The notes below the pieces were generated by a model, which was given only the letters and a program-made list of their open reading frames with translations, was not told where the DNA came from and searched no databases. Positions 1 to 64,000 of a stretch of DNA of 64,000 bases are shown piece after piece. Source of the stretch: Candidatus Iainarchaeum sp. (lineage in GTDB: Archaea > Iainarchaeota > Iainarchaeia > Iainarchaeales > GCA-2688035); NCBI GenBank assembly GCA_017610175.1, contig JAFCCO010000005.1, positions 284-64,283 of the forward strand, written 5' to 3'. The position numbers were made by a program, and so were the translations under genes. Numbering within the stretch: position 1 is the stretch's first letter; each line of letters begins with the position of its first letter.

Positions 1-2
1 AA

Positions 3-488
3 ATACTTGAAGTAATCCCCAAAGCAGTGGCCGAGAGCGCCTCACTAATTAAAAGCGACCTCGAATTCAGAATAATCCAAGAAGATCCGGTAATAGAATT
101 CACAATAGAAGAGATTGGCATCGGCCAAAGCGCAGAGGTTTCATACTTTGTTGAAAAGAAAGTAGAGCAGGCAACACTTGCAGAATGGATTGCCCCAATC
201 CCAGTAGCTGCAAAAGAAGTAATTCCAAAACCCACAACCTGCTCAATTGACTCAGACTGTGATGATCAGGAACCCTGCACAAACGAGTTCTGTTTGAACG
301 GCCAATGCAGCTTCGCACCGCTTGCGGATGGGACAAATTGTGGATTTGGAATGGAGTGCACTGCTGCCGAATGCATTGAAATTGAACGCGTTCAGATTGT
401 TGCAGAAGAAGATTATACCGTTATCTACATTGCGCTTGCCGTTCTGTTGGTTCTTGCGGCGGCAGCCTACTACTACAAAAGAATGTAA
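3..488 (+). CDS. C-terminal part of a surface/membrane-anchored protein with a Cys-rich repeat and C-terminal TM helix (5'-truncated by window)
   Basis: Frame is open from position 3; CSIDSDCDDQEPCTNEFCLNGQC Cys motif; hydrophobic tail followed by KRM. Confidence 0.7.
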   Translation: MLEVIPKAVAESASLIKSDLEFRIIQEDPVIEFTIEEIGIGQSAEVSYFVEKKVEQATLAEWIAPIPVAAKEVIPKPTTCSIDSDCDDQEPCTNEFCLNGQCSFAPLADGTNCGFGMECTAAECIEIERVQIVAEEDYTVIYIALAVLLVLAAAAYYYKRM

Positions 489-542
489 TCGTTCACATGT
501 CAAATCTTAAAAGGCTTTTCCCCGACTATCTGATGTGATAAC

Positions 543-1367
543 ATGCTTTCGCACGAAATGAAAAACCAGCTTAGGGGCTTTTTGGAAGCCGATTTGGGGC
601 GAAGTGATCTCACCGCCCACATTGTTCCGGGAAAGAAGGTAAGCGCACAGATTATTGTGCGGGAAAAATGTGTTCTTGCAGGGCTTGAAGAGGCAGCGTA
701 TCTTTTTGGCCTAAAAGGAGTAAAGTGCATTAAGAGGCACAAAGACGGTGAAAAGGTTCGGGTCGGGGCGGTTGTTTTAAAACTCAGCGGACTTAACAAA
801 GCAGTATTCGGTGTTGAGCGCACTGCCTTGAACATTATTTCCAGAATGTCCGCTGTTGCGACTGCCTGTTCTGATGCGCAGAAAATTGCGGGCGAGCGCA
901 TTTCAGTTTCACTAACGCGCAAGACAATGCCTGGATTCAACCTCTTTGACAATAAGGCGGCTGAGGTTGCGGGAATCTGGACCCACAGGATTGACCTCAA
1001 CAGTTTTGTTTTGCTGAAAGAGAACAATGTTGCATTATTTGACAAGCCATGCGACGCAGTTCTTGAGGCGCGGGCAGTTTACGGAAACAAAATGATTATT
1101 GAAATTGAAACCGAGTCTGTTGCAGAAGCCCTCAATGCGATAACTGCCAAGCCGGATATAGTGATGCTTGACAATTTTTCTGCCGCAACCGCTAAGTCTG
1201 CAATAAAGAAGCTTCGCGCACGCGGTTTTGCGGGACGCATTGAACTTTCCGGTGGAATAACTTTAAAAAACCTGAAGCGCTTTGCGCAATGCAAGCCCGA
1301 CCTGATTTCGATGGGTTCACTAACACAAAGTGTTTCATCAAAGAATTTTTCCCTTGATATTTTGTGA
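543..1367 (+). CDS. nadC: Nicotinate-nucleotide pyrophosphorylase (quinolinate phosphoribosyltransferase)
   Basis: ERTALN, TRKTMPG, HR, EIE, MLDN, SGGI and ISMGSLT motifs. Confidence 0.95.
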   Translation: MLSHEMKNQLRGFLEADLGRSDLTAHIVPGKKVSAQIIVREKCVLAGLEEAAYLFGLKGVKCIKRHKDGEKVRVGAVVLKLSGLNKAVFGVERTALNIISRMSAVATACSDAQKIAGERISVSLTRKTMPGFNLFDNKAAEVAGIWTHRIDLNSFVLLKENNVALFDKPCDAVLEARAVYGNKMIIEIETESVAEALNAITAKPDIVMLDNFSAATAKSAIKKLRARGFAGRIELSGGITLKNLKRFAQCKPDLISMGSLTQSVSSKNFSLDIL

Positions 1368-1377
1368 GTGTGTTTGA

Positions 1378-1947
1378 ATGAAGATAGCTCTTTTTGGCGG
1401 AACGTTTGATCCTGTGCACAACGGGCATGTTAGGGCAACGGAGGAAATCATTCGCCAGGGCATTGTGGACGAGGTTTGGTTCATTCCAGTCCAGTGGCAT
1501 GCGTTTAAGGACAACGTAAACGTAACATTTCTTGAGCACAGAAAGGCAATGCTTAAAATTGCGGTTCAGGGGAAGGCAGGCATTAAGGTAATTGACCTCA
1601 ACGAAAATCCCACTTACACGCTTGACACAATTCTCAAGGCAAAGAAAAAGTTTCCGGAGCACGAGTACTTCTGGCTGATGGGTACAAATCTTGTGGAGGA
1701 ATTCTCGTCCTGGAAAAATCCCAAACAGGTTCTAAAAGAGGTTAAGCTGATTCTATTCCCTGTTCCCGGAAACGAGCGGGAACAAAACGATTTGATTGAT
1801 TCAAGCAACCCAATTCGGGTTGAGGCAAAAGAGATTGACCTAAGCAGCACGATTGTTCGCGAAAGGCTGCAGAGGGGCGAGTCCGTTGAGGGCCTTGTGG
1901 ACTCCAAAGTGCTTGAATATATTGAGGGCAATAATCTCTACAATTAG
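1378..1947 (+). CDS. nadD: Nicotinate-nucleotide adenylyltransferase, bacterial NadD type
   Basis: FGGTFDPVHNGH, YTLDT, W and SSTIVR motifs; adjacent to nadC. Confidence 0.92.
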   Translation: MKIALFGGTFDPVHNGHVRATEEIIRQGIVDEVWFIPVQWHAFKDNVNVTFLEHRKAMLKIAVQGKAGIKVIDLNENPTYTLDTILKAKKKFPEHEYFWLMGTNLVEEFSSWKNPKQVLKEVKLILFPVPGNEREQNDLIDSSNPIRVEAKEIDLSSTIVRERLQRGESVEGLVDSKVLEYIEGNNLYN

Positions 1948-2030
1948 GCGTGGCCTTTAAGGCGTAAGCGTTAAAAACAACAAAACCGTAGATTTTAACA
2001 GTAAGTTCTTAACGTTCAGGTGATTTTAAA

Positions 2031-2303
2031 ATGCCAAGAAAACACGGAGCAAGGGCTGTTGGTGATGCAATTAAGAGGATTGCAAAATCAAAGGGTGTGC
2101 CGCACAGTGGAGTTACTTTGGGACAGGCACAGTCACGCACCTCAGCAAGACAGGTTAGGACGCCCCGGAAATCAGTGCCTGGTGCAAAAGTAAGGCTTCG
2201 CCCCAACGAAACGGTTAAAATGGCTCTCAGGCGAATGGCCAAGATCTCAGGGTCAAATTCCGCTGGCAAAATAGGAAAGGGAACAACGCGAAAGAGGCAT
2301 TGA
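2031..2303 (+). CDS. Small, highly basic hypothetical protein
   Basis: AGGTGA RBS upstream of ATG; 90 aa, Lys/Arg-rich. Confidence 0.65.
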   Translation: MPRKHGARAVGDAIKRIAKSKGVPHSGVTLGQAQSRTSARQVRTPRKSVPGAKVRLRPNETVKMALRRMAKISGSNSAGKIGKGTTRKRH

Positions 2304-2350
2304 ATAAGTCTTTTTAAGCTTGTCCAGCCAATACTTTACTGGTGTAATTT

Positions 2351-2491
2351 ATGCCGGTTCCGAGGGGCAAGTCAGCAGCGAGGAATCTAAGAAAGGCATC
2401 AAAGCCTGTTGCAAGCCTTCTCAGGCGCAAGATGAAAAGAAAGTCCGGAAAACTCGGTGAAAAGCACAACGGCAAAAAAACGGAGAAGTGA
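2351..2491 (+). CDS. 46-aa basic hypothetical protein (not in ORF track)
   Basis: MPVPRGKSAARNLRKASKPVASLLRRKMKRKSGKLGEKHNGKKTEK; GGTG upstream; fills the gap before ilvE. Confidence 0.5.
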   Translation: MPVPRGKSAARNLRKASKPVASLLRRKMKRKSGKLGEKHNGKKTEK

Positions 2492-2496
2492 TTCTA

Positions 2497-3411
2497 GTGG
2501 AAGAGGTTGAATGGATTTGGCTTAACGGAGAATTTGTTAAATGGGGTGAGGCAAAGGTTCACGTTTTGACCCACGCACTCCACTATGGTTCGGGTGTGTT
2601 TGAGGGAATCCGATGCTACGACACGCCAAAGGGCTCAGCTGTTTTCAGGCTCAAGGACCACCTCAAAAGGCTTTTCTATTCGGCAGAGGTCATGGGCCTC
2701 AAAATTCCCTACAAGGAAAAGGAACTTTACGACACTACGCTTGAATTAATCAGAAAAAATAAGGTAAAAGAGGCGTATATTCGCCCGATTGTTTTCTTTG
2801 GATACGGCAAAATGGGCCTGAACCCTGTCGGGGCAAAAGTTGACGTTTCAATTTCACTCTGGCCGTGGGGCGCATACCTTGGAGAGGACGGAATTAAGAA
2901 CGGCGTTCGCGTAAAGATTTCACCATGGGTTAGGCCTCCCACAAACGTTATGCCAACCAACGCAAAGGTTAACGGAAATTATGTTAACAGCATTCTCGCA
3001 AAGGTTGACGCAGTCGAAACAGGTTACGAGGATGCAATTCTTCTTGATTCAAAGGGAAACGTTGCCGAGTGCACGGCAGAAAACCTTTTCATTGTAAAGG
3101 ACAACGTTCTCATAACACCCCCGACTGACAACACACTGAAGGGAATTACCCGCGACAGCATAATGAAGATTGCCCTCGACTTTGACATAAAGGTTGAGGA
3201 AAGGTTCTTCAACAAGGACAAGCTCTACGCGGCAGACGAGTGTTTTATGACCGGAACAGCTGCAGAGGTCACCCCAATTCGCGAAGTTGACGGCAATGCA
3301 ATCGGGGAAGGCAAGCCAGGCCCGATAACCAAGAAAGTGCAAAATAAATACTACAAAGCAATCCACGGAAAAGCCCCTGAATACGAAAAATGGCTTGACT
3401 TTGCGGAGTGA
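2497..3411 (+). CDS. ilvE: Branched-chain amino acid aminotransferase
   Basis: HALHYGSGVFEGIR, YIRP, AKVNGNY, L.GITR and GTAAEVTP motifs; GTG start at 2497 (2488 alternative). Confidence 0.96.
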   Translation: MEEVEWIWLNGEFVKWGEAKVHVLTHALHYGSGVFEGIRCYDTPKGSAVFRLKDHLKRLFYSAEVMGLKIPYKEKELYDTTLELIRKNKVKEAYIRPIVFFGYGKMGLNPVGAKVDVSISLWPWGAYLGEDGIKNGVRVKISPWVRPPTNVMPTNAKVNGNYVNSILAKVDAVETGYEDAILLDSKGNVAECTAENLFIVKDNVLITPPTDNTLKGITRDSIMKIALDFDIKVEERFFNKDKLYAADECFMTGTAAEVTPIREVDGNAIGEGKPGPITKKVQNKYYKAIHGKAPEYEKWLDFAE

Positions 3412-3416
3412 ACCAA

Positions 3417-3476
3417 ATGCACATTAGAAAAAGGCTCAAGCGATTTTTGGGGTTTGCAAGAAGAATTAAGCGCTGA
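3417..3476 (+). CDS. Putative 19-aa cationic micro-peptide MHIRKRLKRFLGFARRIKR
   Basis: GGAGTGA RBS-like sequence overlapping the ilvE stop, 5 nt before ATG. Confidence 0.35.
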   Translation: MHIRKRLKRFLGFARRIKR

Positions 3477-3477
3477 G

Positions 3478-3493
3478 AGAAAGCCTTTTAAAT
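3478..3493 (+). promoter_or_regulatory. Archaeal BRE/TATA promoter of the leu leader and leu-ilv operon
   Basis: Purine-rich AGAAAGC followed by TTTTAAAT (3486-3493), about 40 nt before the leader ATG. Confidence 0.6.
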
Positions 3494-3532
3494 CCCTTAA
3501 GCACTATAGATAATAGCAATACAGTGGTATTT

Positions 3533-3619
3533 ATGAAAACAGCAGGTAGTTTTGGAACAAAGTCTACGAATTACTTACTTAGCCTGCTCGTTTTGCTTCT
3601 GGTTTTGCTGTTAGGATAA
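3533..3619 (+). CDS. Leucine/valine-rich leader peptide of the leu-ilv operon (28 aa)
   Basis: MKTAGSFGTKSTNYLLSLLVLLLVLLLG*; 10 Leu and 2 Val in the last 14 codons; ends 77 nt before leuA. Confidence 0.85.
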   Translation: MKTAGSFGTKSTNYLLSLLVLLLVLLLG

Positions 3620-3688
3620 GCACTTCCTAGCTAAAGCAAATTTTGGAAGTGCGGTTTTAAAACTGGAGAAGTCATTAGATTCGAGGTG
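3604..3688 (+). promoter_or_regulatory. Putative attenuator: alternative RNA hairpins downstream of the Leu leader
   Basis: Stem A TTTGCT-GTTAGGA/TCCTAGC-AGCAAA (3604-3640) competes with stem B GCACTTCC/GGAAGTGC (3620-3652), which is followed by GGTTTT; CACTTC can also pair with the leuA RBS GAGGTG (3683-3688). Confidence 0.65.
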
Positions 3689-3696
3689 TTTTGGAA

Positions 3697-5214
3697 ATGA
3701 GAAAAATAAGAGTTTTTGATACAACGCTCAGAGATGGGGAGCAGAGCCCTGGTGCGACTCTTACGCATCGCGAGAAAATAATGATTGCAAGGCAGCTTGA
3801 AAAGCTTGGTGTTGATGTAATCGAGGCGGGTTTTCCTATCGCGAGCGATGACGATTTCAAGGCGGTTAAGGAGATTGCGGAAACCGTTAAGGGGCTGAGC
3901 GTGTGCGGTCTTGCCCGCGCAATGCCAAAGGACATTGACAGGGCCTGGGAGGCCATTCAGAACGCCAAAAAACCAAGGATACACACTTTTATGTCGACAA
4001 GCGACGTGCATTTAAAGCACCAATTCAAAAAAACCAGGGATGAGGCCCTTGAAATGAGTGTTGAGGCTGTAAAACTTGCCTGTTCCTACTGTAAGGATGT
4101 GGAGTTTTCGCCAATGGATGCCACGCGCACCGACCCCAAATTCCTTTTCCAGGTGCTTGAAAAAGTGATTGAAGCCGGTGCGGGGACGGTTAACATTCCT
4201 GACACTGTTGGGTATGCCCAGCCAGTGGAATTCGGCAAGCTCATTAAGAACATTTGCGATAACGTTCCGGGCATTGAGAATGCGGTAGTTAGCGTGCACT
4301 GCCACAACGATTTGGGGCTTGCGGTCGCAAACAGCCTTGAGGCGGTGCGCAACGGCGCCGGCCAGGTTGAGTGCACTGTAAATGGCATTGGCGAGCGTGC
4401 AGGAAATGCGTCCCTTGAAGAAATCGCGATGAACCTGCATACCCGCAGTGAATTTTTTGGGGTCTGCACAAGCATTAACCTTAAGGAAATTTATCCTTCA
4501 TCGCTGATGGTCAGCAACCTTACAGGGATGGCGGTTCAGCGCAACAAGGCAATTGTTGGCAAAAACGCATTTGCGCACGAGGCCGGAATTCACCAGCACG
4601 GTGTTCTTGCAAACTCACAAACTTATGAGATAATGGACCCTGAGATGATTGGCAATAAAAGCCAGTTTGTGCTCGGCAAGCATTCCGGCAAGCACGCAAC
4701 AAAGAAGGTTCTCAAGGACATGGGTTTTGATCTCTCAGACGACGAGCTCAAACAGGTAACCAACAGGATAAAACAGCTTGCAGACAAGCAGAAAACCGTG
4801 CTCGATGAAGACATTGTTGCAATTGCAGGAGATGTCACACAGCAGCTTAAGAAAGAGGAAAAGCGAATTGTTCTTGAGGAATTTCGCATTGAAACAGGCA
4901 ACAAGGTAAAGCCCACTGCAATCCTCAAGCTTATAATCGACGGAAAGAAAGTTGAGGCAAAGGGAACAGGGGTTGGGCCTGTTGACGCAATAACCAACGC
5001 ACTGCAATCAGTTTCACCCACAAAGGTTTCGCTCCACGAATACCACCTCAACGCAATAACAGGCGGAACAGACGCACTTGCGGACGTTGAGGTAAAAATA
5101 GTCAACGGGTCGGGAAAGGTCCACAATGCAGAGGCAATCAATGAGGATGTACTAACGGCAAGCACGAACGCCATCATAAAGGGCATAAACAAGGCGCTTG
5201 CCAACAAAAAGTAG
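3697..5214 (+). CDS. leuA: 2-isopropylmalate synthase
   Basis: DTTLRDGEQSPG, EAGFP, HCHNDLGLA, GIGERAGN and HEAGIHQ motifs, C-terminal regulatory domain; GAGGTG RBS before ATG 3697. Confidence 0.93.
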   Translation: MRKIRVFDTTLRDGEQSPGATLTHREKIMIARQLEKLGVDVIEAGFPIASDDDFKAVKEIAETVKGLSVCGLARAMPKDIDRAWEAIQNAKKPRIHTFMSTSDVHLKHQFKKTRDEALEMSVEAVKLACSYCKDVEFSPMDATRTDPKFLFQVLEKVIEAGAGTVNIPDTVGYAQPVEFGKLIKNICDNVPGIENAVVSVHCHNDLGLAVANSLEAVRNGAGQVECTVNGIGERAGNASLEEIAMNLHTRSEFFGVCTSINLKEIYPSSLMVSNLTGMAVQRNKAIVGKNAFAHEAGIHQHGVLANSQTYEIMDPEMIGNKSQFVLGKHSGKHATKKVLKDMGFDLSDDELKQVTNRIKQLADKQKTVLDEDIVAIAGDVTQQLKKEEKRIVLEEFRIETGNKVKPTAILKLIIDGKKVEAKGTGVGPVDAITNALQSVSPTKVSLHEYHLNAITGGTDALADVEVKIVNGSGKVHNAEAINEDVLTASTNAIIKGINKALANKK

Positions 5215-5223
5215 GTGAATGCA

Positions 5224-6921
5224 ATGCAGGGAAGTGAAGCAATAATAAAAACCCTTATTGAGGAAAAGGCGGAGCACGTGTTCGGTTTTCCGGGCGGAGC
5301 GGTAATGCCAATCTACGACAAGTTTCTTGACTACGAAGATGAGTTAAGGCACATTCTTGTAAGGCACGAGCAGGCGGCGGCGCACGCAGCAGACGGCTAT
5401 GCAAAGATTTCGGGAAAGGCAGGAGTCTGCCTTGCAACCTCCGGGCCAGGGGCAACAAACCTTGTGACCGGCATAATGACCGCTTACATGGATTCGGTTC
5501 CGCTCATTGCACTCGCCGGAAACGTTCCAACTTCGCTTCTTGGAAACGACGCTTTCCAGGAGTCCGACATGATGGGAATCACGATGCCAATTACAAAGCA
5601 CAATTTCCAAATTCGCGACCCGAACACAATCCGCTCAAAGATCAGGAAGGCATTCAAGATTGCACAGCACGGCAGGCCAGGTCCTGTCTATATTGACATT
5701 CCAAAGGACTCGCAGGTAAAGGAGGTAACAAAGGACATTAACAACGTGCTAATTGCAGGATTCAAGCCGGTTCTTAAGGGCCACCCTGTTCAGATAAAAA
5801 AGGCGGCCGAAATGATTCTCAAGGCAGAGTGCCCGGTAATTCTTGCAGGCGGCGGAATTCTTATCTCAAAGGCTTACGCTGAACTTGGCGAGCTTGCGGA
5901 GGGAATGAGCATTCCTGTAACCACCACTTTCATGGGGAAAAGCTGTTTTCCCGAAACACATCCCCTTTGCCTCGGAGTTATTGGGATGCACGGCAGAAAG
6001 GTTGCAAACTACGCAATCGGAAATGCTGATCTAATAATCAATGTTGGCTGCAGGTTCAGTGACAGGATAACGGGTGACCTCAAGACATTTGCAAGTGGCG
6101 CAAAAATAATCCACATAGACATTGACAGCGCCGAAATAGGCAAGAACGTAAAAATCGACCTTCCGATTGTGGGTGATGCAAAGCAGGTTCTTTCCGAGCT
6201 TGTTAAGATCATAAAATTAAAGGCCCCGAAGAGCAGGGGGTGGGCTGAAAAAATCAAGAAATTTATCAAGGACTGCGACTGCGCGATTGACGTGAAGGGA
6301 AGCCCGCTTGATCCCAGAAAAATAATGTTCGAGCTCAACAGAATTCTTGGAAAAGAGGACATTCTTTCAACCGGAACCGGGCAGCACCAGATGTTTGCCA
6401 TGCACTTTGTTAAAAGGGACGTGCCGCACACGTTCATTTCAAGCGGGGGGGCGGGCACAATGGGATACGGTTTTCCCGCGGCAATTGGCGCAAAGGTTGC
6501 AAAGCCGGATGCACAGGTTTTTGACCTTGATGGGGACGGCTCTTTTGCAATGGTTATTCAGGAGCTTGCAACCTGCAAGGAAGAAAATATAAAGGTTATT
6601 CCCGTAATTATGAACAACGCATACCTTGGAATGGTCAGGCAGTGGATGGAGCTATTCGTTGACAAAAGATACAGTGGAGTGCACCTCAAAAGGACCCCTG
6701 ACTTTGCAAAGGTGGCAGAAGCCTACGGGCTTGAGGGAATAACGGTTGAGCGTGACTCAGAGCTTCGCGAGGCGTTTGAACGCGCTTACAAGGCGGACTC
6801 AACGGTCTTAATTGATGTGATTACACAGGAAGAGGCAAACATCCTCCCAATGTTTTCGGCGGGGGCAAACAATGTTGACATGTTTGGTGGATGCATTCAA
6901 AACAAGGGAGAACTGTTTTAG
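5224..6921 (+). CDS. ilvB: Acetolactate synthase large subunit
   Basis: FGFPGG, RHEQAAAHAADGY, TSGPGATN, GQHQM and GDGSF ThDP motifs. Confidence 0.96.
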   Translation: MQGSEAIIKTLIEEKAEHVFGFPGGAVMPIYDKFLDYEDELRHILVRHEQAAAHAADGYAKISGKAGVCLATSGPGATNLVTGIMTAYMDSVPLIALAGNVPTSLLGNDAFQESDMMGITMPITKHNFQIRDPNTIRSKIRKAFKIAQHGRPGPVYIDIPKDSQVKEVTKDINNVLIAGFKPVLKGHPVQIKKAAEMILKAECPVILAGGGILISKAYAELGELAEGMSIPVTTTFMGKSCFPETHPLCLGVIGMHGRKVANYAIGNADLIINVGCRFSDRITGDLKTFASGAKIIHIDIDSAEIGKNVKIDLPIVGDAKQVLSELVKIIKLKAPKSRGWAEKIKKFIKDCDCAIDVKGSPLDPRKIMFELNRILGKEDILSTGTGQHQMFAMHFVKRDVPHTFISSGGAGTMGYGFPAAIGAKVAKPDAQVFDLDGDGSFAMVIQELATCKEENIKVIPVIMNNAYLGMVRQWMELFVDKRYSGVHLKRTPDFAKVAEAYGLEGITVERDSELREAFERAYKADSTVLIDVITQEEANILPMFSAGANNVDMFGGCIQNKGELF

Positions 6922-6934
6922 GGAAGGGGTTTGA

Positions 6935-7447
6935 ATGGATGAATCAAGGGAAATTGGCGGAAAAACAAAGAAACACATAATCGGAATTATGGTTGACGAC
7001 CACCCGGGCGTAATGTCAAAGCTTTCCTCGCTTTTCGCAAGGCGCGGATTCAACATTGACAGCATTGTTGTCGGAAAAAGCGCCCACCCAGGAATGGCAC
7101 ACATTGTGATAAGCGTTGTTGCCAACGACGAAATCATTGAACAGCTTGAAAAACAGGTAAACAAGCTAATTGACGTTGCAAAGATTACAGACCTTGCGCC
7201 AGCGCAAAGCGTGATAAGGGAACACTGCCTTGTGAAAGTGGCCTCAACGGAAAAATCAAGGGAGGACATAATTAACATCGCAAAAATCCACAAGGCAAAG
7301 GTCCTTGACATTAACCACTCAAGCATAATTGTTGAAATAGTCGGCAGGCCAGCCAAAATAGAAAATTTTATTGAGCTAATGGGAAAGTACGGAATTAAGG
7401 AAGTAAGCAGAACAGGAATTAATGCCCTGCAAAGGGGAACAAAATAA
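6935..7447 (+). CDS. ilvH: Acetolactate synthase small (regulatory) subunit
   Basis: PGVMSK..LFARRGFNIDSI ACT domain, KQVNKLIDV and SRTG motifs. Confidence 0.94.
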   Translation: MDESREIGGKTKKHIIGIMVDDHPGVMSKLSSLFARRGFNIDSIVVGKSAHPGMAHIVISVVANDEIIEQLEKQVNKLIDVAKITDLAPAQSVIREHCLVKVASTEKSREDIINIAKIHKAKVLDINHSSIIVEIVGRPAKIENFIELMGKYGIKEVSRTGINALQRGTK

Positions 7448-7512
7448 AAACAGTTATCAGGTAATTCGGTAAGAATTGCCCAACTTCAAATTGCAAACGG
7501 AGGGAGTAAAAC

Positions 7513-8496
7513 ATGAAAATATATCACGAAAACGACGCATCAATCGATGCACTTAAGGACAAAACAATTGCCATAATCGGCTACGGAAACCAGGGAAGGC
7601 CTCAGGCACTGTGCCTCAGGGATTCCGGCTTGAAAGTAATCGTCGGCTCAATAAAGGACGCATCCTTTGACAAGGCCGTTGAAGACGGTTTTGAAACATT
7701 TCCAATAGCGGAAGCCGCGGAAAAAGCGGACCTTGTCCAGATTCTTCTGCCTGACGAGTTCCAGGGAGTGGTTTACGCAAGCGAAATCGCGCCGCACATG
7801 AAGGAAGGCAAGATTCTCTGCTGCTCACACGGCTTTAGCATTGTGTTCAAGGGAATTGTGCCCCCCGAAAACGTTGACGTAATAATGGCAGCACCAAAGA
7901 GCCCGGGCAGCGAGGAAAGAAAGGAATACGTGCGCGGATTCGGAGTGCCGGGCCTCATAGCCGTTTACAAGGACGCAAGCGGAAAGGCAAGGGATTATGC
8001 ACTTGCATACGCAAAAGGAATGGGCTACACAAGAGCAGGGGTAATTGAATGCACGTTTCCCCAGGAAACATACTCGGACCTGTTTGGGGAACAGACAGTT
8101 CTATGCGGCGGAGTAACAGAGCTCATGAGAGCTGGCTTTGAAACACTCACCGAAGCAGGCTACCCGCCTGAAATCGCATACTTTGAATGCATCAACGAGC
8201 TCAAGCTCATCGTGGACATGATTTACGAGGGCGGATTCGAATTGATGTGGAAGCGCGTAAGCAACACCGCAGAATACGGCGGAAGGACACGCGGCCCAAA
8301 GGTAATTGGCAAGGAATCAAAGGAAGCAATGAAGCAGCTTCTCAAAGACATTGAGTCAGGCGCTTTTGCAAAAGAGTGGGTTGACGAGGTCAAAGCAGGA
8401 ATGCCAAACCTCAACAAGCTCCGCGAAGAGCAGGCAAAGGAACCGGTCGAAACAATCGGCAAGGAAATCAGAGCCCTCTTTGAAAAAAAGGAATAA
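7513..8496 (+). CDS. ilvC: Ketol-acid reductoisomerase
   Basis: [31 protein letters not shown] and SNTAEYG motifs. Confidence 0.97.
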
Positions 8497-8503
8497 GCAA
8501 AGC

Positions 8504-10132
8504 ATGAAACCGGATGAAATAAAGCGGCTTCCGGCCGCTGAATCACTGCTTTACGCAGACGGGCTTAAGGAGAACGAGATTGGCAAACCGTTTATTGCGG
8601 TTGCCAACTCATTCAATGAGATAACACCCGGCCACATCCACCTCAACAAGCTTGTTGAGCACGTAAAGCGCGGAATCCGGGAAGTGGGGGCAATTCCCTT
8701 CGAATTCAACACAATTGGGGTGTGCGACGGCATAGCAATGGGGCACGAAGGAATGAAGTACTCTCTTCCAAGCCGTGAAACCATTGCAGACAGCATTGAA
8801 GAAATGGTCAAAGCGCACTCTGTGTTTGAGGGAATTGTTTTCATCGCCGCATGTGACAAGAACATTCCTGGACACCTCAAGGCAGCAGCCAGGCTCAATC
8901 TTCCATCAGTATTTGTTTCAGCAGGGCCAATGGCTCCGGGCGAATACGACGGCAAAAAAATCGGGGTAAAGGCCGCTTTTGAGGCAAAGGCACAGGTTGA
9001 ACTTGGAAAGATTTCAAAGGAAGAATACAAAAAAATTGTATGCAGCGCGTGCCCGGGTGCGGGAACGTGCTCAGGGCTTTATACAGCAAACAGCATGGCT
9101 TGCGTAACCGAAGCATTAGGGCTTTCGCTCCCAATGTGCGCGACCGCAGCCGCACTCTCCGAGGACAAGAACAAAATTGCATACGAAAGCGGAAAACTCA
9201 TAGTTAAACTTGTGAAGCAGGGAATTCTTGCAAGGGACATTATGACCGAGCAGGCTTTTGAAAACGCCCTCCGCCTTGACATGGCAATAGGGGCTTCCAC
9301 AAACACAATGCTTCACGTGCCGGACATTGCAAAAGAGGCGGGCTTTGACTTTAGGCTTGAGCGCATTAATGAACTAAGCGAGGAAACCCCAACCCTTGTG
9401 AAGCTTGATCCTTCATCGGAATTCTTCATGTCCGACCTTCATGAGGCGGGAGGAATTCCGGCGGTAATGGCCGAACTCAAACCAAAGGGCCTTATTCAGG
9501 ACACTGCAACAGTTCAAGGAAGCCTTTTTGACAGGCTTGCAAACGCTGAACTCAAGGACAATAAGGTTATTCGTGCGATTGAAAATCCTTACGACAAAAG
9601 CGGCGGAATTGCAATCCTGTACGGAAACCTTGCGGAACAAGGCTCTGTAATTAAAACAAGCGGAATCTCCCCAAAATTCCCAAAGGTTTTTGAGGGAAAA
9701 GCCGTTGCATTTGATTCAGAGGATGAGGCAAACGAGTTCATCAACTCGGGAAAGGTTGAGAAGGGCTCAGTTCTTGTAATTAGATACGAGGGGCCTGTTG
9801 GAGGCCCGGGAATGCGCGAAATGCTTTACCCAACGGCGGGAATTTCAGGCCTTGGCCTTGACACCAATGTGGCTCTGCTGACAGACGGGAGATTTTCAGG
9901 AGCAACCCACGGCGCTTCAATCGGGCACATTGCGCCTGAAGCGGCAGTTGGCGGAAACATTGCACTGGTTGAAAACGGGGACGCAATCAAAATTGATTTG
10001 GACAAGCGAAGAATAGACCTTCTCGTTGATGAGGCGAAGCTTGCAAAAAGGCGTGAAAAATGGGGCAAGGACTTCAGGCTCAAAGAGCTTCCTGAAGGGG
10101 TTTTAAAGAATTTCCGACAAAGATTTCTATAA
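8504..10132 (+). CDS. ilvD: Dihydroxy-acid dehydratase
   Basis: [34 protein letters not shown] and TDGRFSG motifs; true ATG at 8504. Confidence 0.96.
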
Positions 10133-10142
10133 GGTGAATCAA

Positions 10143-11405
10143 ATGAAACAGACAATAACCGAGAAGATTCTTGCCGCACACTGTGGCAGAGACAGCGTAA
10201 GCCCAGGCGAGCTCATAGAGGCAAACGTAGACCTCTGCTTTGCAAACGATATCACAGCCCCAATTTCAATAAAGGCATTCAGGGAAGCGGGCATTAAAGA
10301 GGTCTTTGACAAGGAAAAAGTTCTCCTGATTCCCGACCATTTCACCCCAAACAAGGACATTAAGGCAGCAGAGCAGGTTAAATTGATGCGCGAGTTTGCA
10401 AAGGAGCAGGAACTTGCAAACTTCTTTGATGTGGGCAGGGTTGGAATCGAACACGTTTTCATCCACGAACAGGGTTTCTCCGTTCCAGGGCAGGTAATTG
10501 TTGGGGCGGACTCACACACATGCACTTACGGAGCACTCGGAGCATTCTCAACAGGAGTTGGCTCAACAGATGTTGCTGCGGCAATGGCCCTTGGAAAGCT
10601 CTGGCTTAAGGTTCCGGAGTCAATGCAGTTCAATTACACAGGAAAGCTCTCAAAATATGTTTCAGGAAAGGACCTTATTCTCTTCACCATCGGCCAGATG
10701 GGGGTGGGCGGTGCGCTCTACAATGCAATGGAGTTCAGGGGCTCCACAATCAGGTCCCTTTCAATGGACAGCAGGTTCAGCATGTGCAATATGGCAATTG
10801 AGGCCGGTGCAAAGAACGGAATAATTGAACCGGACGGCCGCACGCTTTCATATGTTAAGCAGCACTCCAAAAAGAAGTTCAAAACCTACAAGTCTGACAA
10901 GGGCGCAAACTACAGCGACGAGTTTTTCTGGGACGCGTCAGTCATTGAGCCACAGGTGGCGTACCCGCACCTTCCTGAGAACACAAAACCAGTTTCAGAG
11001 GCTTCAGGAATTGAAATTCAGCAAAGTGTAATTGGAAGCTGCACAAACGGGCGAATTGAGGACATGCGCGTTGCCGCAAAAATATTCAAGGGAAAGAAGC
11101 TTGCACCCGGAACAAGGTGTGTAATCCTTCCGGGTTCACAGGAAGTTTATCTTGATTGCATAAAAAAGGGGTTTGTGGAGATATTTGTCAAGGCAGGCTG
11201 TTCCTTTTCAACCCCGACCTGCGGGCCATGCCTTGGAGGGCACATGGGTGTTCTTGCGGCTGGAGAAAAGGCAATCAGCACCACAAACAGAAACTTTGTG
11301 GGCCGAATGGGCCACGTAAAGAGCGAAGTTTATCTCTCCAACCCGGCTGTTGCGGCAGCTTCCGCAATTGCGGGAAAGATAGTGCACCCGGAGGAAATAA
11401 AATGA
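10143..11405 (+). CDS. leuC: 3-isopropylmalate dehydratase large subunit
   Basis: [25 protein letters not shown] and STTNRNF motifs. Confidence 0.95.
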
Positions 11406-11896
11406 AGCTCAAGGGAAAAGCATGGTCGTTTAAGGACAACATTGACACAGATGTAATTATTCCCGCAAGGCACCTGGTCACATCAGACCCTGACGAGCTT
11501 GCAGGGTATTGTATGGAGGACATAGATCCGGACTTTGCAAAGAAAATTTCCAAAGGGGACATTATTGTTGCAGGAAAGAATTTTGGATGCGGTTCAAGCA
11601 GGGAACACGCCCCTATTGCAATAAAGCACTTGGGCATTTCATGCGTTATCGCGGAATCTTTTGCAAGAATCTTCTACAGAAACAGCATAAACATGGGCCT
11701 TCCAATTTTTGAGTGTCCCGAAGCCGTTAAGAAAATAAGGGCAGGGGACAAGCTTGAGGTTGATGCCGAAACAGGGATTATCACAAACGTTTCAAAAAAC
11801 GAAACTTACAAGGCACAGGCAATGCCTGAGTTCATAAGAAAAATTATAAAACTTGGCGGTCTAATGGAGTACGTAAAGCAGGAAGTGAAAAAATAA
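11402..11896 (+). CDS. leuD: 3-isopropylmalate dehydratase small subunit
   Basis: [19 protein letters not shown] and FARIFYRN motifs; ATGA overlap with leuC. Confidence 0.95.
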
Positions 11897-12966
11897 TGGC
11901 CAAGAAATTTAAGATAGCGGTTCTTCCGGGTGACGGAATCGGCGCAGAGATAATGCCTCCCGCAGTTGAGGTTCTCAAAAAAGTTGGCGAAATGTTTTCG
12001 GTTGAGTTTGAATTCACCGAAGCAAAGATTGGATGGGCTGCTTACCCTGAATTTAAGACATGCCTGCCCAAAGAGACACTTGATGTTTGCAAAAACTCGG
12101 ACGTAATCCTTTTTGGGGCAATTGGGGATCCAAAAGCGGACAAGCTTCCGCCGGAGGAAAGGCCTGAGCGGGCGGCGCTTCTCCCCCTTAGAAAGGAGTT
12201 TGACCTTTACGCAAACCTTCGCCCTGCGATGGTGTTCAAATCACTTGCAAATGCATCCCCGCTCAAATCCGAAATAATTGGCGAGGGCTTTGATGTGCTT
12301 GTGGTGCGCGAGCTCACAAGCGGAATTTACTTTGGAGAACCAAAGCAGCTTTCGGAAAGTGAGGGCTTTGATACCATGCGTTACAAAAAAGAGGAAGTTG
12401 AGCGAATTGCAAAGGTTGCTTTCGAAGCCGCAATGAAGCGTTCAAAAAAAGTGCACAGCATTGACAAGTCCAACGTTCTCCAGTCAATGGTCCTTTGGAG
12501 GGAAACTGTCGGAAGCGTTGCAAAGAATTATCCTAAAGTGGAGCTTGAAAACCTTTACGTTGACAATGCGGCAATGCAGCTTGTCAAAAACCCAAAGCAG
12601 TTTGATGTGATTCTTGCGGGAAACCTGTTTGGGGACATCCTTAGCGACGAGGCCGCAATGCTCACCGGAAGCATTGGCATGCTCCCGTCGGCTTCACTCA
12701 ACGAATCAGGCTTTGGCCTTTACGAGCCTGTTCACGGTTCTGCGCCCGATATTGCTGGAAAGAACATTGCAAACCCGATTGCGCAAATTCTTTCAGCCGC
12801 AATGTTATGCAAGTACTCTTTCGGCCTTAACGAGGCGCATGACGCAATCTTTAAGGCGGTTGAATCGGTTCTTGACAAGGGCATTAGAACAGTGGACATA
12901 GCTGCGGGCAATGAGTCTGTTGGAACAAAGGAAATGGGCCAGGCAATTCTCAAAGAATTAGGTTGA
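11896..12966 (+). CDS. leuB: 3-isopropylmalate dehydrogenase
   Basis: PGDGIG, LYANLRP, DKSNVL, NLFGDILSD and EPVHGSAPDIAG motifs. Confidence 0.96.
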   Translation: MAKKFKIAVLPGDGIGAEIMPPAVEVLKKVGEMFSVEFEFTEAKIGWAAYPEFKTCLPKETLDVCKNSDVILFGAIGDPKADKLPPEERPERAALLPLRKEFDLYANLRPAMVFKSLANASPLKSEIIGEGFDVLVVRELTSGIYFGEPKQLSESEGFDTMRYKKEEVERIAKVAFEAAMKRSKKVHSIDKSNVLQSMVLWRETVGSVAKNYPKVELENLYVDNAAMQLVKNPKQFDVILAGNLFGDILSDEAAMLTGSIGMLPSASLNESGFGLYEPVHGSAPDIAGKNIANPIAQILSAAMLCKYSFGLNEAHDAIFKAVESVLDKGIRTVDIAAGNESVGTKEMGQAILKELG

Positions 12967-14025
12967 TTTTTTAGGCCTTGCCCTTTTAGCAATCTTTTTT
13001 CCGCTTCCCTCTGAAATATGTGCCTTTACAAACTTGCGAATCGTCATCTTTCCGCGGGTTGTCTTGAACTTGGTGTTAAAATGTGTGCTGTCAGCTGCAC
13101 TTCTTTTGTGCGCAAACCTCAGCTGCTTTTCGTGGAACACCTGTGGGAAATTTGACTGCCAGCCCGGCTTATGTTTTACTCTGCCTTTTGTGCCCCTTCC
13201 TCTTTTTGTCGGGTCAAAGAGAACAAGTGCGGTTTCGTTTCCAAATGCCTGCTGTGAAATTCTTTTGATTGGGGCCTTTTCCGCTCTTGGAACCTCAAGC
13301 GTTTTAGCCCTTCCAAATGCCTTTTTGAATCTTTCAAATGATTTTGGGACTTCCCTGTAACTGGCGGCGTCAACAAACAAAACAATCGGGTTTGCCCGCT
13401 TCATTATTGAGCTGAATCTTCTTCTAACCGCGCGCGGATCTGTAAACCAGTTTGTAAAATATTCCCTTAGCCCAGGTTCCCCAACCGAAGCCATTTTGTA
13501 ATCGTCAACTGCAAAAACAAAGGAGTCAATTTTTCCCTCTTTCAGTGCCTTGCCTGCAACCTTAAGTGCGGCAGCCTCCCTTAATTGCCTGACAACATCC
13601 CTGGACACCCTTCCAGTCCTTGCCTCTTCATTTGCCTTAGTCCACTCGTGCTGTTTCTTTAATTCCTCAACAGCCCACTTTCTCTTCTTTTTTCCAATTA
13701 CCTGCGCTGAAATTCCCTCTATCGCAGGCTTGTAGATTGAGCCTGTCCGCGCATTGCATATCACAAGCACAGGCCTTTTGTGGTTCCTGCTCAGCGCATT
13801 TGCCGCAAGGTTAACACGCCTTGCTTCTACCGCTGAAAATTTTGCCTGGGCCTCAATTTCCCTTAGTTTAAGTGAGGGGTCAGGTACATTGAATTCGTTT
13901 GGGTTTAGTTTGCGGTCACGCCATATTAGCGTATTTCTTTCCTTTCTGTCTGTAAAAACTAGTCCCGGATTTTTCACTCTTTTTTTTCTCTTTTTGCTTT
14001 GCCTCGGTTTTCTCATCGAACTCAC
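12958..14025 (-). CDS. Basic hypothetical protein (355 aa), translationally coupled to purM
   Basis: Long ORF with K/R-rich N- and C-termini; start overlaps the purM stop. Confidence 0.7.
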   Translation of the reverse strand: MSSMRKPRQSKKRKKRVKNPGLVFTDRKERNTLIWRDRKLNPNEFNVPDPSLKLREIEAQAKFSAVEARRVNLAANALSRNHKRPVLVICNARTGSIYKPAIEGISAQVIGKKKRKWAVEELKKQHEWTKANEEARTGRVSRDVVRQLREAAALKVAGKALKEGKIDSFVFAVDDYKMASVGEPGLREYFTNWFTDPRAVRRRFSSIMKRANPIVLFVDAASYREVPKSFERFKKAFGRAKTLEVPRAEKAPIKRISQQAFGNETALVLFDPTKRGRGTKGRVKHKPGWQSNFPQVFHEKQLRFAHKRSAADSTHFNTKFKTTRGKMTIRKFVKAHISEGSGKKIAKRARPKKST

Positions 14026-15050
14026 TCGATTTTGACGCCTTGGCCCTTTACAGCCTTTCCGATTGCCCAGGCTTCCTCGCCGAGCTCTGTCGCTTTCTTC
14101 AGAACTGCGTTTGCATCGCTTTCACTTACAATCAGAACCATTCCCGAACCCATGTTAAATGTCCTGAACATGTCCTGTTCGGGCACTTCTCCCTTTTCCT
14201 GAATCAGCTTGAATATTTTCTGTGTCCTTAGCTTTTCCTTTTCAATCGCAACACCTATTCCGTCCGGCAAGACTCTTTTGATGTTGTCGAACAAGCCGCC
14301 TCCGGTAATATGCGCAATTCCTTTCAGCTCAAACTCTTTCATCAATGAATTAACCGTTTTGCTGTAAGCCCTGTGCGGTTCAAGCAATGCTTCCCCGATA
14401 CTTTGCTCCATTCCGTCCGGCTTGTCGTTCACATCAAATCCCGCAACCTCAAAGAGCACATTTCTTGCAAGGCTGAATCCGTTTGTGTGAAGCCCCGAAC
14501 TCTTTAATGAAATCAGTACGTTTCCTTCTTCAATCTTTGACCCGTCAACCATTTTGCCCTTTTCCGCAATTCCGGTAATTGCTCCGACAATATCTGTTTC
14601 GTTTTCACAGTATACTCCAGGCATTTCAGCGGTCTCGCCCGCAATCAGTGAAACTCCTGCTTCCTTGCAGGCCCCAGCCATTCCCTTCACAATCTGCTCG
14701 ATTTTTGCGGGCTCAAGCTTGCTGCTTGCAACATAGTCCACAAAAAACCAGGGTTCTGCTCCGCAGCATGCGATGTCGTTGCATGAGTGGTTCACAATGT
14801 CTTTTCCAACCGAATCCCATTTGCTCATTTTGGAGGCAACATTTGTTTTTGTTCCCACCCCGTCAATGCTTGTAATCAGAACAGGATTTTCAAACTCCTT
14901 TAGCTTTGCCGCATCAATGCATCCGCCGAATGCTCCAACGTCAAGCAGCACGTCTTTGGTAAAGGTGCTTTTAACATGTCCCTTAATGCGCTTTACGGCT
15001 TCGTTTCCGGCATCAATGTCCACTCCCGCATCCTTGTAAGTTACAGCCAT
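14022..15050 (-). CDS. purM: Phosphoribosylformylglycinamidine cyclo-ligase
   Basis: YKDAGVDI, DGVGTK, GETAEMPG, SSGLHTNG, HITGGG and TFNMG motifs. Confidence 0.97.
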   Translation of the reverse strand: MAVTYKDAGVDIDAGNEAVKRIKGHVKSTFTKDVLLDVGAFGGCIDAAKLKEFENPVLITSIDGVGTKTNVASKMSKWDSVGKDIVNHSCNDIACCGAEPWFFVDYVASSKLEPAKIEQIVKGMAGACKEAGVSLIAGETAEMPGVYCENETDIVGAITGIAEKGKMVDGSKIEEGNVLISLKSSGLHTNGFSLARNVLFEVAGFDVNDKPDGMEQSIGEALLEPHRAYSKTVNSLMKEFELKGIAHITGGGLFDNIKRVLPDGIGVAIEKEKLRTQKIFKLIQEKGEVPEQDMFRTFNMGSGMVLIVSESDANAVLKKATELGEEAWAIGKAVKGQGVKIE

Positions 15051-15156
15051 TTTAATCATATGAATTAAAACAGGGAACCTTTAAATTGCTTTTCGCGCCG
15101 CTTTATTTCCTACAGAAGTATTATAAACTTAGGACTGCAAATTATTTGTGATTAGA

Positions 15157-15606
15157 ATGCCTTTTTGGAAAAAGAGAGCAAAACCCGCCGCTGACAAAAC
15201 TGCAGCCGCTAAAAAGCCCGCACCCAAACCTGTTGAACCGGCGCCTGTGAAAAAGCGTGCAAAAGTATCTTCAGCTGAAGCGAGTGCTGCTCAACAGAAA
15301 AGAAGGGCGGAGAGTATAGAGGTTGCAAAGCTTAGTGCAAAAGTGCCTGTTTTTGCGGCAGAATGCAAGAGAATCGGTGTTTCCCCTGCACAGGCATTCC
15401 TGAAAGCCCACAATATAATTCTTACCGCAAAGGGAAAGGGTTGGGACAAGCTCAGGGCCCAAATTGCCGACAAGCTTGCGGTGGAAATGATTTCTCTTCC
15501 CGAGGAAAAAGCGCATATGGCCCGCCAAATCGAGGCGCAGATTATTTCGAATTATATTACCCCTCTAATTAAGAAAGGCCTTTTAACCAAGGCAATGCTG
15601 GGCTAA
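15157..15606 (+). CDS. Hypothetical protein with basic Lys/Ala/Pro-rich N-terminus
   Basis: MPFWKKRAKPAADK...; TTATAAA TATA-like box upstream. Confidence 0.65.
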   Translation: MPFWKKRAKPAADKTAAAKKPAPKPVEPAPVKKRAKVSSAEASAAQQKRRAESIEVAKLSAKVPVFAAECKRIGVSPAQAFLKAHNIILTAKGKGWDKLRAQIADKLAVEMISLPEEKAHMARQIEAQIISNYITPLIKKGLLTKAMLG

Positions 15607-15632
15607 ACCGCTTTTTAAAGCCCCGAACTCTG

Positions 15633-15649
15633 CGAAAAGTATTTAAAGA
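15633..15649 (+). promoter_or_regulatory. Archaeal BRE/TATA promoter of the aromatic leader and operon
   Basis: CGAAAAGTA followed by TTTAAAGA (15642-15649); predicted start site falls at about the leader ATG (leaderless mRNA). Confidence 0.65.
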
Positions 15650-15671
15650 ACCTTGCCCTATAATTCACTAT

Positions 15672-15776
15672 ATGGAATGTGCAAACGCATTTATTGGTGC
15701 TGAAACTTTTCTTTTCAAAGTTTGCGCAGCCGTGGGCAAGTACTTTGCTTATTGGTATTTTTATTTTTTTGAGTAG
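15672..15776 (+). CDS. Phe/Tyr/Trp-rich leader peptide of the aromatic amino acid operon (34 aa)
   Basis: MECANAFIGAETFLFKVCAAVGKYFAYWYFYFFE*; 9 of 10 consecutive codons aromatic (4 Tyr, 4 Phe, 1 Trp); ends 104 nt before tal. Confidence 0.88.
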   Translation: MECANAFIGAETFLFKVCAAVGKYFAYWYFYFFE

Positions 15777-15831
15777 GCACCAGGCTACTCTCTGTTTTTA
15801 GCTTGGTTGCCAGGACTAACAAACGGAGAGT
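15771..15831 (+). promoter_or_regulatory. Putative attenuator: alternative RNA hairpins downstream of the aromatic leader
   Basis: GAGTAG/CTACTC (15771-15790); GCACCAGGCTA/TAGCTTGGTTGC (15777-15810); about 20-bp stem ACTCTCTGTTT...AAACGGAGAGT (15787-15831); the stems overlap one another. Confidence 0.7.
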
Positions 15832-15880
15832 TCACACTATAAAAATTTGATAGGGAAAAAAAGTTGGAGCGTGAAAAAAA

Positions 15881-16537
15881 ATGGAAATTTGGGTTGACAG
15901 TGCGGATATTGGTGAAGTAAAAAGAGTTCATGAACTTGGAATAGTTGACGGGGCAACAACAAACCCTTCCCTTTTTGCAAAGCAGAAAAGCAAGGATTTC
16001 AAGGGGGTTGTGAAGCAGATTGCTGACATAGTTAACGGGCCGGTTTCGGCAGAGGTTGTCGCAACAGATTTTGAGGGAATGGTGAGGCAGGCTGAAATTG
16101 TCTCAAAAATCCACAAAAACGTTGTAGTGAAAATTCCATGCATTCCTGACGGGCTCAAAGCCGTAAAGTACTGCAGTGACAACGGAATCAAGACAAATTA
16201 TACCCTGACCTTTTCCGCAAACCAAATTCTTCTTGCTGCAAAAGCGGGAGCAACCTACACAAATGTATTCATTGGCAGGTTGGATGACGCAGGGCACAGC
16301 GGAATGGAGGTTGTAAGGGAAGCAATGCAGATTCTGAACAACTACAAGTTTGAAACAAAACTAATTGCGGCCTCAACAAGGCACCCTTTGCACATTAAGG
16401 AAGCGGCTTTGCTTGGATGCCATGTGGCAACAGTTCCGCCCGCATTAATTGAAAAGCTAATAAAGCACCCGCTAACCGACGCAGGGCTCAAGCAGTTCCT
16501 TGCAGACTGGGAGAAATGCGGCTGCAAAATTGAGTGA
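15881..16537 (+). CDS. tal: Transaldolase (short TalC/Fsa family)
   Basis: GATTNPSL, SAEV, VKIP and FIGRLDD motifs (Glu/Phe pattern of transaldolase rather than Fsa). Confidence 0.92.
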   Translation: MEIWVDSADIGEVKRVHELGIVDGATTNPSLFAKQKSKDFKGVVKQIADIVNGPVSAEVVATDFEGMVRQAEIVSKIHKNVVVKIPCIPDGLKAVKYCSDNGIKTNYTLTFSANQILLAAKAGATYTNVFIGRLDDAGHSGMEVVREAMQILNNYKFETKLIAASTRHPLHIKEAALLGCHVATVPPALIEKLIKHPLTDAGLKQFLADWEKCGCKIE

Positions 16538-16547
16538 GTGATTTAAA

Positions 16548-17621
16548 ATGGGGCTTGCTGAGAAAAGAAAAAAGATAGATTCAATTGACGAGAAGGTTCT
16601 TAACCTGCTTAGCCAGCGGGCTAAAGTTGCACAGGAAGTTGCAAAGGAAAAGGGCAAGAGCGGGACACAAATTTATGTGCCCGAGCGGGAAAGGTCGCTT
16701 CTCGAAAACCTTGTGAAGAAAAACAAGGGTCCGTTCAGCGGCAAGGCAATTGATTCAATTTACCGCGCAATAATTTCCGAGTGCCGTGCACTGGAAAGTT
16801 CAATGAAGGTTTGTTATCTTGGCCCTGCAACAACATTCACGCACATGGCTGCGATAAAGAACTTTGGAAACTCAACCGAATTCATTCCAAAGGACAGCAT
16901 CTCAGACGTATTTCACAATGTGGAAAAAGGGGTTGCAGATTACGGTGTTGTCCCGGTTGAAAACAGCACAGAGGGCACAATTAACCACACGCTCGATATG
17001 TTCATTGATTCGGAGCTAAACATTGTGGCAGAAATCGTTCTTGACATAAAGCACTGCCTGCTTTCAAACCACAAGCTTAAGGAGATTAAGAAGGTGTACT
17101 CAAGGCCCACGGCCCTTGCGCAGTGCCGAAACTGGCTTGCGCAGAACCTGCCAAAGGCGGAACTTCTTGAGTCAAGCAGCACCGCAAAGGCAGCGGAATC
17201 AGTTACCCTGTACCACAGCAGTGCGGCAATTTCCTCAGAGCTTGCGGCAAAGGAATTCGGGCTTGACATTCTTGCAAGAAACATTCAGGACAACCCATAC
17301 AATGCCACAAGGTTCTTTGTGGTTGGAAAAACCAAGCCAAAGAAGGCAAACAAGAACAAGACAAGCATAATGTTCTCAGTAAAGCACGAGCCCGGCTCAC
17401 TTTTCAGGGCGCTAAAGTCTTTTTCGGACGGGAAAGTAAACATGACCAAAATTGAGTCAAGGCCAACCCGCAGGAAAGGCTGGGAAGTCGTGTTCTTCAT
17501 AGATTTTGAGGGGCACTTAGAGGATGACACAGCCAAAAAAGTGCTCGCAGACATGCAGAAGAACTGCTTATTTGTAAAAATACTTGGCTCATACCCTATG
17601 GAGGTAAGTGTCAGTGAGTAA
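16548..17621 (+). CDS. pheA: Chorismate mutase / prephenate dehydratase (P-protein)
   Basis: N-terminal AroQ domain, [11 protein letters not shown] and ACT-domain KIESRP motifs. Confidence 0.95.
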
Positions 17622-18429
17622 AAGCATTGCCGAGCTTGGAGAAATTTCCAAAACGGTTCGCCGTGAAATCCTTAAAATGATTACAAAGGCGGGAAGCGGC
17701 CATCCGGGCGGCAGCCTAAGCTCAACCGATTTGGTTGTAGCGCTTTACTTCTCCAAGATGAAGCACGATTCAGGCAATCCAACAGACCCTGAGAGGGACA
17801 AGTTTGTTCTAAGCAAGGGGCATGCGTGCCCGCTTTTGTACGCGGTGCTTGCGGAGGCGGGATACTTTCCCAAAGAAGAGCTTTCATCGCTTAGAAAACT
17901 CGGTTCAATTCTGCAGGGGCACCCCGACAGGAACAAGGTTCCGGGAATTGAGGCTTCAACAGGAAGCCTTGGCCAGGGGCTAAGCATTGCAAATGGAATA
18001 GCGCTTGCCGACAGGCTTGATAAAAGAAACTCAAGAACCTACTGCCTTCTTGGCTGCGGTGAATCGCAGGAAGGGCAGGTTTGGGAGGCCGCAATGGCTG
18101 CGGCACACTACAAGCTTGATAACCTTTGCGCAATAATTGACAAAAACAACCTGCAAATAGACGGCAAAACATGCGAGGTAATGAACATCGAGCCTGTTGC
18201 TGAGAAATGGATGGCCTTTGGCTGGAATGTTATTGAAATTGACGGCCACAACTTTGGCGAAATACTCAAGGCATTTGATGAGTCCAAAAAAGTCAAGGGA
18301 AAGCCCACGATGATTGTCGCAAAAACCGTTAAGGGAAAGGGCGTTTCGTTCATGGAAAACGTCTGCGGTTTCCACGGGAAGGCATTAACCGAGGAAGAGC
18401 TTGCAAAGGCAGTGGAGGAACTCAAATGA
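17614..18429 (+). CDS. tkt: Transketolase N-terminal subunit
   Basis: [25 protein letters not shown] and EGQVWEA motifs (GCGE in place of GDGE). Confidence 0.94.
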
Positions 18430-19370
18430 CCGACGCGATTGCAACAAGGGAAGCCTACGGAAACACTCTTGCGGAACTTGGCGAAAAAAACAGGGCCATT
18501 GTTGTGCTCGACGCCGACTTGAGCAAGAGCACAAAGTCCGCAACGTTTGCGGCAAAATTCCCCGAACGATTCTTTGATGTGGGGGTGGCCGAGGCGAACA
18601 TGGTTGGAATTGCGGCAGGTTTTGCCATTGCGGGAAAAATTCCTTTCGCAAGCAGTTTTGCGGTTTTCGCAACCGGTCGCGTATTTGACCAGATTAGGGT
18701 AAGCGTTGCATACAGCAACCTAAACGTGAAAATTGTGGGTTCCCACGCCGGCCTTGCGACAGGGGAAGACGGAGCAACACACCAGGCAACAGAGGACATT
18801 GCATTAATGCGCTCTCTTCCAAACATGTCCGTGATTTCACCGGCTGACGGGGTTGAAACAAGGCTTGCGGTTGAATCAATGGCTGCAAACCCAGGTCCTG
18901 TTTACCTGCGCACCTCCCGTTTGAAAACTCCCGCAATATTTGATGAAAGTTACAATTTTAAGATTGGAAAAGGGACAATAATAGGGGACGGTTCGGATGT
19001 TTCAATTATTGCAACAGGAATAATGGTTTCAAAGGCAGTTGAGGCCGCTGAATTGTTAAAGAAAAACGGCATAAGTGCACGCCTGATTAATATGGCAAGC
19101 ATTAAGCCGCTTGATGAACAGCTTGTTCTCAAAGCCGCAAAGGAAACTGCAGGGATTGTTTCCTGCGAAGACCACAGCGTGATTGGGGGGCTTGGCTCTG
19201 CAATAGCAGAAACCATTTCCGAAAAGCATCCTGCAAAACTTCATCGCATAGGCCTTAATGATAAATTCGGTGAGTCGGGAAAACCTGACGAACTTTACAA
19301 AAAATTTTCAATGGATGCGGCTGCAATAGCCGCATCTGCAAAAAATTTGCTGAACAAAACCGGGGAGTGA
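18426..19370 (+). CDS. tkt: Transketolase C-terminal subunit
   Basis: [20 protein letters not shown] and [10 protein letters not shown] motifs. Confidence 0.94.
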
Positions 19371-19375
19371 TGACA

Positions 19376-20389
19376 ATGATTATAGTTCTAGGCAAAAAAG
19401 CAGACGACAAAGCAATAGAGGAACTAACAGAGGAAATTGAAAACAAGGGACTCAAGGTTTTTATCTCAAGGGGGGAGCAGAAGATAATTGTTGGCGCAAT
19501 GGGTGACGAAAGGCTTCTCAATATTGATCACCTGAAAGCGCTTCCATTTGTTGAAAAGGTAATGCCGATTACAGCACTCTACAAGCTGGCAAGCCGTGAA
19601 TTCCACCCAGAGGACACAATCATTAAGGTAAACGGCTGTGAAATTGGCGGGGACAACCTCACAATTATTGCAGGGCCCTGTGCAATCGAGAGCGAAAAGC
19701 AAATGCTTGAAACAGCGCACGCAGTAAAAGATGCCGGAGCATCAATTCTTCGCGGTTCGGCATTCAAGCCAAGAACCTCTCCCTACGATTTCCAGGGGCT
19801 TGCGGAAGAGGGGCTGAAAATTCTGAAAAAGGCAAAGGAAGAAACCGGTCTCCCCATTGAAACAGAGGTTATGGACACAAGGCATGTTGAGCTTGTTGCA
19901 AAATACGTTGACATTCTTCGCGTTGGCGCAAGGAACATGCAGAACTTTGACCTTCTTAAGGAAGTTGGGCGAACGAACAAGCCTGTAATTCTCAAAAACG
20001 GTGTTGCATCCACCATGAAGGAATTCCTCATGGCTGCAGAATACATTATGAGCGAGGGAAACGAGAACGTTATTCTCTGCAACAGGGGAATCAGGTGCTA
20101 TGAACCAGAGCTTCGCTTTCCGATTCTCAGCGGGCTAACCAACCTAATCAAGCAAAAGACCCACCTCCCGGTAATTGTTGACCCAAGCCACAGCACAGGC
20201 AACAAAAGCCTTGTTGTTCCGGTTTCAAAGGCGGCAATTGCAGAGGGAGCCGACGGAATAATTGTCGAGGTCCACAACTGCCCGGAGGAAGCAAAGTGCG
20301 ATGCCGCACAGCAGCTTACCCCTCCCGAATTCAGGGAAATGATGGTGGAACTGAGAAAAATCGGCGAAGCGGTTGGAAAAAAGCTGTGA
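19376..20389 (+). CDS. aroF: DAHP synthase, type I-beta with N-terminal regulatory domain
   Basis: [27 protein letters not shown] and DPSH motifs. Confidence 0.95.
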
Positions 20390-20393
20390 TTGC

Positions 20394-21008
20394 ATGAAAG
20401 TATATGTTTGCAGGCACGGAGAAACAGTGCTTAACAAGAAGAGGTTGAGGCAGGGGATCCTTGATTCGCCCCTGACTGTCCTGGGTGTTAAGCAGGTTGA
20501 GGAAATGGCCAGTGCACTTTCGGGCATTTCTCCTGCTGCAATTTATTCTTCAGATCTTGGGCGGGCGGTTGCAACCGCCGAGATAATTGCAAAGCCGCAC
20601 AATCTTAATCCAATTCTCTTCGACAAAATACGCGAAATAAGCGGAGGTGCTTTGGAGGGACTCAGCTTTGAGCAGTCAAACAGCAAATACTTCAAGGATG
20701 TTGAGGCGCGAAACAGGGACAAGTTCAATGTGCCGTTTCCGGGCGGGGAAAGTTACGCTGATGTGGAAGTTCGTGTAAAGTCTTTTATTGAAATGCTGTA
20801 TGAAAAGCATTCTGATGAAGAGGTCATTATTGTTTGCCATCAGGCTGTCGGGCGAATGCTTGCTGTACTGCTTGCAGACTTCCCTGCAGAAACAGTGCTT
20901 AAGACGCAGTTTTTGCACAATATGGTTTATGAAATAGATTCAACCAAAGAGAATAAGGTAAGTTACTTGCTTGATGGCAAGAAACATGAGGGCTTGCTTT
21001 ACAGATAG
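20394..21008 (+). CDS. Histidine phosphatase / phosphoglycerate mutase family protein
   Basis: RHGET, SSDLGRA, PGGES and VCH motifs. Confidence 0.88.
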
Positions 21009-21017
21009 GAGATTTGA

Positions 21018-22289
21018 ATGGAGTTGTTGGTAAAAAAATCGGTATTGAACGGCAACATAAGGATTCCCGCCTCAAAGTCACACACCATCCGTGCTGTCAT
21101 GATTGCATCGCTTGCGAGCGGAAAGTCAACCCTCCTGAACCCACTTGATTCAATGGATTCAACCGCAAGCGTTAATGCCTGCAGGGCAATGGGTGCAAAA
21201 ATCGAGCTGGGAAAAAACTGGGCTATTGAAGGGTTTGCCGGAAAGCCTAAAACCCCAAAGTCCGACATAGACCTTATGAACTCGGGCACCAGCACAAACA
21301 TGGTTGCAGGGATCGCCGCCCACACAACAGGTCCAACCGTTCTCACAGGGGACGAAAGCCTTAGAAGCAGGCCGTTTGCCCCAATTGTTAACGCATTAAA
21401 TGCATTGGGTGCAAGGGTTGAAAGTGTTCCGGGGAACGGAAAGCTTCCGCTTAATGTAAGCGGCTTTCTAGAGGGTGGTTTTGTTGAAATTGACGGCCTT
21501 AATTCACAGCCGGTTTCCAGCATTTTAATTAACTCTGCACTTGCCAAAAATGATATGGAGATGCGCGTAACAAATTTCCACGAGCAGTCCTATGTAAGGA
21601 TGACAATGCAGTGGCTTGACTGGATGGGCATAAAGTACTGTGAAAAGAAAATGGAAACATTCAATGTAGAGGGCGAACAGCAATTCAATTCCTTTGAACG
21701 AAGCATTCCCGCGGACTTTTCATCGGCAACATTCCCGCTTTGTGCGGCCTCAATAATTTCCGGAAGCGACGTTTTGCTTCAGGGTCTTGATATGGATGAC
21801 TCGCAGGGGGACAAGGACGTTGTTGCAATGCTCCAAAAAATGGGTGCGGAAATTGATGTGAATGAAGATGGAATTAGGGTGCGCGGCTCTGAATTGCATG
21901 GAACAGAGCTTGACTTAGACAACACTCCTGATGCATTGCCGGCTCTTGCGGTAGTTGGCTGCTTTGCAGATGGGGAAACCCGCCTTGTAAATGTTGCACA
22001 GGCAAGAATTAAGGAAACAGACCGCATTGCTGCTATGGCTACCGAGCTTAAGAAGATGGGTGCGGATGTGGAGGAGCTTGAAGACGGATTGGTTATTAGA
22101 AAAAGCAATTTGAAGGGTGCGGAAGTTGACGGAAAACACGACCATCGTCTGGTAATGGCCCTTTCCATTGCAGGAATGCTTGCGGAGGGCTCAACAACCG
22201 TAAAAACAGCCGAATCGGTTGACGTGACTTTTCCAACCTATCCGAAATTAATGTCTTCTTTGGGTGCAAAGATGGAGCTGGTGAAATGA
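21018..22289 (+). CDS. aroA: EPSP synthase
   Basis: PASKS, NSGT, SLRSRP, RIKETDR and DHRLVM motifs. Confidence 0.95.
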   Translation: MELLVKKSVLNGNIRIPASKSHTIRAVMIASLASGKSTLLNPLDSMDSTASVNACRAMGAKIELGKNWAIEGFAGKPKTPKSDIDLMNSGTSTNMVAGIAAHTTGPTVLTGDESLRSRPFAPIVNALNALGARVESVPGNGKLPLNVSGFLEGGFVEIDGLNSQPVSSILINSALAKNDMEMRVTNFHEQSYVRMTMQWLDWMGIKYCEKKMETFNVEGEQQFNSFERSIPADFSSATFPLCAASIISGSDVLLQGLDMDDSQGDKDVVAMLQKMGAEIDVNEDGIRVRGSELHGTELDLDNTPDALPALAVVGCFADGETRLVNVAQARIKETDRIAAMATELKKMGADVEELEDGLVIRKSNLKGAEVDGKHDHRLVMALSIAGMLAEGSTTVKTAESVDVTFPTYPKLMSSLGAKMELVK

Positions 22290-22807
22290 AAAACATTGTG
22301 ATAATGGGTTTTAAGGCATGCGGAAAGAGCTGGGTTGGAAGGGACCTTGCCAAAAAGCTTGAAAGGGAATTTATTGACCTGGATGATGTGATTAGGGACC
22401 TTTATAAACAGGAATTCGGGGAACAGCTTTCATGCAGGGAAATTCACCAAAAGCACGGTGCCGAAAAATTCCGTTCCCTTGAAGCAAAAGCGGTTGAGCA
22501 GGTTTCCCAAAAAAGCGATTGCGTTATTGCTTTGGGGGGCGGAACAATTGCATACTCTGCAAACGTTGACCTGCTTAAGGGTTCGGGAATAATTGTTTAC
22601 CTTAAGGATAGTGCTGAGAATTTGCTTGAGCGAATTAAGAAAAGGGGAATTCCCACCTTTCTTGACCCCACTGATTTGGAGGGCTCAATGAAGCGCGAGC
22701 TTGCAAGGCGCGAACCGCTTTACGAAAAATATGCGGACATTATTGTATCCTCCGCTGGGCTAAGTATTGACGGCATTGTTGAAAAAATTATTGGGGCATT
22801 GAAATGA
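22286..22807 (+). CDS. aroK: Shikimate kinase (bacterial AroK type)
   Basis: GFKACGKS P-loop, DLD, FR.LE, LGGG and R.PLY motifs. Confidence 0.93.
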   Translation: MKNIVIMGFKACGKSWVGRDLAKKLEREFIDLDDVIRDLYKQEFGEQLSCREIHQKHGAEKFRSLEAKAVEQVSQKSDCVIALGGGTIAYSANVDLLKGSGIIVYLKDSAENLLERIKKRGIPTFLDPTDLEGSMKRELARREPLYEKYADIIVSSAGLSIDGIVEKIIGALK

Positions 22808-23469
22808 TCGCCGTTCCAATCACCGCCGAATCCATTGATTCTGCGCTCTCAGACATTGGGCTTGCAAACGAAAAGGCCGACATTATTGAGCTTCGCCTGG
22901 ATTTTCTTGAGGACGTAAGTGAATCTGGCCTCAAAGAGCTGTTGGATGCGTGTGAAAAGCCGGCAATAGTCACTTTCAGGGACAAGAATTTTGGGGCGTC
23001 AGTTGAGCAGACTGAGCGGGTTTTCATGCTTAAGAAGGCAATTGATTTTGGGGCGCACTTTGTTGACATTGACTTTGATTCCGAAAAGGATTTTGTTGAG
23101 GATGTTGTGGAGCACAAGCAGGGTGCAAACATTATTTTGTCCCACCACAATTTTGAGGAAACGCCTTCATTGCCTGAGCTTATGAAAGTGCTTAATTCAC
23201 TGCTTGAAGTGCCAGGAATTGATGTTGTGAAGATTGTTACTTTTGCGCAGGACGAGTCCGACAATGACACAGTTCTTGCGCTCATTAAGGTTGTACAAGA
23301 TGCCGAAAGGCACATTATTGCCTTTTGCATGGGCTCAAAAGGTCGAAAAAGCCGCATTGCTTGCGTAAAACTTGGCTCACTGCTTACATTTGCGTCCCTT
23401 GGATTGGGCAAGGAAAGCGCTTCAGGGCAGTTGGCTGTTAATGAAATGAGAAAGGAGCTGGCAAAATGA
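22804..23469 (+). CDS. aroD: 3-dehydroquinate dehydratase type I
   Basis: ELRLD, SHHNF..TP, VKIV, MG..G..SR and ASGQL motifs. Confidence 0.93.
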   Translation: MIAVPITAESIDSALSDIGLANEKADIIELRLDFLEDVSESGLKELLDACEKPAIVTFRDKNFGASVEQTERVFMLKKAIDFGAHFVDIDFDSEKDFVEDVVEHKQGANIILSHHNFEETPSLPELMKVLNSLLEVPGIDVVKIVTFAQDESDNDTVLALIKVVQDAERHIIAFCMGSKGRKSRIACVKLGSLLTFASLGLGKESASGQLAVNEMRKELAK

Positions 23470-24278
23470 TTACCGCAAAAACAAGGGTTTGCGCCGTTCT
23501 TGGGCATCCTGTTGCGCACAGCATGAGCCCCGCAATTCACAATGCTGCATTTAATGAGCTTGGGTTGGATTTTGTTTACGTTGCATTCGACGTTGAGGAT
23601 GTCAGGCCCGCAATTGATGCAATGCGTGAAATGGGCATTAAAGGGTATAGTGTGACAATTCCCCACAAGCAGGCGGTTCTCCCATTAATGGACAAAGTGG
23701 ATTCTCTTGCGGAAAAGATTGGTGCGGTTAACACAGTAGTGAATTCGGGTGGCAAGCTTGAAGGATTCAACACGGATGCATTTGCCGCAGCCAGCGCATT
23801 GGAAGCAAAAACAAGTTTGGGTGGTAAGAAAGTTGCCTTGCTTGGTGCAGGCGGTGCGGCGCGCGCAATAGCCTTTGCTCTTTTTGAAAAGGGCTCTCTT
23901 GTGACAATTTTGAACCGCACTGCTTTAAAGGCCGAAGCTCTTTCAAAAGAGGTTGGTTGCGCACACGCTTTTCTGAATGAGATGGCTTCTTTGGATTTTG
24001 ACATTTTAATCAACGCAACCTCGATTGGAATGCATCCAAAAGTTGACGCTTCCCCTGTTGACAAAAGTATTTTAAAGAAGGGAATGCTTGTTTTTGATGT
24101 GGTTTACAATCCTGTTGAAACCCTGCTGTTGAAGCAGGCAAAGCAAGCGGGTTGTGGCACAGTAAGCGGGGTTGAAATGTTTGTTGGGCAGGGCGCCGAG
24201 CAATTCAGGCTCTGGACCGGCAAAAATGCCCCTGTTGAATTGATGCGCAAAGTTGTGTTAGGGAAGTTGGGCAAATGA
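23466..24278 (+). CDS. aroE: Shikimate dehydrogenase
   Basis: HSMSP, VTIPHK, GAVNT, NTD, GAGGAAR and NAT motifs. Confidence 0.96.
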
Positions 24279-25342
24279 CCGGAAACGTTTTTGGAGAATC
24301 GTTCAAAATAGTGACTTTTGGCGAGTCCCACGGCACAGCAGTCGGTGTAGTGATTGACGGCGTAAAACCGGGTATTAAAATCAGTGAAAAGGACATTCAA
24401 AAGGAACTTGACAGGCGAAGGCCTGGGCAGAGCAAAGTAAGCACTGCCCGCGAGGAAGAGGACAAGGTTGAGATTCTTAGCGGTGTGTTTGAGGGAAAGA
24501 CGCTTGGGACACCAATTTGCCTGCTTGTTTGGAACAAGGGGATGAAATCAAAGGATTATTCTGCGATAAAGGACTTGTTCAGGCCTGGTCAGGCGGACTA
24601 CACTTATCTGAAAAAGTTTGGATTTCGCGATTACAGGGGCGGAGGCCGTGCTTCCGGAAGGGAAACTATTGGAAGGGTTGCTGCCGGAGCCGTTGCAAAA
24701 AAGCTTCTTGCAAAGAACGGCATAAAGGTTATTGCTTACACCCGCGAGATAGCAGGCATTTCTGCGAAACACTTTGTTGAGGCTGAGATTGAGAAGAATC
24801 CTGTTAGATGCCCTGACAGGGCTGCCGCAAAGAAGATGGCCAGGGCGATTCTTGAGGCAAAATCGGTTGGAAACAGCGTTGGCGGGGTTGTGGAAATTGT
24901 TGTAAAGAACGTTCCTGCCGGTTTGGGCGAGCCTGTTTTTGGAAAGCTTGATGCAGAGCTTGCAAAGGCCTTGATGGGCATTGGCTCAATTAAGGGTGTT
25001 GAGATTGGGGTCGGTTTTGAGGCCGCAAAAATGAAGGGAAGCGAGTGCAATGATGAGATGTATTCAAGGGGCGGGCAGGTTAAGTTCAAGAGCAATAATG
25101 CGGGCGGAATCCTGGGGGGAATCTCCAGTGGCCAGGACATTGTTGCACGCATTGCAGTAAAGCCCACTCCCTCAATTTCACTGCTTCAAAAAACGGTTGA
25201 CGTGAAAGGGAAGAATAAAAGCATCCAAACCTTTGGAAGGCACGACCCCTGCATTTGCCCGCGCGTTGTCCCCGTTGCGGAGGCAATGGTTGCGCTTGTT
25301 CTGGCTGACGCAATTATGGCTCAGGACGCCAAAAAGAACTGA
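24275..25342 (+). CDS. aroC: Chorismate synthase
   Basis: [24 protein letters not shown] and GRHDPC motifs. Confidence 0.97.
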
Positions 25343-25377
25343 TTTTTAATTTAGCGCCTTTCGGCTGCACTTTGTTG

Positions 25378-25409
25378 AAAAAAAAAGAAAAAGAAAGGAA
25401 GAAAGAAAA
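25378..25409 (-). terminator. Archaeal U-rich terminator of the minus-strand lipoprotein transcript
   Basis: Long pyrimidine/U tract directly after the stop codon. Confidence 0.5.
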
Positions 25410-25682
25410 TTAGGCAAAGAGTGCTTCGTCAATTTCCAAATCTTCCAGGTTTGCGTCTTCCTCGGAGTTGAGGAGGTCAACCATTTCGCTGAGCCCTGCT
25501 TCAATTATTTCGAGCTCGTCGACCGATAGGTCGCTTGCGCTTTCCCCGGTTCCAAGTGCTGGAGCAACAAACGCTTCTTCAATCGGTCCCGGTCCGGGCT
25601 CTGTTGGTTCAGGCTCTGGCTGGACACATCCGAGAAGAACCATTGCCGCAAGCAAAGCTATTGCTATTTTTAGCTTGTTCAT
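25410..25682 (-). CDS. Small acidic lipoprotein
   Basis: Signal peptide with LLGC lipobox, Pro/Glu linker. Confidence 0.8.
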   Translation of the reverse strand: MNKLKIAIALLAAMVLLGCVQPEPEPTEPGPGPIEEAFVAPALGTGESASDLSVDELEIIEAGLSEMVDLLNSEEDANLEDLEIDEALFA

Positions 25683-27355
25683 TCGTCCTCACCTCCTTCA
25701 TCTTCTTCGCCTGTTTCCTCAATTAATTCGTCCTCCTCGCTTGTCAGGTCGATTTCGCTTGCCGGATCCAAAAGTTTTTCCTCGTCAAGTTCCGGGATTT
25801 CAATTACCGGCACTTCTTCACCTGCCTGCATTTTTCTGTATGCGAGAACGATTCTTTTGAGGACATGCGCTGCACGCAACAGTCTTGCGTTCACTGCTTT
25901 TGCAATTCTGTGCGTTTCTTTGACAACTGCGTCGACGTCTGCAGCACTATCTGCCTCTGCGTATTTTTGTTTCAGTTCTTCGTGCTTTTCCTTTGCGCGG
26001 TCTATGTCTTCCTTTAGCTTGGCAAGTGCTTCCTCAATTCTTGAGGTGTCCCTGCCATTTTCCTTTGCTTTTTCAGCCAGTGCAAGGAGCTTGTTGTATG
26101 CGTTCTCTGTGTTCTTTATTACCGCTCCGAGCTTGTTGTCAAAGGCACGTCCTACGCGCTTCTTTACTGCCTTTTGCACGGTTTTCCAGTGGTTTTCCAC
26201 TGCCTTTGCTGCCGCTATTACGTCTTCCCTTGTTGCATCCTCTACTTCAAGGTCTGCTCTTATTTCCTTCAACCTTAAAACATAGTTGTCGATGTTTTCA
26301 GGTGCGTTTTCACTTTCTGTCAGTGTGTTAAGGTGTTCGAGGATTGTGTCAATTCTGTCAAGGAGAACCGCTATTGCCTTGTCTTTGAGTTCGTCCCTGA
26401 TTTCCTCTTTTTCCGCGTTTGTTTCCGCAGCCCTTAGCCTGTCCCTTATTTCCAGCATGTCTTCTTTGTTTTCTTTGAAGTTCTCTTTTGCGTCCTTGTA
26501 GTTTTCCCTTGTCATCAAATACCTTTCTTTTTTCTCAAGGTAGTCTTGCTTTACCTTGTTGTATTTCCTGAGCTGGGTTGCCGCAATTTGCTTGACTTTA
26601 ATCTTGCTAAACTTTGCAAGCTCCTTTATTTTTGCCGGCGGGAGGGCTGATATTTTTTCAAGCTCTTCCTCATTGAGTTCGCTGAGGGCCTCTATTTCTT
26701 TCTCTTCAAGCTCCTCAAGGTTTCTCATATTTGTTCTTGGGATTTTGGAAAGCCTTTCAATTTTTTCCTTTGAAAGCGCCTTAAGCTTTTCGAGGACTGA
26801 AGCCTTTACGCTTGTCAGTCTCCAAAGCTGTTCCCTTGAAAGCTCTATTAGCTTGTCAAATTGTGTTTTGTTAAGGTCTTCCAATTTCTTGATTTTGTCG
26901 GCTTTGATTGAAAGTACCTTTTCAAGCTGTGCCTTGTCAAGGGCTGCCAAAGTCTTTACTTGCCTTTCACCAAGCTCCTTTATTTTTTGGAACTGCCTGC
27001 TTTCCAGTTCTCCGAATCTCTTTATTTGTGCCTCTCCAAGTTGTTTGAACTTGTCGAGGTCTGTTGCATCAAGCCTTTCAAATTGCTTGAATTCTCTGTG
27101 TTCCAGAACCTCAAACCTTTGCCTTACGGTTTCCGGAAGCTTTTCAAATCTTTCTTGGATGGTTGCAATTAGCCTTCTTTCTGCGAGTGGCTTTCGCACA
27201 GCAGTCACCGCGTCGGGCACAACAACCTGGGCAATAATTCTTGGATCCCTGTCTGTCGGGGTTCCGTAACTTGTTGGCTCAACACTGTCCTGCGCTACAG
27301 CCATGCTTACAAATAGAAGGGCAAGCAACACGGTTGCGATCGCAAGTTTCTTCAT
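25679..27355 (-). CDS. Secreted helical protein with 11-residue tandem repeats and coiled coil
   Basis: Sec signal peptide (MKKLAIA...AVA), GGAGG RBS, about 17 x 11-aa repeats, acidic tail. Confidence 0.8.
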   Translation of the reverse strand: MKKLAIATVLLALLFVSMAVAQDSVEPTSYGTPTDRDPRIIAQVVVPDAVTAVRKPLAERRLIATIQERFEKLPETVRQRFEVLEHREFKQFERLDATDLDKFKQLGEAQIKRFGELESRQFQKIKELGERQVKTLAALDKAQLEKVLSIKADKIKKLEDLNKTQFDKLIELSREQLWRLTSVKASVLEKLKALSKEKIERLSKIPRTNMRNLEELEEKEIEALSELNEEELEKISALPPAKIKELAKFSKIKVKQIAATQLRKYNKVKQDYLEKKERYLMTRENYKDAKENFKENKEDMLEIRDRLRAAETNAEKEEIRDELKDKAIAVLLDRIDTILEHLNTLTESENAPENIDNYVLRLKEIRADLEVEDATREDVIAAAKAVENHWKTVQKAVKKRVGRAFDNKLGAVIKNTENAYNKLLALAEKAKENGRDTSRIEEALAKLKEDIDRAKEKHEELKQKYAEADSAADVDAVVKETHRIAKAVNARLLRAAHVLKRIVLAYRKMQAGEEVPVIEIPELDEEKLLDPASEIDLTSEEDELIEETGEEDEGGEDE

Positions 27356-27469
27356 TTAATTAACCTCCTTAATAATTCTTCTTTGCGAAGAAAAGAATCT
27401 GTTATTTATAGGGCTTAAGTACAATAAAAGGTTTTTCCCTGTTTTTAGGAGGGGTTGAAGCAGCTTTGT

Positions 27470-28588
27470 TCAGCGGTTTTCTTTTATTGCCTGCTTGACC
27501 GTTTCTTCGAGAACCTTGATTCCATATTTTCCGTCAACTTTCTTCATTTCGCCTATTGTTGCGGGAAGCGCAAACTCTGCCTTTCCAAGTCTTGCCTTTT
27601 TATCCAAGCGAATTAGCCTTAGAATCTCTTCGGTTTCCATTTTCTTTGGGACAAGCGTGCTTAATCCCATTCCCTTGAAAATTTTCTGCTGCCTTTCAAC
27701 GTCTTCTTTTGGTAAAAAGTTCATTTTGTGCGCAATCTTTGCCTCGGTAATGAGCCCTATTGCAACGCATTCGCCGTGCTTTAGCTTAAAGTCTGACATT
27801 TTTTCAATTGCGTGCCCGATTGTGTGGCCGTAGTTAAGAATTTTTCTGATTCCATTCTCCCGCTCGTCCTCTTCAACAACTTTTGTTTTGATTTTGCAGT
27901 TCCATTCAAGAAGCTCAATCATTGTTTCAGTGTAGGTTTCGCCTTTTCGTTCCATTATTGTGTTCTGGTTCTTTTCAAAGAATTCAAGAAATGCCCTGTC
28001 TGCGATAATTCCGTGCTTTACGAGCTCAACCATTCCCGCCCTGTATTCCATTTCAGGAAGTGTGTCAAGTGTTGCAATGTCTATGTACACTTTGCTTGGC
28101 TGGTGAAACGTCCCAATCAGGTTTTTTCCTGCCGGCACATCAATTGCGGTCTTTCCCCCGACACTGCTGTCTGCCTGTGCGACAATGCTTGTTGCAACCT
28201 GGACAATTGGAATTCCGCGCATGTAGGTTGCGGCAATAAATCCCCCAAGGTCTCCGCACACTCCGCCCCCAATTGCAATGAGCGCCGAGTCCCTTCCGTA
28301 TCCCTGTTCAAAAAGCATGTCCTCTATCTCCGCTTTTGTCTGCCTTGACTTGCTTTTTTCGCCTGCATTAAACACAAGTAGTGAAACATCAAGCCCCTGT
28401 TTTTGCATTTCCCCAAGAAGTTTTTTTCCGTGGTTTTTCTCCACGTTTGAATCCGAAAGAATTACATACCTGTTTGCAAGATTCATTTTTTTCAAATCGG
28501 TTGCAATTTGCAAAAAGAGGTCTCTTCCCACCACAATGTCGTATGACTTGTTTTCCATTTTTTCGAGGTTTACCCTTATAGTTCTCAT
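27470..28588 (-). CDS. aroB: 3-dehydroquinate synthase (bacterial type)
   Basis: GEKSK, GGGVCGD, DSSVGGKT, LNYGHTIGHAIE and HGE motifs. Confidence 0.96.
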   Translation of the reverse strand: MRTIRVNLEKMENKSYDIVVGRDLFLQIATDLKKMNLANRYVILSDSNVEKNHGKKLLGEMQKQGLDVSLLVFNAGEKSKSRQTKAEIEDMLFEQGYGRDSALIAIGGGVCGDLGGFIAATYMRGIPIVQVATSIVAQADSSVGGKTAIDVPAGKNLIGTFHQPSKVYIDIATLDTLPEMEYRAGMVELVKHGIIADRAFLEFFEKNQNTIMERKGETYTETMIELLEWNCKIKTKVVEEDERENGIRKILNYGHTIGHAIEKMSDFKLKHGECVAIGLITEAKIAHKMNFLPKEDVERQQKIFKGMGLSTLVPKKMETEEILRLIRLDKKARLGKAEFALPATIGEMKKVDGKYGIKVLEETVKQAIKENR

Positions 28589-28670
28589 TGCATTAATCAA
28601 AACACGAAATAATTAAAAGCAACTGCTTCCGAAAGAATAAAATAGGGCTTTGTCCCTTCTTTTTAGTGAA

Positions 28671-29624
28671 ATGCCTTCGAATAAAAGCGCTTTGGGTAGC
28701 GGTCCTGCCAGGGCCAAACCATGTATTCAGGTTGAAAATGTTTTCAAGAGCTATGACGACCTGCAGGCGGTGGACGGCCTTGATTTTGTTGTGAACTGCG
28801 GTGAAATCTTTGGCCTGCTTGGGCCAAACGGTGCGGGAAAAACATCCACCATTCGAATGATGTTGCAGATGATTACTCCGGACGGGGGAAATGTCAAGAT
28901 TTTTGGGCAGCCGTTTTCTGAGAAAGCAAAGGAGTTCATTGGATACCTTCCCGAGGAACGCGGGCTTTACGAAAGGCTTACAGTTCGCGAAAACCTTGAG
29001 TACATTTCTTCATTGAAGGGGGCCGACCCCGAAATGGCTGACAAAAAAATCGTGAACCTTCTTCACAAAGTTGGCTTGCTTGATTTTATGGACAAAAGGG
29101 TTTCCATTTTAAGCAAGGGAATGAAGCAGCTTGTTCAGCTTGTTGCAACCCTGGCCCACAACCCAAAGCTTTTGGTTCTTGACGAGCCGTTTTCCGGGCT
29201 TGACCCTGCAAACCGTGAGCTTGTGAAGAAGATAATTCTTGAGGAAAGAAAAAAGGGCAAGACAATAATTTTAAGCACGCATTTGATGGAGGAGGTTGAG
29301 GCGCTCTGTGACCGCATTCTTGTTGTCAGCAAAGGCAGGAGAATTCTTTACGGGGACGTTGCGGAGATTAAGGCCCGTTATGCGCGCCACAGCATTTACG
29401 TTGAGTTTGACGGCAAGTTTCCAAAGCTTGAGGGTGTGGACAGGCAGGACCTGAAAACAACCTCTGTTGAGCTGTTCCTGCGGGTTGACACCGACCCTCA
29501 AAACATTTTCAGGCAGCTTGCCAAAAGCACCGCAAAGATAAGGCGTTTTGATGTGAGGGAAATGAGTCTGGACCAGATTTTTGTGCAACTTGTGGAGGCT
29601 GAGAAAAAATGGGAAAAATTCTGA
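28671..29624 (+). CDS. ABC transporter ATP-binding protein (YhaQ/NatA-like)
   Basis: GPNGAGKT, GYLPEERGLY, LSKGMKQ and LDEPFSGLD motifs. Confidence 0.93.
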   Translation: MPSNKSALGSGPARAKPCIQVENVFKSYDDLQAVDGLDFVVNCGEIFGLLGPNGAGKTSTIRMMLQMITPDGGNVKIFGQPFSEKAKEFIGYLPEERGLYERLTVRENLEYISSLKGADPEMADKKIVNLLHKVGLLDFMDKRVSILSKGMKQLVQLVATLAHNPKLLVLDEPFSGLDPANRELVKKIILEERKKGKTIILSTHLMEEVEALCDRILVVSKGRRILYGDVAEIKARYARHSIYVEFDGKFPKLEGVDRQDLKTTSVELFLRVDTDPQNIFRQLAKSTAKIRRFDVREMSLDQIFVQLVEAEKKWEKF

Positions 29625-30490
29625 CCGTTGCGGCCCACGAGTTTGGGGTTAATTTTTCAAGGCGGCAGTACATGTTTTTTGCATTTGTCCTTCCGGCTCT
29701 TGTTGCATTGCTTTCAATTTTTACTTCTGTGGCCGCTCCGCCTGTCTTCTTTGAGATGGTTGGCAACATAAGCGCACAGCACTGGCTTTTCCTTGTGCCG
29801 TCGGTTATTGCAATTATTTTCAGCCTTTCAATTTTCCTTTCGGCAAATTATATGCTGCAGGGAATTGCCATTGAAAAGGAAAACAGGATAATGGAAGTTT
29901 TGCTTTCCTCAATTTCATTCCAGCAGCTTTTGGTCGGCAAGGTCCTTGGCCTTGGTTTGCTTGGGCTTATTCAGCTTTCCACCTGGACCCTCACGGGCTT
30001 TATCATGCTTTTCTTTTCAACCCCTGCCCTTGCAAGCTTTGCTTTCCAGTCAGTCTTTTCGATTGAAACAATTCTTCTGTACCTGATATTCTTTATACTT
30101 GGCTATCTCCTTTATGCGACAATTCTTGCGGCAATCGGGGCCGTAATGGAGACAAGGGGTGAGGCACAGCAAATCGGCTCGCTCTTAACGGTCTTTGCGT
30201 GGCTTCCAGTTTCAAACACAATGTTTTTGCAGACTTATGTGGGAAGTGTTCTTTCAGGAATTCTTACGGTAATCCCTTTCACCGCACCTGTTGCTGTAAT
30301 GATAAAGATTTTTACCGGAACCCTTACAATTTATGAGGCGGTTTTGAGCATAACTATTCTTGTAATAACAATTGCTGTAATTGTAATAATCACCTCCAGT
30401 ATTTTCAGGGTTGAATCAATTCTCTACGGCAAAAGGCTTTCATTAAAGCAGCTTCTTCGGGTCATTGCAAAAAACCCAAAACTTCGCTGA
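29609..30490 (+). CDS. ABC-2 type permease (YhaP/NatB-like)
   Basis: EKENRIMEVLLSS, GKVLG, multiple TM helices. Confidence 0.88.
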   Translation: MGKILTVAAHEFGVNFSRRQYMFFAFVLPALVALLSIFTSVAAPPVFFEMVGNISAQHWLFLVPSVIAIIFSLSIFLSANYMLQGIAIEKENRIMEVLLSSISFQQLLVGKVLGLGLLGLIQLSTWTLTGFIMLFFSTPALASFAFQSVFSIETILLYLIFFILGYLLYATILAAIGAVMETRGEAQQIGSLLTVFAWLPVSNTMFLQTYVGSVLSGILTVIPFTAPVAVMIKIFTGTLTIYEAVLSITILVITIAVIVIITSSIFRVESILYGKRLSLKQLLRVIAKNPKLR

Positions 30491-30562
30491 ATTATTTGGC
30501 AAAATTTGCCCAGTTTTGTTTAAACGCAAGCTTTTTATATAACCGCGACTTTAGATTATACT

Positions 30563-31369
30563 ATGGGGCATTCCATAGTTGCGCTGACATTTGTGCTGGC
30601 GATTCTGATTGAAATGGCTTTGCCTTTGCTTTTGGGCCTTTGGGCAAAGAAGAAATTTGGCATTTCCTGGAAAGTGTTTTTCCTGGGTGCGTTCTTTTTT
30701 TCAATCACGCAGCTTTTCCGCATCCCCGTGCTGTGGCTTATTCAGCCCGGAATTCAGGCTTTTATTACCTCGTTTTCGCTTGGAACAATGCTGTATGCTG
30801 CTGGTTATGCCCTGCTGCTTGGATTGATGGTTGGCTTGTTTGAGGAGCCGGTCCGTTACCTTGTTTTTACAAGGGTTTTCCAGTGCAAAAAAGTCAAGTG
30901 CTCCCGCGAGAATGCAATAATGTTTGGATTGGGTTGGGGTGGATTGCAGAGCATGCTGATTGCAGTAACCCTTATTTTTACGCTTTTTTCATACATCAGT
31001 GCAGTGCCTCTCACCAATCATGACATGTTTGAAATAAGGCGTGATTACGGCAACAACATGTCTGATGCAGAGGTTGATGAAATAAAGGAAATGAAGGAAC
31101 GCCTTTACAACACAGAGTCTGCTGACATAATTTTAAATGTTTTTGCCACAATTATGAATTTTGTGATGCAGGTTGTGTTCTGCGTACTGGTTTGCTTGTT
31201 TGTTTCAACAGGCAGAAAGGCTTACTTTGCGGCTGCATTTATGCTGCACTGGTTCTTTGAGTTCTGTTCCATTTTTATAATGACTGCGTTTGGCTTTTGT
31301 GTTTGTTGTGGGCTGATGCTGGTGATTGCTGCCGCGAGCGTTGTGTTTGTCTGGAAAAAGATTAAGTAG
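30563..31369 (+). CDS. YhfC-family glutamic-type intramembrane metalloprotease
   Basis: GLFEEPVR, FGLGWGG, C-terminal His, multi-TM. Confidence 0.75.
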   Translation: MGHSIVALTFVLAILIEMALPLLLGLWAKKKFGISWKVFFLGAFFFSITQLFRIPVLWLIQPGIQAFITSFSLGTMLYAAGYALLLGLMVGLFEEPVRYLVFTRVFQCKKVKCSRENAIMFGLGWGGLQSMLIAVTLIFTLFSYISAVPLTNHDMFEIRRDYGNNMSDAEVDEIKEMKERLYNTESADIILNVFATIMNFVMQVVFCVLVCLFVSTGRKAYFAAAFMLHWFFEFCSIFIMTAFGFCVCCGLMLVIAAASVVFVWKKIK

Positions 31370-32255
31370 TCAGTTCCAGCCCTGTTTTTTGGTTTAATCC
31401 AAACAGTAGGTTCAGGTTCTCCACTGCCTGTGATGCCGCGCCCTTCATCAAATTGTCCAATGCCGAAACAATTGTAACGTTCTTTCCGTGAACCTCAAAC
31501 CCTCCAACCAAACAGTTGGGTGTTTTTAACACCTGCTTTGTGGCCGGAGCGCTTTCACAAACACAGGTAAAGCTTCCCTTATAAAATTCCTCAAATTTTT
31601 CTTTAACTTCGGCCTGGCTCATTTCGCTTTTCAGCTTGATGTGTGCTGTGCACATTAGCCCGCGAAAAGCATTGACCACATGCGGCGTAAAGCAAAGTTC
31701 TGCATTCAGCACGTGCTGCATTTCATTCAAATGGTAGTGCTTAGCTATGTTGTATGCAATAATATTTTCCTCAAAATCGTATTTTGGGTTCTTTCCACCC
31801 CCGGAGTACCCGCTTATTCCGTCAAACACAGCATAATCAATTTCTTCCTTTAAGGGATAGCTTGCAAGAATGCATGCTGTGGCATAGCATCCTGGGTTTG
31901 CTACAAGCTTTGCTTCTGCAATCTCATCTTTGAACGCTTCAGGCAGGCCGTATGTGTGGGTCAGGCGATGGTCCGCGCTCAAATCAATGACTTTGCATTT
32001 TAGTTTTTTTGCAATCGGCTTTGCTTTTCCGTGCGGGACCGCCAGAAAAACAACATCCATTTGATTCATTTCGGCCGTGTCCGGCTTGCTGAATTCGAGA
32101 CCGCATTCAATCCCCTGAAATTTGTCTGAAACCTTTTTTCCGGCAAGCGAACCGCTTGTTGCCATTCCAAGCTCTACATTTTTGTGCTTTGCCAGAATAT
32201 TTAGCAGGTTTTCCCCAACATAGCCGGAAGCCCCTACGATTCCTGCTTTAATCAT
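31362..32255 (-). CDS. argC: N-acetyl-gamma-glutamyl-phosphate reductase
   Basis: GASGYVG, DLSADHR, ANPGCY and DNLMKGAASQA motifs. Confidence 0.95.
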   Translation of the reverse strand: MIKAGIVGASGYVGENLLNILAKHKNVELGMATSGSLAGKKVSDKFQGIECGLEFSKPDTAEMNQMDVVFLAVPHGKAKPIAKKLKCKVIDLSADHRLTHTYGLPEAFKDEIAEAKLVANPGCYATACILASYPLKEEIDYAVFDGISGYSGGGKNPKYDFEENIIAYNIAKHYHLNEMQHVLNAELCFTPHVVNAFRGLMCTAHIKLKSEMSQAEVKEKFEEFYKGSFTCVCESAPATKQVLKTPNCLVGGFEVHGKNVTIVSALDNLMKGAASQAVENLNLLFGLNQKTGLELTT

Positions 32256-33363
32256 TTTCAAGGATCCCTTTAATTATTTTTGTGCCCTGCAGAATTTCTT
32301 TCCCCCCAATTGAAAGCGGAGGCAGGAAGCGCAGCAAATTTCCATGCATTGGATTCACCAAAGCGCCTTTTTTGGCGCATTCTTTTGCAACCGAATTTGC
32401 GTCCCCCTCTATTTTGGCGGCAAGCATTAGCCCCTTGCCCCTTACTTCCTTAATTTTTCCAATCTTTTCCAGCTCTGCCACGAAAAGTTCGCCTTTTTTT
32501 CCAACTCCCGGCATTAGTTCCTCTATTATTTCAATTGTTTTGAGTGCAACAGCGCAGCACACGCTGTTTCCGCCAAAGGTTGAACCGTGGTCTCCTTTCT
32601 CAAAGTCAATTCCGTTTCCTGAGATTACCGCCCCCATTGGCAGGCCGTTTGCAATCCCCTTTGCAATCGCAACTATGTTGGGCTTTACGCTTTCGTGCTG
32701 GAAGCAGAAGAATTTTCCTGTTCGCCCGTTCCCGCTTTGAATTTCATCCAGTACCAAAAGGGCTTCATTTTCCTTGCATATTTTTTCAACCTGCTTCAAA
32801 TAGCCCTTTGGCGGCACAATTATTCCCGCCTCTCCCTGGATTGGCTCAAGCAAAACCGCGGCCGTTTCCTTTCCAATCTTTTCAGCCAGCGCGTTCGCAT
32901 TTCCAAATTCCACGTGTTCAAATCCTGGGACAAGCGGCTTGAATTTTTCCTTGTACTTTGGATTCCATGTTGCGGAAAGCGCGCCCAATGTTCTTCCGTG
33001 GAATCCGTTTTTCATCGCAATTATTTTTTGCTTGCCTGTGTGTTTCTTCGCAAGCTTTATTGCCCCCTCCACTGCCTCTGTTCCTGAGTTGCAGAAAAAT
33101 ACTTTCTCCAGCCCTGAAAGTGATGCAAGTTTTTCAGCAAGCTTTACCTCGTGCTCTGAGTGAAAGTAGTTGCTTGGGTTGATTATCTTGCTTGCCTGGC
33201 TTGCAACAGTTTTTACAATTTCTGCGTTTCCGTGGCCGACCGAACAGGTTGCTATTCCTCCAATCAGGTCAAGGTATTTTTTTCCGCTTGAATCAAACAC
33301 ATTGCAGCCCTTTCCGTATTCAAGGGTGATTTCCTTTGCATAGCAGTTCATCAGGTTGTTCAT
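32248..33363 (-). CDS. argD: Acetylornithine aminotransferase
   Basis: NSGTEA, FHGRT, EPIQGE, DEIQSG, AKGIANG and HGSTFGGN motifs. Confidence 0.93.
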   Translation of the reverse strand: MNNLMNCYAKEITLEYGKGCNVFDSSGKKYLDLIGGIATCSVGHGNAEIVKTVASQASKIINPSNYFHSEHEVKLAEKLASLSGLEKVFFCNSGTEAVEGAIKLAKKHTGKQKIIAMKNGFHGRTLGALSATWNPKYKEKFKPLVPGFEHVEFGNANALAEKIGKETAAVLLEPIQGEAGIIVPPKGYLKQVEKICKENEALLVLDEIQSGNGRTGKFFCFQHESVKPNIVAIAKGIANGLPMGAVISGNGIDFEKGDHGSTFGGNSVCCAVALKTIEIIEELMPGVGKKGELFVAELEKIGKIKEVRGKGLMLAAKIEGDANSVAKECAKKGALVNPMHGNLLRFLPPLSIGGKEILQGTKIIKGILEND

Positions 33364-34610
33364 TTTTTCACCTGCAGTGTTTCCTTCAATGCCGCCGCGC
33401 ATTCAACTGCGCCAAGCACTTTTTTTTCACCAATCCCTTTCCAGTAAATGTTCCACTCTTCCTTTTTCATCATTCCGTCGCATTTCTCGGCATAAAACTT
33501 GTTCACTTCGTTTTCGGTTTTTGCTCTCCAAACAAAGCTTTTGTATTTTTTTTCAAGCTCGTCCCAAAGGCTTGTTCCAAGCCCTGTTCCCTGGCAGTGT
33601 TTTGCGACCGCAAATTTGTCAAGGTAGTTTAGGCCGTTTAGTTCCTTTATTACCGCAACACCCTCAAACCCTGTGTGAAAAAGCACTTCCTTAATTCCTG
33701 AATCAAAGTACCCGTCCACCAGCTTTTTTCCAAACGAGTTTTCAATCAGCTGCTCAAGCTTCTTCTTTTCTTCCCCGCCTGCATTTGCGGTTGATTTGAT
33801 TTCATAATTTTTGATGAATGTTCCGCTTCCCTTAATTGTGAAGATTTCTTTGAGAAGATTTTCTGCGGAGGTGATAACCACTGCGCAGTCTGTTCCGCTT
33901 TCCAAAAATTCTTTCACTTCCTTTATCTTGACAAGCATTCCACCTGAAACAAAATCAGGTGCTTCATTTGGGTGTGTGTTTAGGAATGGCAGTATTTCCC
34001 CTTTTTCATCCAGTATCCCGCCCGTTTCAGTAAGCAGGATAAACTTTTTTGCCTCAATTGCCTTCACCAGTTCTTTTGCCGCGGTGTCTGCGTTAATGTT
34101 TACTTTTCCGCATTCTGCTTTTCCAATCGGGCTGATTATGGGTGTTGCGTTTTTTGCAAAAACATTCTCAATCTTGTTGAGCTCAACTTGTTCTATTTTT
34201 CCCACGCGCCCGTATTTTTCAAGTGCCTTGCATTTGAATACAGGGCCGACTTTCTCAGCCTTTCCGCCCTTAAGGCATATTTTTTCCGCAAGTGTTCCTG
34301 CAATTTCCGCAAACACGCTTTCAATGACTTTCATGTCCTCTGCACTGGTTACTCTTATCCCATCAATTTTGTTTGCGCCTCCAAGTGCCTTGTTTAGCAT
34401 TGGGCCTGCACCGTGAACTATTGCGGGAAAGATTCCCATCTTGTTCAGGAATGCAATGTCCTCTGCGATAAGGTCAATGTGCGCTTTAAGTGTTTTCCCC
34501 CCGGCCTTTACAACTGCAAACTTGTCCTTTGGCATGTTTTTGTAAAGTTTCAGGAAAAGCTTGAATTCTTTTGTGCCTGTTTTTTCCATGAATTTGACTA
34601 TTGTTTCCAT
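33360..34610 (-). CDS. argB: Acetylglutamate kinase fused to a DUF619/GNAT domain (bifunctional NAGS/K type)
   Basis: VKAGG, HGAGP, NINAD and GGM kinase motifs; C-terminal YLDKFAV..QGTGLG..WR..N NAT signature. Confidence 0.88.
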   Translation of the reverse strand: METIVKFMEKTGTKEFKLFLKLYKNMPKDKFAVVKAGGKTLKAHIDLIAEDIAFLNKMGIFPAIVHGAGPMLNKALGGANKIDGIRVTSAEDMKVIESVFAEIAGTLAEKICLKGGKAEKVGPVFKCKALEKYGRVGKIEQVELNKIENVFAKNATPIISPIGKAECGKVNINADTAAKELVKAIEAKKFILLTETGGILDEKGEILPFLNTHPNEAPDFVSGGMLVKIKEVKEFLESGTDCAVVITSAENLLKEIFTIKGSGTFIKNYEIKSTANAGGEEKKKLEQLIENSFGKKLVDGYFDSGIKEVLFHTGFEGVAVIKELNGLNYLDKFAVAKHCQGTGLGTSLWDELEKKYKSFVWRAKTENEVNKFYAEKCDGMMKKEEWNIYWKGIGEKKVLGAVECAAALKETLQVKK

Positions 34611-34669
34611 TAAGCCCACCTTTTTTCTCTACATAAGTGCTGTTCTGCAGCTTTAAATGCCTTACGACC

Positions 34670-34724
34670 GAAATGGAACAAATTATACTTATTTGTCTGA
34701 AATGAAACAAAGGCTTTTATTTGT
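34670..34724. promoter_or_regulatory. Tandem quasi-palindromic operator-like repeats between argB and the divergent ACT gene
   Basis: GAAATG(G/A)AACAAA-N5/6-TTATTTGT at 34670-34696 and 34699-34724. Confidence 0.55.
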
Positions 34725-34751
34725 TGCCCTGCATTACTTTTTTGATTCAAA

Positions 34752-35375
34752 ATGCCTTCAACAGCCGAACTCACCGAAAAGTTCATTTCAGAGCATCCCG
34801 CAATCAAGGACTGCCTCAAAAAGGGTCTGATTAATTACTCGGCCCTCTCCCGCTTTATTGCGGCTGAGTTGCCTAAAGGAACATCATCAGAAGCCGTTGC
34901 AATTGCCGCAATTCGTTTCCGTGACGGCATCAAGGACGAAAAGCGCGACCGTGAAATAAGCTCTCTTTTTCGCAGAAGCAATCTTGAGGTCAAGAACAAT
35001 ATCATGCGCTTTACAATTGCCAAGCACATTTACCCCGACTCGCTTATCGATATCGAGCGCGAGGTCAAAAAGCACCGCTGGCTTTTCTTTGCAATTGAGG
35101 GAACCGAGACAATCACCTTGCTTGTCCAAAAGCAGTCCGCTCCCCTGATTCAGAAACGCCTTAAGTCATTTATTGTAAGCACAAAGAAAGACCTTTCATT
35201 AATCACCTTCACAAGCACCGGCATTCAGGAAACCGAGGGGGCTGTTGCTTACCTCACAGGCCTCTTTTTCGAGAACGGAATTAATATTGAGGAATTCATG
35301 TCCTGCTATGATGACACGCTGATTGTAATCAAGTCATCCAATGTGCCGCGTGCAATGACCTTCCTTAGCTTTTAG
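34752..35375 (+). CDS. ACT-domain protein, putative amino-acid-responsive regulator
   Basis: N-terminal DCLKKGLINYSALSR segment; C-terminal ACT (GINIEEFMSCYDD); divergent from arg genes. Confidence 0.75.
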   Translation: MPSTAELTEKFISEHPAIKDCLKKGLINYSALSRFIAAELPKGTSSEAVAIAAIRFRDGIKDEKRDREISSLFRRSNLEVKNNIMRFTIAKHIYPDSLIDIEREVKKHRWLFFAIEGTETITLLVQKQSAPLIQKRLKSFIVSTKKDLSLITFTSTGIQETEGAVAYLTGLFFENGINIEEFMSCYDDTLIVIKSSNVPRAMTFLSF

Positions 35376-35725
35376 GCAACGATTTTTGCAACAACACCTG
35401 CTGAAACCAGCAGAACCAGAATTATTGCAAAGTGATGAGCCCTCAAATAGAACTCAACCCTGTATTCCATATTGTGCAGCCACAAAGCAAAGTTTCTTAG
35501 CGCAAGCACAAAGTTAATTGCCGGCCCGAAAACGTAGAGAAAAACCGTAAGCATGAATGAGGCGTAAACAATTCCCTCGTATGCAACCCTGTTGTCGGTT
35601 CTTACAACCTCTGCGGGGAGGTATTCTGCGAGAACCACAAGCATTAGGTATGTTCGCAAAGTAAAGGTGTCGACCTTTTCACCCCACCATCTTCCTAAAC
35701 TATGCTTTACGCTGCGCTCTAACAT
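35372..35725 (-). CDS. Hypothetical membrane protein
   Basis: 117 aa, about 3 hydrophobic segments, AAGG upstream. Confidence 0.6.
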   Translation of the reverse strand: MLERSVKHSLGRWWGEKVDTFTLRTYLMLVVLAEYLPAEVVRTDNRVAYEGIVYASFMLTVFLYVFGPAINFVLALRNFALWLHNMEYRVEFYLRAHHFAIILVLLVSAGVVAKIVA

Positions 35726-35874
35726 TCCTTTTCACCACTCCAAAAATATTTTTTTCCCAAAAATCAGCAAATTTCTGTTGGGAGTATCTTTGAAAGAAAA
35801 AAAGGTTTAAATAGCTTTGCCAACGTTTTGCCATTTGCCCCAAGTTTTTTATTCTGCAGTGCCCTATTTATAAC

Positions 35875-36531
35875 ATGGTGAGAATAGCATCGTTGGGTGT
35901 TGCTCCGGGTTTGCCGACTTCAAGCAAGTGGAAATCAGCCCTCTTTGACCCGTCCACCGTGCTGCTTCTTTTCTCAAACCTTTCAACAATTTTCTTTGCG
36001 GTAACCCTTGGCTGGAGCCTCTTAACACTAATGTGGATTTACTGGATTCAAAGCGTAATTATTGGAATATTCAACTTCTTCAGAATTCTTTCACTCAAGG
36101 ATTTTTCAACCAAGGGCTTTTACATTGGCGGGCGCCCTGTTTCATCAACAGCCTCATCAAAGGTAATAACTGCAGTATTCTTTGCATTCCACTATGGTTT
36201 CTTCCACTTTGGCTACATGATTTTTTTACTTGCATTCAGTTTTGCGGGTTCCGAGATTGGGCTTGGGGCATTCAACTTTTCCGACATGGGTTACGTGGCG
36301 TTTGTTGCGGCACTCTTTTTTGCAAACCACCTGTTTTCGTTTTTGCACAATCTTTCCCGCGACCAGAAAAAACAGAACATCGGGCGGTTAATGATGTTTC
36401 CGTACTTTCGCATTGTCCCAATGCATCTTACAATAATTTTTGGATTGATGCTTGGCCCGGCAGCAATAATTCTGTTCCTTTTGCTGAAGACGGGTTCAGA
36501 CCTTGGGATGCACCTTGTTGAGCACTCCTAA
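35875..36531 (+). CDS. Integral membrane protein (DUF6498-like)
   Basis: YWIQSVIIG, FFAFHYGFF and PYFRIVPMHLTII motifs. Confidence 0.75.
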   Translation: MVRIASLGVAPGLPTSSKWKSALFDPSTVLLLFSNLSTIFFAVTLGWSLLTLMWIYWIQSVIIGIFNFFRILSLKDFSTKGFYIGGRPVSSTASSKVITAVFFAFHYGFFHFGYMIFLLAFSFAGSEIGLGAFNFSDMGYVAFVAALFFANHLFSFLHNLSRDQKKQNIGRLMMFPYFRIVPMHLTIIFGLMLGPAAIILFLLLKTGSDLGMHLVEHS

Positions 36532-37181
36532 TTGCCTTTTATGGGAAACACTATGTTCAAATAGCTTGCGCGAATTGTGTGGTCCATATGGTTGAACTTG
36601 TCAATTTCTTTTCCGAGCAATTCGTTTACAATTAGTGTATTGTAAAGGTTTGCCGCCGCAAGAAGCTCACGCCTTCTTGGCGCAAGTGACAGGGGCACTG
36701 TTTTGATTCCCGCCTTGCCCTGGTTCTCAAGGGTTCTTGTAATGTCAGCCAACTCCTCCCCAATTTTTTTCCTTCTGCTTTTTTTCGCATTGCCCATAAG
36801 CAAGTCGGTGTAATCCAGAAGCTGTTTCTTCAAATCCATGAATACCTTGGCGGCTTCAGTGGTTTCAACCCGCCTGTTTGAATTTGTTAGCCTCAGAAGC
36901 TTTTTGACCCTGATTCTTTTTGCAAGAAGCTGCTTGAGCCTTTTTTTGGTCAGCGTATTGAGGCTAAGCGAGTCCACAATAAGGCCGTTCATTTCAATAA
37001 TCATTGACGCCCTTGAGGGTTTTTTCTTGGTTTTCACAATCCGCTCTGCCGCATGGCCCCTAAGCGCCCTAATTAGTGGGCTGGGCCCAAAGTAAGTGGT
37101 TTGGCTGCGCACTTCGGTTACGGGGATTTTTCTTGGCGTGCCGCCCCTGCCCCCGCTTTTTCCCGGCTTCTTTGGTTTCAT
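36528..37181 (-). CDS. Basic hypothetical protein
   Basis: MKPKKPGKSGGRGGTPRK N-terminus; GGAGA RBS. Confidence 0.7.
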   Translation of the reverse strand: MKPKKPGKSGGRGGTPRKIPVTEVRSQTTYFGPSPLIRALRGHAAERIVKTKKKPSRASMIIEMNGLIVDSLSLNTLTKKRLKQLLAKRIRVKKLLRLTNSNRRVETTEAAKVFMDLKKQLLDYTDLLMGNAKKSRRKKIGEELADITRTLENQGKAGIKTVPLSLAPRRRELLAAANLYNTLIVNELLGKEIDKFNHMDHTIRASYLNIVFPIKGN

Positions 37182-37276
37182 TCAATCTCCAAATAAGTTC
37201 TTGTGTTTTGGGTAATTTATTTGTTTCGCATTCCTTTTCGCAACTCTTTTTAAGCACTTAAGCCATTCTTTTTTTC

Positions 37277-37639
37277 ATGGCTGACTTCTTTGAGCACTCA
37301 AAGGCCTATGCTATGAGGCCGATGCAGATTCTTTCCGAACTTGAAACCGGCCTGAACGGCTGGCGCAGAATTCATCACGACGTTTCAGACAACTTAACAG
37401 TTCTCGTTTACCTAACCGGGATGTTTAGCGGGGCAGGATTCCTTGGCCTGTTTTCACACGGGGCAAGAAAGTCCCTTGTTTTAATCAAAATTGAAAAGCT
37501 TGACGACGAGCACTCACGCGTTTACTCTGTTGCAGGCGGAACCGAAACACTTTGGGGCTTTGACTTTGGCAGGCACAGAAGAAACGTAATGCACGTTTTC
37601 AACACCCTTGATTCAAGACGCGGCTATTCAGGGATTTAA
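37277..37639 (+). CDS. Hypothetical protein
   Basis: 120-aa ORF with a TATA-like box upstream. Confidence 0.6.
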   Translation: MADFFEHSKAYAMRPMQILSELETGLNGWRRIHHDVSDNLTVLVYLTGMFSGAGFLGLFSHGARKSLVLIKIEKLDDEHSRVYSVAGGTETLWGFDFGRHRRNVMHVFNTLDSRRGYSGI

Positions 37640-37671
37640 CTTCTTTTTGCATCCCGATTCATTTGATTGAA

Positions 37672-38106
37672 ATGGATTTTAAAATTCGCCCAGCAACCGA
37701 GCAGGATCTTGCAGACTGTGCCCAAATTCTTTTGGACGAGTTTGGGAAGTTTGACAGGGAGTGGACCGCTGAAAAAGCAAACGAAGTGATTGGGGATCTT
37801 TTTGAGCGAAACAGGGGGCTGAATTTCTGCCTTGAACTTGACGGCAGAATAATTGGTGTTCTTTTCTGTTACGCCCACAAATATGTTAAGGGCAAGTATT
37901 TGAGGGTAATGGAATTTGCAGTTTCCTCCGAGTTTCAGGGCAAAGGGTTTGGCCTCAGGGCACTTGAGTTTATTGAAGAGTTTGCAAGGAAAAACGATTT
38001 CGTTGCCCTCACACTTGACTCCCACGCAAAGCGACCTGCACTCAACTTCTACAAAAAGTTCGGCTTCAAGGAAACCGGATGGGTTTGCCTGGAAAAGGAA
38101 CTCTAG
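37672..38106 (+). CDS. GNAT-family N-acetyltransferase
   Basis: IRPATEQD, V..EFQGKGFG and ALNFYKKFGF motifs. Confidence 0.9.
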   Translation: MDFKIRPATEQDLADCAQILLDEFGKFDREWTAEKANEVIGDLFERNRGLNFCLELDGRIIGVLFCYAHKYVKGKYLRVMEFAVSSEFQGKGFGLRALEFIEEFARKNDFVALTLDSHAKRPALNFYKKFGFKETGWVCLEKEL

Positions 38107-38182
38107 CGTTGCTCCCGGGCAGGCAGTCTGAAATTCAATTTCAGCCAAATGATTTAAATTGATTGGCTGCCAATTAATTATT

Positions 38183-38560
38183 ATGGCTGAAAGCATTCCT
38201 GATGAAATTACTCCCCTTAAGGGGATTAGGGAGAAGGATGTTCCAGTGGCAAAAATTAATGCATGCCTTGCGGATATTGAGCCAGGCTGCACTAATTTGA
38301 GCGCATTTGCAAGGCTTGGGGGCCTTTTTGGGTATCCTCTTGCGGCAAAGGCATATGAGCACGCTTACAGCCTTACCCAGCATGTGAATAATTACTTTCG
38401 CAACAACAGGCACTTTGAAAGGTTTAACGCAAACCAGTTGGGCCACGTTGTTTTTTTTGTTTCAAGAATAAACCGTTTTGAGGGTGAGGCCCCCACTGCA
38501 AAGGAGTTCGCTTTCCTCAACGAGCTTGTTACCGCGATGAAGAAAAAAATCGGGCAGTAA
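38183..38560 (+). CDS. Hypothetical protein
   Basis: ORF preceded by TTTAAA about 25 nt upstream. Confidence 0.55.
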   Translation: MAESIPDEITPLKGIREKDVPVAKINACLADIEPGCTNLSAFARLGGLFGYPLAAKAYEHAYSLTQHVNNYFRNNRHFERFNANQLGHVVFFVSRINRFEGEAPTAKEFAFLNELVTAMKKKIGQ

Positions 38561-38601
38561 TTGGCGGTTTGTTAATAATATTTCCGTTTCTCTTTCTTTG
38601 T

Positions 38602-39147
38602 ATGGTTCTTGTTCTTGAAGAAAAAGTCAAGTCCGATTTTCAGGGGACAATAATTGACATTGAAACAATTGGGGACTTTAACCGAAATTTTTCTGATTCA
38701 AGGCAGTATGCGCAGATTGCCCCGGTCATTTTTGGATTCATTGACTGCAATGGATTGAAAATTTATTGCGCCAGAAGCATTCCCTCCGTTGAAAAGCTTC
38801 GCTCGAAAACAAGGGACCTTTTGTTGGCGCTTGAGAAACCGTTTTATGCATTCAACTCCCACTTTGAGAAAGGGGTTCTGTTTCACAATTTGGGTGAAAG
38901 GGTTGAGTTTGAGCGCGAGCTCAACAGCAAAAAGTTTGAGGCAAAGAAGCGTGCCGTTAAAGAGCTTGATATCCAGCAGTACGATGACCCGTTCAACGAC
39001 AACGGCTTGCTCTGCAAGTACGCGTGGGAGAAAGGGAATTTGGGTGACGCTATGGCCCACAACCGCGCATGTCTCCTGAAGGAAAAGGACATTTTGCTCA
39101 AGCGCGGTTTTAGGGAGCCCGAACCGCTTGAACTTGTTGGCAAGTAA
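38602..39147 (+). CDS. RNase H-like / DEDD exonuclease-fold protein
   Basis: IIDIET, YAFN..FE and HN motifs. Confidence 0.6.
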   Translation: MVLVLEEKVKSDFQGTIIDIETIGDFNRNFSDSRQYAQIAPVIFGFIDCNGLKIYCARSIPSVEKLRSKTRDLLLALEKPFYAFNSHFEKGVLFHNLGERVEFERELNSKKFEAKKRAVKELDIQQYDDPFNDNGLLCKYAWEKGNLGDAMAHNRACLLKEKDILLKRGFREPEPLELVGK

Positions 39148-39191
39148 TTCTTTGCAAATACTTTTTAATCTGATTTCAATCTAGTTCTGCC

Positions 39192-39890
39192 ATGACTTCA
39201 CTTAGGGCTGAGCTGAAAAAGTTTGCCGACCCAAAAAAGGCAAAGGTTCTCCAGGGCTTTTTTAAAACAGGGCCCGGCCAGTACGGTGAGGGAGACGTTT
39301 TTCTCGGGCTAAAGGTCGGGGACACAAGATTGGTTGCAAAAAAGTTTACCTCAATGCCGCTTGAAGAGGTTAAGAGTCTGCTTGAGTCAAAGATTCATGA
39401 GGAAAGGCTTGCCGCACTGCTTGTGCTGGTTGAAAAATTCGGCAAGGCAGGCAATTCCGGGCGAAAGCAAATCTTTGACTTCTACCTTGCAAACGCAAAG
39501 AACGTTAACAACTGGGATTTGGTTGATTTGTCGGCCCCAAAGATTTCAGGGGAATTCCTGCTTGACAGGGACAGGGCAGTGCTCTTTAGGCTCGTCAGGT
39601 CTGAGAATTTGTGGAAGAAGAGAATCGCAGTCCTTTCAACATTCACTTTCATCAGGAACAACGATTTTGATGACGCGCTTGCAATTTCGGAAATTTTGCT
39701 AAACGATTCACACGATTTGATTCACAAGGCAGTTGGCTGGATGTTAAGGGAGGTTGGAAAGCGCAATTTGGCTGTTGAAGAGGGTTTTTTGAAAAGGCAT
39801 TACAAGGGCATGCCGCGAACAATGCTGCGTTATGCAATTGAGCGGTTTCCTGAGGGGAAGAGAAAGGCATATCTGGCGGGAATTGTCTGA
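39192..39890 (+). CDS. DNA alkylation repair protein (AlkD-like)
   Basis: FFKTGPGQYGEGD, NNWDLVD, KAVGWMLRE and PRTMLRYAIE motifs. Confidence 0.92.
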   Translation: MTSLRAELKKFADPKKAKVLQGFFKTGPGQYGEGDVFLGLKVGDTRLVAKKFTSMPLEEVKSLLESKIHEERLAALLVLVEKFGKAGNSGRKQIFDFYLANAKNVNNWDLVDLSAPKISGEFLLDRDRAVLFRLVRSENLWKKRIAVLSTFTFIRNNDFDDALAISEILLNDSHDLIHKAVGWMLREVGKRNLAVEEGFLKRHYKGMPRTMLRYAIERFPEGKRKAYLAGIV

Positions 39891-39927
39891 ATGCAAATTG
39901 TTTTTGTGTGCCGTGCCCGGTTGCCTG

Positions 39928-40143
39928 TTATCCCTTTGCTTTAAGTTCACGCATTTTTTTGCTTATTTTTCTGAATCGTTCGCGATATTCTTTAAGTTTT
40001 GGTTTAAGTTGTGCAGGTCGTCCCCATCGGGACACTTTCGCACCAGCCATTGCCTTGCGCAGGGCAGTGATGTTTTCCAAAACCTTTTTCTTTTCACTCT
40101 GGAGGCGTGACAGCCTGCATTTTGAAAAAAATCTTATCGGCAT
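39928..40143 (-). CDS. Small basic hypothetical protein
   Basis: 71 aa, K/R-rich; GATGTGA RBS-like sequence. Confidence 0.55.
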   Translation of the reverse strand: MPIRFFSKCRLSRLQSEKKKVLENITALRKAMAGAKVSRWGRPAQLKPKLKEYRERFRKISKKMRELKAKG

Positions 40144-40243
40144 TTTGAATCACATCAATATTGTGTATTTTTCTGGTTTATAACCTTGAGTTTGCCTGCG
40201 AAACAATAAAATACAACCTTGCCCCTTACATAATTGGTTTTAA

Positions 40244-40591
40244 ATGGCTGACATTTCTTTTGACGGCAGGGTTTTCAGGATTGTGAAAAGTAGGGGGGAG
40301 AATGCGATGCTTTCCGAGGGCTCCCTTTTTTACTTTAGGCAGGATGGCAGCAGGGTTGTTGCCGATTATTTTGGGGGAGAAGTTGCCCGCGGACACCTTG
40401 AGGGTGAGTTTGAGGACGGCAAACTGAAGCATGTTTACATTCAGTACAACCGCCTTGGGAAAAGGTTTTCTGGCAAGGCTGCCGTGGAAATTAAGGAAAA
40501 GGAAAATGGCAGGCTTGAGCTGATTGATGACTGGGAGTGGGACTCCGGCGGAAAGGGGTCCAGTGTAATGGAAGAGGTTTCTGCGAAATAA
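40244..40591 (+). CDS. Small beta-barrel hypothetical protein (family often labelled 'N-acetylglutamate synthase')
   Basis: F.F.Q.G..V.A.Y.GG.V..G.L.G and W.W...G.S.MEE pattern, recognised from memory. Confidence 0.65.
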   Translation: MADISFDGRVFRIVKSRGENAMLSEGSLFYFRQDGSRVVADYFGGEVARGHLEGEFEDGKLKHVYIQYNRLGKRFSGKAAVEIKEKENGRLELIDDWEWDSGGKGSSVMEEVSAK

Positions 40592-40722
40592 TTATTAATT
40601 CAAAAATACATTAGTTGTTTTGAAAATGATAGTACCACAATCGGGGGCCGGGCAAGGCTGTTGCGGCTTTTTTCCTTCTTTTTTCTGGCTTAATGGCACT
40701 TACTGCGCGGAGGTGATGTTAG

Positions 40723-40917
40723 TTGCTTGATAATCATACATACAATCTGATGGCACAGCTTGTTGAGGAAAACAAAAGCCTTTGGAGAATGAAGGAAAAG
40801 TATAAGCAGGATGCCGGCAAATGTCCTGAGTGCTCTGCCCTTTGGGAAAGGCTTGTAAAGGAAAAGGAAGAGCAGGCCAGGCTTCTGGAGGAAATGCTTA
40901 AAATGCACCAGAAATAA
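40723..40917 (+). CDS. Small ferritin-like two-helix protein with CxxC
   Basis: DNHTYNL..QL.EE.KSLWR...Y..DA..CPEC; perfect GGAGGTGA RBS before TTG. Confidence 0.75.
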   Translation: MLDNHTYNLMAQLVEENKSLWRMKEKYKQDAGKCPECSALWERLVKEKEEQARLLEEMLKMHQK

Positions 40918-40964
40918 TTGCATGATGCAAATGCTTAAATTTGACAAAAACAGTAGTGTTGCTT

Positions 40965-41474
40965 ATGCTTAACAAGTTCCAAAAAGTTGATTCCCTTGTT
41001 TCAGGCGCTTCAATGCCTGAGACTCCCGCAGACATTGCTGCACTGCACAAAGAGGGAATAAGGGCCATTGTCTCGCTTGAATCCATGCCCTATGACGTAT
41101 TGCAGGCTGCAAAGAAGGAGGGGATTAAGGTAATGGAGCTTCCGCTTGACGAGTACATGCCTCCCTCAAAAAAGGAGGTTCACAAGTTCCTTCGCTTTGT
41201 GAACGCAAATGTAAGCCGGAAGAGAAAGGTTTTTGTGCACTGCTTTCACGGGGTGGGAAGAACAAGGGAAATGCTTGCGTTCTATTTGGTTGGAAAGGGA
41301 ATTTCTCCGCTTCAGGCACACTCAATGGTTGGGGGGGTTGAAACGCTTTTCCAGAAAGAGTTTTTGTTGAAGTACGGTGAAAGGCTTCAGGCTGCAATTA
41401 AGAGGGCTAAGGCAAGAAAGAAGGCTGTGAAAAAGCCAAAAGCTGTGCCGAAAAAAAGGGCAAGGAGGAAGTGA
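40965..41474 (+). CDS. Dual-specificity protein phosphatase with basic C-terminal tail
   Basis: HCFHGVGRT (CX5R) and ET..Q motifs. Confidence 0.88.
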   Translation: MLNKFQKVDSLVSGASMPETPADIAALHKEGIRAIVSLESMPYDVLQAAKKEGIKVMELPLDEYMPPSKKEVHKFLRFVNANVSRKRKVFVHCFHGVGRTREMLAFYLVGKGISPLQAHSMVGGVETLFQKEFLLKYGERLQAAIKRAKARKKAVKKPKAVPKKRARRK

Positions 41475-42031
41475 TTGCTTTGAATGTGCTTGGTTTGCTT
41501 GACAGGAAGAAAACCGCTTTTGTGCTGGTGGATTTGCAGGAGGCGTTTCGTTCGGAGACATGCGATTTTGAAGGGGTTGTTGCGAACTCAACTATTTTGG
41601 TTAAGGCTTCGCAGATTTTGGGGATTCCGCTAATTGTTACAGAGCAGTATTCCAAAGGATTGGGAAAAACAATTCCCGAGATTGAATTGCCGAATGGAAT
41701 TAAGCCGATTGCAAAAACAAGCTTCAGCTGCCTTGGCTGTGCTGAATTTGCACAGGCTTTGAAGAAAACAGGCGCAAAGAGTGTTGTTCTCTTTGGAATC
41801 GAATCCCACATCTGCATTCTCACCACTGCGCTTGATGCCTTAAAGGGTGGGCTTGAGGTCCACGTTGCGGCAGACGCTGTTTCGGCAAGAACGGTTATCA
41901 ATCACGGGCTGGGCTTAGAGCGAATGCGACAATCAGGGGTTTTCATTGCATCAACTGAAACTGTTTTGTTCCAGCTGATGAAGGATGCGAAAATTGAGGA
42001 ATTCAAGCAGGTTAGCGAACTTGTGAAGTAG
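41471..42031 (+). CDS. Isochorismatase-family hydrolase
   Basis: VDLQE, TEQY..GLG.T, KTSFS and GIESHIC motifs. Confidence 0.92.
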   Translation: MIALNVLGLLDRKKTAFVLVDLQEAFRSETCDFEGVVANSTILVKASQILGIPLIVTEQYSKGLGKTIPEIELPNGIKPIAKTSFSCLGCAEFAQALKKTGAKSVVLFGIESHICILTTALDALKGGLEVHVAADAVSARTVINHGLGLERMRQSGVFIASTETVLFQLMKDAKIEEFKQVSELVK

Positions 42032-42080
42032 GTTTTGCTCAATAGTCAGTTTAATATTCAACTTTGCGCATACTCTTTGC

Positions 42081-42497
42081 ATGGATTTGATTCTGCAGCT
42101 GAAGGATGAGCACAGGCGCATTCTGAGAATTTTTGAAACAATCCGTGAGATTGTTGGCTCTGACAGGCTTGGTGCAGCAGATTTGGCGGCCTACTTTAGG
42201 GAACTTAAGGAAGTGCTTTCCTCGCACCTGGATGTTGAAAACAAGCTTTTGTATCCAAGGTTTGAGACTGCTAAACCGCCTGAGTTGAAGAAAATGGGTA
42301 AGGTCTTTTCATCCGAAATGGTTAAGATTGCTGATGATGTCAGGGCGTTCTTTGATGAATACCAGGACAAGGAACTTTCTCTTCTCGGAAAAAGCAATAA
42401 ATTCAGGAACGCGCTTTTGGAAATCTTTAACAAGGTCAACAAGAGAATAAGGGTTGAGGAAGACATTCTGTTTCCTGCATACGAGCGCTATTTTTAG
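42081..42497 (+). CDS. Hemerythrin-domain protein
   Basis: L..EH, HLDVE..LYP and R..VEE..LFP motifs. Confidence 0.8.
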   Translation: MDLILQLKDEHRRILRIFETIREIVGSDRLGAADLAAYFRELKEVLSSHLDVENKLLYPRFETAKPPELKKMGKVFSSEMVKIADDVRAFFDEYQDKELSLLGKSNKFRNALLEIFNKVNKRIRVEEDILFPAYERYF

Positions 42498-42594
42498 CGG
42501 TTTTCTCCCTGTTTGCGTTGCGGGGATACAAATAAATACTTCCTTAAACAATCTAATTAGTTAGGTCGGGGGACTAAGTTTGGAGGAAAACACC

Positions 42595-42681
42595 ATGGAC
42601 AAATGCTCTAAATGCGGCATGGAAGTTGAGAAAGTCTGCCCAAAGTGCGGCGGATGCGACAACTGCTGCAGCTGCGAATAA
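42595..42681 (+). CDS. 28-aa Cys-rich metal-binding microprotein (metallothionein/Zn-finger-like)
   Basis: MDKCSKCGMEVEKVCPKCGGCDNCCSCE*; 8 Cys; GGAGG RBS 8 nt upstream; U-tract after. Confidence 0.8.
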   Translation: MDKCSKCGMEVEKVCPKCGGCDNCCSCE

Positions 42682-42693
42682 ATGCACATTAGG

Positions 42694-42733
42694 CGTATTT
42701 CGCATTACGCGACTTTTATTTTGCTTTTTTTTT
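42694..42733 (+). terminator. Short hairpin plus U-tract terminator after the Cys-rich ORF
   Basis: GCGTA...TACGC followed by TTTTATTTTGCTTTTTTTTT. Confidence 0.55.
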
Positions 42734-42791
42734 AATAGCGGAAGCCCACTCTCTGCTGCCATTTAAATACATTCCTGTTTCTTTCTTTTTT

Positions 42792-44771
42792 ATGCCTGAG
42801 AGATTTGAGCAATTTTTTCCATACCCTGAATTCAAGCCAATGCAGCTTGAGGTAATGGAGTTTGTTTTTGATGTTGTTTCAAGGGAAAAAATTGGGCTGA
42901 TTGAGGCATACTGCGGTTTTGGAAAGACAATTGCAACTCTTGCACCTGTTTTTGAGTCCGGCAAGAAGGTACTGCTTCTTTCACCAAGCCATATTGCAAG
43001 AAATGCGGGTGTTGGCGAGGCACTCAAAATCAACAAGGTAAACGGGAAAAAAATCAGGATTGCGGACCTGCGGGGAAAGCAGTTGATGTGCTCCAAGTTT
43101 AATTCCGAAAACTTTTCACATGAGGCATGCAACAACTCAAAGCGGTTCAAAAAAGACTGCGAATTCTTCAACCGCACTTTTGCAAAGGACGCAAAGAATC
43201 TTTCGTCCCATGCAAGGAAAACGGTGCACATTATTGAGGATTTTGAATCCTTGAGCCCAACCGAATTTTTTGAAAAAGGGGACATTGGCACAGAACCTAA
43301 TTTTTTTCAGCGCGTTCACGAACTGTGCGAGGAAAAGGGATTTTGTTCCTATGAAATAATGCGCGAAATGGTTAGGGATGCGGATCTTGTGATTCTTGAC
43401 TACTTCTGGTGCTTTACAGGAATTTTTCACGTGCTAAAGCAGCTTATTGACCCCAAGGACTTTGTGCTCTTGGTCGATGAAGCGGACATGCTGGTAAACA
43501 GGCTCTATGATAACTTCCATGTTCAAATTGGATTAACCGGTTTGCAGAGGCTTACAGCACAGGCCAACAGGATTCTCGACGAGTACGCCGCAATGGCGGA
43601 AGAAGGTGAGGAATTTGAGCAGGAGTTAAACGAAACCGATGCGCAGTTTCTTGCGGAGTTCTCAGAGTACACTGAGGAAATTCTTCGCATTTTCAAGACA
43701 GAGGAGGCAATCTCTCCACACAAAATAATTGATTACTATGTAAAGGGATTCAGGACAAGGTCGAAGGCGGCAGGGCTTAGGGGCACAATTGACTTCAATG
43801 GGATTGTTGAAAATTTGGAGTTAATTGTTGACGCTGTTGAAAGCGGGGACAATGCAAAAAGGGCAGGTTCAAAGCCGCACGAATTCCTAAAGCACCTTGA
43901 TGCAATAAAAGATTTAGACGTTTACCTTACGTTCATTTCGGCAGAGAGGAATGCAATAATGATTAAGCCGTTTGAAATAAGCAATATAATTCTTGGAAAT
44001 GGCCTCTCCCCAAACGATACCTTGAAGCAGTTTCACTCGGCACTCCTTTTCTCCGCAACAATTGGCGATGAAACACTTTTCATGGAGGAGCTTGGTTTAT
44101 CCAAGGCTGACACGGCGGTTTTCAAGATTCCGTGCATGCCTCACCAAAACCTCACTGTGCTTATAGACACTGAACTTGACACAACCTACAAGAGAAGAAG
44201 CGAGAACACTCCCAAGTACGTTAAAAAAATCAATGCAATGCTTGACCTGGAGCCCTCGCTGCTTGTAAGCTGCTGCAACAACTTTGAGGCCGAGCAAATG
44301 GCTGCCGCAATTCCCGCGCTTGAGAATGCGGCGGAAGCGGAAAACCTTTTGCCCAGCCAAAGTTATGTGTTGAATATTCGCACAAGGCATGCGCGAAGCA
44401 CCAACAAGGCAAGTTCTGTTAAGTCCTGCATTGTTGTTGGCCTGCCCCTCCCCGATTACTCTGACTTTTATTTTAAGAAGCGAAAGGAGTTTCTTGAAAA
44501 CAAGTATGGAAAACAGCACGCGGGCATGCTGCTGAACAGGAAGGCAATTGATACTGCTGTGCAGCTTACGGGGAGAATTACCAGGAACCTTGAAAGCCAG
44601 AGGGCAATAGTGCTGGCAGACCGAAGATATGACCGTGACTTTTTCCTCGGAAGCTTTTACAGGGATTCTTTGCCAGCTTACCTTAAGCCTTTCACAAAAA
44701 CAGTGAGAAACACTGCTGAACTTAAGGGTGAGCTTGCTTCTTTTTGGCGCAATCATAAATATAATAAGTAA
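42792..44771 (+). CDS. XPD/Rad3/DinG-family SF2 helicase with Fe-S domain
   Basis: Q motif, CGFGKT, four spaced Cys, DEAD, SAT, GLPLP, Q..GR..R and D.RY motifs. Confidence 0.82.
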   Translation: MPERFEQFFPYPEFKPMQLEVMEFVFDVVSREKIGLIEAYCGFGKTIATLAPVFESGKKVLLLSPSHIARNAGVGEALKINKVNGKKIRIADLRGKQLMCSKFNSENFSHEACNNSKRFKKDCEFFNRTFAKDAKNLSSHARKTVHIIEDFESLSPTEFFEKGDIGTEPNFFQRVHELCEEKGFCSYEIMREMVRDADLVILDYFWCFTGIFHVLKQLIDPKDFVLLVDEADMLVNRLYDNFHVQIGLTGLQRLTAQANRILDEYAAMAEEGEEFEQELNETDAQFLAEFSEYTEEILRIFKTEEAISPHKIIDYYVKGFRTRSKAAGLRGTIDFNGIVENLELIVDAVESGDNAKRAGSKPHEFLKHLDAIKDLDVYLTFISAERNAIMIKPFEISNIILGNGLSPNDTLKQFHSALLFSATIGDETLFMEELGLSKADTAVFKIPCMPHQNLTVLIDTELDTTYKRRSENTPKYVKKINAMLDLEPSLLVSCCNNFEAEQMAAAIPALENAAEAENLLPSQSYVLNIRTRHARSTNKASSVKSCIVVGLPLPDYSDFYFKKRKEFLENKYGKQHAGMLLNRKAIDTAVQLTGRITRNLESQRAIVLADRRYDRDFFLGSFYRDSLPAYLKPFTKTVRNTAELKGELASFWRNHKYNK

Positions 44772-44806
44772 TAAATAGTAATTTGCACTATACTTGACTG
44801 ATTTGA

Positions 44807-45370
44807 ATGTCTGCAAAAAAGCTTAGCGTTTTAGATATTGTGAAGTCAAGAAGAACAACTTACGAATTTAGTGCCAAAAAGATTGGAGCCGTGGATCTAA
44901 AGAATATTCTTGAGGCTGCGCGATGGGCTCCAAGTCCGTTCAATAGCCAACCGTGGAAATTCATTGTTGTAAAAGACAAAAAGCGCATTGAAAAACTGGT
45001 TAACATTTCGCACTACGGTAACTTTCACACTGACCCGCCTGTGCTTGTCGTTGCGGTTCTTGAAAAAATGTATGACCACCAAAAAGGGATGTTAAAGGGA
45101 GCGGCAAAAGAATTTGTTCTATCCCACAAATATTTTACAATTGCTTCACCCCTAATTACAATGACTTATGCCGCAAAGTCTTTGGGGATAGACTCCTGCA
45201 TTCTTTCACTTATTGTTGATAAGGCAAACAGGATTCTTAGTGTTCCGAAAGGAAAGGAAGCAATTCTTGCTCTTGGATTGGGTTGTGAGGAAAAGAACGC
45301 GTACCACAAGAAAAGAGAAAGGCTTAACTTTAGCGAGATTGTTCGCAAGGAAAAATATGGGAAGAGATAA
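44807..45370 (+). CDS. Nitroreductase family protein
   Basis: SRRT, AARWAPS.FNSQPWKF and GIDSC motifs. Confidence 0.92.
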   Translation: MSAKKLSVLDIVKSRRTTYEFSAKKIGAVDLKNILEAARWAPSPFNSQPWKFIVVKDKKRIEKLVNISHYGNFHTDPPVLVVAVLEKMYDHQKGMLKGAAKEFVLSHKYFTIASPLITMTYAAKSLGIDSCILSLIVDKANRILSVPKGKEAILALGLGCEEKNAYHKKRERLNFSEIVRKEKYGKR

Positions 45371-45372
45371 AT

Positions 45373-45927
45373 GTGGTTACTGTCGGGACAAGAGAACTTA
45401 TTCAAACTGAATTGAAAGACAGCACTAGTAGTGATGTTATTTTGTTCAATCTGAGTCCAGAACACTATCGAGTCTCTGATGCCGCGGTTTTAGAACACCT
45501 AACAAAGCACCTTAAAACAAAGGTCATTTACATTTCACTTAATCGTTCGTATACGAAATTGAACGCTGAATTCAAAGATAGCGGCGTTGACATTTCAATG
45601 GTTTATTTTATTGGTTTGAATGGCAAGGGACATGCTTCTAAGTTAAAGAACTTGTCGCCGGTGAGACCTCCGTTTTCGCTTACAAAGATTGGGATTGAGT
45701 TATCAAAAATACTTGAAAGCGGGCAGTACGAATTTCTCATGCTTGATTCAGTTTCCGCATTAACGGTTTACAACCCGCCTGCGTTGGTGAAAAAGTTTAT
45801 GCATTATTTGGTGAGCCGGCTTAGAACGGTTGATGTTGGAGGTGGCATTTTGATGCTTCAGGGTGACGAATCTGAAAGCATAAAGTCCTACCTTTCTTCA
45901 CTGTGCGACAAGACAATTAAACTTTAA
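45373..45927 (+). CDS. Degenerate KaiC/RecA-like ATPase-fold protein
   Basis: YISLNR, LDSVSAL.VYN and LCD motifs; no intact Walker A. Confidence 0.65.
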   Translation: MVTVGTRELIQTELKDSTSSDVILFNLSPEHYRVSDAAVLEHLTKHLKTKVIYISLNRSYTKLNAEFKDSGVDISMVYFIGLNGKGHASKLKNLSPVRPPFSLTKIGIELSKILESGQYEFLMLDSVSALTVYNPPALVKKFMHYLVSRLRTVDVGGGILMLQGDESESIKSYLSSLCDKTIKL

Positions 45928-46209
45928 GTTCTCGTTCTCGTTTTCCTTTAATTATAATACATATGTGCAGTGCAAGCACCACAACAAACGGGCCCAATAG
46001 AATTGCGTGAAGCTGGAATGCAAGCGTCTTTGTAAAAATTCCCGGTCTCGGATCCAAATTCTTGCATGCCTTATTAACGAAGGCGTAACTGCCTTATTAA
46101 AATTTCATTTCCGAAATTTTGCGTAATTAAGGGTAGTGTTTTAAAGCAAACCCTTACTAATTATATTTGTTCTGGTGAGGGCAAATTCCATGTATTGGAG
46201 CTATTTTAC

Positions 46210-47748
46210 GTGAGCGGAGAAGTTAAAGAGGAATGCGCGTTAGCGGCTGTTTCCCTATCCAAAAAACTAGACAGCTATCCAAAGGGGGCTGCAGCGTTCT
46301 ATTTGTACAAGATGCTGCTCCAACAGCAGCACCGTGGGCAGCTCAGTGCGGGCATTACAACCTATAAAAAGGACAGAAAGCAGGTAATTGACACCTACAA
46401 AAAGCTTGGAAAGGTTGACAACGCATTCAAAACATTTAGAAAGGAAAAATTTTACGGCATCCTGAACAAGTACGCGGGGTCCATTGGAATTGGGCATTTG
46501 CGCTATTCAACCTGTGGTGCCGACGATGTTGGGTTTGCGCAGCCGTTTGAAAGGCATCACGGACGGCGCTGGAAATGGTTTTCATTCGCGTTCAACGGCA
46601 ATATCGCAAATTATGCTTCCCTTAAGAAAGAGCTTGCCGATTCCGATTACCATCTCATAAGGGACGTTGATACCGAAGCCCTAATGCACCACATGAGCAA
46701 GCAAATGATTGGCTCTGAAAAAAAGGGCATTGAAGATGTTTTTGCCAATCTGGCTCAGATTATTGACGGCGCTTACTCACTGGTTTACATGAATGCGGAT
46801 GGGGAACTTGCGGTGATTCGCGATCCGGTCGGCTTTAAGCCGTTGTGTTATGCTGAAAAAGACGGGGATTTCTTTGCGGCCTCTGAAAGCGTTGCATTCA
46901 ACGGGGATGGCTCAATGAAAGTGCACGATGTGCAGCCGGGCGAGGTTGTTCTTGTTTCAGATGGAAACGTTGAAAAGAAGCGCTTTGCAAAATGCGAGAA
47001 AAAGGCGCACTGCATATTTGAATGGGTTTATTTTGCAAACCCCCGCTCAATAATAGACGGCCAAGGGGTTTATGAGGCAAGGCAGAATCTTGGAATCGCG
47101 CTTGCAAAGCACGAGTCCCAGAAAATGGACAAGGATTTCATTGTTGTTCCAGTTCCAGACACCGCCAAGCCAAGTGGGGACGCACTTGCTTTTGAGCTAG
47201 GGGTTCCGTCCAAAGAGGGAATAATGCGAAACAGGTATATTGGAAGGACATTTATTGAGTCGGACAGCCGTGCGGAAAAGGTAAAGGAAAAATACTCGAT
47301 TATTAAGTCAATTGTTGAGGGGAAGAAGATTCTGTTGGTTGAGGACACCATTGTTCGCGGCACAACAACAAAGAATCTTATTGAACGCCTTAAAAAATAT
47401 GGCAAGGCAAAGGAAATCCATCTCAGGGTTGCCTGCCCACCAATTCTTGCACCATGCTTTTACGGCATAGATATGTCAACCATAAACGAGCTTATTGCTC
47501 CGGGTTATGTTAAGGATATTGCAGAGGGAATTACTGAGGAAGAAAGTGCAAAGTTTGCAAAAGACTACGGGGTTGAATCACTCATTTACCTGCCAAAAGA
47601 TGAGCTTGCAAAAGCAATTGGCTTGCCCAAAAACGAGCTTTGCATGGGCTGCCTTAATGCAAATTATCCAACCCCTGAGGGCAAAAGGCTTTACGGCTCC
47701 GCGCTGGAAAACTCCAAAAGCGGTTCAAAGAAAAGAACCTATGAATAA
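46210..47748 (+). CDS. purF: Amidophosphoribosyltransferase
   Basis: Propeptide ..KEEC, QHRGQ, GHLRYST, CIFEWVYF, PVPD, EDTIVRGTT and CFYGID motifs; GTG start 46210. Confidence 0.95.
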   Translation: MSGEVKEECALAAVSLSKKLDSYPKGAAAFYLYKMLLQQQHRGQLSAGITTYKKDRKQVIDTYKKLGKVDNAFKTFRKEKFYGILNKYAGSIGIGHLRYSTCGADDVGFAQPFERHHGRRWKWFSFAFNGNIANYASLKKELADSDYHLIRDVDTEALMHHMSKQMIGSEKKGIEDVFANLAQIIDGAYSLVYMNADGELAVIRDPVGFKPLCYAEKDGDFFAASESVAFNGDGSMKVHDVQPGEVVLVSDGNVEKKRFAKCEKKAHCIFEWVYFANPRSIIDGQGVYEARQNLGIALAKHESQKMDKDFIVVPVPDTAKPSGDALAFELGVPSKEGIMRNRYIGRTFIESDSRAEKVKEKYSIIKSIVEGKKILLVEDTIVRGTTTKNLIERLKKYGKAKEIHLRVACPPILAPCFYGIDMSTINELIAPGYVKDIAEGITEEESAKFAKDYGVESLIYLPKDELAKAIGLPKNELCMGCLNANYPTPEGKRLYGSALENSKSGSKKRTYE

Positions 47749-47771
47749 GCCTGCTTCAAAATAGAACTGTA

Positions 47772-50700
47772 TTAAGTTTCGACATATTCTGCCCAGTGCT
47801 TCACTTCAAGCGATTCAAGCGGCTTTTTGGAGAGCGCGTGCACAAGCATCTTTGCAAGCTGCTTGTTTGTCACAAGCGGAACCGAAAAGTCCACCGCATT
47901 TCTTCTCAGGTCGTACTCTGCCTCAAGGGCCTCTTTGTCATATTCGTCGGGAATGGCAATTACGAGGTCAAGCTTTCCGGCCCTGAAAAAGTCCAGTGTG
48001 TTTGGCTTTTTGTTTTCCTGGATTTTGTAGAGCACCTTTGACTTTATTCCCTGTTCTTTGAGGAACTTGGCTGTGCTGTCCGTTGCATACAGCTCAAAGC
48101 CGGTTTTTTGCAGGATTTCAATTTCGTCAAGCAAATCAAACCTGTTTTCGTCCCCACTAACGCTTACAAGCACATTCTTTTTGGGGAGCTTAAAGCCCGT
48201 TGCAATAAGCGCTTTTAAGAATGCATCATCTGCGTCTGTTCCAATGCATGCAACTTCCCCTGTTGAAGACATTTCAACCCCAAGCAAGGGGTCCGCTCCC
48301 TTAAGCCTGCTAAATGAGAACTGTGGGGCCTTAACTCCCACATAATCAAGGTCGAGGGCTGACTTTTCAATTTTTGGAACCGCCTTGCCCATTATTGCCC
48401 TTGTTGCCAATTCCACAAAATTTATTCCCGAGACCTTTGAAACAAATGGGAATGATCTTGATGCCCTGAGGTTCAGTTCAATAACTTTTATTTCATTGTC
48501 TTTTGCAATGAACTGCATATTAAACGGCCCCGTGATTTTGAGTTCGCGGCACAGCTTGTATGCCACTTCCTTGATTCTTCGCACTGTTTCAAGGTATGTT
48601 TTTTGGGGCGGGAACACCATTGTTGCATCCCCTGAGTGGACTCCCGCATTTTCAACGTGTTCATTTATTGCGTAGACCACTATTTCGCCGCCGCTTCCAA
48701 CCGCGTCAATTTCAATTTCCCTTGCGTTGCTGATAAACTTGCTTATTACAACCGGGTATTCTGATGAAAGCGATGTTGCCTTGTCAAGGTAATCGTGCAA
48801 ATCCTTTTCGTTGAATGCAACACTCATTGCGGCGCCGCTTAGCACATAGCTTGGCCTTACAAGAACCGGGAAGCCAACTTTTTCAGCAAAGGCAATTGCC
48901 TGTTTTTTGCTTGTTAACTCCCTCCAGTCCGGCTGGTCTATTCCAAGTGAATCGCACAATGATGAAAAAATGTGCCTGTTTTCCGCCCTGTCGATGTTTT
49001 CAGGTGATGTCCCAAGCACTTTTACCTTGTTTTTGTGCAGCTTTATTGCAAGGTTGTTTGGGATTTGCCCGCCCATGCTTACAAGTGTTCCAATCGGATT
49101 TTCCATTTCGTAAATGTCGAGAACCCTTTCAAGCGAAAGTTCCTCAAAGTAAAGCCTGTCGCACACGTCATAATCCGTTGAAACCGTTTCGGGGTTAAAA
49201 TTTATCATCACGGTTTTGTAGTCCATTCCCTTAAGCGTGTTGTTTGCGGTTACGCCGCACCAGTCGAATTCAACGCTTGAGCCGATGCTGTATGAGCCTG
49301 AGCCAAGCAGCAGAACCTGGTTTTCATTTCCAAACTCAACGTCGTTCTCCACCCCGTTGTATGTCATGTACAGGTAGTTTGTTTGTGCGGGGAATTCTGC
49401 GGCCAGTGTGTCAATTTGCTTCACAACTGGAAGCACATTAAGCTCTTTTCTTTTTGCCCTTACCTTTAGTTCGTCTTCCTCTTTTGTGATTATCGCAATT
49501 TGCTTGTCTGAGAAACCGGCTTTCTTTGCTTCACGCATTAGTTCCTCTGAAATTTCCTCAAGTTTTTGCTCTGCAATCTCCTCCTCTATTTCCACAACTT
49601 CTTTGAGCTTGTGCAGGAACCATTTGTCAACCTTTGAAAGCTTGTGGATGTTGTCAACTGAATACCCTTTCTTTAGCCCCTCTATCAGTGCAAAGATTCT
49701 TTTGTCGGTGGGGTGCTCAATGCTGTGCGCAATTTTTCTCACCTGCGTTTTGTTTCCAACCAGTCCGTACATTCCAATGTTAAGCATCCTGATTGCTTTC
49801 TGCATTGCTTCCTTAAAGTTTCGCCCGATTGCCATTACTTCCCCGACAGATTTCATTTCCGTTCCCAGTGTATAGCTTACTTTTTGGAACTTCTGCAAAT
49901 CCCATCTTGGAATTTTTACAACACAGTAGTCGAGTGCGGGCTCAAAGCAGGCCTTGGTTTTCTTTGTAATCTTGTTTTCAAGCTCAATGAGTGAGTATCC
50001 GAGCGCAAGCTTTGCCGCTATGAATGCAAGCGGGTAACCTGTTGCCTTTGAGGCAAGTGCCGAACTCCGGCTTAATCGTGCGTTAACCTCAATTACTCTG
50101 TAGTCGTCGCTGTCAGGGCTTAGCGCAAACTGAATGTTGCACTCCCCCACAATTCCAAAGTGCCTTATTACTCTGATTGAAATTTCCCTTAGCTTGTGGT
50201 ATTCGTGGTTGGAGAGTGTTTGGGACGGTGCCACAACAATGCTTTCGCCTGTGTGAATCCCAAGGGGGTCAAAGTTTTCCATGTTGCACACTGTAATACA
50301 ATTTCCCACCGAATCCCTTACCACTTCGTATTCAACTTCTTTCCAGCCTGCAAGTGATTCCTCCACAAGAATTTGCGGCGCGTAAGTAAACACCTTTTCC
50401 GTTAGCTTTTTCAGCTGCGCCTCGGTCTTTACAACACCGCTTCCTTTTCCGCCGAGGGCGTAGGCTGCCCGCACCATGATGGGGTAACCAATTTTCTTTG
50501 CGGCCTTAAGCGCCGCCTTTGCATTTGTTACCGGGATGCTTTTTGGAACCCTCACATCAAGGGAATCAAGTGCGTTGTTGAATTTTTCCCGGTCCTCGGT
50601 TTCAATTATCGCTTCAACCTGTGTTCCAAGCACTTTCAAATCGTGTTTTTTCAGAACCCCTTTCTCAAACAGCTTAACTCCGCAATTAAGCGCTGTTTGC

Positions 50701-50969
50701 CCTCCGAATGCAAGAAGCAGCCCCTGCGGTTTTTCCTTTTTAATCACTTTTTCAACAAAGTATGCGTTGACCGGCAGAAAGTAAATCTTGTCCGCAAGCC
50801 CTTTGGATGTCTGCATTGTTGCAATGTTCGGGTTTACTAGAACAACTTCAATTCCCTCTTCCTTCATTGCCTTAATGCACTGTGAGCCCGAGTAATCAAA
50901 CTCGCCGGCCTCCCCGATTTTTAGCGCACCACTTCCGAGAACAAGCACTTTTTTGATTTTAGAGGTCAT
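47772..50969 (-). CDS. carB: Carbamoyl-phosphate synthase large subunit
   Basis: GSG..KIGEAGEFDYSG, duplicated ATP-grasp domains, NPETVSTDYD, MGS domain. Confidence 0.98.
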   Translation of the reverse strand: MTSKIKKVLVLGSGALKIGEAGEFDYSGSQCIKAMKEEGIEVVLVNPNIATMQTSKGLADKIYFLPVNAYFVEKVIKKEKPQGLLLAFGGQTALNCGVKLFEKGVLKKHDLKVLGTQVEAIIETEDREKFNNALDSLDVRVPKSIPVTNAKAALKAAKKIGYPIMVRAAYALGGKGSGVVKTEAQLKKLTEKVFTYAPQILVEESLAGWKEVEYEVVRDSVGNCITVCNMENFDPLGIHTGESIVVAPSQTLSNHEYHKLREISIRVIRHFGIVGECNIQFALSPDSDDYRVIEVNARLSRSSALASKATGYPLAFIAAKLALGYSLIELENKITKKTKACFEPALDYCVVKIPRWDLQKFQKVSYTLGTEMKSVGEVMAIGRNFKEAMQKAIRMLNIGMYGLVGNKTQVRKIAHSIEHPTDKRIFALIEGLKKGYSVDNIHKLSKVDKWFLHKLKEVVEIEEEIAEQKLEEISEELMREAKKAGFSDKQIAIITKEEDELKVRAKRKELNVLPVVKQIDTLAAEFPAQTNYLYMTYNGVENDVEFGNENQVLLLGSGSYSIGSSVEFDWCGVTANNTLKGMDYKTVMINFNPETVSTDYDVCDRLYFEELSLERVLDIYEMENPIGTLVSMGGQIPNNLAIKLHKNKVKVLGTSPENIDRAENRHIFSSLCDSLGIDQPDWRELTSKKQAIAFAEKVGFPVLVRPSYVLSGAAMSVAFNEKDLHDYLDKATSLSSEYPVVISKFISNAREIEIDAVGSGGEIVVYAINEHVENAGVHSGDATMVFPPQKTYLETVRRIKEVAYKLCRELKITGPFNMQFIAKDNEIKVIELNLRASRSFPFVSKVSGINFVELATRAIMGKAVPKIEKSALDLDYVGVKAPQFSFSRLKGADPLLGVEMSSTGEVACIGTDADDAFLKALIATGFKLPKKNVLVSVSGDENRFDLLDEIEILQKTGFELYATDSTAKFLKEQGIKSKVLYKIQENKKPNTLDFFRAGKLDLVIAIPDEYDKEALEAEYDLRRNAVDFSVPLVTNKQLAKMLVHALSKKPLESLEVKHWAEYVET

Positions 50970-52066
50970 TTCTCTGCCCCCTTTGCAATTTTCACAAACT
51001 CATCAAACAAGAAATCTGTGTCAACCGGCCCGGGTGTTGCCTCAGGGTGGAACTGCAAGCTCATGAACGGCTTCCCCTTGTGCCTGATTCCCTCGTTTGT
51101 TCCGTCATTTAAATTTGTAAACCACGGTTTCCATCCGTCTGGAATGCTTTTTTCATCAACCGCAAACCCGTGGTTCTGTGAAGTGATAAAGCATTTCTTC
51201 GTGCCCTCCAGAACGCATGGCTGGTTTTGGCTCCTGTGCCCGTACTTGAGCTTGAACGTGTCCGCGCCGGCTGCAAGCGCGAGAATTTGGTTTCCAAGGC
51301 AAATTCCAAATGTTGGAATTTCCTTTTCCATCGCTTTGCGCAGTGATTCAATTGTTGCTGTGCACTGCTTTGGGTCTCCCGGGCCGTTGCTTACAAAAAC
51401 CGCGTCAAACTTGTGCTTGCCGTCAAATATATTATAATCCCACGGGAACCTTATCACTGTGCAGCCTCTTGCAAGCAGGCTTCTGACAATGTTGTTTTTT
51501 ACCCCGCAGTCAAGCAGTGCAATCGATGGCCCGGAACCACCAGACTTATACATAATTGGCTGTTTGCAACTAACTTCTCCAGCCAGATTTCGCTCATTCG
51601 GGTCCGAAAGCTCAATTTCTTCCCCCTCAAATTCAATTTTTCCAAGCATTACCCCTTTTTCCCTCAGCTTTTTGGTGAGCATTCTTGTGTCAATCCCTGT
51701 AAGCCCGGGAATTCCTTCCTCTTTTAGCCATGCGGCAAGTGACCTTTCCGACTGCCAGTGACTGTGCTCAAAGCTGTAGTCTGACACAATTAGTGCGGTA
51801 ATTTGCACAGTTTTGGACTCAAAATTCTTTTCGATGCCAAACTTGTCCTCTTCACTTTTTGGAACCCCATAGTTTCCAATCAGGGGGTATGTAAGCGTTA
51901 AAATTTGGCCCCTGTATGATGGGTCTGTCAGACTTTCAGGGTAACCAACCATCCCTGTGTTGAAAACGACTTCTCCTGCCACGGATTTTTCAGCACCGAA
52001 GGAAATCCCTTCAAAGACGGAGCCGTCCTCCAAAATCAGTTTTGCTTTTTTGGGTATTTTTCGCAA
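50966..52066 (-). CDS. carA: Carbamoyl-phosphate synthase small subunit
   Basis: GEVVFNTGM.GY, SNGPGDP, GICLG and QFHPE motifs. Confidence 0.97.
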   Translation of the reverse strand: MRKIPKKAKLILEDGSVFEGISFGAEKSVAGEVVFNTGMVGYPESLTDPSYRGQILTLTYPLIGNYGVPKSEEDKFGIEKNFESKTVQITALIVSDYSFEHSHWQSERSLAAWLKEEGIPGLTGIDTRMLTKKLREKGVMLGKIEFEGEEIELSDPNERNLAGEVSCKQPIMYKSGGSGPSIALLDCGVKNNIVRSLLARGCTVIRFPWDYNIFDGKHKFDAVFVSNGPGDPKQCTATIESLRKAMEKEIPTFGICLGNQILALAAGADTFKLKYGHRSQNQPCVLEGTKKCFITSQNHGFAVDEKSIPDGWKPWFTNLNDGTNEGIRHKGKPFMSLQFHPEATPGPVDTDFLFDEFVKIAKGAEK

Positions 52067-52163
52067 CCGTTTGACCCGTTATTAACAAAAGAGCCACTTT
52101 CTTTTAAATCTATCGCGGGAAAAATCCAAAAAGCATTTAAGCAACCTAAAACATTTATTAATT

Positions 52164-52538
52164 ATGGCTGTGCCTAAGGGAAAATATGTTCCGGTTGGAA
52201 GACGCGGGCGCGGAAAGAAGCCAATTTCGGTTGGTTCCCGCAAAAAAGCAATCTCTAGACGGAGGGCCACTCCTAAACAGAAGGCAACCTCTTTGCTTCG
52301 CTCTTTTTCCAAATCCAAGGCATCAACTGAACTTAGGGGCCTGATAAAGACTTATAAGATGGAAATTGGGGGCAGCAGGAAGGGTTCTGCAAAATACAAG
52401 TGGATTCGCAAAAGGCTGATTACTGCCAAGGCAACTTTTTGGGACGGCCTTATTGCTTTTGCAAAAATTAAGGATGCTTCAAAGGTGGTTATTGCAGAAC
52501 TTGAGGCAAGGAAAAAAGTTGATATTAGAAAACTCTAA
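52164..52538 (+). CDS. Basic hypothetical protein
   Basis: MAVPKGKYVPVGRRGRGKK; TTTAAG TATA about 25 nt upstream. Confidence 0.65.
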   Translation: MAVPKGKYVPVGRRGRGKKPISVGSRKKAISRRRATPKQKATSLLRSFSKSKASTELRGLIKTYKMEIGGSRKGSAKYKWIRKRLITAKATFWDGLIAFAKIKDASKVVIAELEARKKVDIRKL

Positions 52539-52587
52539 TCCCCTAATCCGCGCGCTTTTTATTGTTTTTCAGCCTTTTATTTGCTTT

Positions 52588-54720
52588 ATGTGCGGAATAG
52601 CCGGATTCTTTAACTGCAAAGATGCTCCTGTAAAAGCAGTGGATGCACTTTCTGAAATGCGCAACCGTGGAATTGACGGTGCAGGCATAGCCTTTGGTAA
52701 GCAAGCGCGCTTTGCTTCGTTCCCCAAACTTCTGAAGCAGGAAAAAGATTCAACCGCTGTTTTGGGGCACGTTCTGCACAGCGTTGTTGGAAGCGTTGCC
52801 CAGCCGCTGAAGGGAAAGGGTTTTCTTGCGGCAAACTGTGAAATTTACAACTGGAAAGAGCTTGCTGCAAAGCACAGAATTAAGGCAAGAAACGATGCCG
52901 GGCTTGTGCTAAAGCTTATTGAGAAAAGCAAGGGCGTTGAATCTGTTCTAAAAGAGCTTGACGGGGTTTGGGCATTTGCTTACTGGAACGGAAACAGGGT
53001 TGTGCTCAGTCGGGACATTCTTGGAGTAAAGCCGCTTTGGTATTCGCTTAGCAATGGTTTCTGCTTTGCCTCCGAAAAAAAGGCCTTGGAGAAGGCGGGC
53101 TGTTTGGGGATTGAGGAGCTTGACCCAAGGCATGTGCTTGAATTTGATTTAAAGAACGGAAAGGCAAAATTTGTAAAGAGAAAATTCTTTTCGGCTAAAA
53201 AGAGCGCTGTGAATTTTGAGCGAAGCGTTGAATCGCTTAAGCGGCTTTTGCAGGACGCGGTTGCAAAGCGCGTTCCCGAAAAGAAATTCGGTCTGCTGTT
53301 TAGTGGGGGAATAGATTCTGTTCTGCTTGCAACAGTTTTCAAGGAGATGGGTTATTCTTTCACCTGCTTCTTTGCATATGTTAAAGGTTTTGGGGAGCCG
53401 GCAGACCTAAAGTTTGCGCGCCGTGCCGCAAAAACCCTTGGGCTCGAGCTTGAGGAAATTGCCGTAAAGAAAAGCGACCTGCCCAAATTGATTTCAGAGG
53501 TTGTTTTGCTTATTGAATCAAGCAATCCTGTAAAGGTTGGAGTTGCTCTTCCCCTGTATGCCGCGTGCAGGAAGGCAAAGCGCCGCGGCATTAAGGTAAT
53601 TTTTTCAGGCCTTGGTGCGGACGAACTGTTCTGCGGCTACGCCCGCTTTAGGGAATCGAACAATGTGCAGCTTGATTCAATCAATTTGCTGATGCAAATG
53701 CACGAAAACGACCTTTACCGCGATGACGTTCTCTCAATGAACAACAGCCTTGAGTTAAGGCTTGCGTTTCTCGATCTTAATGTAATAAAGTTTGCCCTTC
53801 CGCTTGCAAAGAAATTTAAGCTATCCTCCAAGCAGAATAAAATAATTCTTCGCGAGGCCGCGCGTTCGCTTGGAGTCCCCAACGAATTTGCTTCGCGAAA
53901 GAAGAAGGCCGCCCAGTACGGGAGCAATTTTGACAAGGGAATCGGAAAGCTTGCAAAGAAATCCGGTATGAGAAAGGCTGAGTTTCTTGCCGGCTTTGCG
54001 CCAAAGAAGAACCTTAAGCTTGCCGCGCTTTTTTCGGGCGGGAAGGATTCCTGCCTTGCACTCTGGATAATGCAGAGGCAGAACTATGATGTAAGCTGCC
54101 TTGTTTCGGTTTTTCCAAAGAATCCCGACTCTTACATGTACCACCAGCCCAATGCGCGGGTTGTTGCCCTGCAGTCAAAGGCCCTTGGGATTCCATTGCT
54201 TAAGAAAACGACAAAGGGTGTTAAGGAAAAGGAATTGTCTGCACTCAAGTCTGTGTTACTGGATGCAAAAAAGAAGTTTGGAATTCAGGGTGTTGTTTCA
54301 GGGGCGCTTTTCAGCAATTACCAGCGCGAGCGAATCCAAAAAATATGCCTTGCACTCGGATTAAAGCTTTTCTCCCCCCTGTGGCATAAAAAGCAGGGGC
54401 AGGAAGTGCGCGAGCTTGTCAACAACGGTTTTGTTTTTGTGATGTCAAAGATTGCGGGCTATGGCCTCAGCAAAGAATGGCTTGGAAAGCCGATTGGGGC
54501 AAAGGAAATTGTGGAGCTTGACAGGCTGAACCAAAGAATTGGGTTTAATGTTGCGGGCGAGGGCGGAGAGTACGAATCCCTTGTTCTTGATGCCCCGAAT
54601 TTTTCAAAGCGAATAGTTCTTGGTAAGTTGGCAACTAAAATGGGGAATGAGTTTACCGGTTCCCTTGTGATAAAAAAGGTTTCACTCAAGGGCAAACGCT
54701 TTAATAGTGGGAAGGACTAA
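52588..54720 (+). CDS. Asparagine synthetase B-like protein fused to a diphthine-ammonia ligase (Dph6/DUF71) domain
   Basis: N-terminal MCGIAG, SGGIDS and SGLGADE motifs; second PP-loop SGGKDS, SYMYH and GEGGEYES. Confidence 0.9.
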   Translation: MCGIAGFFNCKDAPVKAVDALSEMRNRGIDGAGIAFGKQARFASFPKLLKQEKDSTAVLGHVLHSVVGSVAQPLKGKGFLAANCEIYNWKELAAKHRIKARNDAGLVLKLIEKSKGVESVLKELDGVWAFAYWNGNRVVLSRDILGVKPLWYSLSNGFCFASEKKALEKAGCLGIEELDPRHVLEFDLKNGKAKFVKRKFFSAKKSAVNFERSVESLKRLLQDAVAKRVPEKKFGLLFSGGIDSVLLATVFKEMGYSFTCFFAYVKGFGEPADLKFARRAAKTLGLELEEIAVKKSDLPKLISEVVLLIESSNPVKVGVALPLYAACRKAKRRGIKVIFSGLGADELFCGYARFRESNNVQLDSINLLMQMHENDLYRDDVLSMNNSLELRLAFLDLNVIKFALPLAKKFKLSSKQNKIILREAARSLGVPNEFASRKKKAAQYGSNFDKGIGKLAKKSGMRKAEFLAGFAPKKNLKLAALFSGGKDSCLALWIMQRQNYDVSCLVSVFPKNPDSYMYHQPNARVVALQSKALGIPLLKKTTKGVKEKELSALKSVLLDAKKKFGIQGVVSGALFSNYQRERIQKICLALGLKLFSPLWHKKQGQEVRELVNNGFVFVMSKIAGYGLSKEWLGKPIGAKEIVELDRLNQRIGFNVAGEGGEYESLVLDAPNFSKRIVLGKLATKMGNEFTGSLVIKKVSLKGKRFNSGKD

Positions 54721-54735
54721 AATTAAGCTGATAAC

Positions 54736-54960
54736 ATGCGCCGCAAGAAAACCATCAGGGAATTGACTGTTTCAGAGATTAGAAGGGAAAGGGACAGCAT
54801 TGAAAAGAATCTTTTGGCCGGAGACGTTATGGGTGTACAGAGTGAGCGCGAAAAGCTTGTTAACAGGCACAGGGACCTTTCGGAAGAAATTGTTAGGCGT
54901 GTTCGCGGTGGAAAGCACTCTTTGCTTAAAAGAATTGCGAAAAAGATTTCAGGAAAATAA
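54736..54960 (+). CDS. Small basic hypothetical protein
   Basis: 74 aa MRRKKTIRE...; fills the gap before the convergent purD. Confidence 0.55.
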   Translation: MRRKKTIRELTVSEIRRERDSIEKNLLAGDVMGVQSEREKLVNRHRDLSEEIVRRVRGGKHSLLKRIAKKISGK

Positions 54961-54961
54961 T

Positions 54962-56233
54962 TCAGCGGTTCAGCGCCTTTTGCCCGATGTCTTTTCTGTA
55001 CTGCGCACCTTCGAACGAAATCTTTTCAACTGCCTTGTATGCGTTGCCAATGCTTTCATTAATTGTCGCCCCAAGTGAGGTAACCCCTAGAACGCGTCCT
55101 CCGGCAGTTACAACTTTTCCGTCTGCATTGCTTGTTCCTGCGTGGAAAACAACTGTTTCAGGCAATGAGTTTGCCTCTTCAAGCCCTGCTATTTCCTTCC
55201 CTTTCTCATATTTTTCAGGATAACCGCCTGAAGCCATTACTACACAGCAGGCGGCCTTCTTGCTCCATTTTACTTCCTGCTCTGCAAGTGTTCCGTCCAT
55301 GCAGGCCTGCAGAATTGGGGCAAGGTCTGATTCAAGCCTCATAAGCAGTGCCTGTGTTTCAGGGTCTCCGAAGCGGCAGTTGAACTCAACAACTTTTGGA
55401 CCGTCCTTTGTAATCATCAGTCCGCAGTACAAAATTCCCTTGTATTTCCTGCCCTCTTTCTTCATGGCTTCAACGGTTGGTTTCATGATTGTTTCAAGAA
55501 CTTTCTTTTCAACTTCATCCGTCACAACAGGCGCCGGGCTGTATGCACCCATCCCGCCTGTGTTCGGGCCCTTGTCCCCGTCAAAAACCGGTTTGTGGTC
55601 CTGGCTTGAAACCATTGGCTTGATTGTTTTTCCGTCTGTGAAAACAAGGTAGCTTGCTTCCTCCCCAATAAGCTTTTCCTCAAGGATTACCTGGCTTCCT
55701 GCTTCCCCAAATGCCTTGTCAACCATTACCTGTTTAATTGCGGCTTCTGCCTCATCCATTGTGTCGCACACAATTACTCCCTTTCCTGCGGCAAGGCCGT
55801 CTGCCTTCACGACAATCGGCGCTCCCTTCTCCTGCAGGTATCCAAGGGCCTCCTCTGCAGTGGTAAATGAGGCAAATTCAGCGTTTGGAATTCCGTATTT
55901 TTGCAGGAGTTCCCTCATAAAAATCTTGCTTCCCTCAATAATTGCGGCCTTCTTGCTTGGCCCGAACACATTCAGCCCCTTCTCCTGAAAGAAGTCAACA
56001 ATCCCTTCAACCAGCGGGTCCTCCGGCCCAACAACAGTTAGGTCAATTTCGTTTTCCTTTACAAATGCCGCAATCCCGTCAAATGAATTGTCTTCCAAAA
56101 CAACGTTTTCCGCGACATCTGCAGTTCCCGCATTTCCGGGAATGCAGTACACTTTCTTAACATTGCTGCTTTGGGCTATTTTCCAGCAAATGGTGTGTTC
56201 CCTTCCGCCTTTTCCAATTACCGCAACTTTCAT
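54962..56233 (-). CDS. purD: Phosphoribosylamine-glycine ligase
   Basis: GGREH, PGNAG, KADGLAAGKGV, GPNTGGMG and EFNCRFGDPE motifs. Confidence 0.98.
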   Translation of the reverse strand: MKVAVIGKGGREHTICWKIAQSSNVKKVYCIPGNAGTADVAENVVLEDNSFDGIAAFVKENEIDLTVVGPEDPLVEGIVDFFQEKGLNVFGPSKKAAIIEGSKIFMRELLQKYGIPNAEFASFTTAEEALGYLQEKGAPIVVKADGLAAGKGVIVCDTMDEAEAAIKQVMVDKAFGEAGSQVILEEKLIGEEASYLVFTDGKTIKPMVSSQDHKPVFDGDKGPNTGGMGAYSPAPVVTDEVEKKVLETIMKPTVEAMKKEGRKYKGILYCGLMITKDGPKVVEFNCRFGDPETQALLMRLESDLAPILQACMDGTLAEQEVKWSKKAACCVVMASGGYPEKYEKGKEIAGLEEANSLPETVVFHAGTSNADGKVVTAGGRVLGVTSLGATINESIGNAYKAVEKISFEGAQYRKDIGQKALNR

Positions 56234-56300
56234 AAGCCCCACCTCGGAATCTTGGAAGCTAAAAGTTCTTTTAATGCTTTTCCTGCCCCCATTTTTGTAG

Positions 56301-56948
56301 ATGAAGGTTCTTGTGTTTGATTTTGACGGATTGCTTGTTGACTCGCTTCAGATTCACTACAATGTAAAGTGTGAAATTTTCGGGCAGTTTGGGGTCAAGC
56401 CGACCATTGAGGAATTCAAGAAAATCTGGATTTCCCCCGTGCACGGCGAAAGCGGAAACCCTTATTTTGTAAAGCTCAAGGGGCTTGATGCAAGTGTTGG
56501 CGAATTAAAAAAACAACAACAGGAACTTTATGCAAAGTGCTTTGCAAATGAGGCAAAGCTGATGCCCAGCGTTCTGGAGGTTATTTCTTTTGCAAAGGAA
56601 AACAATGTTCCTCTGGTGCTTGTTTCCTCGAATTACAGATACAATGTTGAAAGCGCCCTTTTGCGGTTTGAATTAATGGACGATTTTGGCTTCACGGTTT
56701 GCTCTGAAGACTGCTCTGAGAACAAGCCAAGCCCAATCCCCTACCTTCTTGCCGCAGAGAAGGCAAAAATTAATCCATCTGAAATGGTTGTCTTAGAGGA
56801 TTCGGTTGCGGGCGTTAAAAGCGCAAAGGCAGCGGGCTGCAAATGCATTGCAATTCCAAATCGCTTCACCAAAGGCGGGGATTTTTCAGATGCGGACTTT
56901 GTTGTGGAAAATCTTCTTGAAGCCAAAAAGATTATTCGCACTTTATGA
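56301..56948 (+). CDS. HAD-superfamily phosphatase (beta-PGM-like)
   Basis: FDFDGLLVDS, SS, KPSP and EDS..G motifs. Confidence 0.92.
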   Translation: MKVLVFDFDGLLVDSLQIHYNVKCEIFGQFGVKPTIEEFKKIWISPVHGESGNPYFVKLKGLDASVGELKKQQQELYAKCFANEAKLMPSVLEVISFAKENNVPLVLVSSNYRYNVESALLRFELMDDFGFTVCSEDCSENKPSPIPYLLAAEKAKINPSEMVVLEDSVAGVKSAKAAGCKCIAIPNRFTKGGDFSDADFVVENLLEAKKIIRTL

Positions 56949-57492
56949 CGCGTTCCTCTGTAATCACAAAATCCATTTTTGCGTCGTGGCTTTGTTTTGG
57001 GAGTTGCTTGTCAATGTTCTGTTCAAAACAAAGGCCTATTGCAATTGTTTTTCTCGGGGCCTTTCTTAGGAGCCGGTCGTAGAAGCCGCCGCCGTATCCA
57101 ATCCTGTAGCCTTCGGCGTCGAAGGCAATTCCGGGCACGATTATAACATCAATTTCCCCGACAGGGCATGACTTTGTTTCTTTTGGCTCAATCAAACCGC
57201 TTTCCTTTTCCTCAAGTTCTTCGATTGAATTAATTTTGCTGACCGTAATTGTTTTGTCCTTGAAGGAGGTTACGGGAACGCAAACCTGTTTTCCATTTTG
57301 AATTCCTTTCTCAACCATTTCCTTTGTTGAAACCTCGTTTCCAAAGCTTGCGTAAAAAAGAACGGCCTTTGCCTGCTTAAATTCAGGCATTGAAAAGAGC
57401 TTTTCTGTTATGCTTAGGCTCTTTTTTTCAATTTTCTGAGCTGAAAGCGAGTTTCTAAGCTGCAAATGCTTCATTCTGACAAGGTCTTTCAT
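56932..57492 (-). CDS. 5-formyltetrahydrofolate cyclo-ligase
   Basis: VPGIAFD, RIGYGGGFYDR, HD and ITE motifs. Confidence 0.94.
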   Translation of the reverse strand: MKDLVRMKHLQLRNSLSAQKIEKKSLSITEKLFSMPEFKQAKAVLFYASFGNEVSTKEMVEKGIQNGKQVCVPVTSFKDKTITVSKINSIEELEEKESGLIEPKETKSCPVGEIDVIIVPGIAFDAEGYRIGYGGGFYDRLLRKAPRKTIAIGLCFEQNIDKQLPKQSHDAKMDFVITEERVIKCE

Positions 57493-57556
57493 AACAGCAA
57501 AGGGGTGGGAATTGAATTAAAAAACCTTGCCCTTTTCAATTTAATTGGTGGATCGG

Positions 57557-60511
57557 TTGGAAACAAGAATTGAAGTATTCTACCAGAAAAATGACGCAAG
57601 GGCTCAGATCAGGTTGGAGTCAATCCACTCCATGGGTTTTTCGGCTGTTTCTTCACTAAAACTTGCTGATGTTTACACTTTTTCTTCCCCCGGGCTTGAG
57701 GAATCTGATTTGCAGAAGTGCGGTGAACTTTTATCAAACCCTGTTCTGCAGAATTTCATTGCAGGAAAGCCTTTTGTGCCGTCTGAATTTGATTATGCAA
57801 TTGAAATCGGTTTTTTGCCCGGCGTAACCGACAATGTTGGAAATACTGCGGCTGAAACAATTCATGACTTTTTTGGGGAGAAGGCTAACGGAACAAGGGT
57901 CTTTAACTCACAGGTTCTGTTTTTGAAGGGAAACATTTCAGAAGAGGATGCGGAAACGATTGCAAACAATCTTGCAAATTCCCTAATTGAAAGAATTCAA
58001 ATTAAATCCCGCGCCGAATTTGAGAAAGACGGCGGAATGGGGGTTGTTGTCCCGCTTGTGAAGCTGGATGAAACACCTAAAGCCGGTGAAGTAAGCCTTG
58101 ACCTCTCCGACGAAAAGCTTGTGGAGCTTGGAAAAAGGGGGATTGAAAATGAGGACGGAACAAGGCGCGGTCCACTGGCACTTGACCTTGATTCCCTGAA
58201 TGTCATTAAGAATTATTTTGGCGAACTGGAAAGGAGTCCAACCGATATAGAGCTTGAGTCGCTTGCGCAGACCTGGAGTGAGCACTGCAAGCACACCATT
58301 TTTGCTGCAGAGCTTGATGAAATCAAGGACGGCTTGTACAAGGGCAGAATTAAGGCCGCAACAAACCAGATCCGCAAGGAAATGGGTGAAAACGACCTTT
58401 GTGCATCGGTTTTTTCAGACAATTCAGGGGCGGTTTTTTTCAATGATGAATTTCTTGTGAGTGACAAGGTTGAAACACACAACAGCCCGTCCGCTTTGGA
58501 CCCGTTTGGCGGGGCCATAACCGGAATTGTGGGTGTAAACCGTGACGCAATGGGTTTTGGAATGGCCGCAAAGCCTGCGGTGAACAGGTACGGCTTTTGT
58601 TTTGCAGACCCCAAGGACAAGAAGCTTTTGTACCGTGCAAAAAACGCACAGAATCCAATTCTTTCTCCTGAGCGAATGATGCTTGGGGTAATTGACGGCG
58701 TAAATGTTGGCGGGAACTGTTCGGGAATTCCAACACCCCAGGGCTTTATGTACTTTGATGAGCGGTACAAGGGAAAGCCGCTTGTGTTTGTTGGAACAGT
58801 TGGATTGATTCCGCGAAAGGTAAACGGGAAAAATTCCGTTGAAAAGGCGGCGAAACCGGGTGATGCGGTAATAATGGTCGGAAACCGTGTCGGGAAAGAT
58901 GGGGTTCACGGCGCAACGTTTTCCTCTGAAGCACTGTCTGAAGGAAGTCCTGCAACGGCGGTTCAGATTGGCGACCCGATTACCCAGAAAAAGATGTCCG
59001 ATGCGATTGTTAAAGAGGCAAGGGACCTTGGGTTGTACAACAGCATTACCGACAACGGGGCCGGCGGTTTAAGCTGCTCTGTTGCTGAAATGGCAAAGGA
59101 GTGCGACGGATGCATTGTTGACCTTGAAAAGGTTCCGTTGAAGTATCCCGGAATGCAGCCGTGGGAAATTTGGGTTTCGGAAAGCCAGGAGAGAATGACT
59201 CTTTCTGTTCCGCAGGAAAAGGTAAAGCAATTCATTGACTTGATGGATTCGCGCGGTGTTGAGGCAACGGTAATAGGTGAATTCACCGATTCGGGAAAGT
59301 GTGTGGTTAGGTTCAATGGCAAAACAATTGTGGAGCTTGACCAGGATTTCCTGCATGACGGCCTGCCCAAAAAGATTCTTCGCACAAAAGAGTTTGCCCG
59401 CGAGCTTAAAGATGCCTCGGTTGAAATGCCAAGTGACTACAATGCAGAGCTTGAGGCAATGCTTTTAAGGCTCAACATCTGCAGCAAGGAATTTGTTTCC
59501 TCGCAGTATGATTACGAGGTGCAGGCGTCCTCAGTGCTAAAGCCACTGCAGGGAAAGGGGAATGTAAATGCAGATGCAAGCGTTGTAAGGCCTGTTCTTG
59601 ATTCAGGGAAAGGGGTTTCGCTTTCGCAGGCACTCTACCCCAAATATGGTGATATTTCAATTTATGACATGGCCGCCAGTGCAATAGATTCCGCAATAAA
59701 GAACCTTGTTGCGGTTGGAACGAAAATTGAAAAGATTGCATTGCTTGACAACTTCTGCTGGTGCTCAAGTGACGAGCCCGAAAGGCTTGGCCAGCTCAAG
59801 CAGGCGGTTCAGGCCTGCTTTGATTACGCGGTAACCTATAAGGTTCCTTTTGTTTCGGGAAAGGACAGCATGTTCAACGATTTTAAGGGGTTTGATGAAA
59901 ACAGCAATCCTGTAAAGGTATCTGTTCCGCCAACACTTCTCATTTCCTCATTTGGGATCATGGAAAATATTGAGAACGCGGTTTCAATGGACGCAAAAAT
60001 TGCGGGCGATTTAATTTACGTTTTGGGGATAACCAAGAACGAGCTTGGTGCTTCGGAATACTTTGCTTCAAAGGGCGAGATTGGAAAGAACGTTCCAAAG
60101 GTTGATGCAAAAAAGGCAATTGCGCTTTACAATGCATTGCTTGAAGCGATTGAGCAGGGGATTGTTGCGTCAGCCCAGCCTGTCGGCTTGGGCGGATTCG
60201 GAGTTGCCCTTGCAAAGAAGTGCATTGCAGGAGGGCTTGGTGCAAAGGTTGAATTGGGTAAGGTTCCATCTGAGGGGATTGACAGGAATGATTTCCTGCT
60301 TTTCTCCGAATCGCAGAGCAGAATAATTGTAACAGTTGCGCCAGAGAATGCGGAGCAGTTTGAGAAATTGCTTGAGGGAAACGACTTTGCAAGAGTTGGG
60401 GAAATTACTGGGGGCAACCTTGAATTAATCGGATTGAACGGCGAAAAGATTGTTGATTCAAAAATTGAGGCTCTTAACGAGGCTTACAGAAAAACTTTGA
60501 GGGGATACTGA
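57557..60511 (+). CDS. purL: Phosphoribosylformylglycinamidine synthase subunit PurL with N-terminal PurS-like extension
   Basis: QTWSEHCKH, ETHNSPS, VQIGDP, DNGAGG, SESQERM and SGKDSM motifs. Confidence 0.95.
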   Translation: METRIEVFYQKNDARAQIRLESIHSMGFSAVSSLKLADVYTFSSPGLEESDLQKCGELLSNPVLQNFIAGKPFVPSEFDYAIEIGFLPGVTDNVGNTAAETIHDFFGEKANGTRVFNSQVLFLKGNISEEDAETIANNLANSLIERIQIKSRAEFEKDGGMGVVVPLVKLDETPKAGEVSLDLSDEKLVELGKRGIENEDGTRRGPLALDLDSLNVIKNYFGELERSPTDIELESLAQTWSEHCKHTIFAAELDEIKDGLYKGRIKAATNQIRKEMGENDLCASVFSDNSGAVFFNDEFLVSDKVETHNSPSALDPFGGAITGIVGVNRDAMGFGMAAKPAVNRYGFCFADPKDKKLLYRAKNAQNPILSPERMMLGVIDGVNVGGNCSGIPTPQGFMYFDERYKGKPLVFVGTVGLIPRKVNGKNSVEKAAKPGDAVIMVGNRVGKDGVHGATFSSEALSEGSPATAVQIGDPITQKKMSDAIVKEARDLGLYNSITDNGAGGLSCSVAEMAKECDGCIVDLEKVPLKYPGMQPWEIWVSESQERMTLSVPQEKVKQFIDLMDSRGVEATVIGEFTDSGKCVVRFNGKTIVELDQDFLHDGLPKKILRTKEFARELKDASVEMPSDYNAELEAMLLRLNICSKEFVSSQYDYEVQASSVLKPLQGKGNVNADASVVRPVLDSGKGVSLSQALYPKYGDISIYDMAASAIDSAIKNLVAVGTKIEKIALLDNFCWCSSDEPERLGQLKQAVQACFDYAVTYKVPFVSGKDSMFNDFKGFDENSNPVKVSVPPTLLISSFGIMENIENAVSMDAKIAGDLIYVLGITKNELGASEYFASKGEIGKNVPKVDAKKAIALYNALLEAIEQGIVASAQPVGLGGFGVALAKKCIAGGLGAKVELGKVPSEGIDRNDFLLFSESQSRIIVTVAPENAEQFEKLLEGNDFARVGEITGGNLELIGLNGEKIVDSKIEALNEAYRKTLRGY

Positions 60512-61320
60512 TGGTTAAGGCACTTGTTTTAACGGGATACGGGGTCAATTGCGATGACGAGACGGCTTTTGCGTTCAGGAAATCAGGGGCGGAGGCAAGC
60601 ATTGTTCACGTAAACGATTTGATTGCAAAACCATCCATGCTCAAGGACTTTGGAATACTGGTTTTTCCGGGCGGGTTCTCTTACGGGGATGACTCGGGTT
60701 CCGGAAACGCTTTGGCAAACAAAATCAGGAACAAGCTCTGGGAACCGCTTATGGAGTTTGTTGATTCAAAAAAGCTTGTGATTGGAATTTGCAACGGATT
60801 TCAGGTAATATCAAACCTCGGGCTCTTGCCTGGGTTTGAGGGAAAGTACGGTGAGAGAACTGTTGCGCTTGCGCACAACGATTCAGCCCGCTATGAATGC
60901 AGGTGGGTTTCGTTGAAGGGCTTTTCAAAGAAATGCGTTTTTACCAGGGGAATTGATGAAATCAGGCTGCCTGTTGCGCACGGAGAGGGAAAGTTTACGG
61001 CAAGCGACGAGGTTTTTGCAAAGCTTGTTGAAAATGACCAGATTGTTTTCAGGTATGCGGAGGGAAATGATGTTGCAAAAGGCGAGTTCCCTTTCAACCC
61101 AAACGGTTCAATGGATGATGTTGCGGGAATCTGTGATTTAAGCGGAAGGATTCTTGGGCTGATGCCGCATCCTGAGCGAAACATTTTCTTTACACAGCAG
61201 GCTGATTGGCCACTGCAGAAGGAAATTCTTAAGCGAAGCAAAAAGCCCTTGCCTAAAGAGAGTGCCGGTTTGAAAATTTTCAGGAATGCCGTGGACTTCG
61301 CCAAAGAGAACGGGCTTTAA
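60511..61320 (+). CDS. purQ: Phosphoribosylformylglycinamidine synthase glutaminase subunit
   Basis: GVNCD.E, PGGFSYGD, GICNGFQ, AHGEG and MPHPER motifs. Confidence 0.96.
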   Translation: MVKALVLTGYGVNCDDETAFAFRKSGAEASIVHVNDLIAKPSMLKDFGILVFPGGFSYGDDSGSGNALANKIRNKLWEPLMEFVDSKKLVIGICNGFQVISNLGLLPGFEGKYGERTVALAHNDSARYECRWVSLKGFSKKCVFTRGIDEIRLPVAHGEGKFTASDEVFAKLVENDQIVFRYAEGNDVAKGEFPFNPNGSMDDVAGICDLSGRILGLMPHPERNIFFTQQADWPLQKEILKRSKKPLPKESAGLKIFRNAVDFAKENGL

Positions 61321-61607
61321 TTTTGCCCGCGTTCTGCTTTTCGGATGGCAAGCATTAATTTTTTTGTTCCAAAGATAAGCTGCCTTGCCTGCTCTCCTGT
61401 TATTGTGTGGCTAAGCTGCGTTCCAACTCTGAATCTTTCCGCAATCTGCACTGCTTTGGGGTGATTTTTTGCAAGCAGTGGATTTTTGCCAACTGCGGAA
61501 GCAATTTTTTCAGCCTTTGAAACCGCGTCGCTAATCAGCAGCTTGGTTTCCTGTTGTTTGCTTCTGGTTGGAAGAATGCCCCTGAGTCTTCGTTGCCGGC
61601 GAGCCAT
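61317..61607 (-). CDS. Small basic hypothetical protein
   Basis: MARRQRRLRG N-terminus; stop overlaps the purQ stop. Confidence 0.55.
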   Translation of the reverse strand: MARRQRRLRGILPTRSKQQETKLLISDAVSKAEKIASAVGKNPLLAKNHPKAVQIAERFRVGTQLSHTITGEQARQLIFGTKKLMLAIRKAERGQN

Positions 61608-61632
61608 CCATTAAACTGGGTTCAGAAAAATA

Positions 61633-61676
61633 GAAAAAGGGCAGGGTCACAAGATTTCAACCCTGCTGCCTTTTTC
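61633..61676. terminator. Strong hairpin flanked by U tracts on both strands
   Basis: GAAAAAGG-GCAGGGT/ACCCTGC-(TG)-CCTTTTTC. Confidence 0.6.
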
Positions 61677-61861
61677 CTGTTGTTTGGGTTTTGCGAGGTT
61701 ACTTATACAATCGATTAAAACTTATTGAAACTGTTTAAACTATTTAGACAGTTAGTGCTTATAAAGCTTTCTTCACCCCCCTTTCGGCTGTCCTGCCTTC
61801 CTCTTTAAAGAAAACATTTAATTGCAGAAAGCCCTTTGTTTATTGGGTTTTTTGCTTGAAA

Positions 61862-64000
61862 ATGAAAGGATTTGCCATCTCGGTTGACTCACTTCTTGCC
61901 ATGCTTCTTATACTTGCTTTTTTGGGTGTAATTGGCCTCGGGATTCAGGAACAGGGCCCTGGTTTTTTGCCTCAAACAAGCCTTAAGCAGATTGCGGACG
62001 ATACTTTTATTGCATTGGACAATTCCGGGCTAATTGCCGAAAGGCTTGCGGATGCGGAGCTTCGCCTTGACCTAATTTACAATCCAACCGAACCAACGGC
62101 GCTTGGAATTTATGACCACGCCAAAGCACTGCTTCCCGATGAAACAGAACTCAAAGTTGTTGTAAGGGAATTCAGGCCAAAGGCAGACCTTGGCGGGCCG
62201 CAGGGCTGCAGGGCAAAGTATGGTAATTATTTGCAGGGAAGCGGGACCCTTGAAAATGTTTTTGGCGAATGCTTCGGGACCGAATATGCGTCAATTGAAT
62301 ATCCCGCAACAGCCGTTCCATCCGATCGTGAGATTGTCCATGGGAAAAGGATTGCAATGCTGCGCCAGCCAAAAGGGGATGAAGGGGGGAACGAATGCAT
62401 TCTCCCGGCTGAGGCAAGGTTAAAGGAAGCAAATTCGGATTCAGTAACTGCTTTGCTGCAGGGCCTTGAGGCGGACATTGAAACCTCTGTTGAGGTTGAT
62501 CCGTCGGACAGCATTGACTGCGACCAAAGCGCACAAGTAACTTTGAAAGCAAGGAATGCTTCGCGTGACCCCATTGTGATTGTGCTTGCGGTTGACGAAA
62601 GCGGGAGCATGGAAACATATGACATAAGCCAGGGGGAAATTGCTTCAAACCCTCCGCAGTTGGGTGGCGGAACATGCGGCGGCCTCCAATGTGAAAGTGG
62701 AACATGCAGTAATTTTACAAACTGGCAGCTTATTGGAACGTTTGATGTTAACCAGGAAATGATTGATACACTTCCCCCCGGCGGGGACTTTCGGTTTTAC
62801 GCAAGCAGCCATATAACTAGTGGGTGCGGGAGCGTTCCGAGAATAAAGATTGAGACTCCTGCTGGGGACATTAATTATCCAAGCAATGAGGGCACTGGTG
62901 GAAGTTTTGGGCTGGATAAATCAACTTTTGCTTCAAGACTGGGGACTTGGAAAATATATGCCTGGAGCGATTCCCCTGTGACATTTTATACCTGGCTGAG
63001 AATGGATTTTGGCTCATACCAAACTATCCAAAGCGGAACACTTTCAGGAATTGGAACTGCAAACGGCAGCGGTTCGGAGTGCTCAAACTATGGGGGCTAT
63101 GAAAATATTGGCGAGTTTGTAATGGATGACAATTGGACCTACTCTGTTTATGGGCGGTTCAATTATGCGGGTTACACCGGAAAGTGCGATTACCAAAGCG
63201 TGATTGTAAAGGATCCAAGCGGGGACTGGTTTAATCCGCAATTTATCAGCTGTCCCAAACCAAATGATTCATGGTGTGTTAGTTCCCGCGGTTCACAGGA
63301 AGAGGGCACTTACGAAATCTGGGCCTGGAGCGATGAGGCAATTGCATTCAATGCACAATATTATTTCTATAAGAGAATCAGTCCGTTAATTCCAAGCCAA
63401 ACAGTTTCTGGGGGGACCTGTGGCGGAGCAAGCTGTGCCGGCGGATTTGTTGCGTGCGGGGACTATGGTAATTTTCAGGAACTTGGCTCGTTTACAATTC
63501 CTGCGGAGGACCATTTGAGGGGGGTGCATTTGCAGCTGGACAACTCAAGCTATGGCAAATGCAATGGCTCAAGAATGACCCTTTACCAGGGCGCAAACGA
63601 TTTCAATGCATATTATTACACTGGTTGCAGGAACTATCGGTGCGAAATATGCCTGAACGATACAGGGGATTCCTGCATAAACCCGTATGACGGGGTCTAC
63701 TCTGAAAACGTTCCTGTAAGCACCGGGTTGTGGAATGTGCGTGCTTGGAGCACAAAGGACGTTGATTTTAGCCTGAGCTGGGACATTCAGAGAATTGACG
63801 CCGCAAAGAAGGCTGCAAAGACATTCATCGACAACGCGCAGTGGAAGGAAGGGGACGACATGGGTATTGTTGGGTTCTCAAGGAACGCAAACCTTGTGCA
63901 AAGCCTTACAGATGTTGTGTTATATGGGGGGGATGTAAAGAATGCGTTGAATACACTTACTCCAAGCGGTGAAACAGGGGTTGCCGATGCGATTAGTGCC
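61862..64000 (+). CDS. Class III signal-peptide (pilin-like) surface protein with split vWA domain; 3'-truncated by window (absent from ORF track)
   Basis: MKG|FAISVD plus hydrophobic helix; VLAVDESGSM MIDAS motif; RIDAAK.AAK.FI, GIVGFS and G.T...DAI motifs; frame open to the window end. Confidence 0.85.
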   Translation, partial: MKGFAISVDSLLAMLLILAFLGVIGLGIQEQGPGFLPQTSLKQIADDTFIALDNSGLIAERLADAELRLDLIYNPTEPTALGIYDHAKALLPDETELKVVVREFRPKADLGGPQGCRAKYGNYLQGSGTLENVFGECFGTEYASIEYPATAVPSDREIVHGKRIAMLRQPKGDEGGNECILPAEARLKEANSDSVTALLQGLEADIETSVEVDPSDSIDCDQSAQVTLKARNASRDPIVIVLAVDESGSMETYDISQGEIASNPPQLGGGTCGGLQCESGTCSNFTNWQLIGTFDVNQEMIDTLPPGGDFRFYASSHITSGCGSVPRIKIETPAGDINYPSNEGTGGSFGLDKSTFASRLGTWKIYAWSDSPVTFYTWLRMDFGSYQTIQSGTLSGIGTANGSGSECSNYGGYENIGEFVMDDNWTYSVYGRFNYAGYTGKCDYQSVIVKDPSGDWFNPQFISCPKPNDSWCVSSRGSQEEGTYEIWAWSDEAIAFNAQYYFYKRISPLIPSQTVSGGTCGGASCAGGFVACGDYGNFQELGSFTIPAEDHLRGVHLQLDNSSYGKCNGSRMTLYQGANDFNAYYYTGCRNYRCEICLNDTGDSCINPYDGVYSENVPVSTGLWNVRAWSTKDVDFSLSWDIQRIDAAKKAAKTFIDNAQWKEGDDMGIVGFSRNANLVQSLTDVVLYGGDVKNALNTLTPSGETGVADAISA

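Follow-up and report, generated by a model that had tools for sequence, protein, structure and literature searches.

Each of the two large amino-acid biosynthesis operons in the analysed window, a 64-kb stretch of Candidatus Iainarchaeum DNA, is preceded by a short open reading frame whose final codons specify the end products of the operon that follows. Judged from their sequence, both elements are probably cis-acting ribosome-mediated attenuators of the leader-peptide type, located in an archaeon. The sensor half of the system is well supported. Promoters, leaders and operons are located as follows.

3486..3493, + strand: TATA-like box TTTTAAAT of the leu-ilv leader transcript, 46 nt upstream of the leader ATG
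3523-3527, + strand: SD-like AGTGG before leader 1
3533..3619, + strand: leader ORF 1, encoding MKTAGSFGTKSTNYLLSLLVLLLVLLLG; ATG at 3533, 28 codons, stop TAA at 3617-3619
3697..12966, + strand: operon leuA-ilvB-ilvN-ilvC-ilvD-leuC-leuD-leuB; the best NCBIfam match of all eight genes lies above the curated cut-off
15640..15648, + strand: TATA-like box TATTTAAAG, about 28-31 nt upstream of the leader 2 ATG, recurring in relatives
15672..15776, + strand: leader ORF 2, encoding MECANAFIGAETFLFKVCAAVGKYFAYWYFYFFE, C-terminal end KYFAYWYFYFFE; ATG at 15672, 34 codons, stop TAG at 15774-15776
15881..25342, + strand: operon tal(fsa)-pheA(CM-PDT)-tktN-tktC-aroF(DAHP synthase)-phosphatase-like gene-aroA-aroK-aroD-aroE-aroC, assigned with NCBIfam

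The tail of leader 1 is composed of leucine or valine in 12 of its 14 final residues, and that of leader 2 of phenylalanine, tyrosine or tryptophan in 9 of 12, which marks the two frames as a putative Leu/Val sensor and a putative Phe/Tyr/Trp sensor, respectively. A single non-cognate codon (GGA in leader 1, GAG in leader 2) stands ahead of the stop, GCAC follows it, and the first gene starts 77 nt (leuA, ATG at 3697) or 104 nt (tal, ATG at 15881) further on. The common layout described in the earlier note, from the cognate run to these spacers, is thus accurate in every anatomical detail, and the archaeal promoters it placed ahead of the leaders were found as archaeal-type TATA boxes. The box of leader 1, together with an (A/G)GTGA-like element ahead of the ATG, recurs in relatives of the same family, as judged by eye. 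The distance between box and ATG in leader 2 points to a leaderless or near-leaderless transcript. Of the 45 leu leaders collected from the host's phylum, 41 have a TATA-like word no more than 75 nt ahead of the ATG, and in 17 of these 41 the spacing clusters at 27-31 nt, the distance expected for leaderless mRNAs; a script search detected SD-like words ahead of the leader ATG in 11 of the 45.

The genome that carries the contig is archaeal and not a bacterial contaminant. It encodes TBP, recognized by a profile that matches only the 4 archaeal controls among 14, as well as TFB and MCM, and an archaeal-type Dph6 sits inside the window itself; these genes settle the taxonomy of the contig, which the earlier note had left to be confirmed, and the possibility of a bacterial contig has fallen away. 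Contamination of the genome amounts to 0.18%, its named relatives are DPANN-type MAGs, and the leader/leuA locus is common to 45 genomes of the phylum.

The correspondence between peptide and pathway is not a product of chance, as had been argued from the two leaders alone. When the 6330 small intergenic ORF candidates in the genome are ordered by run enrichment, they take 4th and 5th place (binomial p for the run window 5.9e-7 and 7.3e-7), and the eight other high-ranking ORFs that were checked all lie upstream of non-cognate genes (transketolase, MCM, TFB, MFS/spermidine synthase, STT3 and three unknowns). In the 215 genomes of the host's phylum a leader with a Leu/Val run was found at 45 of 48 leuA loci, while the same threshold gave 0/17 upstream regions of aro and 0/16 of trpE operons (0/33 together); on the reverse strands of the leuA loci the test was passed by 6/48 at a run score of at least 7 and by 0/48 at at least 8. 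A run of Phe/Tyr/Trp codons precedes 8 of 9 tal-pheA loci and only 1 of the 21 tal loci that lack pheA, and one more aromatic leader stands directly ahead of pheA (L020). At two loci where ilvB is the first gene the leaders are rich in valine and alanine, so the composition tracks the operon. Outside the phylum, Leu leaders were found in two more archaeal groups, at 8-9 of 12 and 4 of 5 published loci. Throughout the phylum and beyond, the leaders keep their reading frame, their position and their cognate composition. A third system lies on another contig, where a leader with Trp codons is followed by a tRNA-Trp gene and trpE. The his operon of the host genome has neither a leader nor room for one, so that the earlier suggestion to look at other operons was borne out for trp but not for his, and leaders are not present for every pathway.

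These distributions also bear on the idea that the small ORFs encode hydrophobic or aromatic micro-proteins with a function of their own, such as membrane peptides, and that their position is incidental or serves co-expression. The Leu/Val tail does resemble a short hydrophobic helix, and some of the N-terminal residues (M-x-C-A) are retained in the aromatic leaders of close relatives. Nevertheless, such a role is very improbable: there are three distinct compositions, each fitting the downstream pathway, the aromatic leaders go with pheA and not with tal, the hydrophobic tails extend over only about 10-15 residues, the N-terminal halves, unlike the run, drift freely, and the stop codon is embedded in a conserved RNA structure (39/45 leu and 9/9 aromatic leaders).

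The run itself evolves as coding sequence. All six leucine codons are in use across the leu leaders, and among 58 changed codons within the last 12 positions, 24 changes are synonymous and 13 remain within the cognate group, which is the kind of variation that had been proposed as a check. This variation, the kept frame and a conserved ATG placed at leaderless spacing or behind an SD-like element lend indirect support to translation of the leaders. An alternative is that conservation concerns a non-coding RNA or an element bound by protein, with the frames as a by-product of pyrimidine-rich sequence. It can draw on the conserved hairpins and on high nucleotide conservation in places, for instance in the CAGAAGTC motif and, within the trp leader, in CTTTGG. 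It is highly unlikely, however, as frame, ATG and stop position are kept while codons change synonymously, the TGG codons of the trp leader are spaced with codon periodicity, and the composition follows the pathway. Moreover, Rfam 15 families, including T-box, riboswitch and curated bacterial leader families, gave 0 matches at the gathering score in the window.

The ends of both frames are folded into overlapping hairpins, which had been reported downstream of both stops and were recovered by folding.

3610..3631, + strand: leu P1, GTTAGGA-TAAGCACT-TCCTAGC (loop between hyphens), 7 bp, -9.1 kcal/mol, z -1.3
3620..3652, + strand: leu P2, GCACTTCC (3620-3627) paired with GGAAGTGC (3645-3652), -12.8 kcal/mol, z -2.9
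3655..3658, + strand: T4 tract 2 nt past leu P2, then AAAA; P2 and T4 together have intrinsic-terminator geometry
3667..3679, + strand: conserved motif AGAAGTCATTAGA (consensus CAGAAGTCnTTAGA), just 5' of the leuA SD GAGGTG (3683-3688)
15771..15790, + strand: aro P1, GAGTAG-GCACCAGG-CTACTC, where GAGTAG is the last codon and the stop, -9.5 kcal/mol, z -2.0
15776..15811, + strand: aro P2, 15776-15787 paired with 15799-15811, -17.2 kcal/mol, z -3.1, excluding P1 and P3
15787..15831, + strand: aro P3, 15787-15806 paired with 15810-15831, -22.4 kcal/mol, z -5.3, 0/200 shuffles as low

According to these foldings, the alternatives (P1/P2 in leu, P1/P2/P3 in aro) are predicted to be mutually exclusive and to overlap the end of the ORF. 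The last codons of leader 1 (3610-3616) pair with 3625-3631, which leaves the stop codon in the P1 loop, and P2 begins right at the end of the stop, with a T4 tract (3641-3644) in its own loop. Both stop-codon hairpins noticed earlier are present; the leu stem, given as 5 bp, is longer and comprises 7 bp. GCAC did not survive as a shared motif: a hairpin arm begins with these four bases, and they change in relatives together with their pairing partner (GCAT/ATGC, ACAC/GTGT, GCGC/GCGC). A hairpin starts between -3 and +4 nt from the end of the stop in 39/45 leu and 9/9 aro leaders, compared with 33/300 ordinary gene ends. Among 16 leu leaders examined for P1, a stem of 7-10 bp is present in 12, and in 10 of these 12 the 3' arm lies directly after the stop, within the P2 5' arm. 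The arms vary in a paired fashion (GCTAGGG/TCCTGGC, TGCTAGAG/CTCTAGCA, CTTCTTGCTT/AGGCAAGAGG), and single P1 stems in these leaders beat shuffled sequences only weakly. The covariation that had been sought in the stems was found in leu P2, where 6 of 8 pairs show compensatory change and 97.2% of cells are paired, with 0/500 shuffles as high, in an alignment derived from a covariance-model fit, which favours pairing.

The operon itself may raise the suspicion that the elements are non-functional relics of bacterial attenuators, carried along with horizontally acquired bacterial-type operons. The leuA of the window scores as bacterial type, and the sequences closest to it beyond those of archaeal relatives come from Syntrophorhabdus/Desulfobacteraceae-type bacteria, with an identity of about 50-56%. 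Against this origin, none of 25 bacterial neighbour leuA loci has a run-type leader adjoining leuA; two marginal ORFs (7-8 of 14) were seen there, of which one overlaps the leuA start and the other ends about 290 nt upstream. The archaeal leaders are fitted to archaeal TATA spacing, and their maintenance across the phylum and two other groups, with covarying structure, indicates purifying selection, which makes the relic explanation scarcely credible.

In the proposed attenuation mechanism, a short transcript-proximal ORF closing with a codon run for the operon's own end products would be translated, and its last codons and stop codon would supply one arm and the loop of P1. The sequence after the stop would be claimed by both P1 and the stronger P2, and in the aro leader P2 would compete further with the stronger P3. 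When cognate charged tRNA is scarce, the ribosome would stall in the run; when it is plentiful, the ribosome would be located at or past the stop. The position of the ribosome would thus select the hairpin, and the choice of hairpin would set the expression of the downstream operon. Two forms of read-out may be considered within this mechanism. In the first, transcription would terminate prematurely, or pause, at the U-tracts that flank P2; this is plausible, with slightly less than an even chance. In its leu version, P2 with U4 would terminate and P1 would act as anti-terminator. The aro P1, followed by TCTG and T5 (15795-15799), is the sole terminator-like site on the + strand between 2400 and 16600, where the total count is below the shuffled expectation. 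A T run (T4-8) occurs within 8 nt after leu P2 in 7 of 10 leaders of the window's family, compared with 4 of 35 elsewhere (11/45 overall), so this U-tract is lineage-specific. Intrinsic termination in archaea is generally held to need only oligo-U and no hairpin; therefore, a hairpin switch may not control termination. A further problem for P2 as a terminator is that a ribosome on the stop codon would also cover the P2 5' arm, and such wiring therefore needs kinetic assumptions.

A second form, the classical 1:2 / 2:3 / 3:4 wiring, with P2 as the ON structure and an OFF structure acting on translation, processing or factor-dependent (aCPSF1/FttA-type) termination, is possible but distinctly less likely. 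A rival reading keeps the same sensor but has it read out translationally or post-transcriptionally: folding would hide or expose the first gene's RBS, or else a site for processing or for factor loading, and hairpin-dependent termination would play no part. This rival is rather unlikely. It agrees with the absence of a P2-adjacent U-tract from 34/45 leu leaders and of a T-run on the 3' side of aro P3, the most stable of the three aro hairpins, with the position of the conserved CAGAAGTCnTTAGA element just 5' of the SD, and with the aro leader of L147, whose hairpin abuts the SD and whose stop-to-start distance is only 42 nt. A bacterial precedent is provided by the leaderless poly-Cys sORFs of mycobacteria, described as acting on translation (10.1101/834739). 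On the other hand, equilibrium folding of 10 leaders with ribosome masks gave no clean or consistent switch in SD or AUG accessibility, and the spacers, which reach 266 nt and in many genomes are A-rich and apparently unstructured, part the hairpins from leuA. In another family the conserved motif upstream of the SD can pair with the loop of P2 (P3, 86% paired), but compensatory change was seen in 0/9 of these P3 pairs.

The attenuation reading can be set beside known systems. Bacterial leader-peptide transcription attenuators that follow the Yanofsky model include trpL, leuL, pheL, ilvL/ivbL, hisL and thrL. Like them, the archaeal elements have a short upstream ORF rich in codons for the operon's product, a stop codon between serial, mutually exclusive hairpins and, in aro, a stability that rises from first to last (-9.5, -17.2 and -22.4 kcal/mol); the mixed Phe/Tyr/Trp and Leu/Val specificities resemble pheL and ivbL. 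Unlike them, they have an archaeal host with TBP/TFB-type promoters and many leaderless-like transcripts, their run reaches the second-last codon, the final hairpin has no U-tract behind it, both in aro and in the majority of leu lineages, and the nearest bacterial leuA loci have no such leaders. Hairpin-dependent termination is not known as an established mechanism of archaeal RNA polymerase. The mycobacterial poly-Cys sORFs share with the present leaders a leaderless ORF, a 3' cognate tract and a place upstream of a biosynthetic operon, and in both the ribosome may sense charged tRNA; the source also outlines the general scheme of bacterial leader-peptide attenuation (10.1101/834739). There, the Cys tract is described as pairing with the Shine-Dalgarno region that serves the following gene, the read-out being translational (10.1101/834739); in the archaeal leaders, which belong to a different domain, pairing between run and SD was not consistent in the 10 folded cases. 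In the ilvBNC attenuator of Corynebacterium glutamicum, too, a branched-chain amino-acid operon follows a leader peptide and a set of three alternative hairpins, but this is a bacterial system, and one with a terminator (PMC11857589). In archaea, the same aromatic and Trp pathways are regulated by TrpY (Methanothermobacter) and Tar (Thermococcus), which bind DNA at operon promoters, and little is known in Archaea beyond such regulators, according to PMC6737238; the leaders presented here would instead be cis-RNA/ribosome devices. No published description of such attenuation in archaea was found.

Summing up, the leaders would represent a bacterial-style attenuation design in a small-genome archaeon, and one that is wider than first observed, as it extends across the host's phylum and to two other archaeal groups.

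Both large amino-acid operons of the window, which spans positions 284-64283 of contig C6 in a 1.24 Mb genome of 34 contigs (90% complete, 0.18% contamination), are preceded by a short ORF that ends in a run of codons for cognate amino acids. The anatomy from which the earlier note had proposed ribosome-mediated attenuation at these operons was described correctly wherever it could be checked (coordinates, ORFs, boxes and operons); only the GCAC motif was not borne out, GCAC being the beginning of a hairpin arm.

Features of the two leader regions (window coordinates)
TTTTAAAT, + strand: TATA-like box; leader 1 begins 46 nt downstream
ATG 3533 to TAA 3617-3619, + strand: leader 1 (leu), peptide MKTAGSFGTKSTNYLLSLLVLLLVLLLG
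ATG 3697, + strand: leuA, 77 nt beyond leader 1, first gene of leuA-ilvB-ilvN-ilvC-ilvD-leuC-leuD-leuB
TATTTAAAG, + strand: TATA-like box; leader 2 begins about 30 nt downstream
ATG 15672 to TAG 15774-15776, + strand: leader 2 (aro), peptide MECANAFIGAETFLFKVCAAVGKYFAYWYFYFFE
104 nt beyond leader 2, + strand: tal, heading tal-pheA(CM-PDT)-tktN-tktC-DAHP synthase-phosphatase-like gene-aroA-aroK-aroD-aroE-aroC

The ilvE gene lies just upstream of the region of leader 1 and the leuA operon. No NCBIfam match was obtained for the 152-aa Lys/Ala/Pro-rich protein (15148-15606) encoded immediately before the aro leader, nor for the 355-aa protein (12958-14025, - strand) that adjoins purM. Within the window, Rfam at gathering scores yielded no matches and the tRNA scan found no tRNA. 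When 6330 small ORF candidates of this genome, mostly outside long ORFs, were ranked by enrichment in a single residue class over 12 residues, the aro leader was fourth and the leu leader fifth (p = 5.9e-7 and 7.3e-7); GTG or TTG is the start codon of most of the ORFs ranked close to them. Eight further small ORFs rich in runs were dismissed as noise, as the genes after them are non-cognate (transketolase, MCM, TFB, an MFS/spermidine-synthase fusion, STT3 and three unassigned proteins). Among the top-ranked or tested ORFs, the run matches the pathway only in the leu and aro leaders and in a trp leader outside the window.

The taxonomy of the contig, which the earlier note had wished to see confirmed, is archaeal. 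The genome encodes TFB, MCM, archaeal STT3 and two TBP genes, of a family that matched only the 4 archaeal genomes among 14 controls, and the window itself carries an archaeal-type Dph6. Since SSU rRNA was not found in the genome, this assignment is based on marker proteins and the labels of the relatives, which are the depositors' own. The Dph6 (diphthine-ammonia ligase) domain is joined to an AsnB-type asparagine synthase domain in one 755-aa open frame (52453-54720), a predicted frame that may represent either a fusion or two neighbouring genes.

Both leaders are real, non-random and under selection. The phylum is represented by 215 species genomes of 0.5-1.5 Mb, all of one order, of which 48 contain leuA. 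The leu leader is conserved: at 45 of the 48 leuA loci, the 450 nt upstream contain an ORF of 12-60 codons whose last 14 residues include at least 7 L/V/I, and at 42 loci they include at least 8. The three exceptions are L014, where leuA comes straight after ilvE; L126, an interrupted leuA-like gene present as a second copy; and L131, of 46% identity. The same test was negative in control regions upstream of aro (0/17) and trpE (0/16) genes, and of the 48 leuA regions read on the opposite strand, 6 were positive at the lower threshold and 0 at the higher one. The leu leaders have 21-40 residues (median 26) and a spacer of 77-266 nt to leuA, and use all six Leu codons (TTG 76, CTT 73, CTG 58, TTA 54, CTA 40, CTC 21). 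Comparison of related leaders in 11 pairs shows N-terminal halves that diverge freely, and of 58 changed codons among the last 12, 24 are synonymous and a further 13 remain cognate, the remainder being inflated by one pair of unequal length that is probably out of register. The covariance model of the hairpin after the stop also matched two loci with ilvB as first gene, and the leaders there are Val/Ala-rich (…VLLPVAVLVVLVVALVA and …YVALLVAVVAVLAA); the composition of the leader therefore follows the operon. Outside the phylum, leaving out two unpublished genomes, a leader was clear in 8 and doubtful in 1 of 12 published leuA loci related to the genome of locus L039, and present in 4 of 5 related to that of L063. 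The C-terminal regulatory domain of bacterial leuA enzymes mediates feedback by Leu. In family f11 and the L063 group (L017, L123, L125, L127-L142, L209-L213), leuA matches residues 1-375 of the query only and its open frames are about 370-420 aa long, so these copies seem, from sequence, to be without that domain; every one still has a Leu leader.

The aro leader is also conserved, and goes with pheA. The tal gene occurs in 46 of the 215 genomes, and among the 30 loci listed, an ORF with at least 6 F/Y/W in its last 14 residues was found at 8 of the 9 that have pheA next to tal, downstream (L148 lacks it), vs 1 of the 21 without pheA next within the locus, a doubtful TTG-started candidate (L166). 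Moreover, at L020 an aromatic leader stands directly before pheA itself, which brings the distinct aromatic leaders to 9, from at least five families. Among relatives, 6 of 8 loci with a visible operon start have an ORF of 30-38 codons ending in an F/Y/W run. Among the other pathways named in the earlier note, a His leader has no room at the hisG cluster (contig C13, 96748-98074, - strand), with 38 nt between its first gene and a divergent one and 50 nt between hisG and the preceding gene; attenuation is therefore not common to all amino-acid operons of the genome. Homoserine dehydrogenase was not found in this 90% complete genome.

A structure within 52 nt after the stop, starting within -3 to +4 nt of the stop end and with an MFE of at most -10 kcal/mol, occurs at 39/45 leu and 9/9 aro leaders vs 33/300 ends of ordinary genes in this genome. 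In leu, two hairpins are involved, P1 over the last codons and the stop, and P2, which starts at the stop and excludes P1. Covarying stems, for which the earlier note had proposed a test, were seen in leu P2, with changes on both sides in 6 of 8 pairs, in an alignment fitted by a model built from 5 sequences and thus leaning towards the structure; this model was used for counting because MAFFT alignments of the region slipped register. In its 14 rows, which are related to each other and of which one is probably spurious, 97.2% of the cells of the 8 pairs are paired, a value reached by none of 500 shuffles, and slid controls gave 37-67%. P1 overlaps P2 from upstream, the last codons pairing with the bases directly after the stop. 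Since the position of its 3' arm varies by one column among the variants, P1 was counted per sequence: of the 16 leaders covered, out of 22, 12 have a 7-10 bp stem, 10 of them with the 3' arm just past the stop, inside the P2 5' arm. The arms change together (GTTAGGA/TCCTAGC, GCTAGGG/TCCTGGC, GCTGGGA/TCCTGGC, TGCTAGAG/CTCTAGCA, CTTCTTGCTT/AGGCAAGAGG), and individual P1 stems are only modestly above shuffled expectation. In the window, leu P1 and P2 have energies of -9.1 and -12.8 kcal/mol, and P1 extended by the codons GTT TTG CTG reaches -13.9 kcal/mol, which makes the two folds nearly iso-energetic. The aro leader has three serial, mutually exclusive hairpins, P1 (-9.5 kcal/mol, z -2.0), P2 (-17.2, z -3.1) and P3 (-22.4, z -5.3), the last of which excludes P2. 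A P3 is also possible in a second family with leu leaders, in which the P2 loop, together with the first part of the P2 3' arm, is complementary to a downstream motif, CAGAAGTC, with 86% of cells pairing and compensatory change in 0 of 9 pairs. A motif, CAGAAGTCnTTAGA, is located in relatives 10-16 nt after the leu hairpin, just ahead of the leuA ribosome-binding site, and is kept even where the hairpin loop has no complementary partner; in the window it is found at 3667-3679, without an obvious partner. The aro leaders have a similar YTAGRAAA element before the Shine-Dalgarno (SD) sequence.

Ribosome-mediated attenuation is, as predicted from these features, the probable mode of control at both operons. 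The sensor part of the mechanism is well supported. The ORF would lie at the extreme 5' end of the transcript, and because its cognate run ends one codon before a stop placed in the hairpin loop, a ribosome at the ORF end would have to melt P1 and cover the P2 5' arm, and one stalled earlier in the run would leave both free. The read-out may be wired in two ways. In the first, P2 with its U-tract would be the terminator and P1 the anti-terminator, which fits the leu leader of the window and its family and demands that P1 act kinetically and that the terminating ribosome leave the P2 5' arm in time. The leu P2 of the window has a T4 (3655-3658) 2 nt downstream and a second T4 within its loop, and at least 4 T within 8 nt of the first hairpin are found in 7/10 leaders of the window's family, 2/11 of family f23, 2/18 of f11 and 0/6 others; in f11, a T5 or longer run lies within 25 nt in 13/18. 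In the aro leader of the window the only T-run is a T5 (15795-15799) between P1 and the P2 3' arm, and none follows P3. A consensus terminator scan of the + strand from 2400 to 16600 flagged aro P1 with this T5 as its sole site, and the total of terminator-like sites in this region was below shuffled expectation. Aro P1 with its U-tract as terminator, leu P2 with its U-tract as terminator, and a ribosome pushing the polymerase through the loop U-run all need kinetic assumptions, since each otherwise contradicts what is expected for one or more ribosome states. In the second wiring, the classical 1:2, 2:3 and 3:4 pairing, P2 would be the ON structure when the ribosome stalls upstream, and the OFF state would arise when the ribosome masks the P2 5' arm. 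The logic of this scheme holds whatever the state of the ribosome, and it suits the three aro hairpins, which are ordered in energy much like those of the E. coli trp attenuator. No effector can be recognised in it, since P3 lacks a U-tract. Within attenuation, termination or pausing at the U-tracts next to P2 comes close to an even chance, and the scheme with P2 as ON structure, read out by translation, processing or factor-dependent termination, is given a smaller share, of roughly one chance in three. Folding of 10 leaders with ribosome masks gave no consistent result for an SD switch, and as this equilibrium folding revealed none, the claim is held to ribosome-mediated attenuation.

The trp operon, listed in the earlier note among those worth inspecting, does have a leader with Trp codons upstream, a third match between leader and pathway.

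Features of the trp leader region (contig C33, locus L070, 408-739 region; order: TATA box, mini-ORF, +1 frame, tRNA-Trp, hairpin, trpE)
ATG 442 to TAA 477: mini-ORF, MTSKGDSLWLQ
Open to TAG 558-560: +1 frame, ending …QPWLWAWFTP
582-655: tRNA-Trp(CCA)
Between tRNA-Trp and trpE: T/A-rich hairpin
739: trpE

This arrangement is conserved across the phylum. An ATG-started mini-ORF with CTT TGG and a stop 2-7 codons after the Trp codon occurs in at least 23 of 35 regions upstream of trpE, and three further ones were found by eye. In 15 of these 23 regions, two or more of the last 10 residues of the +1 frame from CTT TGG are Trp, and in 14 the frame has no ATG, GTG or TTG upstream of that site; parts of it are kept as protein with varying third positions (…DL(T/A/I)SL…, …FIKFFSIYSWHW). 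ARAGORN found a tRNA-Trp between leader and trpE in 8/16 regions of one set and 14/19 of another, and three more, intron-bearing, copies were found by eye. In L078, L081, L084, L184, L188 and L190, ARAGORN placed a long intron (40-88 nt) after the anticodon of this tRNA, and such introns contain T/A-rich hairpins resembling those 3' of the tRNA in other genomes. CUU-UGA is the +1 frameshift site of bacterial prfB. It is a speculation that CUU-UGG, which is invariant in the promoter-proximal mini-ORF (M..D-S/L-L-W), is a hungry-codon +1 frameshift site. A frameshift there would lead into the conserved +1 frame, which has no start of its own, ends WxW(xW) and runs up to the tRNA-Trp gene, presumably co-transcribed, before trpE, and the cell would thus read its supply of Trp-tRNA on the precursor of that same tRNA.

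The leu leader may differ in origin from the genes that follow it. The leuA of the window is of bacterial type; its closest named records come from MAGs labelled by their depositors as uncultured archaeon, Candidatus Iainarchaeum, Micrarchaeota and Woesearchaeota, followed by bacteria such as Syntrophorhabdus and Desulfobacteraceae, with identities of about 47-56%. As its nearest relatives apart from the DPANN-type archaea are Syntrophorhabdus/Desulfobacteraceae-like bacteria (about 50-56%), the sequence suggests that the leuA operon (3697-12966) came from bacteria. A bacterial origin of the leader was rejected, since 0 of 25 bacterial leuA neighbour loci had an adjoining run-type leader; two marginal ORFs in these loci either overlapped the leuA start or ended about 290 nt upstream. 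That leader-peptide attenuation is native to and widespread in small-genome DPANN-type archaea, working with archaeal RNA polymerase and independent of bacteria, and that its Trp version is a new frameshift and tRNA-precursor design, is a tentative and rather unlikely proposition as a whole.

Summarizing, three or more archaeal lineages have the defining sensor anatomy of bacterial leader-peptide attenuators downstream of archaeal promoters, and its function is predicted. Leader-peptide attenuation is the textbook regulatory use of coupled transcription and translation and is treated as bacterial. No description of it in archaea was found in searches of the open-access full-text literature. 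According to a Thermococcus Tar study, little is known in Archaea beyond the repressor TrpY (PMC6737238), and the closest mechanistic analogue found is a mycobacterial poly-Cys leaderless sORF (10.1101/834739). If the mechanism operates in archaea, it would offer a natural, sequence-defined handle on how closely ribosomes trail archaeal RNA polymerase, on whether nascent RNA hairpins affect pausing or termination by a Pol II-like enzyme, and on the interplay of factor-dependent termination (aCPSF1/FttA) with RNA structure. The natural variants, over 60 in number and with or without U-tracts, stem from several families and from two groups beyond the phylum, and form a ready mutational series for in vitro transcription and reporters. 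Reduced DPANN genomes have few transcription factors and, if the prediction is true, would control costly anabolic operons by protein-free cis devices.

What the first reader, a model, noticed from the sequence alone, without database searches (positions are those of the whole stretch)
3533..3619. Leu/Val leader peptide upstream of leuA-ilvBHCD-leuCDB
Seen: the codons are TTA CTT AGC CTG CTC GTT TTG CTT CTG GTT TTG CTG TTA GGA TAA. The 10 Leu use five of the six Leu codons, although CTT looks dominant in neighbouring genes by eye. This would sample several tRNA-Leu isoacceptors, as bacterial leaders do. There are 2 Val and no Ile, consistent with an operon lacking an Ile-specific entry enzyme (no ilvA in this window). 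The hydrophobic run is only about 13 residues with no flanking charge, which is poor for a TM helix or signal peptide.
Basis: partly seen in the sequence, partly recalled or inferred. Interest (0 to 1): 0.85.

Follow-up and report, generated by a model that had tools for sequence, protein, structure and literature searches.

The report
Leucine/valine leader peptide in an archaeon
A tiny 28-codon gene packed with leucine and valine codons, followed by competing RNA hairpins, sits in front of the leucine/valine biosynthesis operon of a small-genome archaeon and its relatives, and looks like a bacterial-style amino-acid sensor of a kind not so far described in archaea.

Summary
The mini-ORF is real (window 3533-3619, 28 codons, 10 Leu and 2 Val in its last 14 codons). 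Of 22,425 small ORFs in this genome it is the only one with 12 Leu+Val in a 13-residue window. It lies between ilvE and leuA-ilvBHCD-leuCDB.

The organism is an archaeon: two TBP genes, no sigma-70 hit, and DPANN/Iainarchaeum-like relatives. A comparable mini-ORF precedes the leuA-like gene in 46 of 48 genomes of the order that have one.

Its composition tracks operon content. All 23 leaders with at least 2 Val in the last 12 residues precede operons containing ilvB. None of 17 Leu-only leaders does.

A hairpin starts within 3 nt of the stop codon in 24 of 28 leaders. In the window it competes with a second hairpin that uses the ORF's last codons, and T-runs follow.

The leader-peptide reading is supported. 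The codon-diversity argument is not (P = 0.475 by chance).

The output step and its sign (starvation turns the operon on) are inferred, not shown. Six literature searches found no archaeal amino-acid leader peptide.

The parts
3486..3493 (+). TATA-like box (TTTTAAAT), about 40 nt before the mini-ORF start; putative archaeal promoter of the leader transcript
   Evidence: Read from the sequence. A similar TTTAAA-type box lies at a similar distance in the family's leaders (sequences printed). No transcription start site was mapped.
3523..3528 (+). Weak Shine-Dalgarno-like AGTGGT, 4 nt before the ATG
   Evidence: An AGTG/GGTG-type motif 5-9 nt before the start is present in the family leaders printed. 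Compare the leuA SD GAGGTG at 3683-3688. Inference from sequence only.
3533..3619 (+). Leader mini-ORF: 28 codons plus TAA
   Evidence: Homologous ORFs in relatives.
3575..3613 (+). Regulatory run: codons 15-27, holding 10 Leu, 2 Val and 1 Ser
   Evidence: The only small ORF in the genome with 12 Leu+Val in 13 residues. No hydrophobic window of the organism's own proteins exceeds 10.
3595..3650 (+). Extended hairpin A. The ORF's last 8 codons (3595-3616) pair with 3625-3650, and the stop codon is in the loop. The core is 3610-3616 paired with 3625-3631.
   Evidence: strand folding: -21.0 kcal/mol, z -3.04, 2 of 200 shuffles fold as well. The core helix is 97% paired in 10 family sequences against 24-55% when slid, with 2 double-sided changes, both in G018. 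RNAalifold consensus.
3620..3652 (+). Hairpin B. The 5' arm GCACTTCC (3620-3627) starts directly after the stop; the 3' arm GGAAGTGC is at 3645-3652. It shares 3625-3627 with hairpin A, so the two exclude each other.
   Evidence: -11.4 kcal/mol, z -2.77, 1 of 200 shuffles. A hairpin starts within 3 nt of the stop in 24 of 28 leaders, with z below -2 in 23 of 28. Covariation in f25/f29: 84% paired, 3 pairs changed on both sides, 6 of 500 shuffles reach the score.
3641..3644 (+). T-run 1 (TTTT), in the loop of B and directly after the inner part of hairpin A (3604-3640)
   Evidence: Sequence. Inner A folds at -13.3 kcal/mol, z -3.12. A T4+ run lies in B's loop in 12 of 28 leaders.
3655..3658 (+). 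T-run 2 (TTTT), 2 nt after the 3' end shared by hairpin B and extended hairpin A; candidate premature termination site
   Evidence: Sequence. A T4+ run lies within 10 nt after B in 11 of 28 leaders, mostly in family f1. U-runs of 4-7 follow the hairpin in many f11 leaders (sequences).
3667..3678 (+). Conserved motif AGAAGTC-A-TTAG of unknown role
   Evidence: Present after hairpin B in families f1, f6, f25 and f29, with a variant in f26. In f25/f29 it is complementary to a stretch in B's loop ('helix C': 88% paired against 30-46% when slid, but 0 double-sided changes).
3683..3699 (+). leuA Shine-Dalgarno (GAGGTG, 3683-3688) and ATG (3697-3699)
   Evidence: The modelled unpaired probability of the SD is 0.50-0.69 in every ribosome state, so masking of the leuA ribosome-binding site is not supported.
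3697..12966 (+). Regulated operon: leuA (3697-5214), ilvB (5215-6921), ilvH (6935-7447), ilvC (7513-8496), ilvD (to 10132), leuC (10134-11405), leuD (to 11896), leuB (11896-12966)
   Evidence: Pfam. ORF list.
2488..3411 (+). ilvE (class IV aminotransferase), upstream neighbour, probably a separate transcription unit
   Evidence: Pfam. The TATA-like box lies between it and the mini-ORF.

Best explanation
The mini-ORF is a cis-acting leader peptide gene that reports the supply of charged tRNA-Leu and tRNA-Val to the leuA-ilvBHCD-leuCDB operon of a DPANN (Iainarchaeum-like) archaeon.

A transcript starts about 15 nt before the ORF and a ribosome translates it. How fast that ribosome crosses the 13-codon Leu/Val run decides which of two mutually exclusive RNA structures exists around two short T-runs.

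Without a ribosome on the run, a long hairpin forms (A: the ORF's last codons paired with the 30 nt after the stop). With a ribosome held 4-9 codons before the stop, A is melted and hairpin B forms. With a ribosome on the last codons or the stop, neither can form.

The RNA state then sets how many polymerases continue into leuA. This is attenuation, probably by premature termination at the T-runs, either intrinsic or dependent on FttA/aCPSF1.

Shown: the ORF, its conservation and position, its composition tracking operon content, and the competing helices.

Inferred: that it is translated, that the output is termination, and the sign (starvation increases read-through). The sign rests on the logic of a biosynthetic operon, not on the structures.
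For: (1) Archaeal host: two TBP genes and no sigma-70 region-2 hit. Named LeuA relatives are DPANN archaea.

(2) Uniqueness: the only one of 22,425 small ORFs with 12 Leu+Val in 13 residues.

(3) Position and conservation: a C-terminal Leu or Leu/Val-run mini-ORF precedes the leuA-like gene in 46 of 48 order genomes. That is 28 by rule, 1 more, 15 of 18, and 2 below threshold seen. These span ten families, with little sequence identity between families.

(4) Specificity: the RNA model hits once per genome, only upstream of leuA, in 10 of 10 family genomes with the gene and 0 of 13 without.

(5) Composition tracks products: at least 2 Val in the last 12 residues goes with ilvB in the operon in 23 of 23 cases, and at most 1 Val goes with ilvB in 0 of 17. 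The contrast appears within family f1 and within genus g58, and once more outside the phylum (L018). Leu-only leaders precede leuA-leuCDB, leuA-ilvE, leuA plus an ELFV dehydrogenase, or leuA plus leuS.

(6) Not membrane-like: 330 hydrophobic windows of the organism's own proteins hold at most 10 Leu+Val and contain 20% Ile, 14% Ala and 10.5% Phe. Some relatives' runs are only five or six Leu long after a polar N-terminal part.

(7) RNA: a hairpin abuts the stop in 24 of 28 leaders. A and B fold better than shuffles. In G018 a double compensatory change in helix A also changes the last codon from Gly to Glu, so the RNA pairing is kept rather than the residue.

(8) Modelled ribosome positions switch A to B to neither. 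Across 35 leaders, median P(B) is 0.83-0.90 with the A-site 4-7 codons before the stop and 0.00-0.01 in the last two codons or at the stop.

(9) The nearest bacterial LeuA loci lack such ORFs: 24 of 25 have none, and 1 has only weak hits more than 500 nt upstream.
Against: No expression data: no sequencing run was listed.

A T-run of 4 or more within 10 nt after hairpin B is present in only 11 of 28 leaders, and T4 is short for an archaeal intrinsic terminator.

Both A and B end at the same 3' boundary next to T-run 2. A plain hairpin-plus-U reading would therefore predict termination unless a ribosome sits at the ORF's end. That gives the opposite sign, with read-through when Leu is plentiful.

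The A/B balance in free RNA depends on the unknown transcript start: A has P of at least 0.90 for 5' ends from 3517 onward, but B wins if the RNA starts at 3509.

Helix A is not evident in family f25. My synonymous-codon test for A was weak (3 of 28 at p <= 0.05) and flawed, because the 3' arm was truncated.

Helix B counted on the family alignment did not beat controls, because the alignment is out of register.

Codon diversity is at chance level. One relative (G011) has only a TTG start placed too close to its SD.

No analogous leaders were found for other amino acids in this genome.
Confidence: 0.72

Rival explanations
1. Same sensor, different output or sign. Finishing translation of the leader is what lets the polymerase pass, because a ribosome on the last codons or the stop occludes the hairpin next to the T-run (as recalled for pyrBI- or tna-type occlusion). 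Alternatively, the RNA switch controls mRNA processing or stability, or FttA access, rather than intrinsic termination.
For: The hairpin's 5' arm starts within 3 nt of the stop in 24 of 28 leaders, and the Leu/Val run reaches to within 1-2 codons of the stop. P(B) falls to about 0 only with the A-site in the last two codons or at the stop. A and B share the 3' strand next to T-run 2. T-runs after B are missing in 17 of 28 leaders. A further conserved motif and a possible helix C or pseudoknot lie downstream.
Against: If read-through simply needed fast translation, starvation for Leu would shut off Leu synthesis, which is maladaptive. A long run of hungry codons upstream would keep a starved ribosome from ever reaching the last codons. 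No data bear on processing.
Confidence: 0.15
2. The functional unit is RNA only: a structured leader bound by a protein, a metabolite or a tRNA. The open reading frame is then a by-product of a pyrimidine-rich strand.
For: The 3' end of the ORF is conserved at nucleotide level and takes part in helix A. A conserved downstream motif has no coding role. A U-rich loop, an A-rich loop and helix C could form an H-type pseudoknot in f25/f29.
Against: Start codon, SD-like motif, frame and stop position are kept across ten families, while the nucleotide sequence is not. The amino-acid make-up (Leu against Leu+Val) follows operon content. There is no Rfam match even at E <= 10, so none to T-box or any riboswitch.
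Confidence: 0.07
3. The ORF encodes a small hydrophobic (membrane or tail-anchored) peptide that acts in trans.
For: The C-terminal stretch is hydrophobic (KD mean 3.51 over 13 residues). One relative (G012) has about 20 consecutive hydrophobic residues.
Against: In several relatives the hydrophobic part is 5-8 residues of pure Leu after a polar N-terminal part. Composition is unlike the organism's own hydrophobic segments. A 28-residue chain would still be inside the ribosome tunnel at termination (established knowledge, recalled). The last residue changes together with its RNA partner. The ORF is never found away from leuA.
Confidence: 0.04
4. Chance ORF with no function.
For: Small ORFs are abundant: 22,425 in this genome.
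Against: It is unique in composition, conserved in 46 of 48 genomes at the same place, and its composition co-varies with operon content.
Confidence: 0.01

Closest known systems
Bacterial leader-peptide transcription attenuators of amino-acid operons (E. coli leuL/leu, trpL/trp, hisL/his, ilvGMEDA and ilvBN leaders; Corynebacterium ilvBNC three-hairpin attenuator). Details recalled from textbook knowledge; the Corynebacterium and Actinobacteria papers were seen only as listings and abstracts.
   Same: A short ORF just upstream of the operon, rich in codons for the operon's end products. A Leu/Val mix where both pathways are encoded. The end of the ORF overlaps mutually exclusive helices. A hairpin is followed by a U-run before the first gene. 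It is conserved by position, not by sequence.
   Different: The host is an archaeon with a TATA-type promoter, a eukaryote-like RNA polymerase and no Rho. There is no match to Rfam's Leu_leader or any other family. The regulatory run is much longer, 10-13 codons against 4 Leu in E. coli leuL (recalled), and reaches to within one or two codons of the stop. The hairpin begins 0-3 nt after the stop, so a terminating ribosome covers it. The U-runs are short or missing in many relatives.
Ribosome-occlusion systems (E. coli pyrBI leader, tnaC/tna operon; recalled) and ermC-type translational attenuation (described in the passage of PMC10219788 read)
   Same: A ribosome positioned at the end of a leader ORF physically decides whether a downstream RNA element can form or be reached.
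   Different: Those systems sense UTP, free Trp or an antibiotic, not tRNA charging. No masking of the leuA ribosome-binding site is predicted here.
Archaeal transcription termination at oligo-T tracts and by FttA/aCPSF1 (passages of PMC13675443 and PMC13681488 read)
   Same: T-runs follow the leader's hairpins. [quoted passage not shown]
   Different: Those papers describe constitutive gene-end termination and polarity. Neither passage describes a conditional, translation-controlled terminator in a 5' leader.

Membership tests
Leader-peptide (ribosome-mediated) transcription attenuator | Short ORF immediately upstream of a biosynthetic operon, enriched in codons for the operon's end product(s) | tested here: met
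   10 Leu and 2 Val in the last 14 codons, 77 nt before leuA. Unique in the genome. Val content follows the presence of ilvB: 23 of 23 against 0 of 17.
Leader-peptide (ribosome-mediated) transcription attenuator | Translation signals for the leader ORF | tested here: inconclusive
   ATG plus a weak SD-like motif is conserved in the family. One relative has only a badly spaced TTG. No translation data exist.
Leader-peptide (ribosome-mediated) transcription attenuator | Mutually exclusive RNA helices whose choice depends on ribosome position | tested here: met
   A and B share 3625-3627. Both beat shuffles. Modelled masking switches A to B to neither. Helix A is not evident in family f25.
Leader-peptide (ribosome-mediated) transcription attenuator | A terminator (hairpin plus U-tract) between the leader ORF and the first gene | tested here: inconclusive
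   In the window, TTTT lies 2 nt after the hairpins. A T4+ run follows B in 11 of 28 leaders. The consensus scan found no terminator, but it only allows loops of 3-8 nt. Archaeal termination rules differ.
Leader-peptide (ribosome-mediated) transcription attenuator | Read-through rises when the cognate aminoacyl-tRNA is scarce | not testable with these tools
   No RNA run was listed and no cultured host is known from these data.
Rfam Leu_leader / other curated leader or T-box families | Match to the family covariance model | tested here: not met
   0 matches at gathering score in the whole window. 0 matches at E <= 10 in 3440-3720.
Small single-pass membrane protein | A hydrophobic segment long enough to span a membrane (about 18-20 residues), with mixed hydrophobic composition, conserved as a protein | tested here: not met
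   The run is 13-14 residues here and as short as 5-6 Leu in relatives. It has 12 of 13 Leu+Val, against a maximum of 10 in 330 native hydrophobic windows. The N-terminal part is not conserved.

The most novel reading that the evidence does not exclude
This is the first recognisable ribosome-mediated amino-acid attenuator in Archaea. It is a Leu or Leu/Val leader peptide with an RNA switch, ancestral to or repeatedly rebuilt in a whole DPANN order (46 of 48 leuA-bearing genomes), and also present in at least one lineage outside the phylum.

If so, transcription-translation coupling is used for gene-specific regulation in archaea, and archaeal termination (intrinsic at short T-runs, or FttA-dependent) can be gated by nascent-RNA hairpins.
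Probability: 0.6. Interest if true: 0.88.

Novelty: new variant of a known kind. Interest (0 to 1): 0.8.

Why it matters
Leader-peptide attenuation is the textbook example of regulation through coupled transcription and translation, and it is treated as a bacterial invention.

Archaea couple the two processes, but their polymerase is eukaryote-like, they lack Rho, and their terminators are oligo-T tracts. How, or whether, translation can control elongation of a specific archaeal transcript is open. [quoted passage not shown]

This element gives a compact, conserved natural test case of about 180 nt, with dozens of natural variants. It can be used to ask whether archaeal RNA polymerase or FttA responds to conditional hairpins.

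It also shows that some DPANN archaea, usually seen as metabolically dependent, not only make branched-chain amino acids but appear to regulate that synthesis by end product.

The clean link between leader composition and operon content (Val only where ilv genes are present) is a rule that can be used to find further leaders in archaeal genomes.

Tried and rejected
**Rfam.** No match in the whole window at gathering score, and none in 3440-3720 at E <= 10. T-box, Leu_leader and riboswitch families are therefore not supported.

**Consensus promoter/terminator scan.** No terminator was found, but its loop limit of 3-8 nt excludes hairpin B. The sigma-70-like hits are irrelevant in an archaeon.

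**Leaders for other amino acids in this genome.** Only noise. The three most suggestive hits (Ile/Thr, Phe and His runs) are not upstream of biosynthetic genes. The two distant LeuA paralogues have no biased leader.

**Codon-diversity and rare-codon argument.** At chance level.

**Synonymous-codon resampling for hairpin A.** Weak (3 of 28 at p <= 0.05, median p 0.21), and flawed because I cut the segment at the end of B's 5' arm, which truncates A's 3' arm. I do not use it.

**Helix B counted on the family alignment A3.** No better than controls, because MAFFT puts the 5' arm one column out of register in about half the rows. I rely on single-sequence folds and on alignment A4.

**Helix C.** Compatible (88% paired) but without any double-sided change, so it is not demonstrated.

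**Masking of the leuA ribosome-binding site.** Not supported.

**The 'no ribosome' column.** It depends on the assumed 5' end and is not used.

**Metagenome scan with LeuA.** It added no new leader types: L049 is the same as L018, and L071-L073 carry the same peptide as L042.

**Public sequencing runs.** None was listed, so no RNA holder is listed. This is no evidence either way.

**The search of earlier findings.** Closed, so earlier notes of this scan were not seen.

**Order-wide search with the RNA model.** Failed on the machine and was not repeated. The statement that the element occurs nowhere else therefore rests on the 23 family genomes and on the own-genome ORF scan.

**Literature.** Six searches found no paper describing an amino-acid leader peptide or ribosome-mediated attenuator in archaea. 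I saw listings and abstract starts, plus passages of PMC13158618, PMC2965389, PMC13681488, PMC13675443 and PMC10219788. PMC10219788 says only in general terms that uORFs act in archaea too. The library lacks most subscription journals, and supplements were not opened, so an earlier description cannot be excluded.
Full report
**What is there.** The window has an ATG at 3533 and a TAA at 3617-3619. Ten are Leu, spread over five of the six Leu codons, two are Val and none is Ile. Pfam confirms the neighbours: ilvE (2488-3411) upstream, and leuA, ilvB, ilvH, ilvC, ilvD, leuC, leuD and leuB downstream on the same strand. The window holds no tRNA gene and no Rfam family at gathering score. A sensitive Rfam scan of 3440-3720 finds nothing even at E <= 10.

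**Is it more than chance?** The genome (G000: 1.24 Mb, 34 contigs, 90% complete, 44.8% G+C) holds 22,425 ORFs of 12-60 residues in six frames. This is the only one with 12 Leu+Val in a 13-residue window, and three reach 10 Leu. CTT is indeed the main Leu codon (39%), but ten Leu codons drawn at genome usage show five or more different codons 47.5% of the time, and the observed counts fit genome usage (simulated chi-square p = 0.485).

**The host is an archaeon.** The genome has two TBP genes and no sigma-70 region-2 match. The control genomes behaved as expected in both searches. LeuA's closest named relatives are an 'uncultured archaeon' MAG (75%), a Candidatus Iainarchaeum MAG (67%), and MAGs labelled Micrarchaeota and Woesearchaeota. 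The nearest bacterial LeuA proteins, from Syntrophorhabdus and other deltaproteobacteria, are about 55% identical. The phylum as held has 215 species genomes, 196 of them in this order. A TATA-like box (3486-3493) lies about 40 nt before the mini-ORF, and a weak Shine-Dalgarno-like motif lies 4 nt before its ATG. Both recur in the family's leaders. No transcription start was mapped.

**Conservation.** DNA search with the intergenic region found three relatives that conserve the ORF's 3' end and the following 70 nt. Fetching the region upstream of every leuA-like gene gave a much wider picture. A LeuA-like gene (E <= 1e-100) occurs in 48 of 196 genomes of the order.
- Thirty loci were scanned by rule: an ORF of 8-60 codons within 450 nt upstream, with at least 7 Leu/Val/Ile in some 10-residue window. 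Of these, 28 have such an ORF ending 77-228 nt before leuA.
- A 29th (G175) was found with the slightly different rule.
- Of the remaining 18 loci, 15 pass the rule.
- Two more (G156, G134) have the same kind of ORF with 6 of 10, seen by eye.
- The total is 46 of 48.
- The two without one (G026, G049, both family f5) have ilvE directly in front of leuA. G026 has a Leu-rich mini-ORF about 410 nt upstream of ilvE.

The peptides share no conserved N-terminal part. What they share is a C-terminal run of Leu, or of Leu and Val, that ends one or two codons before the stop.

A covariance model built from the ten family leaders matches once in each of the ten family genomes that have the gene, always just upstream of it, and in none of the 13 that lack it. 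Those ten hits are the training sequences, so the informative result is the absence of further copies.

Of 25 bacterial loci with the closest LeuA, 24 have no such ORF. One has only weak hits more than 500 nt upstream.

**Composition follows operon content.** This is the strongest functional evidence.
- In the 20 loci where ilvB directly follows leuA, the last 12 residues of the leader hold 2-4 Val (mean 3.0) and a mean of 6.4 Leu.
- In the 7 loci where it does not, they hold 0-1 Val (mean 0.29) and a mean of 7.6 Leu.
- The second batch added one more adjacent-ilvB case with 2 Val.
- It also added two apparent exceptions, G128 and G139, with 2-3 Val but no adjacent ilvB.
- Longer downstream sequence showed that their operons run leuA-like, leuB-like, leuC, leuD, ilvB, ilvH, ilvC, ilvD.
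- Conversely, none of 17 loci with Leu-only leaders has ilvB in the 3-9 kb fetched downstream. They continue with leuC-leuD-leuB, with ilvE, with a Glu/Leu/Phe/Val-dehydrogenase family gene, with leucyl-tRNA synthetase, or with unrelated genes.
- The tally is 23 of 23 against 0 of 17. Four loci are undetermined because the contig ends (G106, G110, G140, G145).
- Relatives are not independent, but the contrast recurs within family f1, within a single genus (g58) of family f11, and between other families.
- A locus that appears to lie outside the phylum (L018, identical to L049) has 3 Val and leuA-ilvB.
- Ile is rare in these tails, at 0-2 of 12.

**Not a membrane peptide.** In 855 proxy proteins of this genome, 330 non-overlapping 13-residue windows have a Kyte-Doolittle mean of at least 2.8. 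Their Leu+Val count peaks at 5-6, reaches 10 in two and never reaches 11. Their composition includes 20% Ile, 14% Ala and 10.5% Phe. The leader has 12 of 13 Leu+Val and none of those three residues. In several relatives the hydrophobic part is only five or six Leu after a long polar stretch, or eight consecutive Leu. That cannot span a membrane.

**RNA structure.** Directly after the stop, GCACTTCC (3620-3627) pairs with GGAAGTGC (3645-3652). This is hairpin B: -11.4 kcal/mol, z -2.77, and 1 of 200 shuffles folds as well.

The last codons of the ORF pair with 3625-3631, and further out 3595-3616 pairs with 3625-3650. This is the extended hairpin A, with the stop codon in its loop: -21.0 kcal/mol, z -3.04.

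A and B share bases, so they exclude each other. On a common RNA, A costs -21.1 and B -15.4 kcal/mol. TTTT follows the inner part of A (3641-3644). A second TTTT (3655-3658) lies 2 nt after the 3' end shared by extended A and B.

Evidence from other leaders:
- Across 28 leaders, a hairpin of at least five pairs begins within 3 nt of the stop in 24, and folds with z below -2 in 23.
- In families f25/f29, helix B is 84% paired with three pairs changed on both sides. Only 6 of 500 shuffles reach its covariation score, and slid controls are lower.
- In family f1, the core of helix A is 97% paired against 24-55% when slid. Its two double-sided changes both come from G018 (53 of 500 shuffles reach the score). 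They also turn the last sense codon from Gly to Glu, so pairing rather than the residue is kept.
- Other families show their own version of an alternative pairing between the ORF's end and the hairpin's 5' arm. It is not evident in f25.

**How ribosome position would act (model only).** I masked a 30-nt footprint and computed pair probabilities for the window's leader. The figures are for RNA ending at 3660 or at the leuA ATG.

| Ribosome position | P(A) | P(B) |
|---|---|---|
| None | 0.92-0.99 | 0.01-0.08 |
| A-site on the first Leu codons (15-19) | 0.19-0.94 | 0.05-0.81 |
| A-site on codons 20-25 | 0.06 or less | 0.94-1.00 |
| A-site on codon 26 (intermediate) | 0.00 | 0.14-0.57 |
| A-site on codons 27-29 (last Leu, Gly, stop) | 0.00 | about 0 |

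Over the 35 of 43 leaders that could be scored, median P(B) is 0.83-0.90 with the A-site 4-7 codons before the stop. It is 0.41 at three codons before, and 0.00-0.01 in the last two codons and at the stop. The free-RNA balance is sensitive to the unknown 5' end. The leuA ribosome-binding site stays equally open in all states (0.50-0.69 unpaired), so translational masking is not supported.

**What remains unresolved.** The sensor part is well supported. The output is not.
- A T-run of four or more follows hairpin B in only 11 of 28 leaders, and lies in its loop in 12 of 28. Many f11 leaders have U4-U7 right after the hairpin.
- Archaeal polymerases terminate at oligo-T. [quoted passage not shown] FttA/aCPSF1 acts on U-rich nascent RNA.
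- Hairpins A and B end at the same place next to T-run 2. The structures alone therefore do not say whether the stall-specific state (B) is the 'on' state, as a biosynthetic operon requires, or whether only a ribosome at the ORF's end prevents termination. I take the first on biological grounds and list the second as a rival.
- A conserved motif (3667-3678) follows in families f1, f6, f25 and f29, with a variant in f26. In f25/f29 it can pair with B's loop (helix C: 88% paired, no double-sided change). This would be either a classical 3:4 helix or, together with B, an H-type pseudoknot with a U-rich first loop and an A-rich third loop. Its role is unknown.

**Comparison with what is known.** It works like the bacterial leader-peptide attenuators of the leu, ilv, trp and his operons (recalled textbook knowledge). 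It is not a member of any curated RNA family, and it sits in a domain of life where I found no description of such an element. Six full-text searches gave no paper on an amino-acid leader peptide or ribosome-mediated attenuator in archaea. One tool paper states only in general terms that uORFs act in archaea too. The search library omits most subscription journals, and I opened no supplements, so prior description cannot be excluded.

**Verdict.** I rate it a new variant of a known kind.

Noticed in passing
window 3667-3678; loci L087, L091-L099, L104: A motif AGAAGTC-N-TTAG is conserved 15-25 nt after hairpin B in families whose leaders otherwise differ. In f25/f29 it is complementary to a CGGCTTCTG stretch in B's loop. 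That gives either a third helix or, with B, a possible H-type pseudoknot with a U-rich and an A-rich loop.
   Followed up: partly
L101/L132 (G018), L102/L133 (G011), L106/L145 (G175): Short LeuA-like genes of about 385-400 aa, without the C-terminal LeuA_dimer regulatory part, carry Leu-only leaders. They are followed by a Glu/Leu/Phe/Val-dehydrogenase family gene (G018, G011) or by leucyl-tRNA synthetase (G175). These are unusual Leu-related gene pairs.
   Followed up: partly
L082 (G010), L084 (G006), L083 (G009), L080 (G012): Between the leader hairpins and leuA there is a 90-230 nt A-rich spacer that stays open in the leuA frame (open frame up to 552 aa against 505 aligned). It is either a Lys-rich N-terminal extension of LeuA or merely a stop-poor A-rich spacer.
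   Followed up: no
G175:C46:30084-31244 and G032:C2:110677-111828: The leuA-like match contains one in-frame TAA in each of these two genomes. This could be a pseudogene, a sequencing error or recoding.
   Followed up: no
After a few DPANN archaea, the closest LeuA relatives are deltaproteobacterial (Syntrophorhabdus, Desulfobacteraceae, about 50-56% identity). That hints at an old transfer of the gene between domains. Those bacterial loci lack the leader ORF.
   Followed up: partly
G000 whole genome: ARAGORN finds 40 tRNA genes but only two tRNA-Leu (anticodons CAG and GAG). The isoacceptors for TTA/TTG and CTA were not found in this 90%-complete assembly.
   Followed up: no
G000:C33:61116-62609 (-) and G000:C5:60180-61229 (+): Two distant LeuA paralogues (29% and 35% identity) are candidates for citramalate or homocitrate synthase. 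Neither has a biased leader ORF upstream.
   Followed up: partly
L042, L071-L073 (labelled Woesearchaeota, outside the phylum): A 20-codon ORF with a Leu/Ile-rich tail (5 Leu, 4 Ile, 0 Val in the last 12 residues), followed by an 8-bp hairpin, lies 47 nt before a short LeuA-like gene. This may be an Ile/Leu version of the same principle in an AT-rich genome.
   Followed up: partly
window 8351-8496: The longest ilvD ORF (TTG at 8351) overlaps the end of ilvC (8496) by about 145 nt. The true ilvD start is probably further downstream.
   Followed up: no

What the first reader, a model, noticed from the sequence alone, without database searches (positions are those of the whole stretch)
15672..15776. 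A single leader reading all three aromatic amino acids, apparently on a leaderless mRNA
Seen: the peptide ends K-YFAYWYFYFF-E*, with three more Phe earlier. The TATA box at 15642-15649 puts the predicted start site at about the ATG, and no RBS is visible. Established: the classic E. coli leaders are mostly single-product (pheL, trpL), and its common shikimate genes are controlled by TyrR/TrpR. Inference: one leader integrates Phe, Tyr and Trp status for an 11-gene common-pathway operon, and leaderless initiation would load the ribosome directly behind RNA polymerase.
Basis: partly seen in the sequence, partly recalled or inferred. Interest (0 to 1): 0.88.

Follow-up and report, generated by a model that had tools for sequence, protein, structure and literature searches.

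The report
Archaeal aromatic amino-acid leader peptide
A tiny gene ending in a run of Phe, Tyr and Trp codons sits at the very start of the messenger RNA for an archaeon's aromatic amino-acid pathway; it looks like the ribosome-sensing "leader peptide" switch that is a textbook mechanism in bacteria and that my literature searches did not find described for archaea.

Summary
Window 15672-15776 (+) encodes a 34-residue peptide with 9 aromatic residues in its last 11. It lies 104 nt before an 11-gene operon of transaldolase, transketolase and shikimate genes.

The genome is archaeal: it has two TBP genes and an FttA/aCPSF1 gene.

The ORF is not chance. Small ATG ORFs with at least 6 F/Y/W in the last 12 residues precede 8 of 10 aro-type transaldolase operons in the same order, and 0 of 36 non-aro ones. 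Over all DAHP-synthase-bearing genomes examined, 31 of 49 have one, spread over 13 families. Frame, ATG, TGG and TAY codons are kept while the peptides diverge.

A TATA box ends about 23 nt before the ATG, which is the genome-wide leaderless geometry.

Further shared features:
- a hairpin abutting the stop codon: 25 of 31 against about 19-28% in controls;
- enriched T- and A-tracts in the spacer.

Best reading: a leaderless, ribosome-mediated attenuator sensing Phe, Tyr and Trp. The output step is unresolved: termination, or masking of the first gene's start.

Six literature searches found no archaeal precedent. The bacterial analogues are C. glutamicum aroR and mycobacterial leaderless Cys sORFs.

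The parts
15148..15616 (+). Upstream gene (152 aa, no Pfam family), followed by its own T5 tract at 15612-15616. This marks the end of the preceding transcription unit.
15633..15647 (+). Archaeal promoter: a purine-rich BRE-like stretch plus a TATA-like octamer at 15640-15647. 24 nt lie between it and the ATG.
   Evidence: Sequence; spacing statistics over 29 leaders; genome-wide peak of TATA-like hexamers at -32..-29. The start site is inferred, not mapped.
15672..15776 (+). Leader ORF: 34 codons plus TAG, with no Shine-Dalgarno motif upstream. Presumed leaderless.
   Evidence: conserved counterparts
15741..15770 (+). Aromatic tract, codons 24-33: 9 of 10 are Phe, Tyr or Trp. It contains T5 and T7 runs. 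One Glu codon separates it from the stop.
15777..15810 (+). Hairpin A:B, starting at the first base after the stop codon (-13.2 kcal/mol). Its loop holds the T5 tract.
   Evidence: Conserved in the 5 leaders of the same family: 11 pairs, 1 with changes on both sides, several with a change on one side.
15795..15799 (+). T5 tract in the spacer; a candidate archaeal termination or pause signal.
   Evidence: T5+ tracts occur in 17 of 31 spacers against 4.4 expected.
15787..15831 (+). Alternative, more stable hairpin B:C (-22.4 kcal/mol). It re-uses the 3' arm of A:B and pairs the T5 tract. It excludes A:B.
   Evidence: With a ribosome at the stop codon, T-tract accessibility falls from 0.77 to 0.25.
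15856..15885 (+). A-rich start region of the transaldolase gene: A7 at 15856-15862, GGAG at 15866-15869, A8 at 15874-15881, ATG at 15881. Bases 15875-15885 are predicted to pair with the U-rich tract at 15760-15770.
   Evidence: Accessibility is 0.18 when free and about 0.5 with a ribosome on the later tract codons or at the stop.
15881..25342 (+). Controlled operon of 11 genes, in order: transaldolase, CM-PDT-ACT, transketolase N, transketolase C, DAHP synthase, His_Phos_1, EPSP synthase, shikimate kinase, dehydroquinase I, shikimate dehydrogenase, chorismate synthase. Most junctions overlap or are under 12 nt.

Best explanation
This is a leader-peptide (ribosome-mediated) attenuator of an archaeal aromatic amino-acid operon.

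Proposed mechanism:
- Transcription starts at or within a few bases of the ATG, so a ribosome can load on the 5' end of the nascent RNA and translate a roughly 30-codon ORF. Its last 10-12 codons are almost all Phe, Tyr and Trp, and they end 0-1 codon before the stop.
- When charged Phe-, Tyr- and Trp-tRNA are plentiful, the ribosome finishes and leaves. The U-rich tract and the segment abutting the stop codon then fold.
- In the window these folds are hairpin 15777-15810, then the stronger 15787-15831 hairpin, and pairing of the tract with the A-rich start region of the transaldolase gene. The untranslated spacer with its T-tract is then open to premature termination (oligo-T and/or the FttA factor that this genome encodes), and the first gene's start is masked. 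The operon is low.
- When any of the three tRNAs is poorly charged, the ribosome stalls in the tract, directly in front of the stop. Its footprint keeps the tract and the base of the hairpin single-stranded, the off-state folds cannot form, and the operon is transcribed and translated.

Shown: the conserved ORF and its exclusive link to aro operons; the promoter geometry; the hairpin next to the stop; the enrichment of T- and A-tracts.

Inferred: translation of the ORF, stalling, the direction of the switch, and which step (termination or initiation of the first gene) is controlled.
For: - Link to aro operons. sORFs meeting a strict rule (ATG start, 8-70 aa, at least 6 F/Y/W in the last 12) lie before 8 of 10 aro-type and 0 of 36 other transaldolase loci. 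They occur in 31 of 49 examined genomes with DAHP synthase, in 13 families, plus one more by a relaxed rule (L075). Of 71 metagenome CM-PDT loci with upstream sequence, 1 has one, and it is identical to a leader already known here.
- Uniqueness in the genome. It ranks first of 469 sORFs.
- Tract position. The tract always ends 0-1 codon before the stop (2 codons in L093 and L094). Codons ending in U are preferred: TTT 0.68 against 0.55, and TAT 0.80 against 0.53 in long ORFs of the same loci.
- Leaderless geometry..
- Hairpin next to the stop. A hairpin of -8 kcal/mol or stronger starts within 6 nt of the stop in 25 of 31 leaders. Controls give 0.28 (shuffles), 0.19 (599 ordinary stop codons) and 0.25 (random windows).
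- Spacer composition. T5+ in 17 of 31 against 4.4 expected; T7+ in 7 against 0.45; A5+ in 21 against 7.8.
- Tract pairing. The tract pairs with a downstream purine-rich partner: mean probability 0.43 against 0.15 for the N-terminal control, higher in 27 of 31.
- Termination factor. The genome has FttA/aCPSF1 and TBP.
Against: - No expression, start-site or 3'-end data exist for this organism (one search listed no runs).
- No bacterial-type terminator (hairpin followed by a U-run) is conserved. The one pattern match in the window (15771-15790) is not kept in the nearest relative (sequence).
- 14 of 31 spacers have no T5+ tract.
- Modelled ribosome positions do not change T-tract accessibility in a consistent direction.
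- Modelled stalling unmasks the first gene's start only weakly: 9 up and 1 down of 30, with the mean rising from 0.43 to 0.47. A ribosome at the stop codon gives the same value as a stalled one.
- Covariation in the hairpin is thin within the family (1 of 11 pairs changed on both sides, 5 sequences).
- 18 of 49 examined genomes show no such sORF. This includes close relatives of carriers (L072, L084), although some contigs end too early to tell.
- No prephenate dehydrogenase family match over the cut-off was found in this 90%-complete genome.
Confidence: 0.75

Rival explanations
1. The sORF encodes a small hydrophobic protein that works in trans (for example a membrane peptide, or a subunit or regulator of an aro enzyme). 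The aromatic tail would be a protein feature, not a sensor.
For: Within the window's family the middle of the peptide is also conserved. Leader peptides with trans functions exist in bacteria (peTrpL: PMC7298713, abstract seen).
Against: Between families only the composition and position of the tail are kept, not the sequence. The tail always abuts the stop codon and a hairpin. U-ending synonymous codons are preferred, which is a nucleic-acid-level signal. No Pfam family matches the peptide.
Confidence: 0.07
2. The conserved element is a protein-bound or otherwise structured 5' region: a DNA operator at the promoter and/or an RNA bound by a regulator. The ORF would be translated incidentally or not at all.
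For: A TTAG motif lies 4-9 nt after the TATA box in 12 of 30 leader promoters against 13 of 169 comparable promoters in G000. Conserved hairpins follow the ORF. Known archaeal amino-acid control is by DNA-binding regulators (recalled, not from a call).
Against: This does not explain why ATG, frame, stop position and F/Y/W codons are kept across 13 families while the nucleotide sequences diverge. The window's own promoter lacks the TTAG motif. A protein operator could also co-exist with attenuation, as in the E. coli trp operon (recalled).
Confidence: 0.1
3. A chance ORF inside a T-rich terminator or spacer.
For: T-rich sequence read in frame gives Phe and Tyr codons. The pattern scan finds terminator-like sites at about the chance rate here (4 against 2.3 expected).
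Against: 8 of 10 against 0 of 36. 31 of 49 genomes against a background of 0.054 per kb. TGG is present in 24 of 31 tails. A promoter lies between the upstream gene's T5 and the ORF.
Confidence: 0.03

Closest known systems
Classical bacterial leader-peptide transcription attenuators (E. coli pheL-pheA, trpL)
   Same: A short ORF ahead of a biosynthetic operon, rich in codons for the pathway's product. Ribosome position is thought to choose between RNA folds (PMC11802643 passage; PMC3082878 abstract). In the window two mutually exclusive hairpins exist.
   Different: The host is an archaeon with a TATA promoter. The mRNA appears leaderless. No hairpin-plus-U-run terminator is conserved. The tract runs up to the stop codon. 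It mixes three amino acids. No Rfam leader family matches at the gathering score.
Corynebacterium glutamicum aroR leader upstream of the aroF (DAHP synthase) operon
   Same: A leader peptide with mixed aromatic residues (Phe-Tyr-Phe) controlling a common-pathway operon by ribosome stalling (PMC11802643, passage citing Neshat et al. 2014).
   Different: It is bacterial, with three regulatory residues rather than 9-10. It is reported to respond to Phe but not to Tyr. No sequence relationship was tested or is expected.
Mycobacterial leaderless polycysteine sORFs (the 'Cys ribulon')
   Same: The sORF is leaderless. The sensing tract is at its 3' end. The unoccupied tract pairs with the start region of the next gene, a stalled ribosome prevents this, and there are polar effects on the operon (10.1101/834739, abstract and passages). 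The window's predicted fold matches this.
   Different: It is bacterial and senses Cys rather than aromatic residues. Across the 30 archaeal leaders modelled, unmasking of the start region is weak and inconsistent. T-tracts in the spacer suggest that termination is involved as well.
Actinobacterial ilvB leaders whose codon runs overlap a terminator hairpin
   Same: The regulatory codon run abuts or overlaps the downstream hairpin, so a stalled ribosome could occlude it directly (PMC1262725, passage).
   Different: Those hairpins are followed by poly-U runs, and their mode of regulation was reported as unclear. Here no U-run regularly follows the hairpin.
Factor-dependent attenuation (E. coli tnaC with Rho) and archaeal FttA/aCPSF1 polarity
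   Same: A ribosome held near the end of a leader ORF could mask the RNA that the termination factor needs. FttA is thought to cause polarity on untranslated RNA in archaea (PMC12548453 passage). aCPSF1 acts with U-tracts (PMC8716108, abstract).
   Different: The tnaC comparison is recalled, not taken from a call. No test here links FttA to this leader.

Membership tests
Ribosome-mediated leader-peptide attenuators (functional class) | A short ORF directly upstream of a biosynthetic operon, enriched in codons for that pathway's end products | tested here: met
   8 of 10 against 0 of 36; 31 of 49 genomes
Ribosome-mediated leader-peptide attenuators (functional class) | The ORF is translated, and expression responds to charging of the cognate tRNAs | not testable with these tools
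   No RNA or ribosome data; one search listed no runs
Ribosome-mediated leader-peptide attenuators (functional class) | Mutually exclusive RNA structures whose choice depends on ribosome position | tested here: inconclusive
   The window has A:B (-13.2) against B:C (-22.4), and its family members look similar. Other families show one hairpin next to the stop but no general alternative fold.
Bacterial intrinsic-terminator attenuators (trpL/pheL type) | A GC-rich terminator hairpin immediately followed by a U-run | tested here: not met
   The single pattern match at 15771-15790 is not conserved. The hairpins are not regularly followed by T-runs.
Bacterial intrinsic-terminator attenuators (trpL/pheL type) | Match to a curated Rfam leader family | tested here: not met
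   0 matches at the gathering score in the whole window
Leaderless sORF translational attenuators (mycobacterial Cys type) | Transcription starts at the sORF start codon | tested here: inconclusive
   The TATA spacing fits, but no start site is mapped
Leaderless sORF translational attenuators (mycobacterial Cys type) | The sensing tract at the 3' end of the sORF pairs with the start region of the next gene | tested here: inconclusive
   Predicted for the window (0.18 to 0.5). Over 30 leaders there are 9 up and 1 down, with a small effect.
Archaeal transcription unit | Host encodes TBP and the archaeal termination factor; TATA-type promoter | tested here: met

The most novel reading that the evidence does not exclude
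Archaea have their own form of attenuation, in which the sensor and the terminator signal are the same kind of sequence. The Phe/Tyr codon tract (and the spacer T-tracts) is a U-tract of the sort that oligo-T termination and FttA/aCPSF1 use. A ribosome stalled on the tract hides it, or re-routes the A-tract that would otherwise pair with it. Starvation would therefore block factor-dependent termination without any bacterial-style terminator hairpin. This would be the first natural regulatory use of transcription-translation coupling in Archaea.
Probability: 0.2. Interest if true: 0.92.

Novelty: new variant of a known kind. Interest (0 to 1): 0.82.

Why it matters
Leader-peptide attenuation is the textbook proof that bacterial ribosomes talk to RNA polymerase. 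For archaea, a 2014 transcriptome paper states there was no direct experimental support for attenuators (PMC4247193, passage). Two later texts on archaeal coupling that I searched describe no archaeal case.

This finding gives a family of at least 31 natural archaeal candidates with a clear metabolic logic and a compact, portable cassette: promoter, about 30 codons, and a spacer of roughly 100 nt. That makes several questions directly testable in a reporter:
- whether archaeal transcription-translation coupling is used for regulation;
- how oligo-T and FttA termination can be made conditional;
- whether a leaderless start helps to load the ribosome behind the polymerase.

It also shows how small-genome archaea can regulate a biosynthetic pathway without a dedicated regulator protein.

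Tried and rejected
- Programmed frameshift on the U-rich tract plus downstream hairpin. Rejected: the -1 frame stops at once in the window, and neither alternative frame extends consistently.
- General unmasking of the first gene's start by a stalled ribosome. The effect is weak: 7 of 31 with a narrow start window (one of them an artefact, L102), and 9 up against 1 down of 30 with a wider window. The best pairing partner of the tract overlaps the start region in roughly half the leaders by my reading, which is about what chance would give.
- Ribosome-dependent hiding or exposure of the spacer T-tract. No consistent direction in the 17 leaders that have one.
- The small hairpin plus T5 found by the pattern scan (15771-15790) as a bacterial-type terminator. 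It is not conserved in the nearest relative.
- Other amino-acid leaders in the same genome. None was seen among 469 sORFs. The trp operon has no Trp leader.
- Naming the organism. The phylum-level group holds 215 genomes, of which 196 are in this order. That it is a DPANN-type lineage is only my guess from genome size.
- The metagenome pattern scan for the family's tail motif gave 0 hits.
- The metagenome scan with a CM-PDT alignment gave 80 loci. Only one has a leader, and it is identical to one already held. The taxonomy of the other loci is unknown, so this says little about a bacterial origin.
- Sequencing runs: none was listed.
- Supplementary files of papers were not opened. Supplementary tables of archaeal transcriptome or Ribo-seq papers might list leader-like sORFs that I could not see.
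- Not-in-print claim. It rests on searches (listings only), and on passages or term look-ups in PMC4247193, PMC8116511, PMC13681488, PMC12548453, PMC2965389 and PMC1262725. Subscription-only literature was not searched.

Full report
**What is there.** Window 15672-15776 (+) is an ATG-started ORF of 34 codons plus TAG (P0001). Codons 24-33 are Phe, Tyr or Trp in 9 of 10 positions, and one Glu codon separates them from the stop. Phe also occurs at positions 7, 13 and 15. Upstream lie a purine-rich stretch and a TATA-like octamer (15640-15647), then 24 nt with no Shine-Dalgarno-like motif. The preceding gene ends at 15606 and has its own T5 at 15612-15616, so the T-rich ORF is not that gene's terminator. 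After the ORF comes a 104-nt spacer and then eleven co-directional genes with overlapping or very short junctions (15881-25342). In order they are transaldolase, chorismate mutase-prephenate dehydratase-ACT, transketolase N and C halves, DAHP synthase with a ferredoxin-like N-domain, a His_Phos_1 protein, EPSP synthase, shikimate kinase, type I dehydroquinase, shikimate dehydrogenase and chorismate synthase. Dehydroquinate synthase lies on the other strand at 27470-28600.

**The host is an archaeon.** The assembly (1.24 Mb, 34 contigs, 90% complete, 44.8% G+C) encodes two TBP genes. The TBP family rings only in the four archaeal control genomes. It also encodes a 630-residue protein with the FttA KH domain, a metallo-beta-lactamase domain, Beta-Casp and RMMBL, that is, the archaeal termination factor FttA/aCPSF1. 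No 16S gene is present. The phylum-level group holds 215 genomes in the collection, 196 of them in this order. I could not name the lineage.

**Is the ORF more than chance?** In the genome itself, 469 intergenic ATG sORFs lie upstream of a same-strand gene. This one has the densest aromatic window (9 of 10); the next has 7 and is a poly-Phe ORF.

I fetched all 46 transaldolase loci of the order with E of 2.4e-47 or better. In 10 of them transaldolase is followed by CM-PDT and DAHP synthase ("aro-type"). In 36 it is followed by transketolase only or stands alone; in three of those the contig ends too soon to see downstream. I used one fixed rule: ATG start, 8-70 residues, at least 6 F/Y/W in the last 12. 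Under that rule, 8 of 10 aro-type and 0 of 36 other loci carry such an sORF within 400 nt upstream (Fisher p = 1.7e-7, though related genomes are not independent).

Anchoring on DAHP synthase instead gave 58 of 196 genomes with a match at E of 1e-30 or better. I fetched 40 further regions. Nine genomes with only weak, short matches were not fetched. In all, 31 of 49 examined genomes have a rule-passing sORF on the operon strand ahead of the first aro gene (CM-PDT, DAHP synthase or transaldolase). In L090 unidentified ORFs lie between the sORF and the first recognised aro gene. In G037 the sORF, with its own TATA box, sits inside the cluster just before DAHP synthase. One more genome (L075) passes a relaxed rule. 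The carriers belong to 13 families (labels). The background density of rule-passing sORFs is 0.054 per kb, real leaders included.

Eighteen of the 49 examined genomes show none. These include two that are congeneric with carriers (L072, L084) and several whose contigs end at the gene. Of 71 metagenome CM-PDT loci with at least 250 nt upstream (44-57% identity, taxonomy unknown), one has a leader, and it is identical to one already held.

**What is conserved.** Between families the peptides are not alignable. What is kept is the ATG, a length of 16-44 residues (median 30) and the aromatic tail. The last aromatic codon is the last sense codon or the one before it; it is two codons back in L093 and L094. 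Over the last 12 residues of the 31 leaders there are 135 F, 71 Y and 24 W. W occurs in 24 of 31 and Y in 30 of 31. F+Y+W make up 7.6% of long ORFs in the same loci. U-ending codons are preferred (TTT 0.68 against 0.55; TAT 0.80 against 0.53), so 26 of 31 tracts contain a T5+ run.

**Leaderless start.** In 29 leaders with a TATA-like octamer (at least 6 of 8 matches), the gap from its end to the ATG has a median of 23 nt, and 19 fall within 20-28 nt. Two leaders (L070, L102) and the L020/L021 pair have a GGTG-like motif before the ATG and may carry a short 5' UTR. In G000 as a whole, TATA-like hexamers upstream of long ORFs peak sharply at -32..-29 from the ATG (0.23 per gene per 4-nt bin against about 0.05 elsewhere). 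Shine-Dalgarno-like 4-mers are commoner before internal genes (0.70) than before first genes (0.45). The window's octamer starts at -32. The leaderless reading is therefore well founded by geometry, and it is ordinary for this organism, but no start site has been mapped.

**Downstream anatomy.** A predicted hairpin of -8 kcal/mol or stronger begins within 6 nt of the stop codon in 25 of 31 leaders. The controls give 28% (930 shuffled windows), 19% (windows after 599 ordinary stop codons of G000) and 25% (600 random G000 windows). In the window's family (5 leaders) this hairpin is homologous and conserved: 11 pairs, one with changes on both sides and several with compatible one-sided changes. 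In other families a different hairpin holds the same place.

The spacers are enriched in T-tracts (T5+ in 17 of 31 against 4.4 expected from shuffles; T7+ in 7 against 0.45) and in A-tracts (A5+ in 21 against 7.8). In one clade the order is hairpin, A-tract, then T6-T9. In others the T-tract lies inside the hairpin next to the stop. The tract region tends to pair with a downstream purine-rich segment (mean probability 0.43 against 0.15 for the ORF's N-terminal 30 nt; higher in 27 of 31).

**The window's own switch.** Hairpin A:B (15777-15810, -13.2 kcal/mol) forms first as the RNA grows and shows the T5 tract (15795-15799) in its loop. Once 15811-15831 is made, hairpin B:C (15787-15831, -22.4) becomes the stable fold; it pairs the T5 tract and excludes A:B. 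In the full leader, 15760-15770 of the tract pairs with 15875-15885, the A-run and ATG of transaldolase. With a modelled ribosome on the later tract codons or at the stop, accessibility of the transaldolase start rises from 0.18 to about 0.5, and T5 accessibility falls from 0.77 to 0.25-0.53.

**Mechanism.** The class, a leader peptide whose translation reports Phe-, Tyr- and Trp-tRNA charging to the operon, is the only reading that explains all of these together: the conserved frame, the exclusive link to aro operons, the codon choice and the fixed position at the stop codon. The tract always abuts the stop and a hairpin abuts the stop from the other side. That geometry favours a design in which the stalled ribosome itself keeps the tract and the hairpin base single-stranded. 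The same logic was shown for mycobacterial leaderless Cys sORFs, where the unoccupied tract pairs with the next gene's start region (10.1101/834739). It was also suggested for actinobacterial ilvB leaders that overlap their terminator (PMC1262725).

Which output is controlled is not settled. Enriched T-tracts, and the presence of FttA, which is thought to cause polarity on untranslated RNA (PMC12548453) and works with U-tracts (PMC8716108 abstract), point to premature termination. The window's fold points also to masking of the first start codon. Neither effect was consistent across all leaders in my thermodynamic models, and 14 of 31 spacers lack a T5+ tract. A frameshift device was excluded.

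**Comparison with what is known.** Mixed aromatic leaders exist in bacteria: C. glutamicum aroR has Phe-Tyr-Phe before the aroF operon, and it responds to Phe but not Tyr (PMC11802643 passage). Leaderless leader peptides are known in Actinobacteria and Deinococcus (listings and abstracts; 10.1101/834739). So neither "three amino acids" nor "leaderless" is new in itself. What I could not find in print is any leader-peptide attenuator in Archaea. Six full-text searches gave none. A T. kodakarensis transcriptome paper says there was no direct experimental support for attenuators in Archaea (PMC4247193). A review of archaeal coupling contains neither "attenuat" nor "leader peptide" (PMC8116511). 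A 2025 commentary mentions attenuation only as a general role of coupling (PMC13681488). No Rfam family matches the window. Subscription journals and supplementary files were not searched.

**Verdict.** It is best filed as a new (archaeal, TATA-driven, apparently leaderless, terminator-hairpin-free) variant of leader-peptide attenuation, present in at least 31 genomes of one archaeal order. The class assignment is likely (about 0.75). The output step is open.

Noticed in passing
L067:582-655 and L067:739 onward (G000 contig C33:47195-47268 and 47352-53913): A tRNA-Trp(CCA) gene sits directly in front of the trp operon of the same genome, separated from it by a T-rich stretch. No Trp-codon leader is present there.
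   Followed up: partly
L097:4105-4197 (minus strand): In genome G037 an aromatic-run sORF with its own TATA box lies inside the aro cluster, between shikimate kinase and DAHP synthase. Nothing comparable precedes transaldolase (L009). This suggests the element is a movable cassette.
   Followed up: partly
Promoters of the leaders; absent from window 15648-15671: A TTAG motif 4-9 nt after the TATA box occurs in 12 of 30 leader promoters against 13 of 169 promoters of similar geometry in G000. It may be an operator for a protein regulator acting on top of the leader.
   Followed up: partly
window 31362-32261 (minus strand), and the whole genome: No prephenate dehydrogenase (PF02153) match over the cut-off exists in this 90%-complete genome. 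The weak hit is an ArgC-like semialdehyde dehydrogenase next to arginine-pathway genes. The Tyr branch may therefore be missing, or use another enzyme.
   Followed up: partly
window 20373-21008 (+): A histidine-phosphatase-superfamily (phosphoglycerate-mutase-like) gene is embedded in the aro operon, and it is kept at the same place in relatives at 27-50% identity. Its role in the pathway is unclear.
   Followed up: no
L075 (G082), upstream of CM-PDT: Two consecutive small ORFs with aromatic or Cys/Phe-rich tails follow a TATA box. The first ends in a Tyr-rich run but fails my strict rule.
   Followed up: no
Genomes of family f25: The transaldolase query matches in two pieces (residues 1-137 and 134-210) inside single open frames of about 280 residues. 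This suggests a transaldolase with an insertion in that family.
   Followed up: no
G000 genome-wide: TATA-like hexamers peak at -32..-29 from ATG codons, so a sizeable share of this archaeon's mRNAs are probably leaderless. Internal operon genes more often carry Shine-Dalgarno-like motifs.
   Followed up: partly
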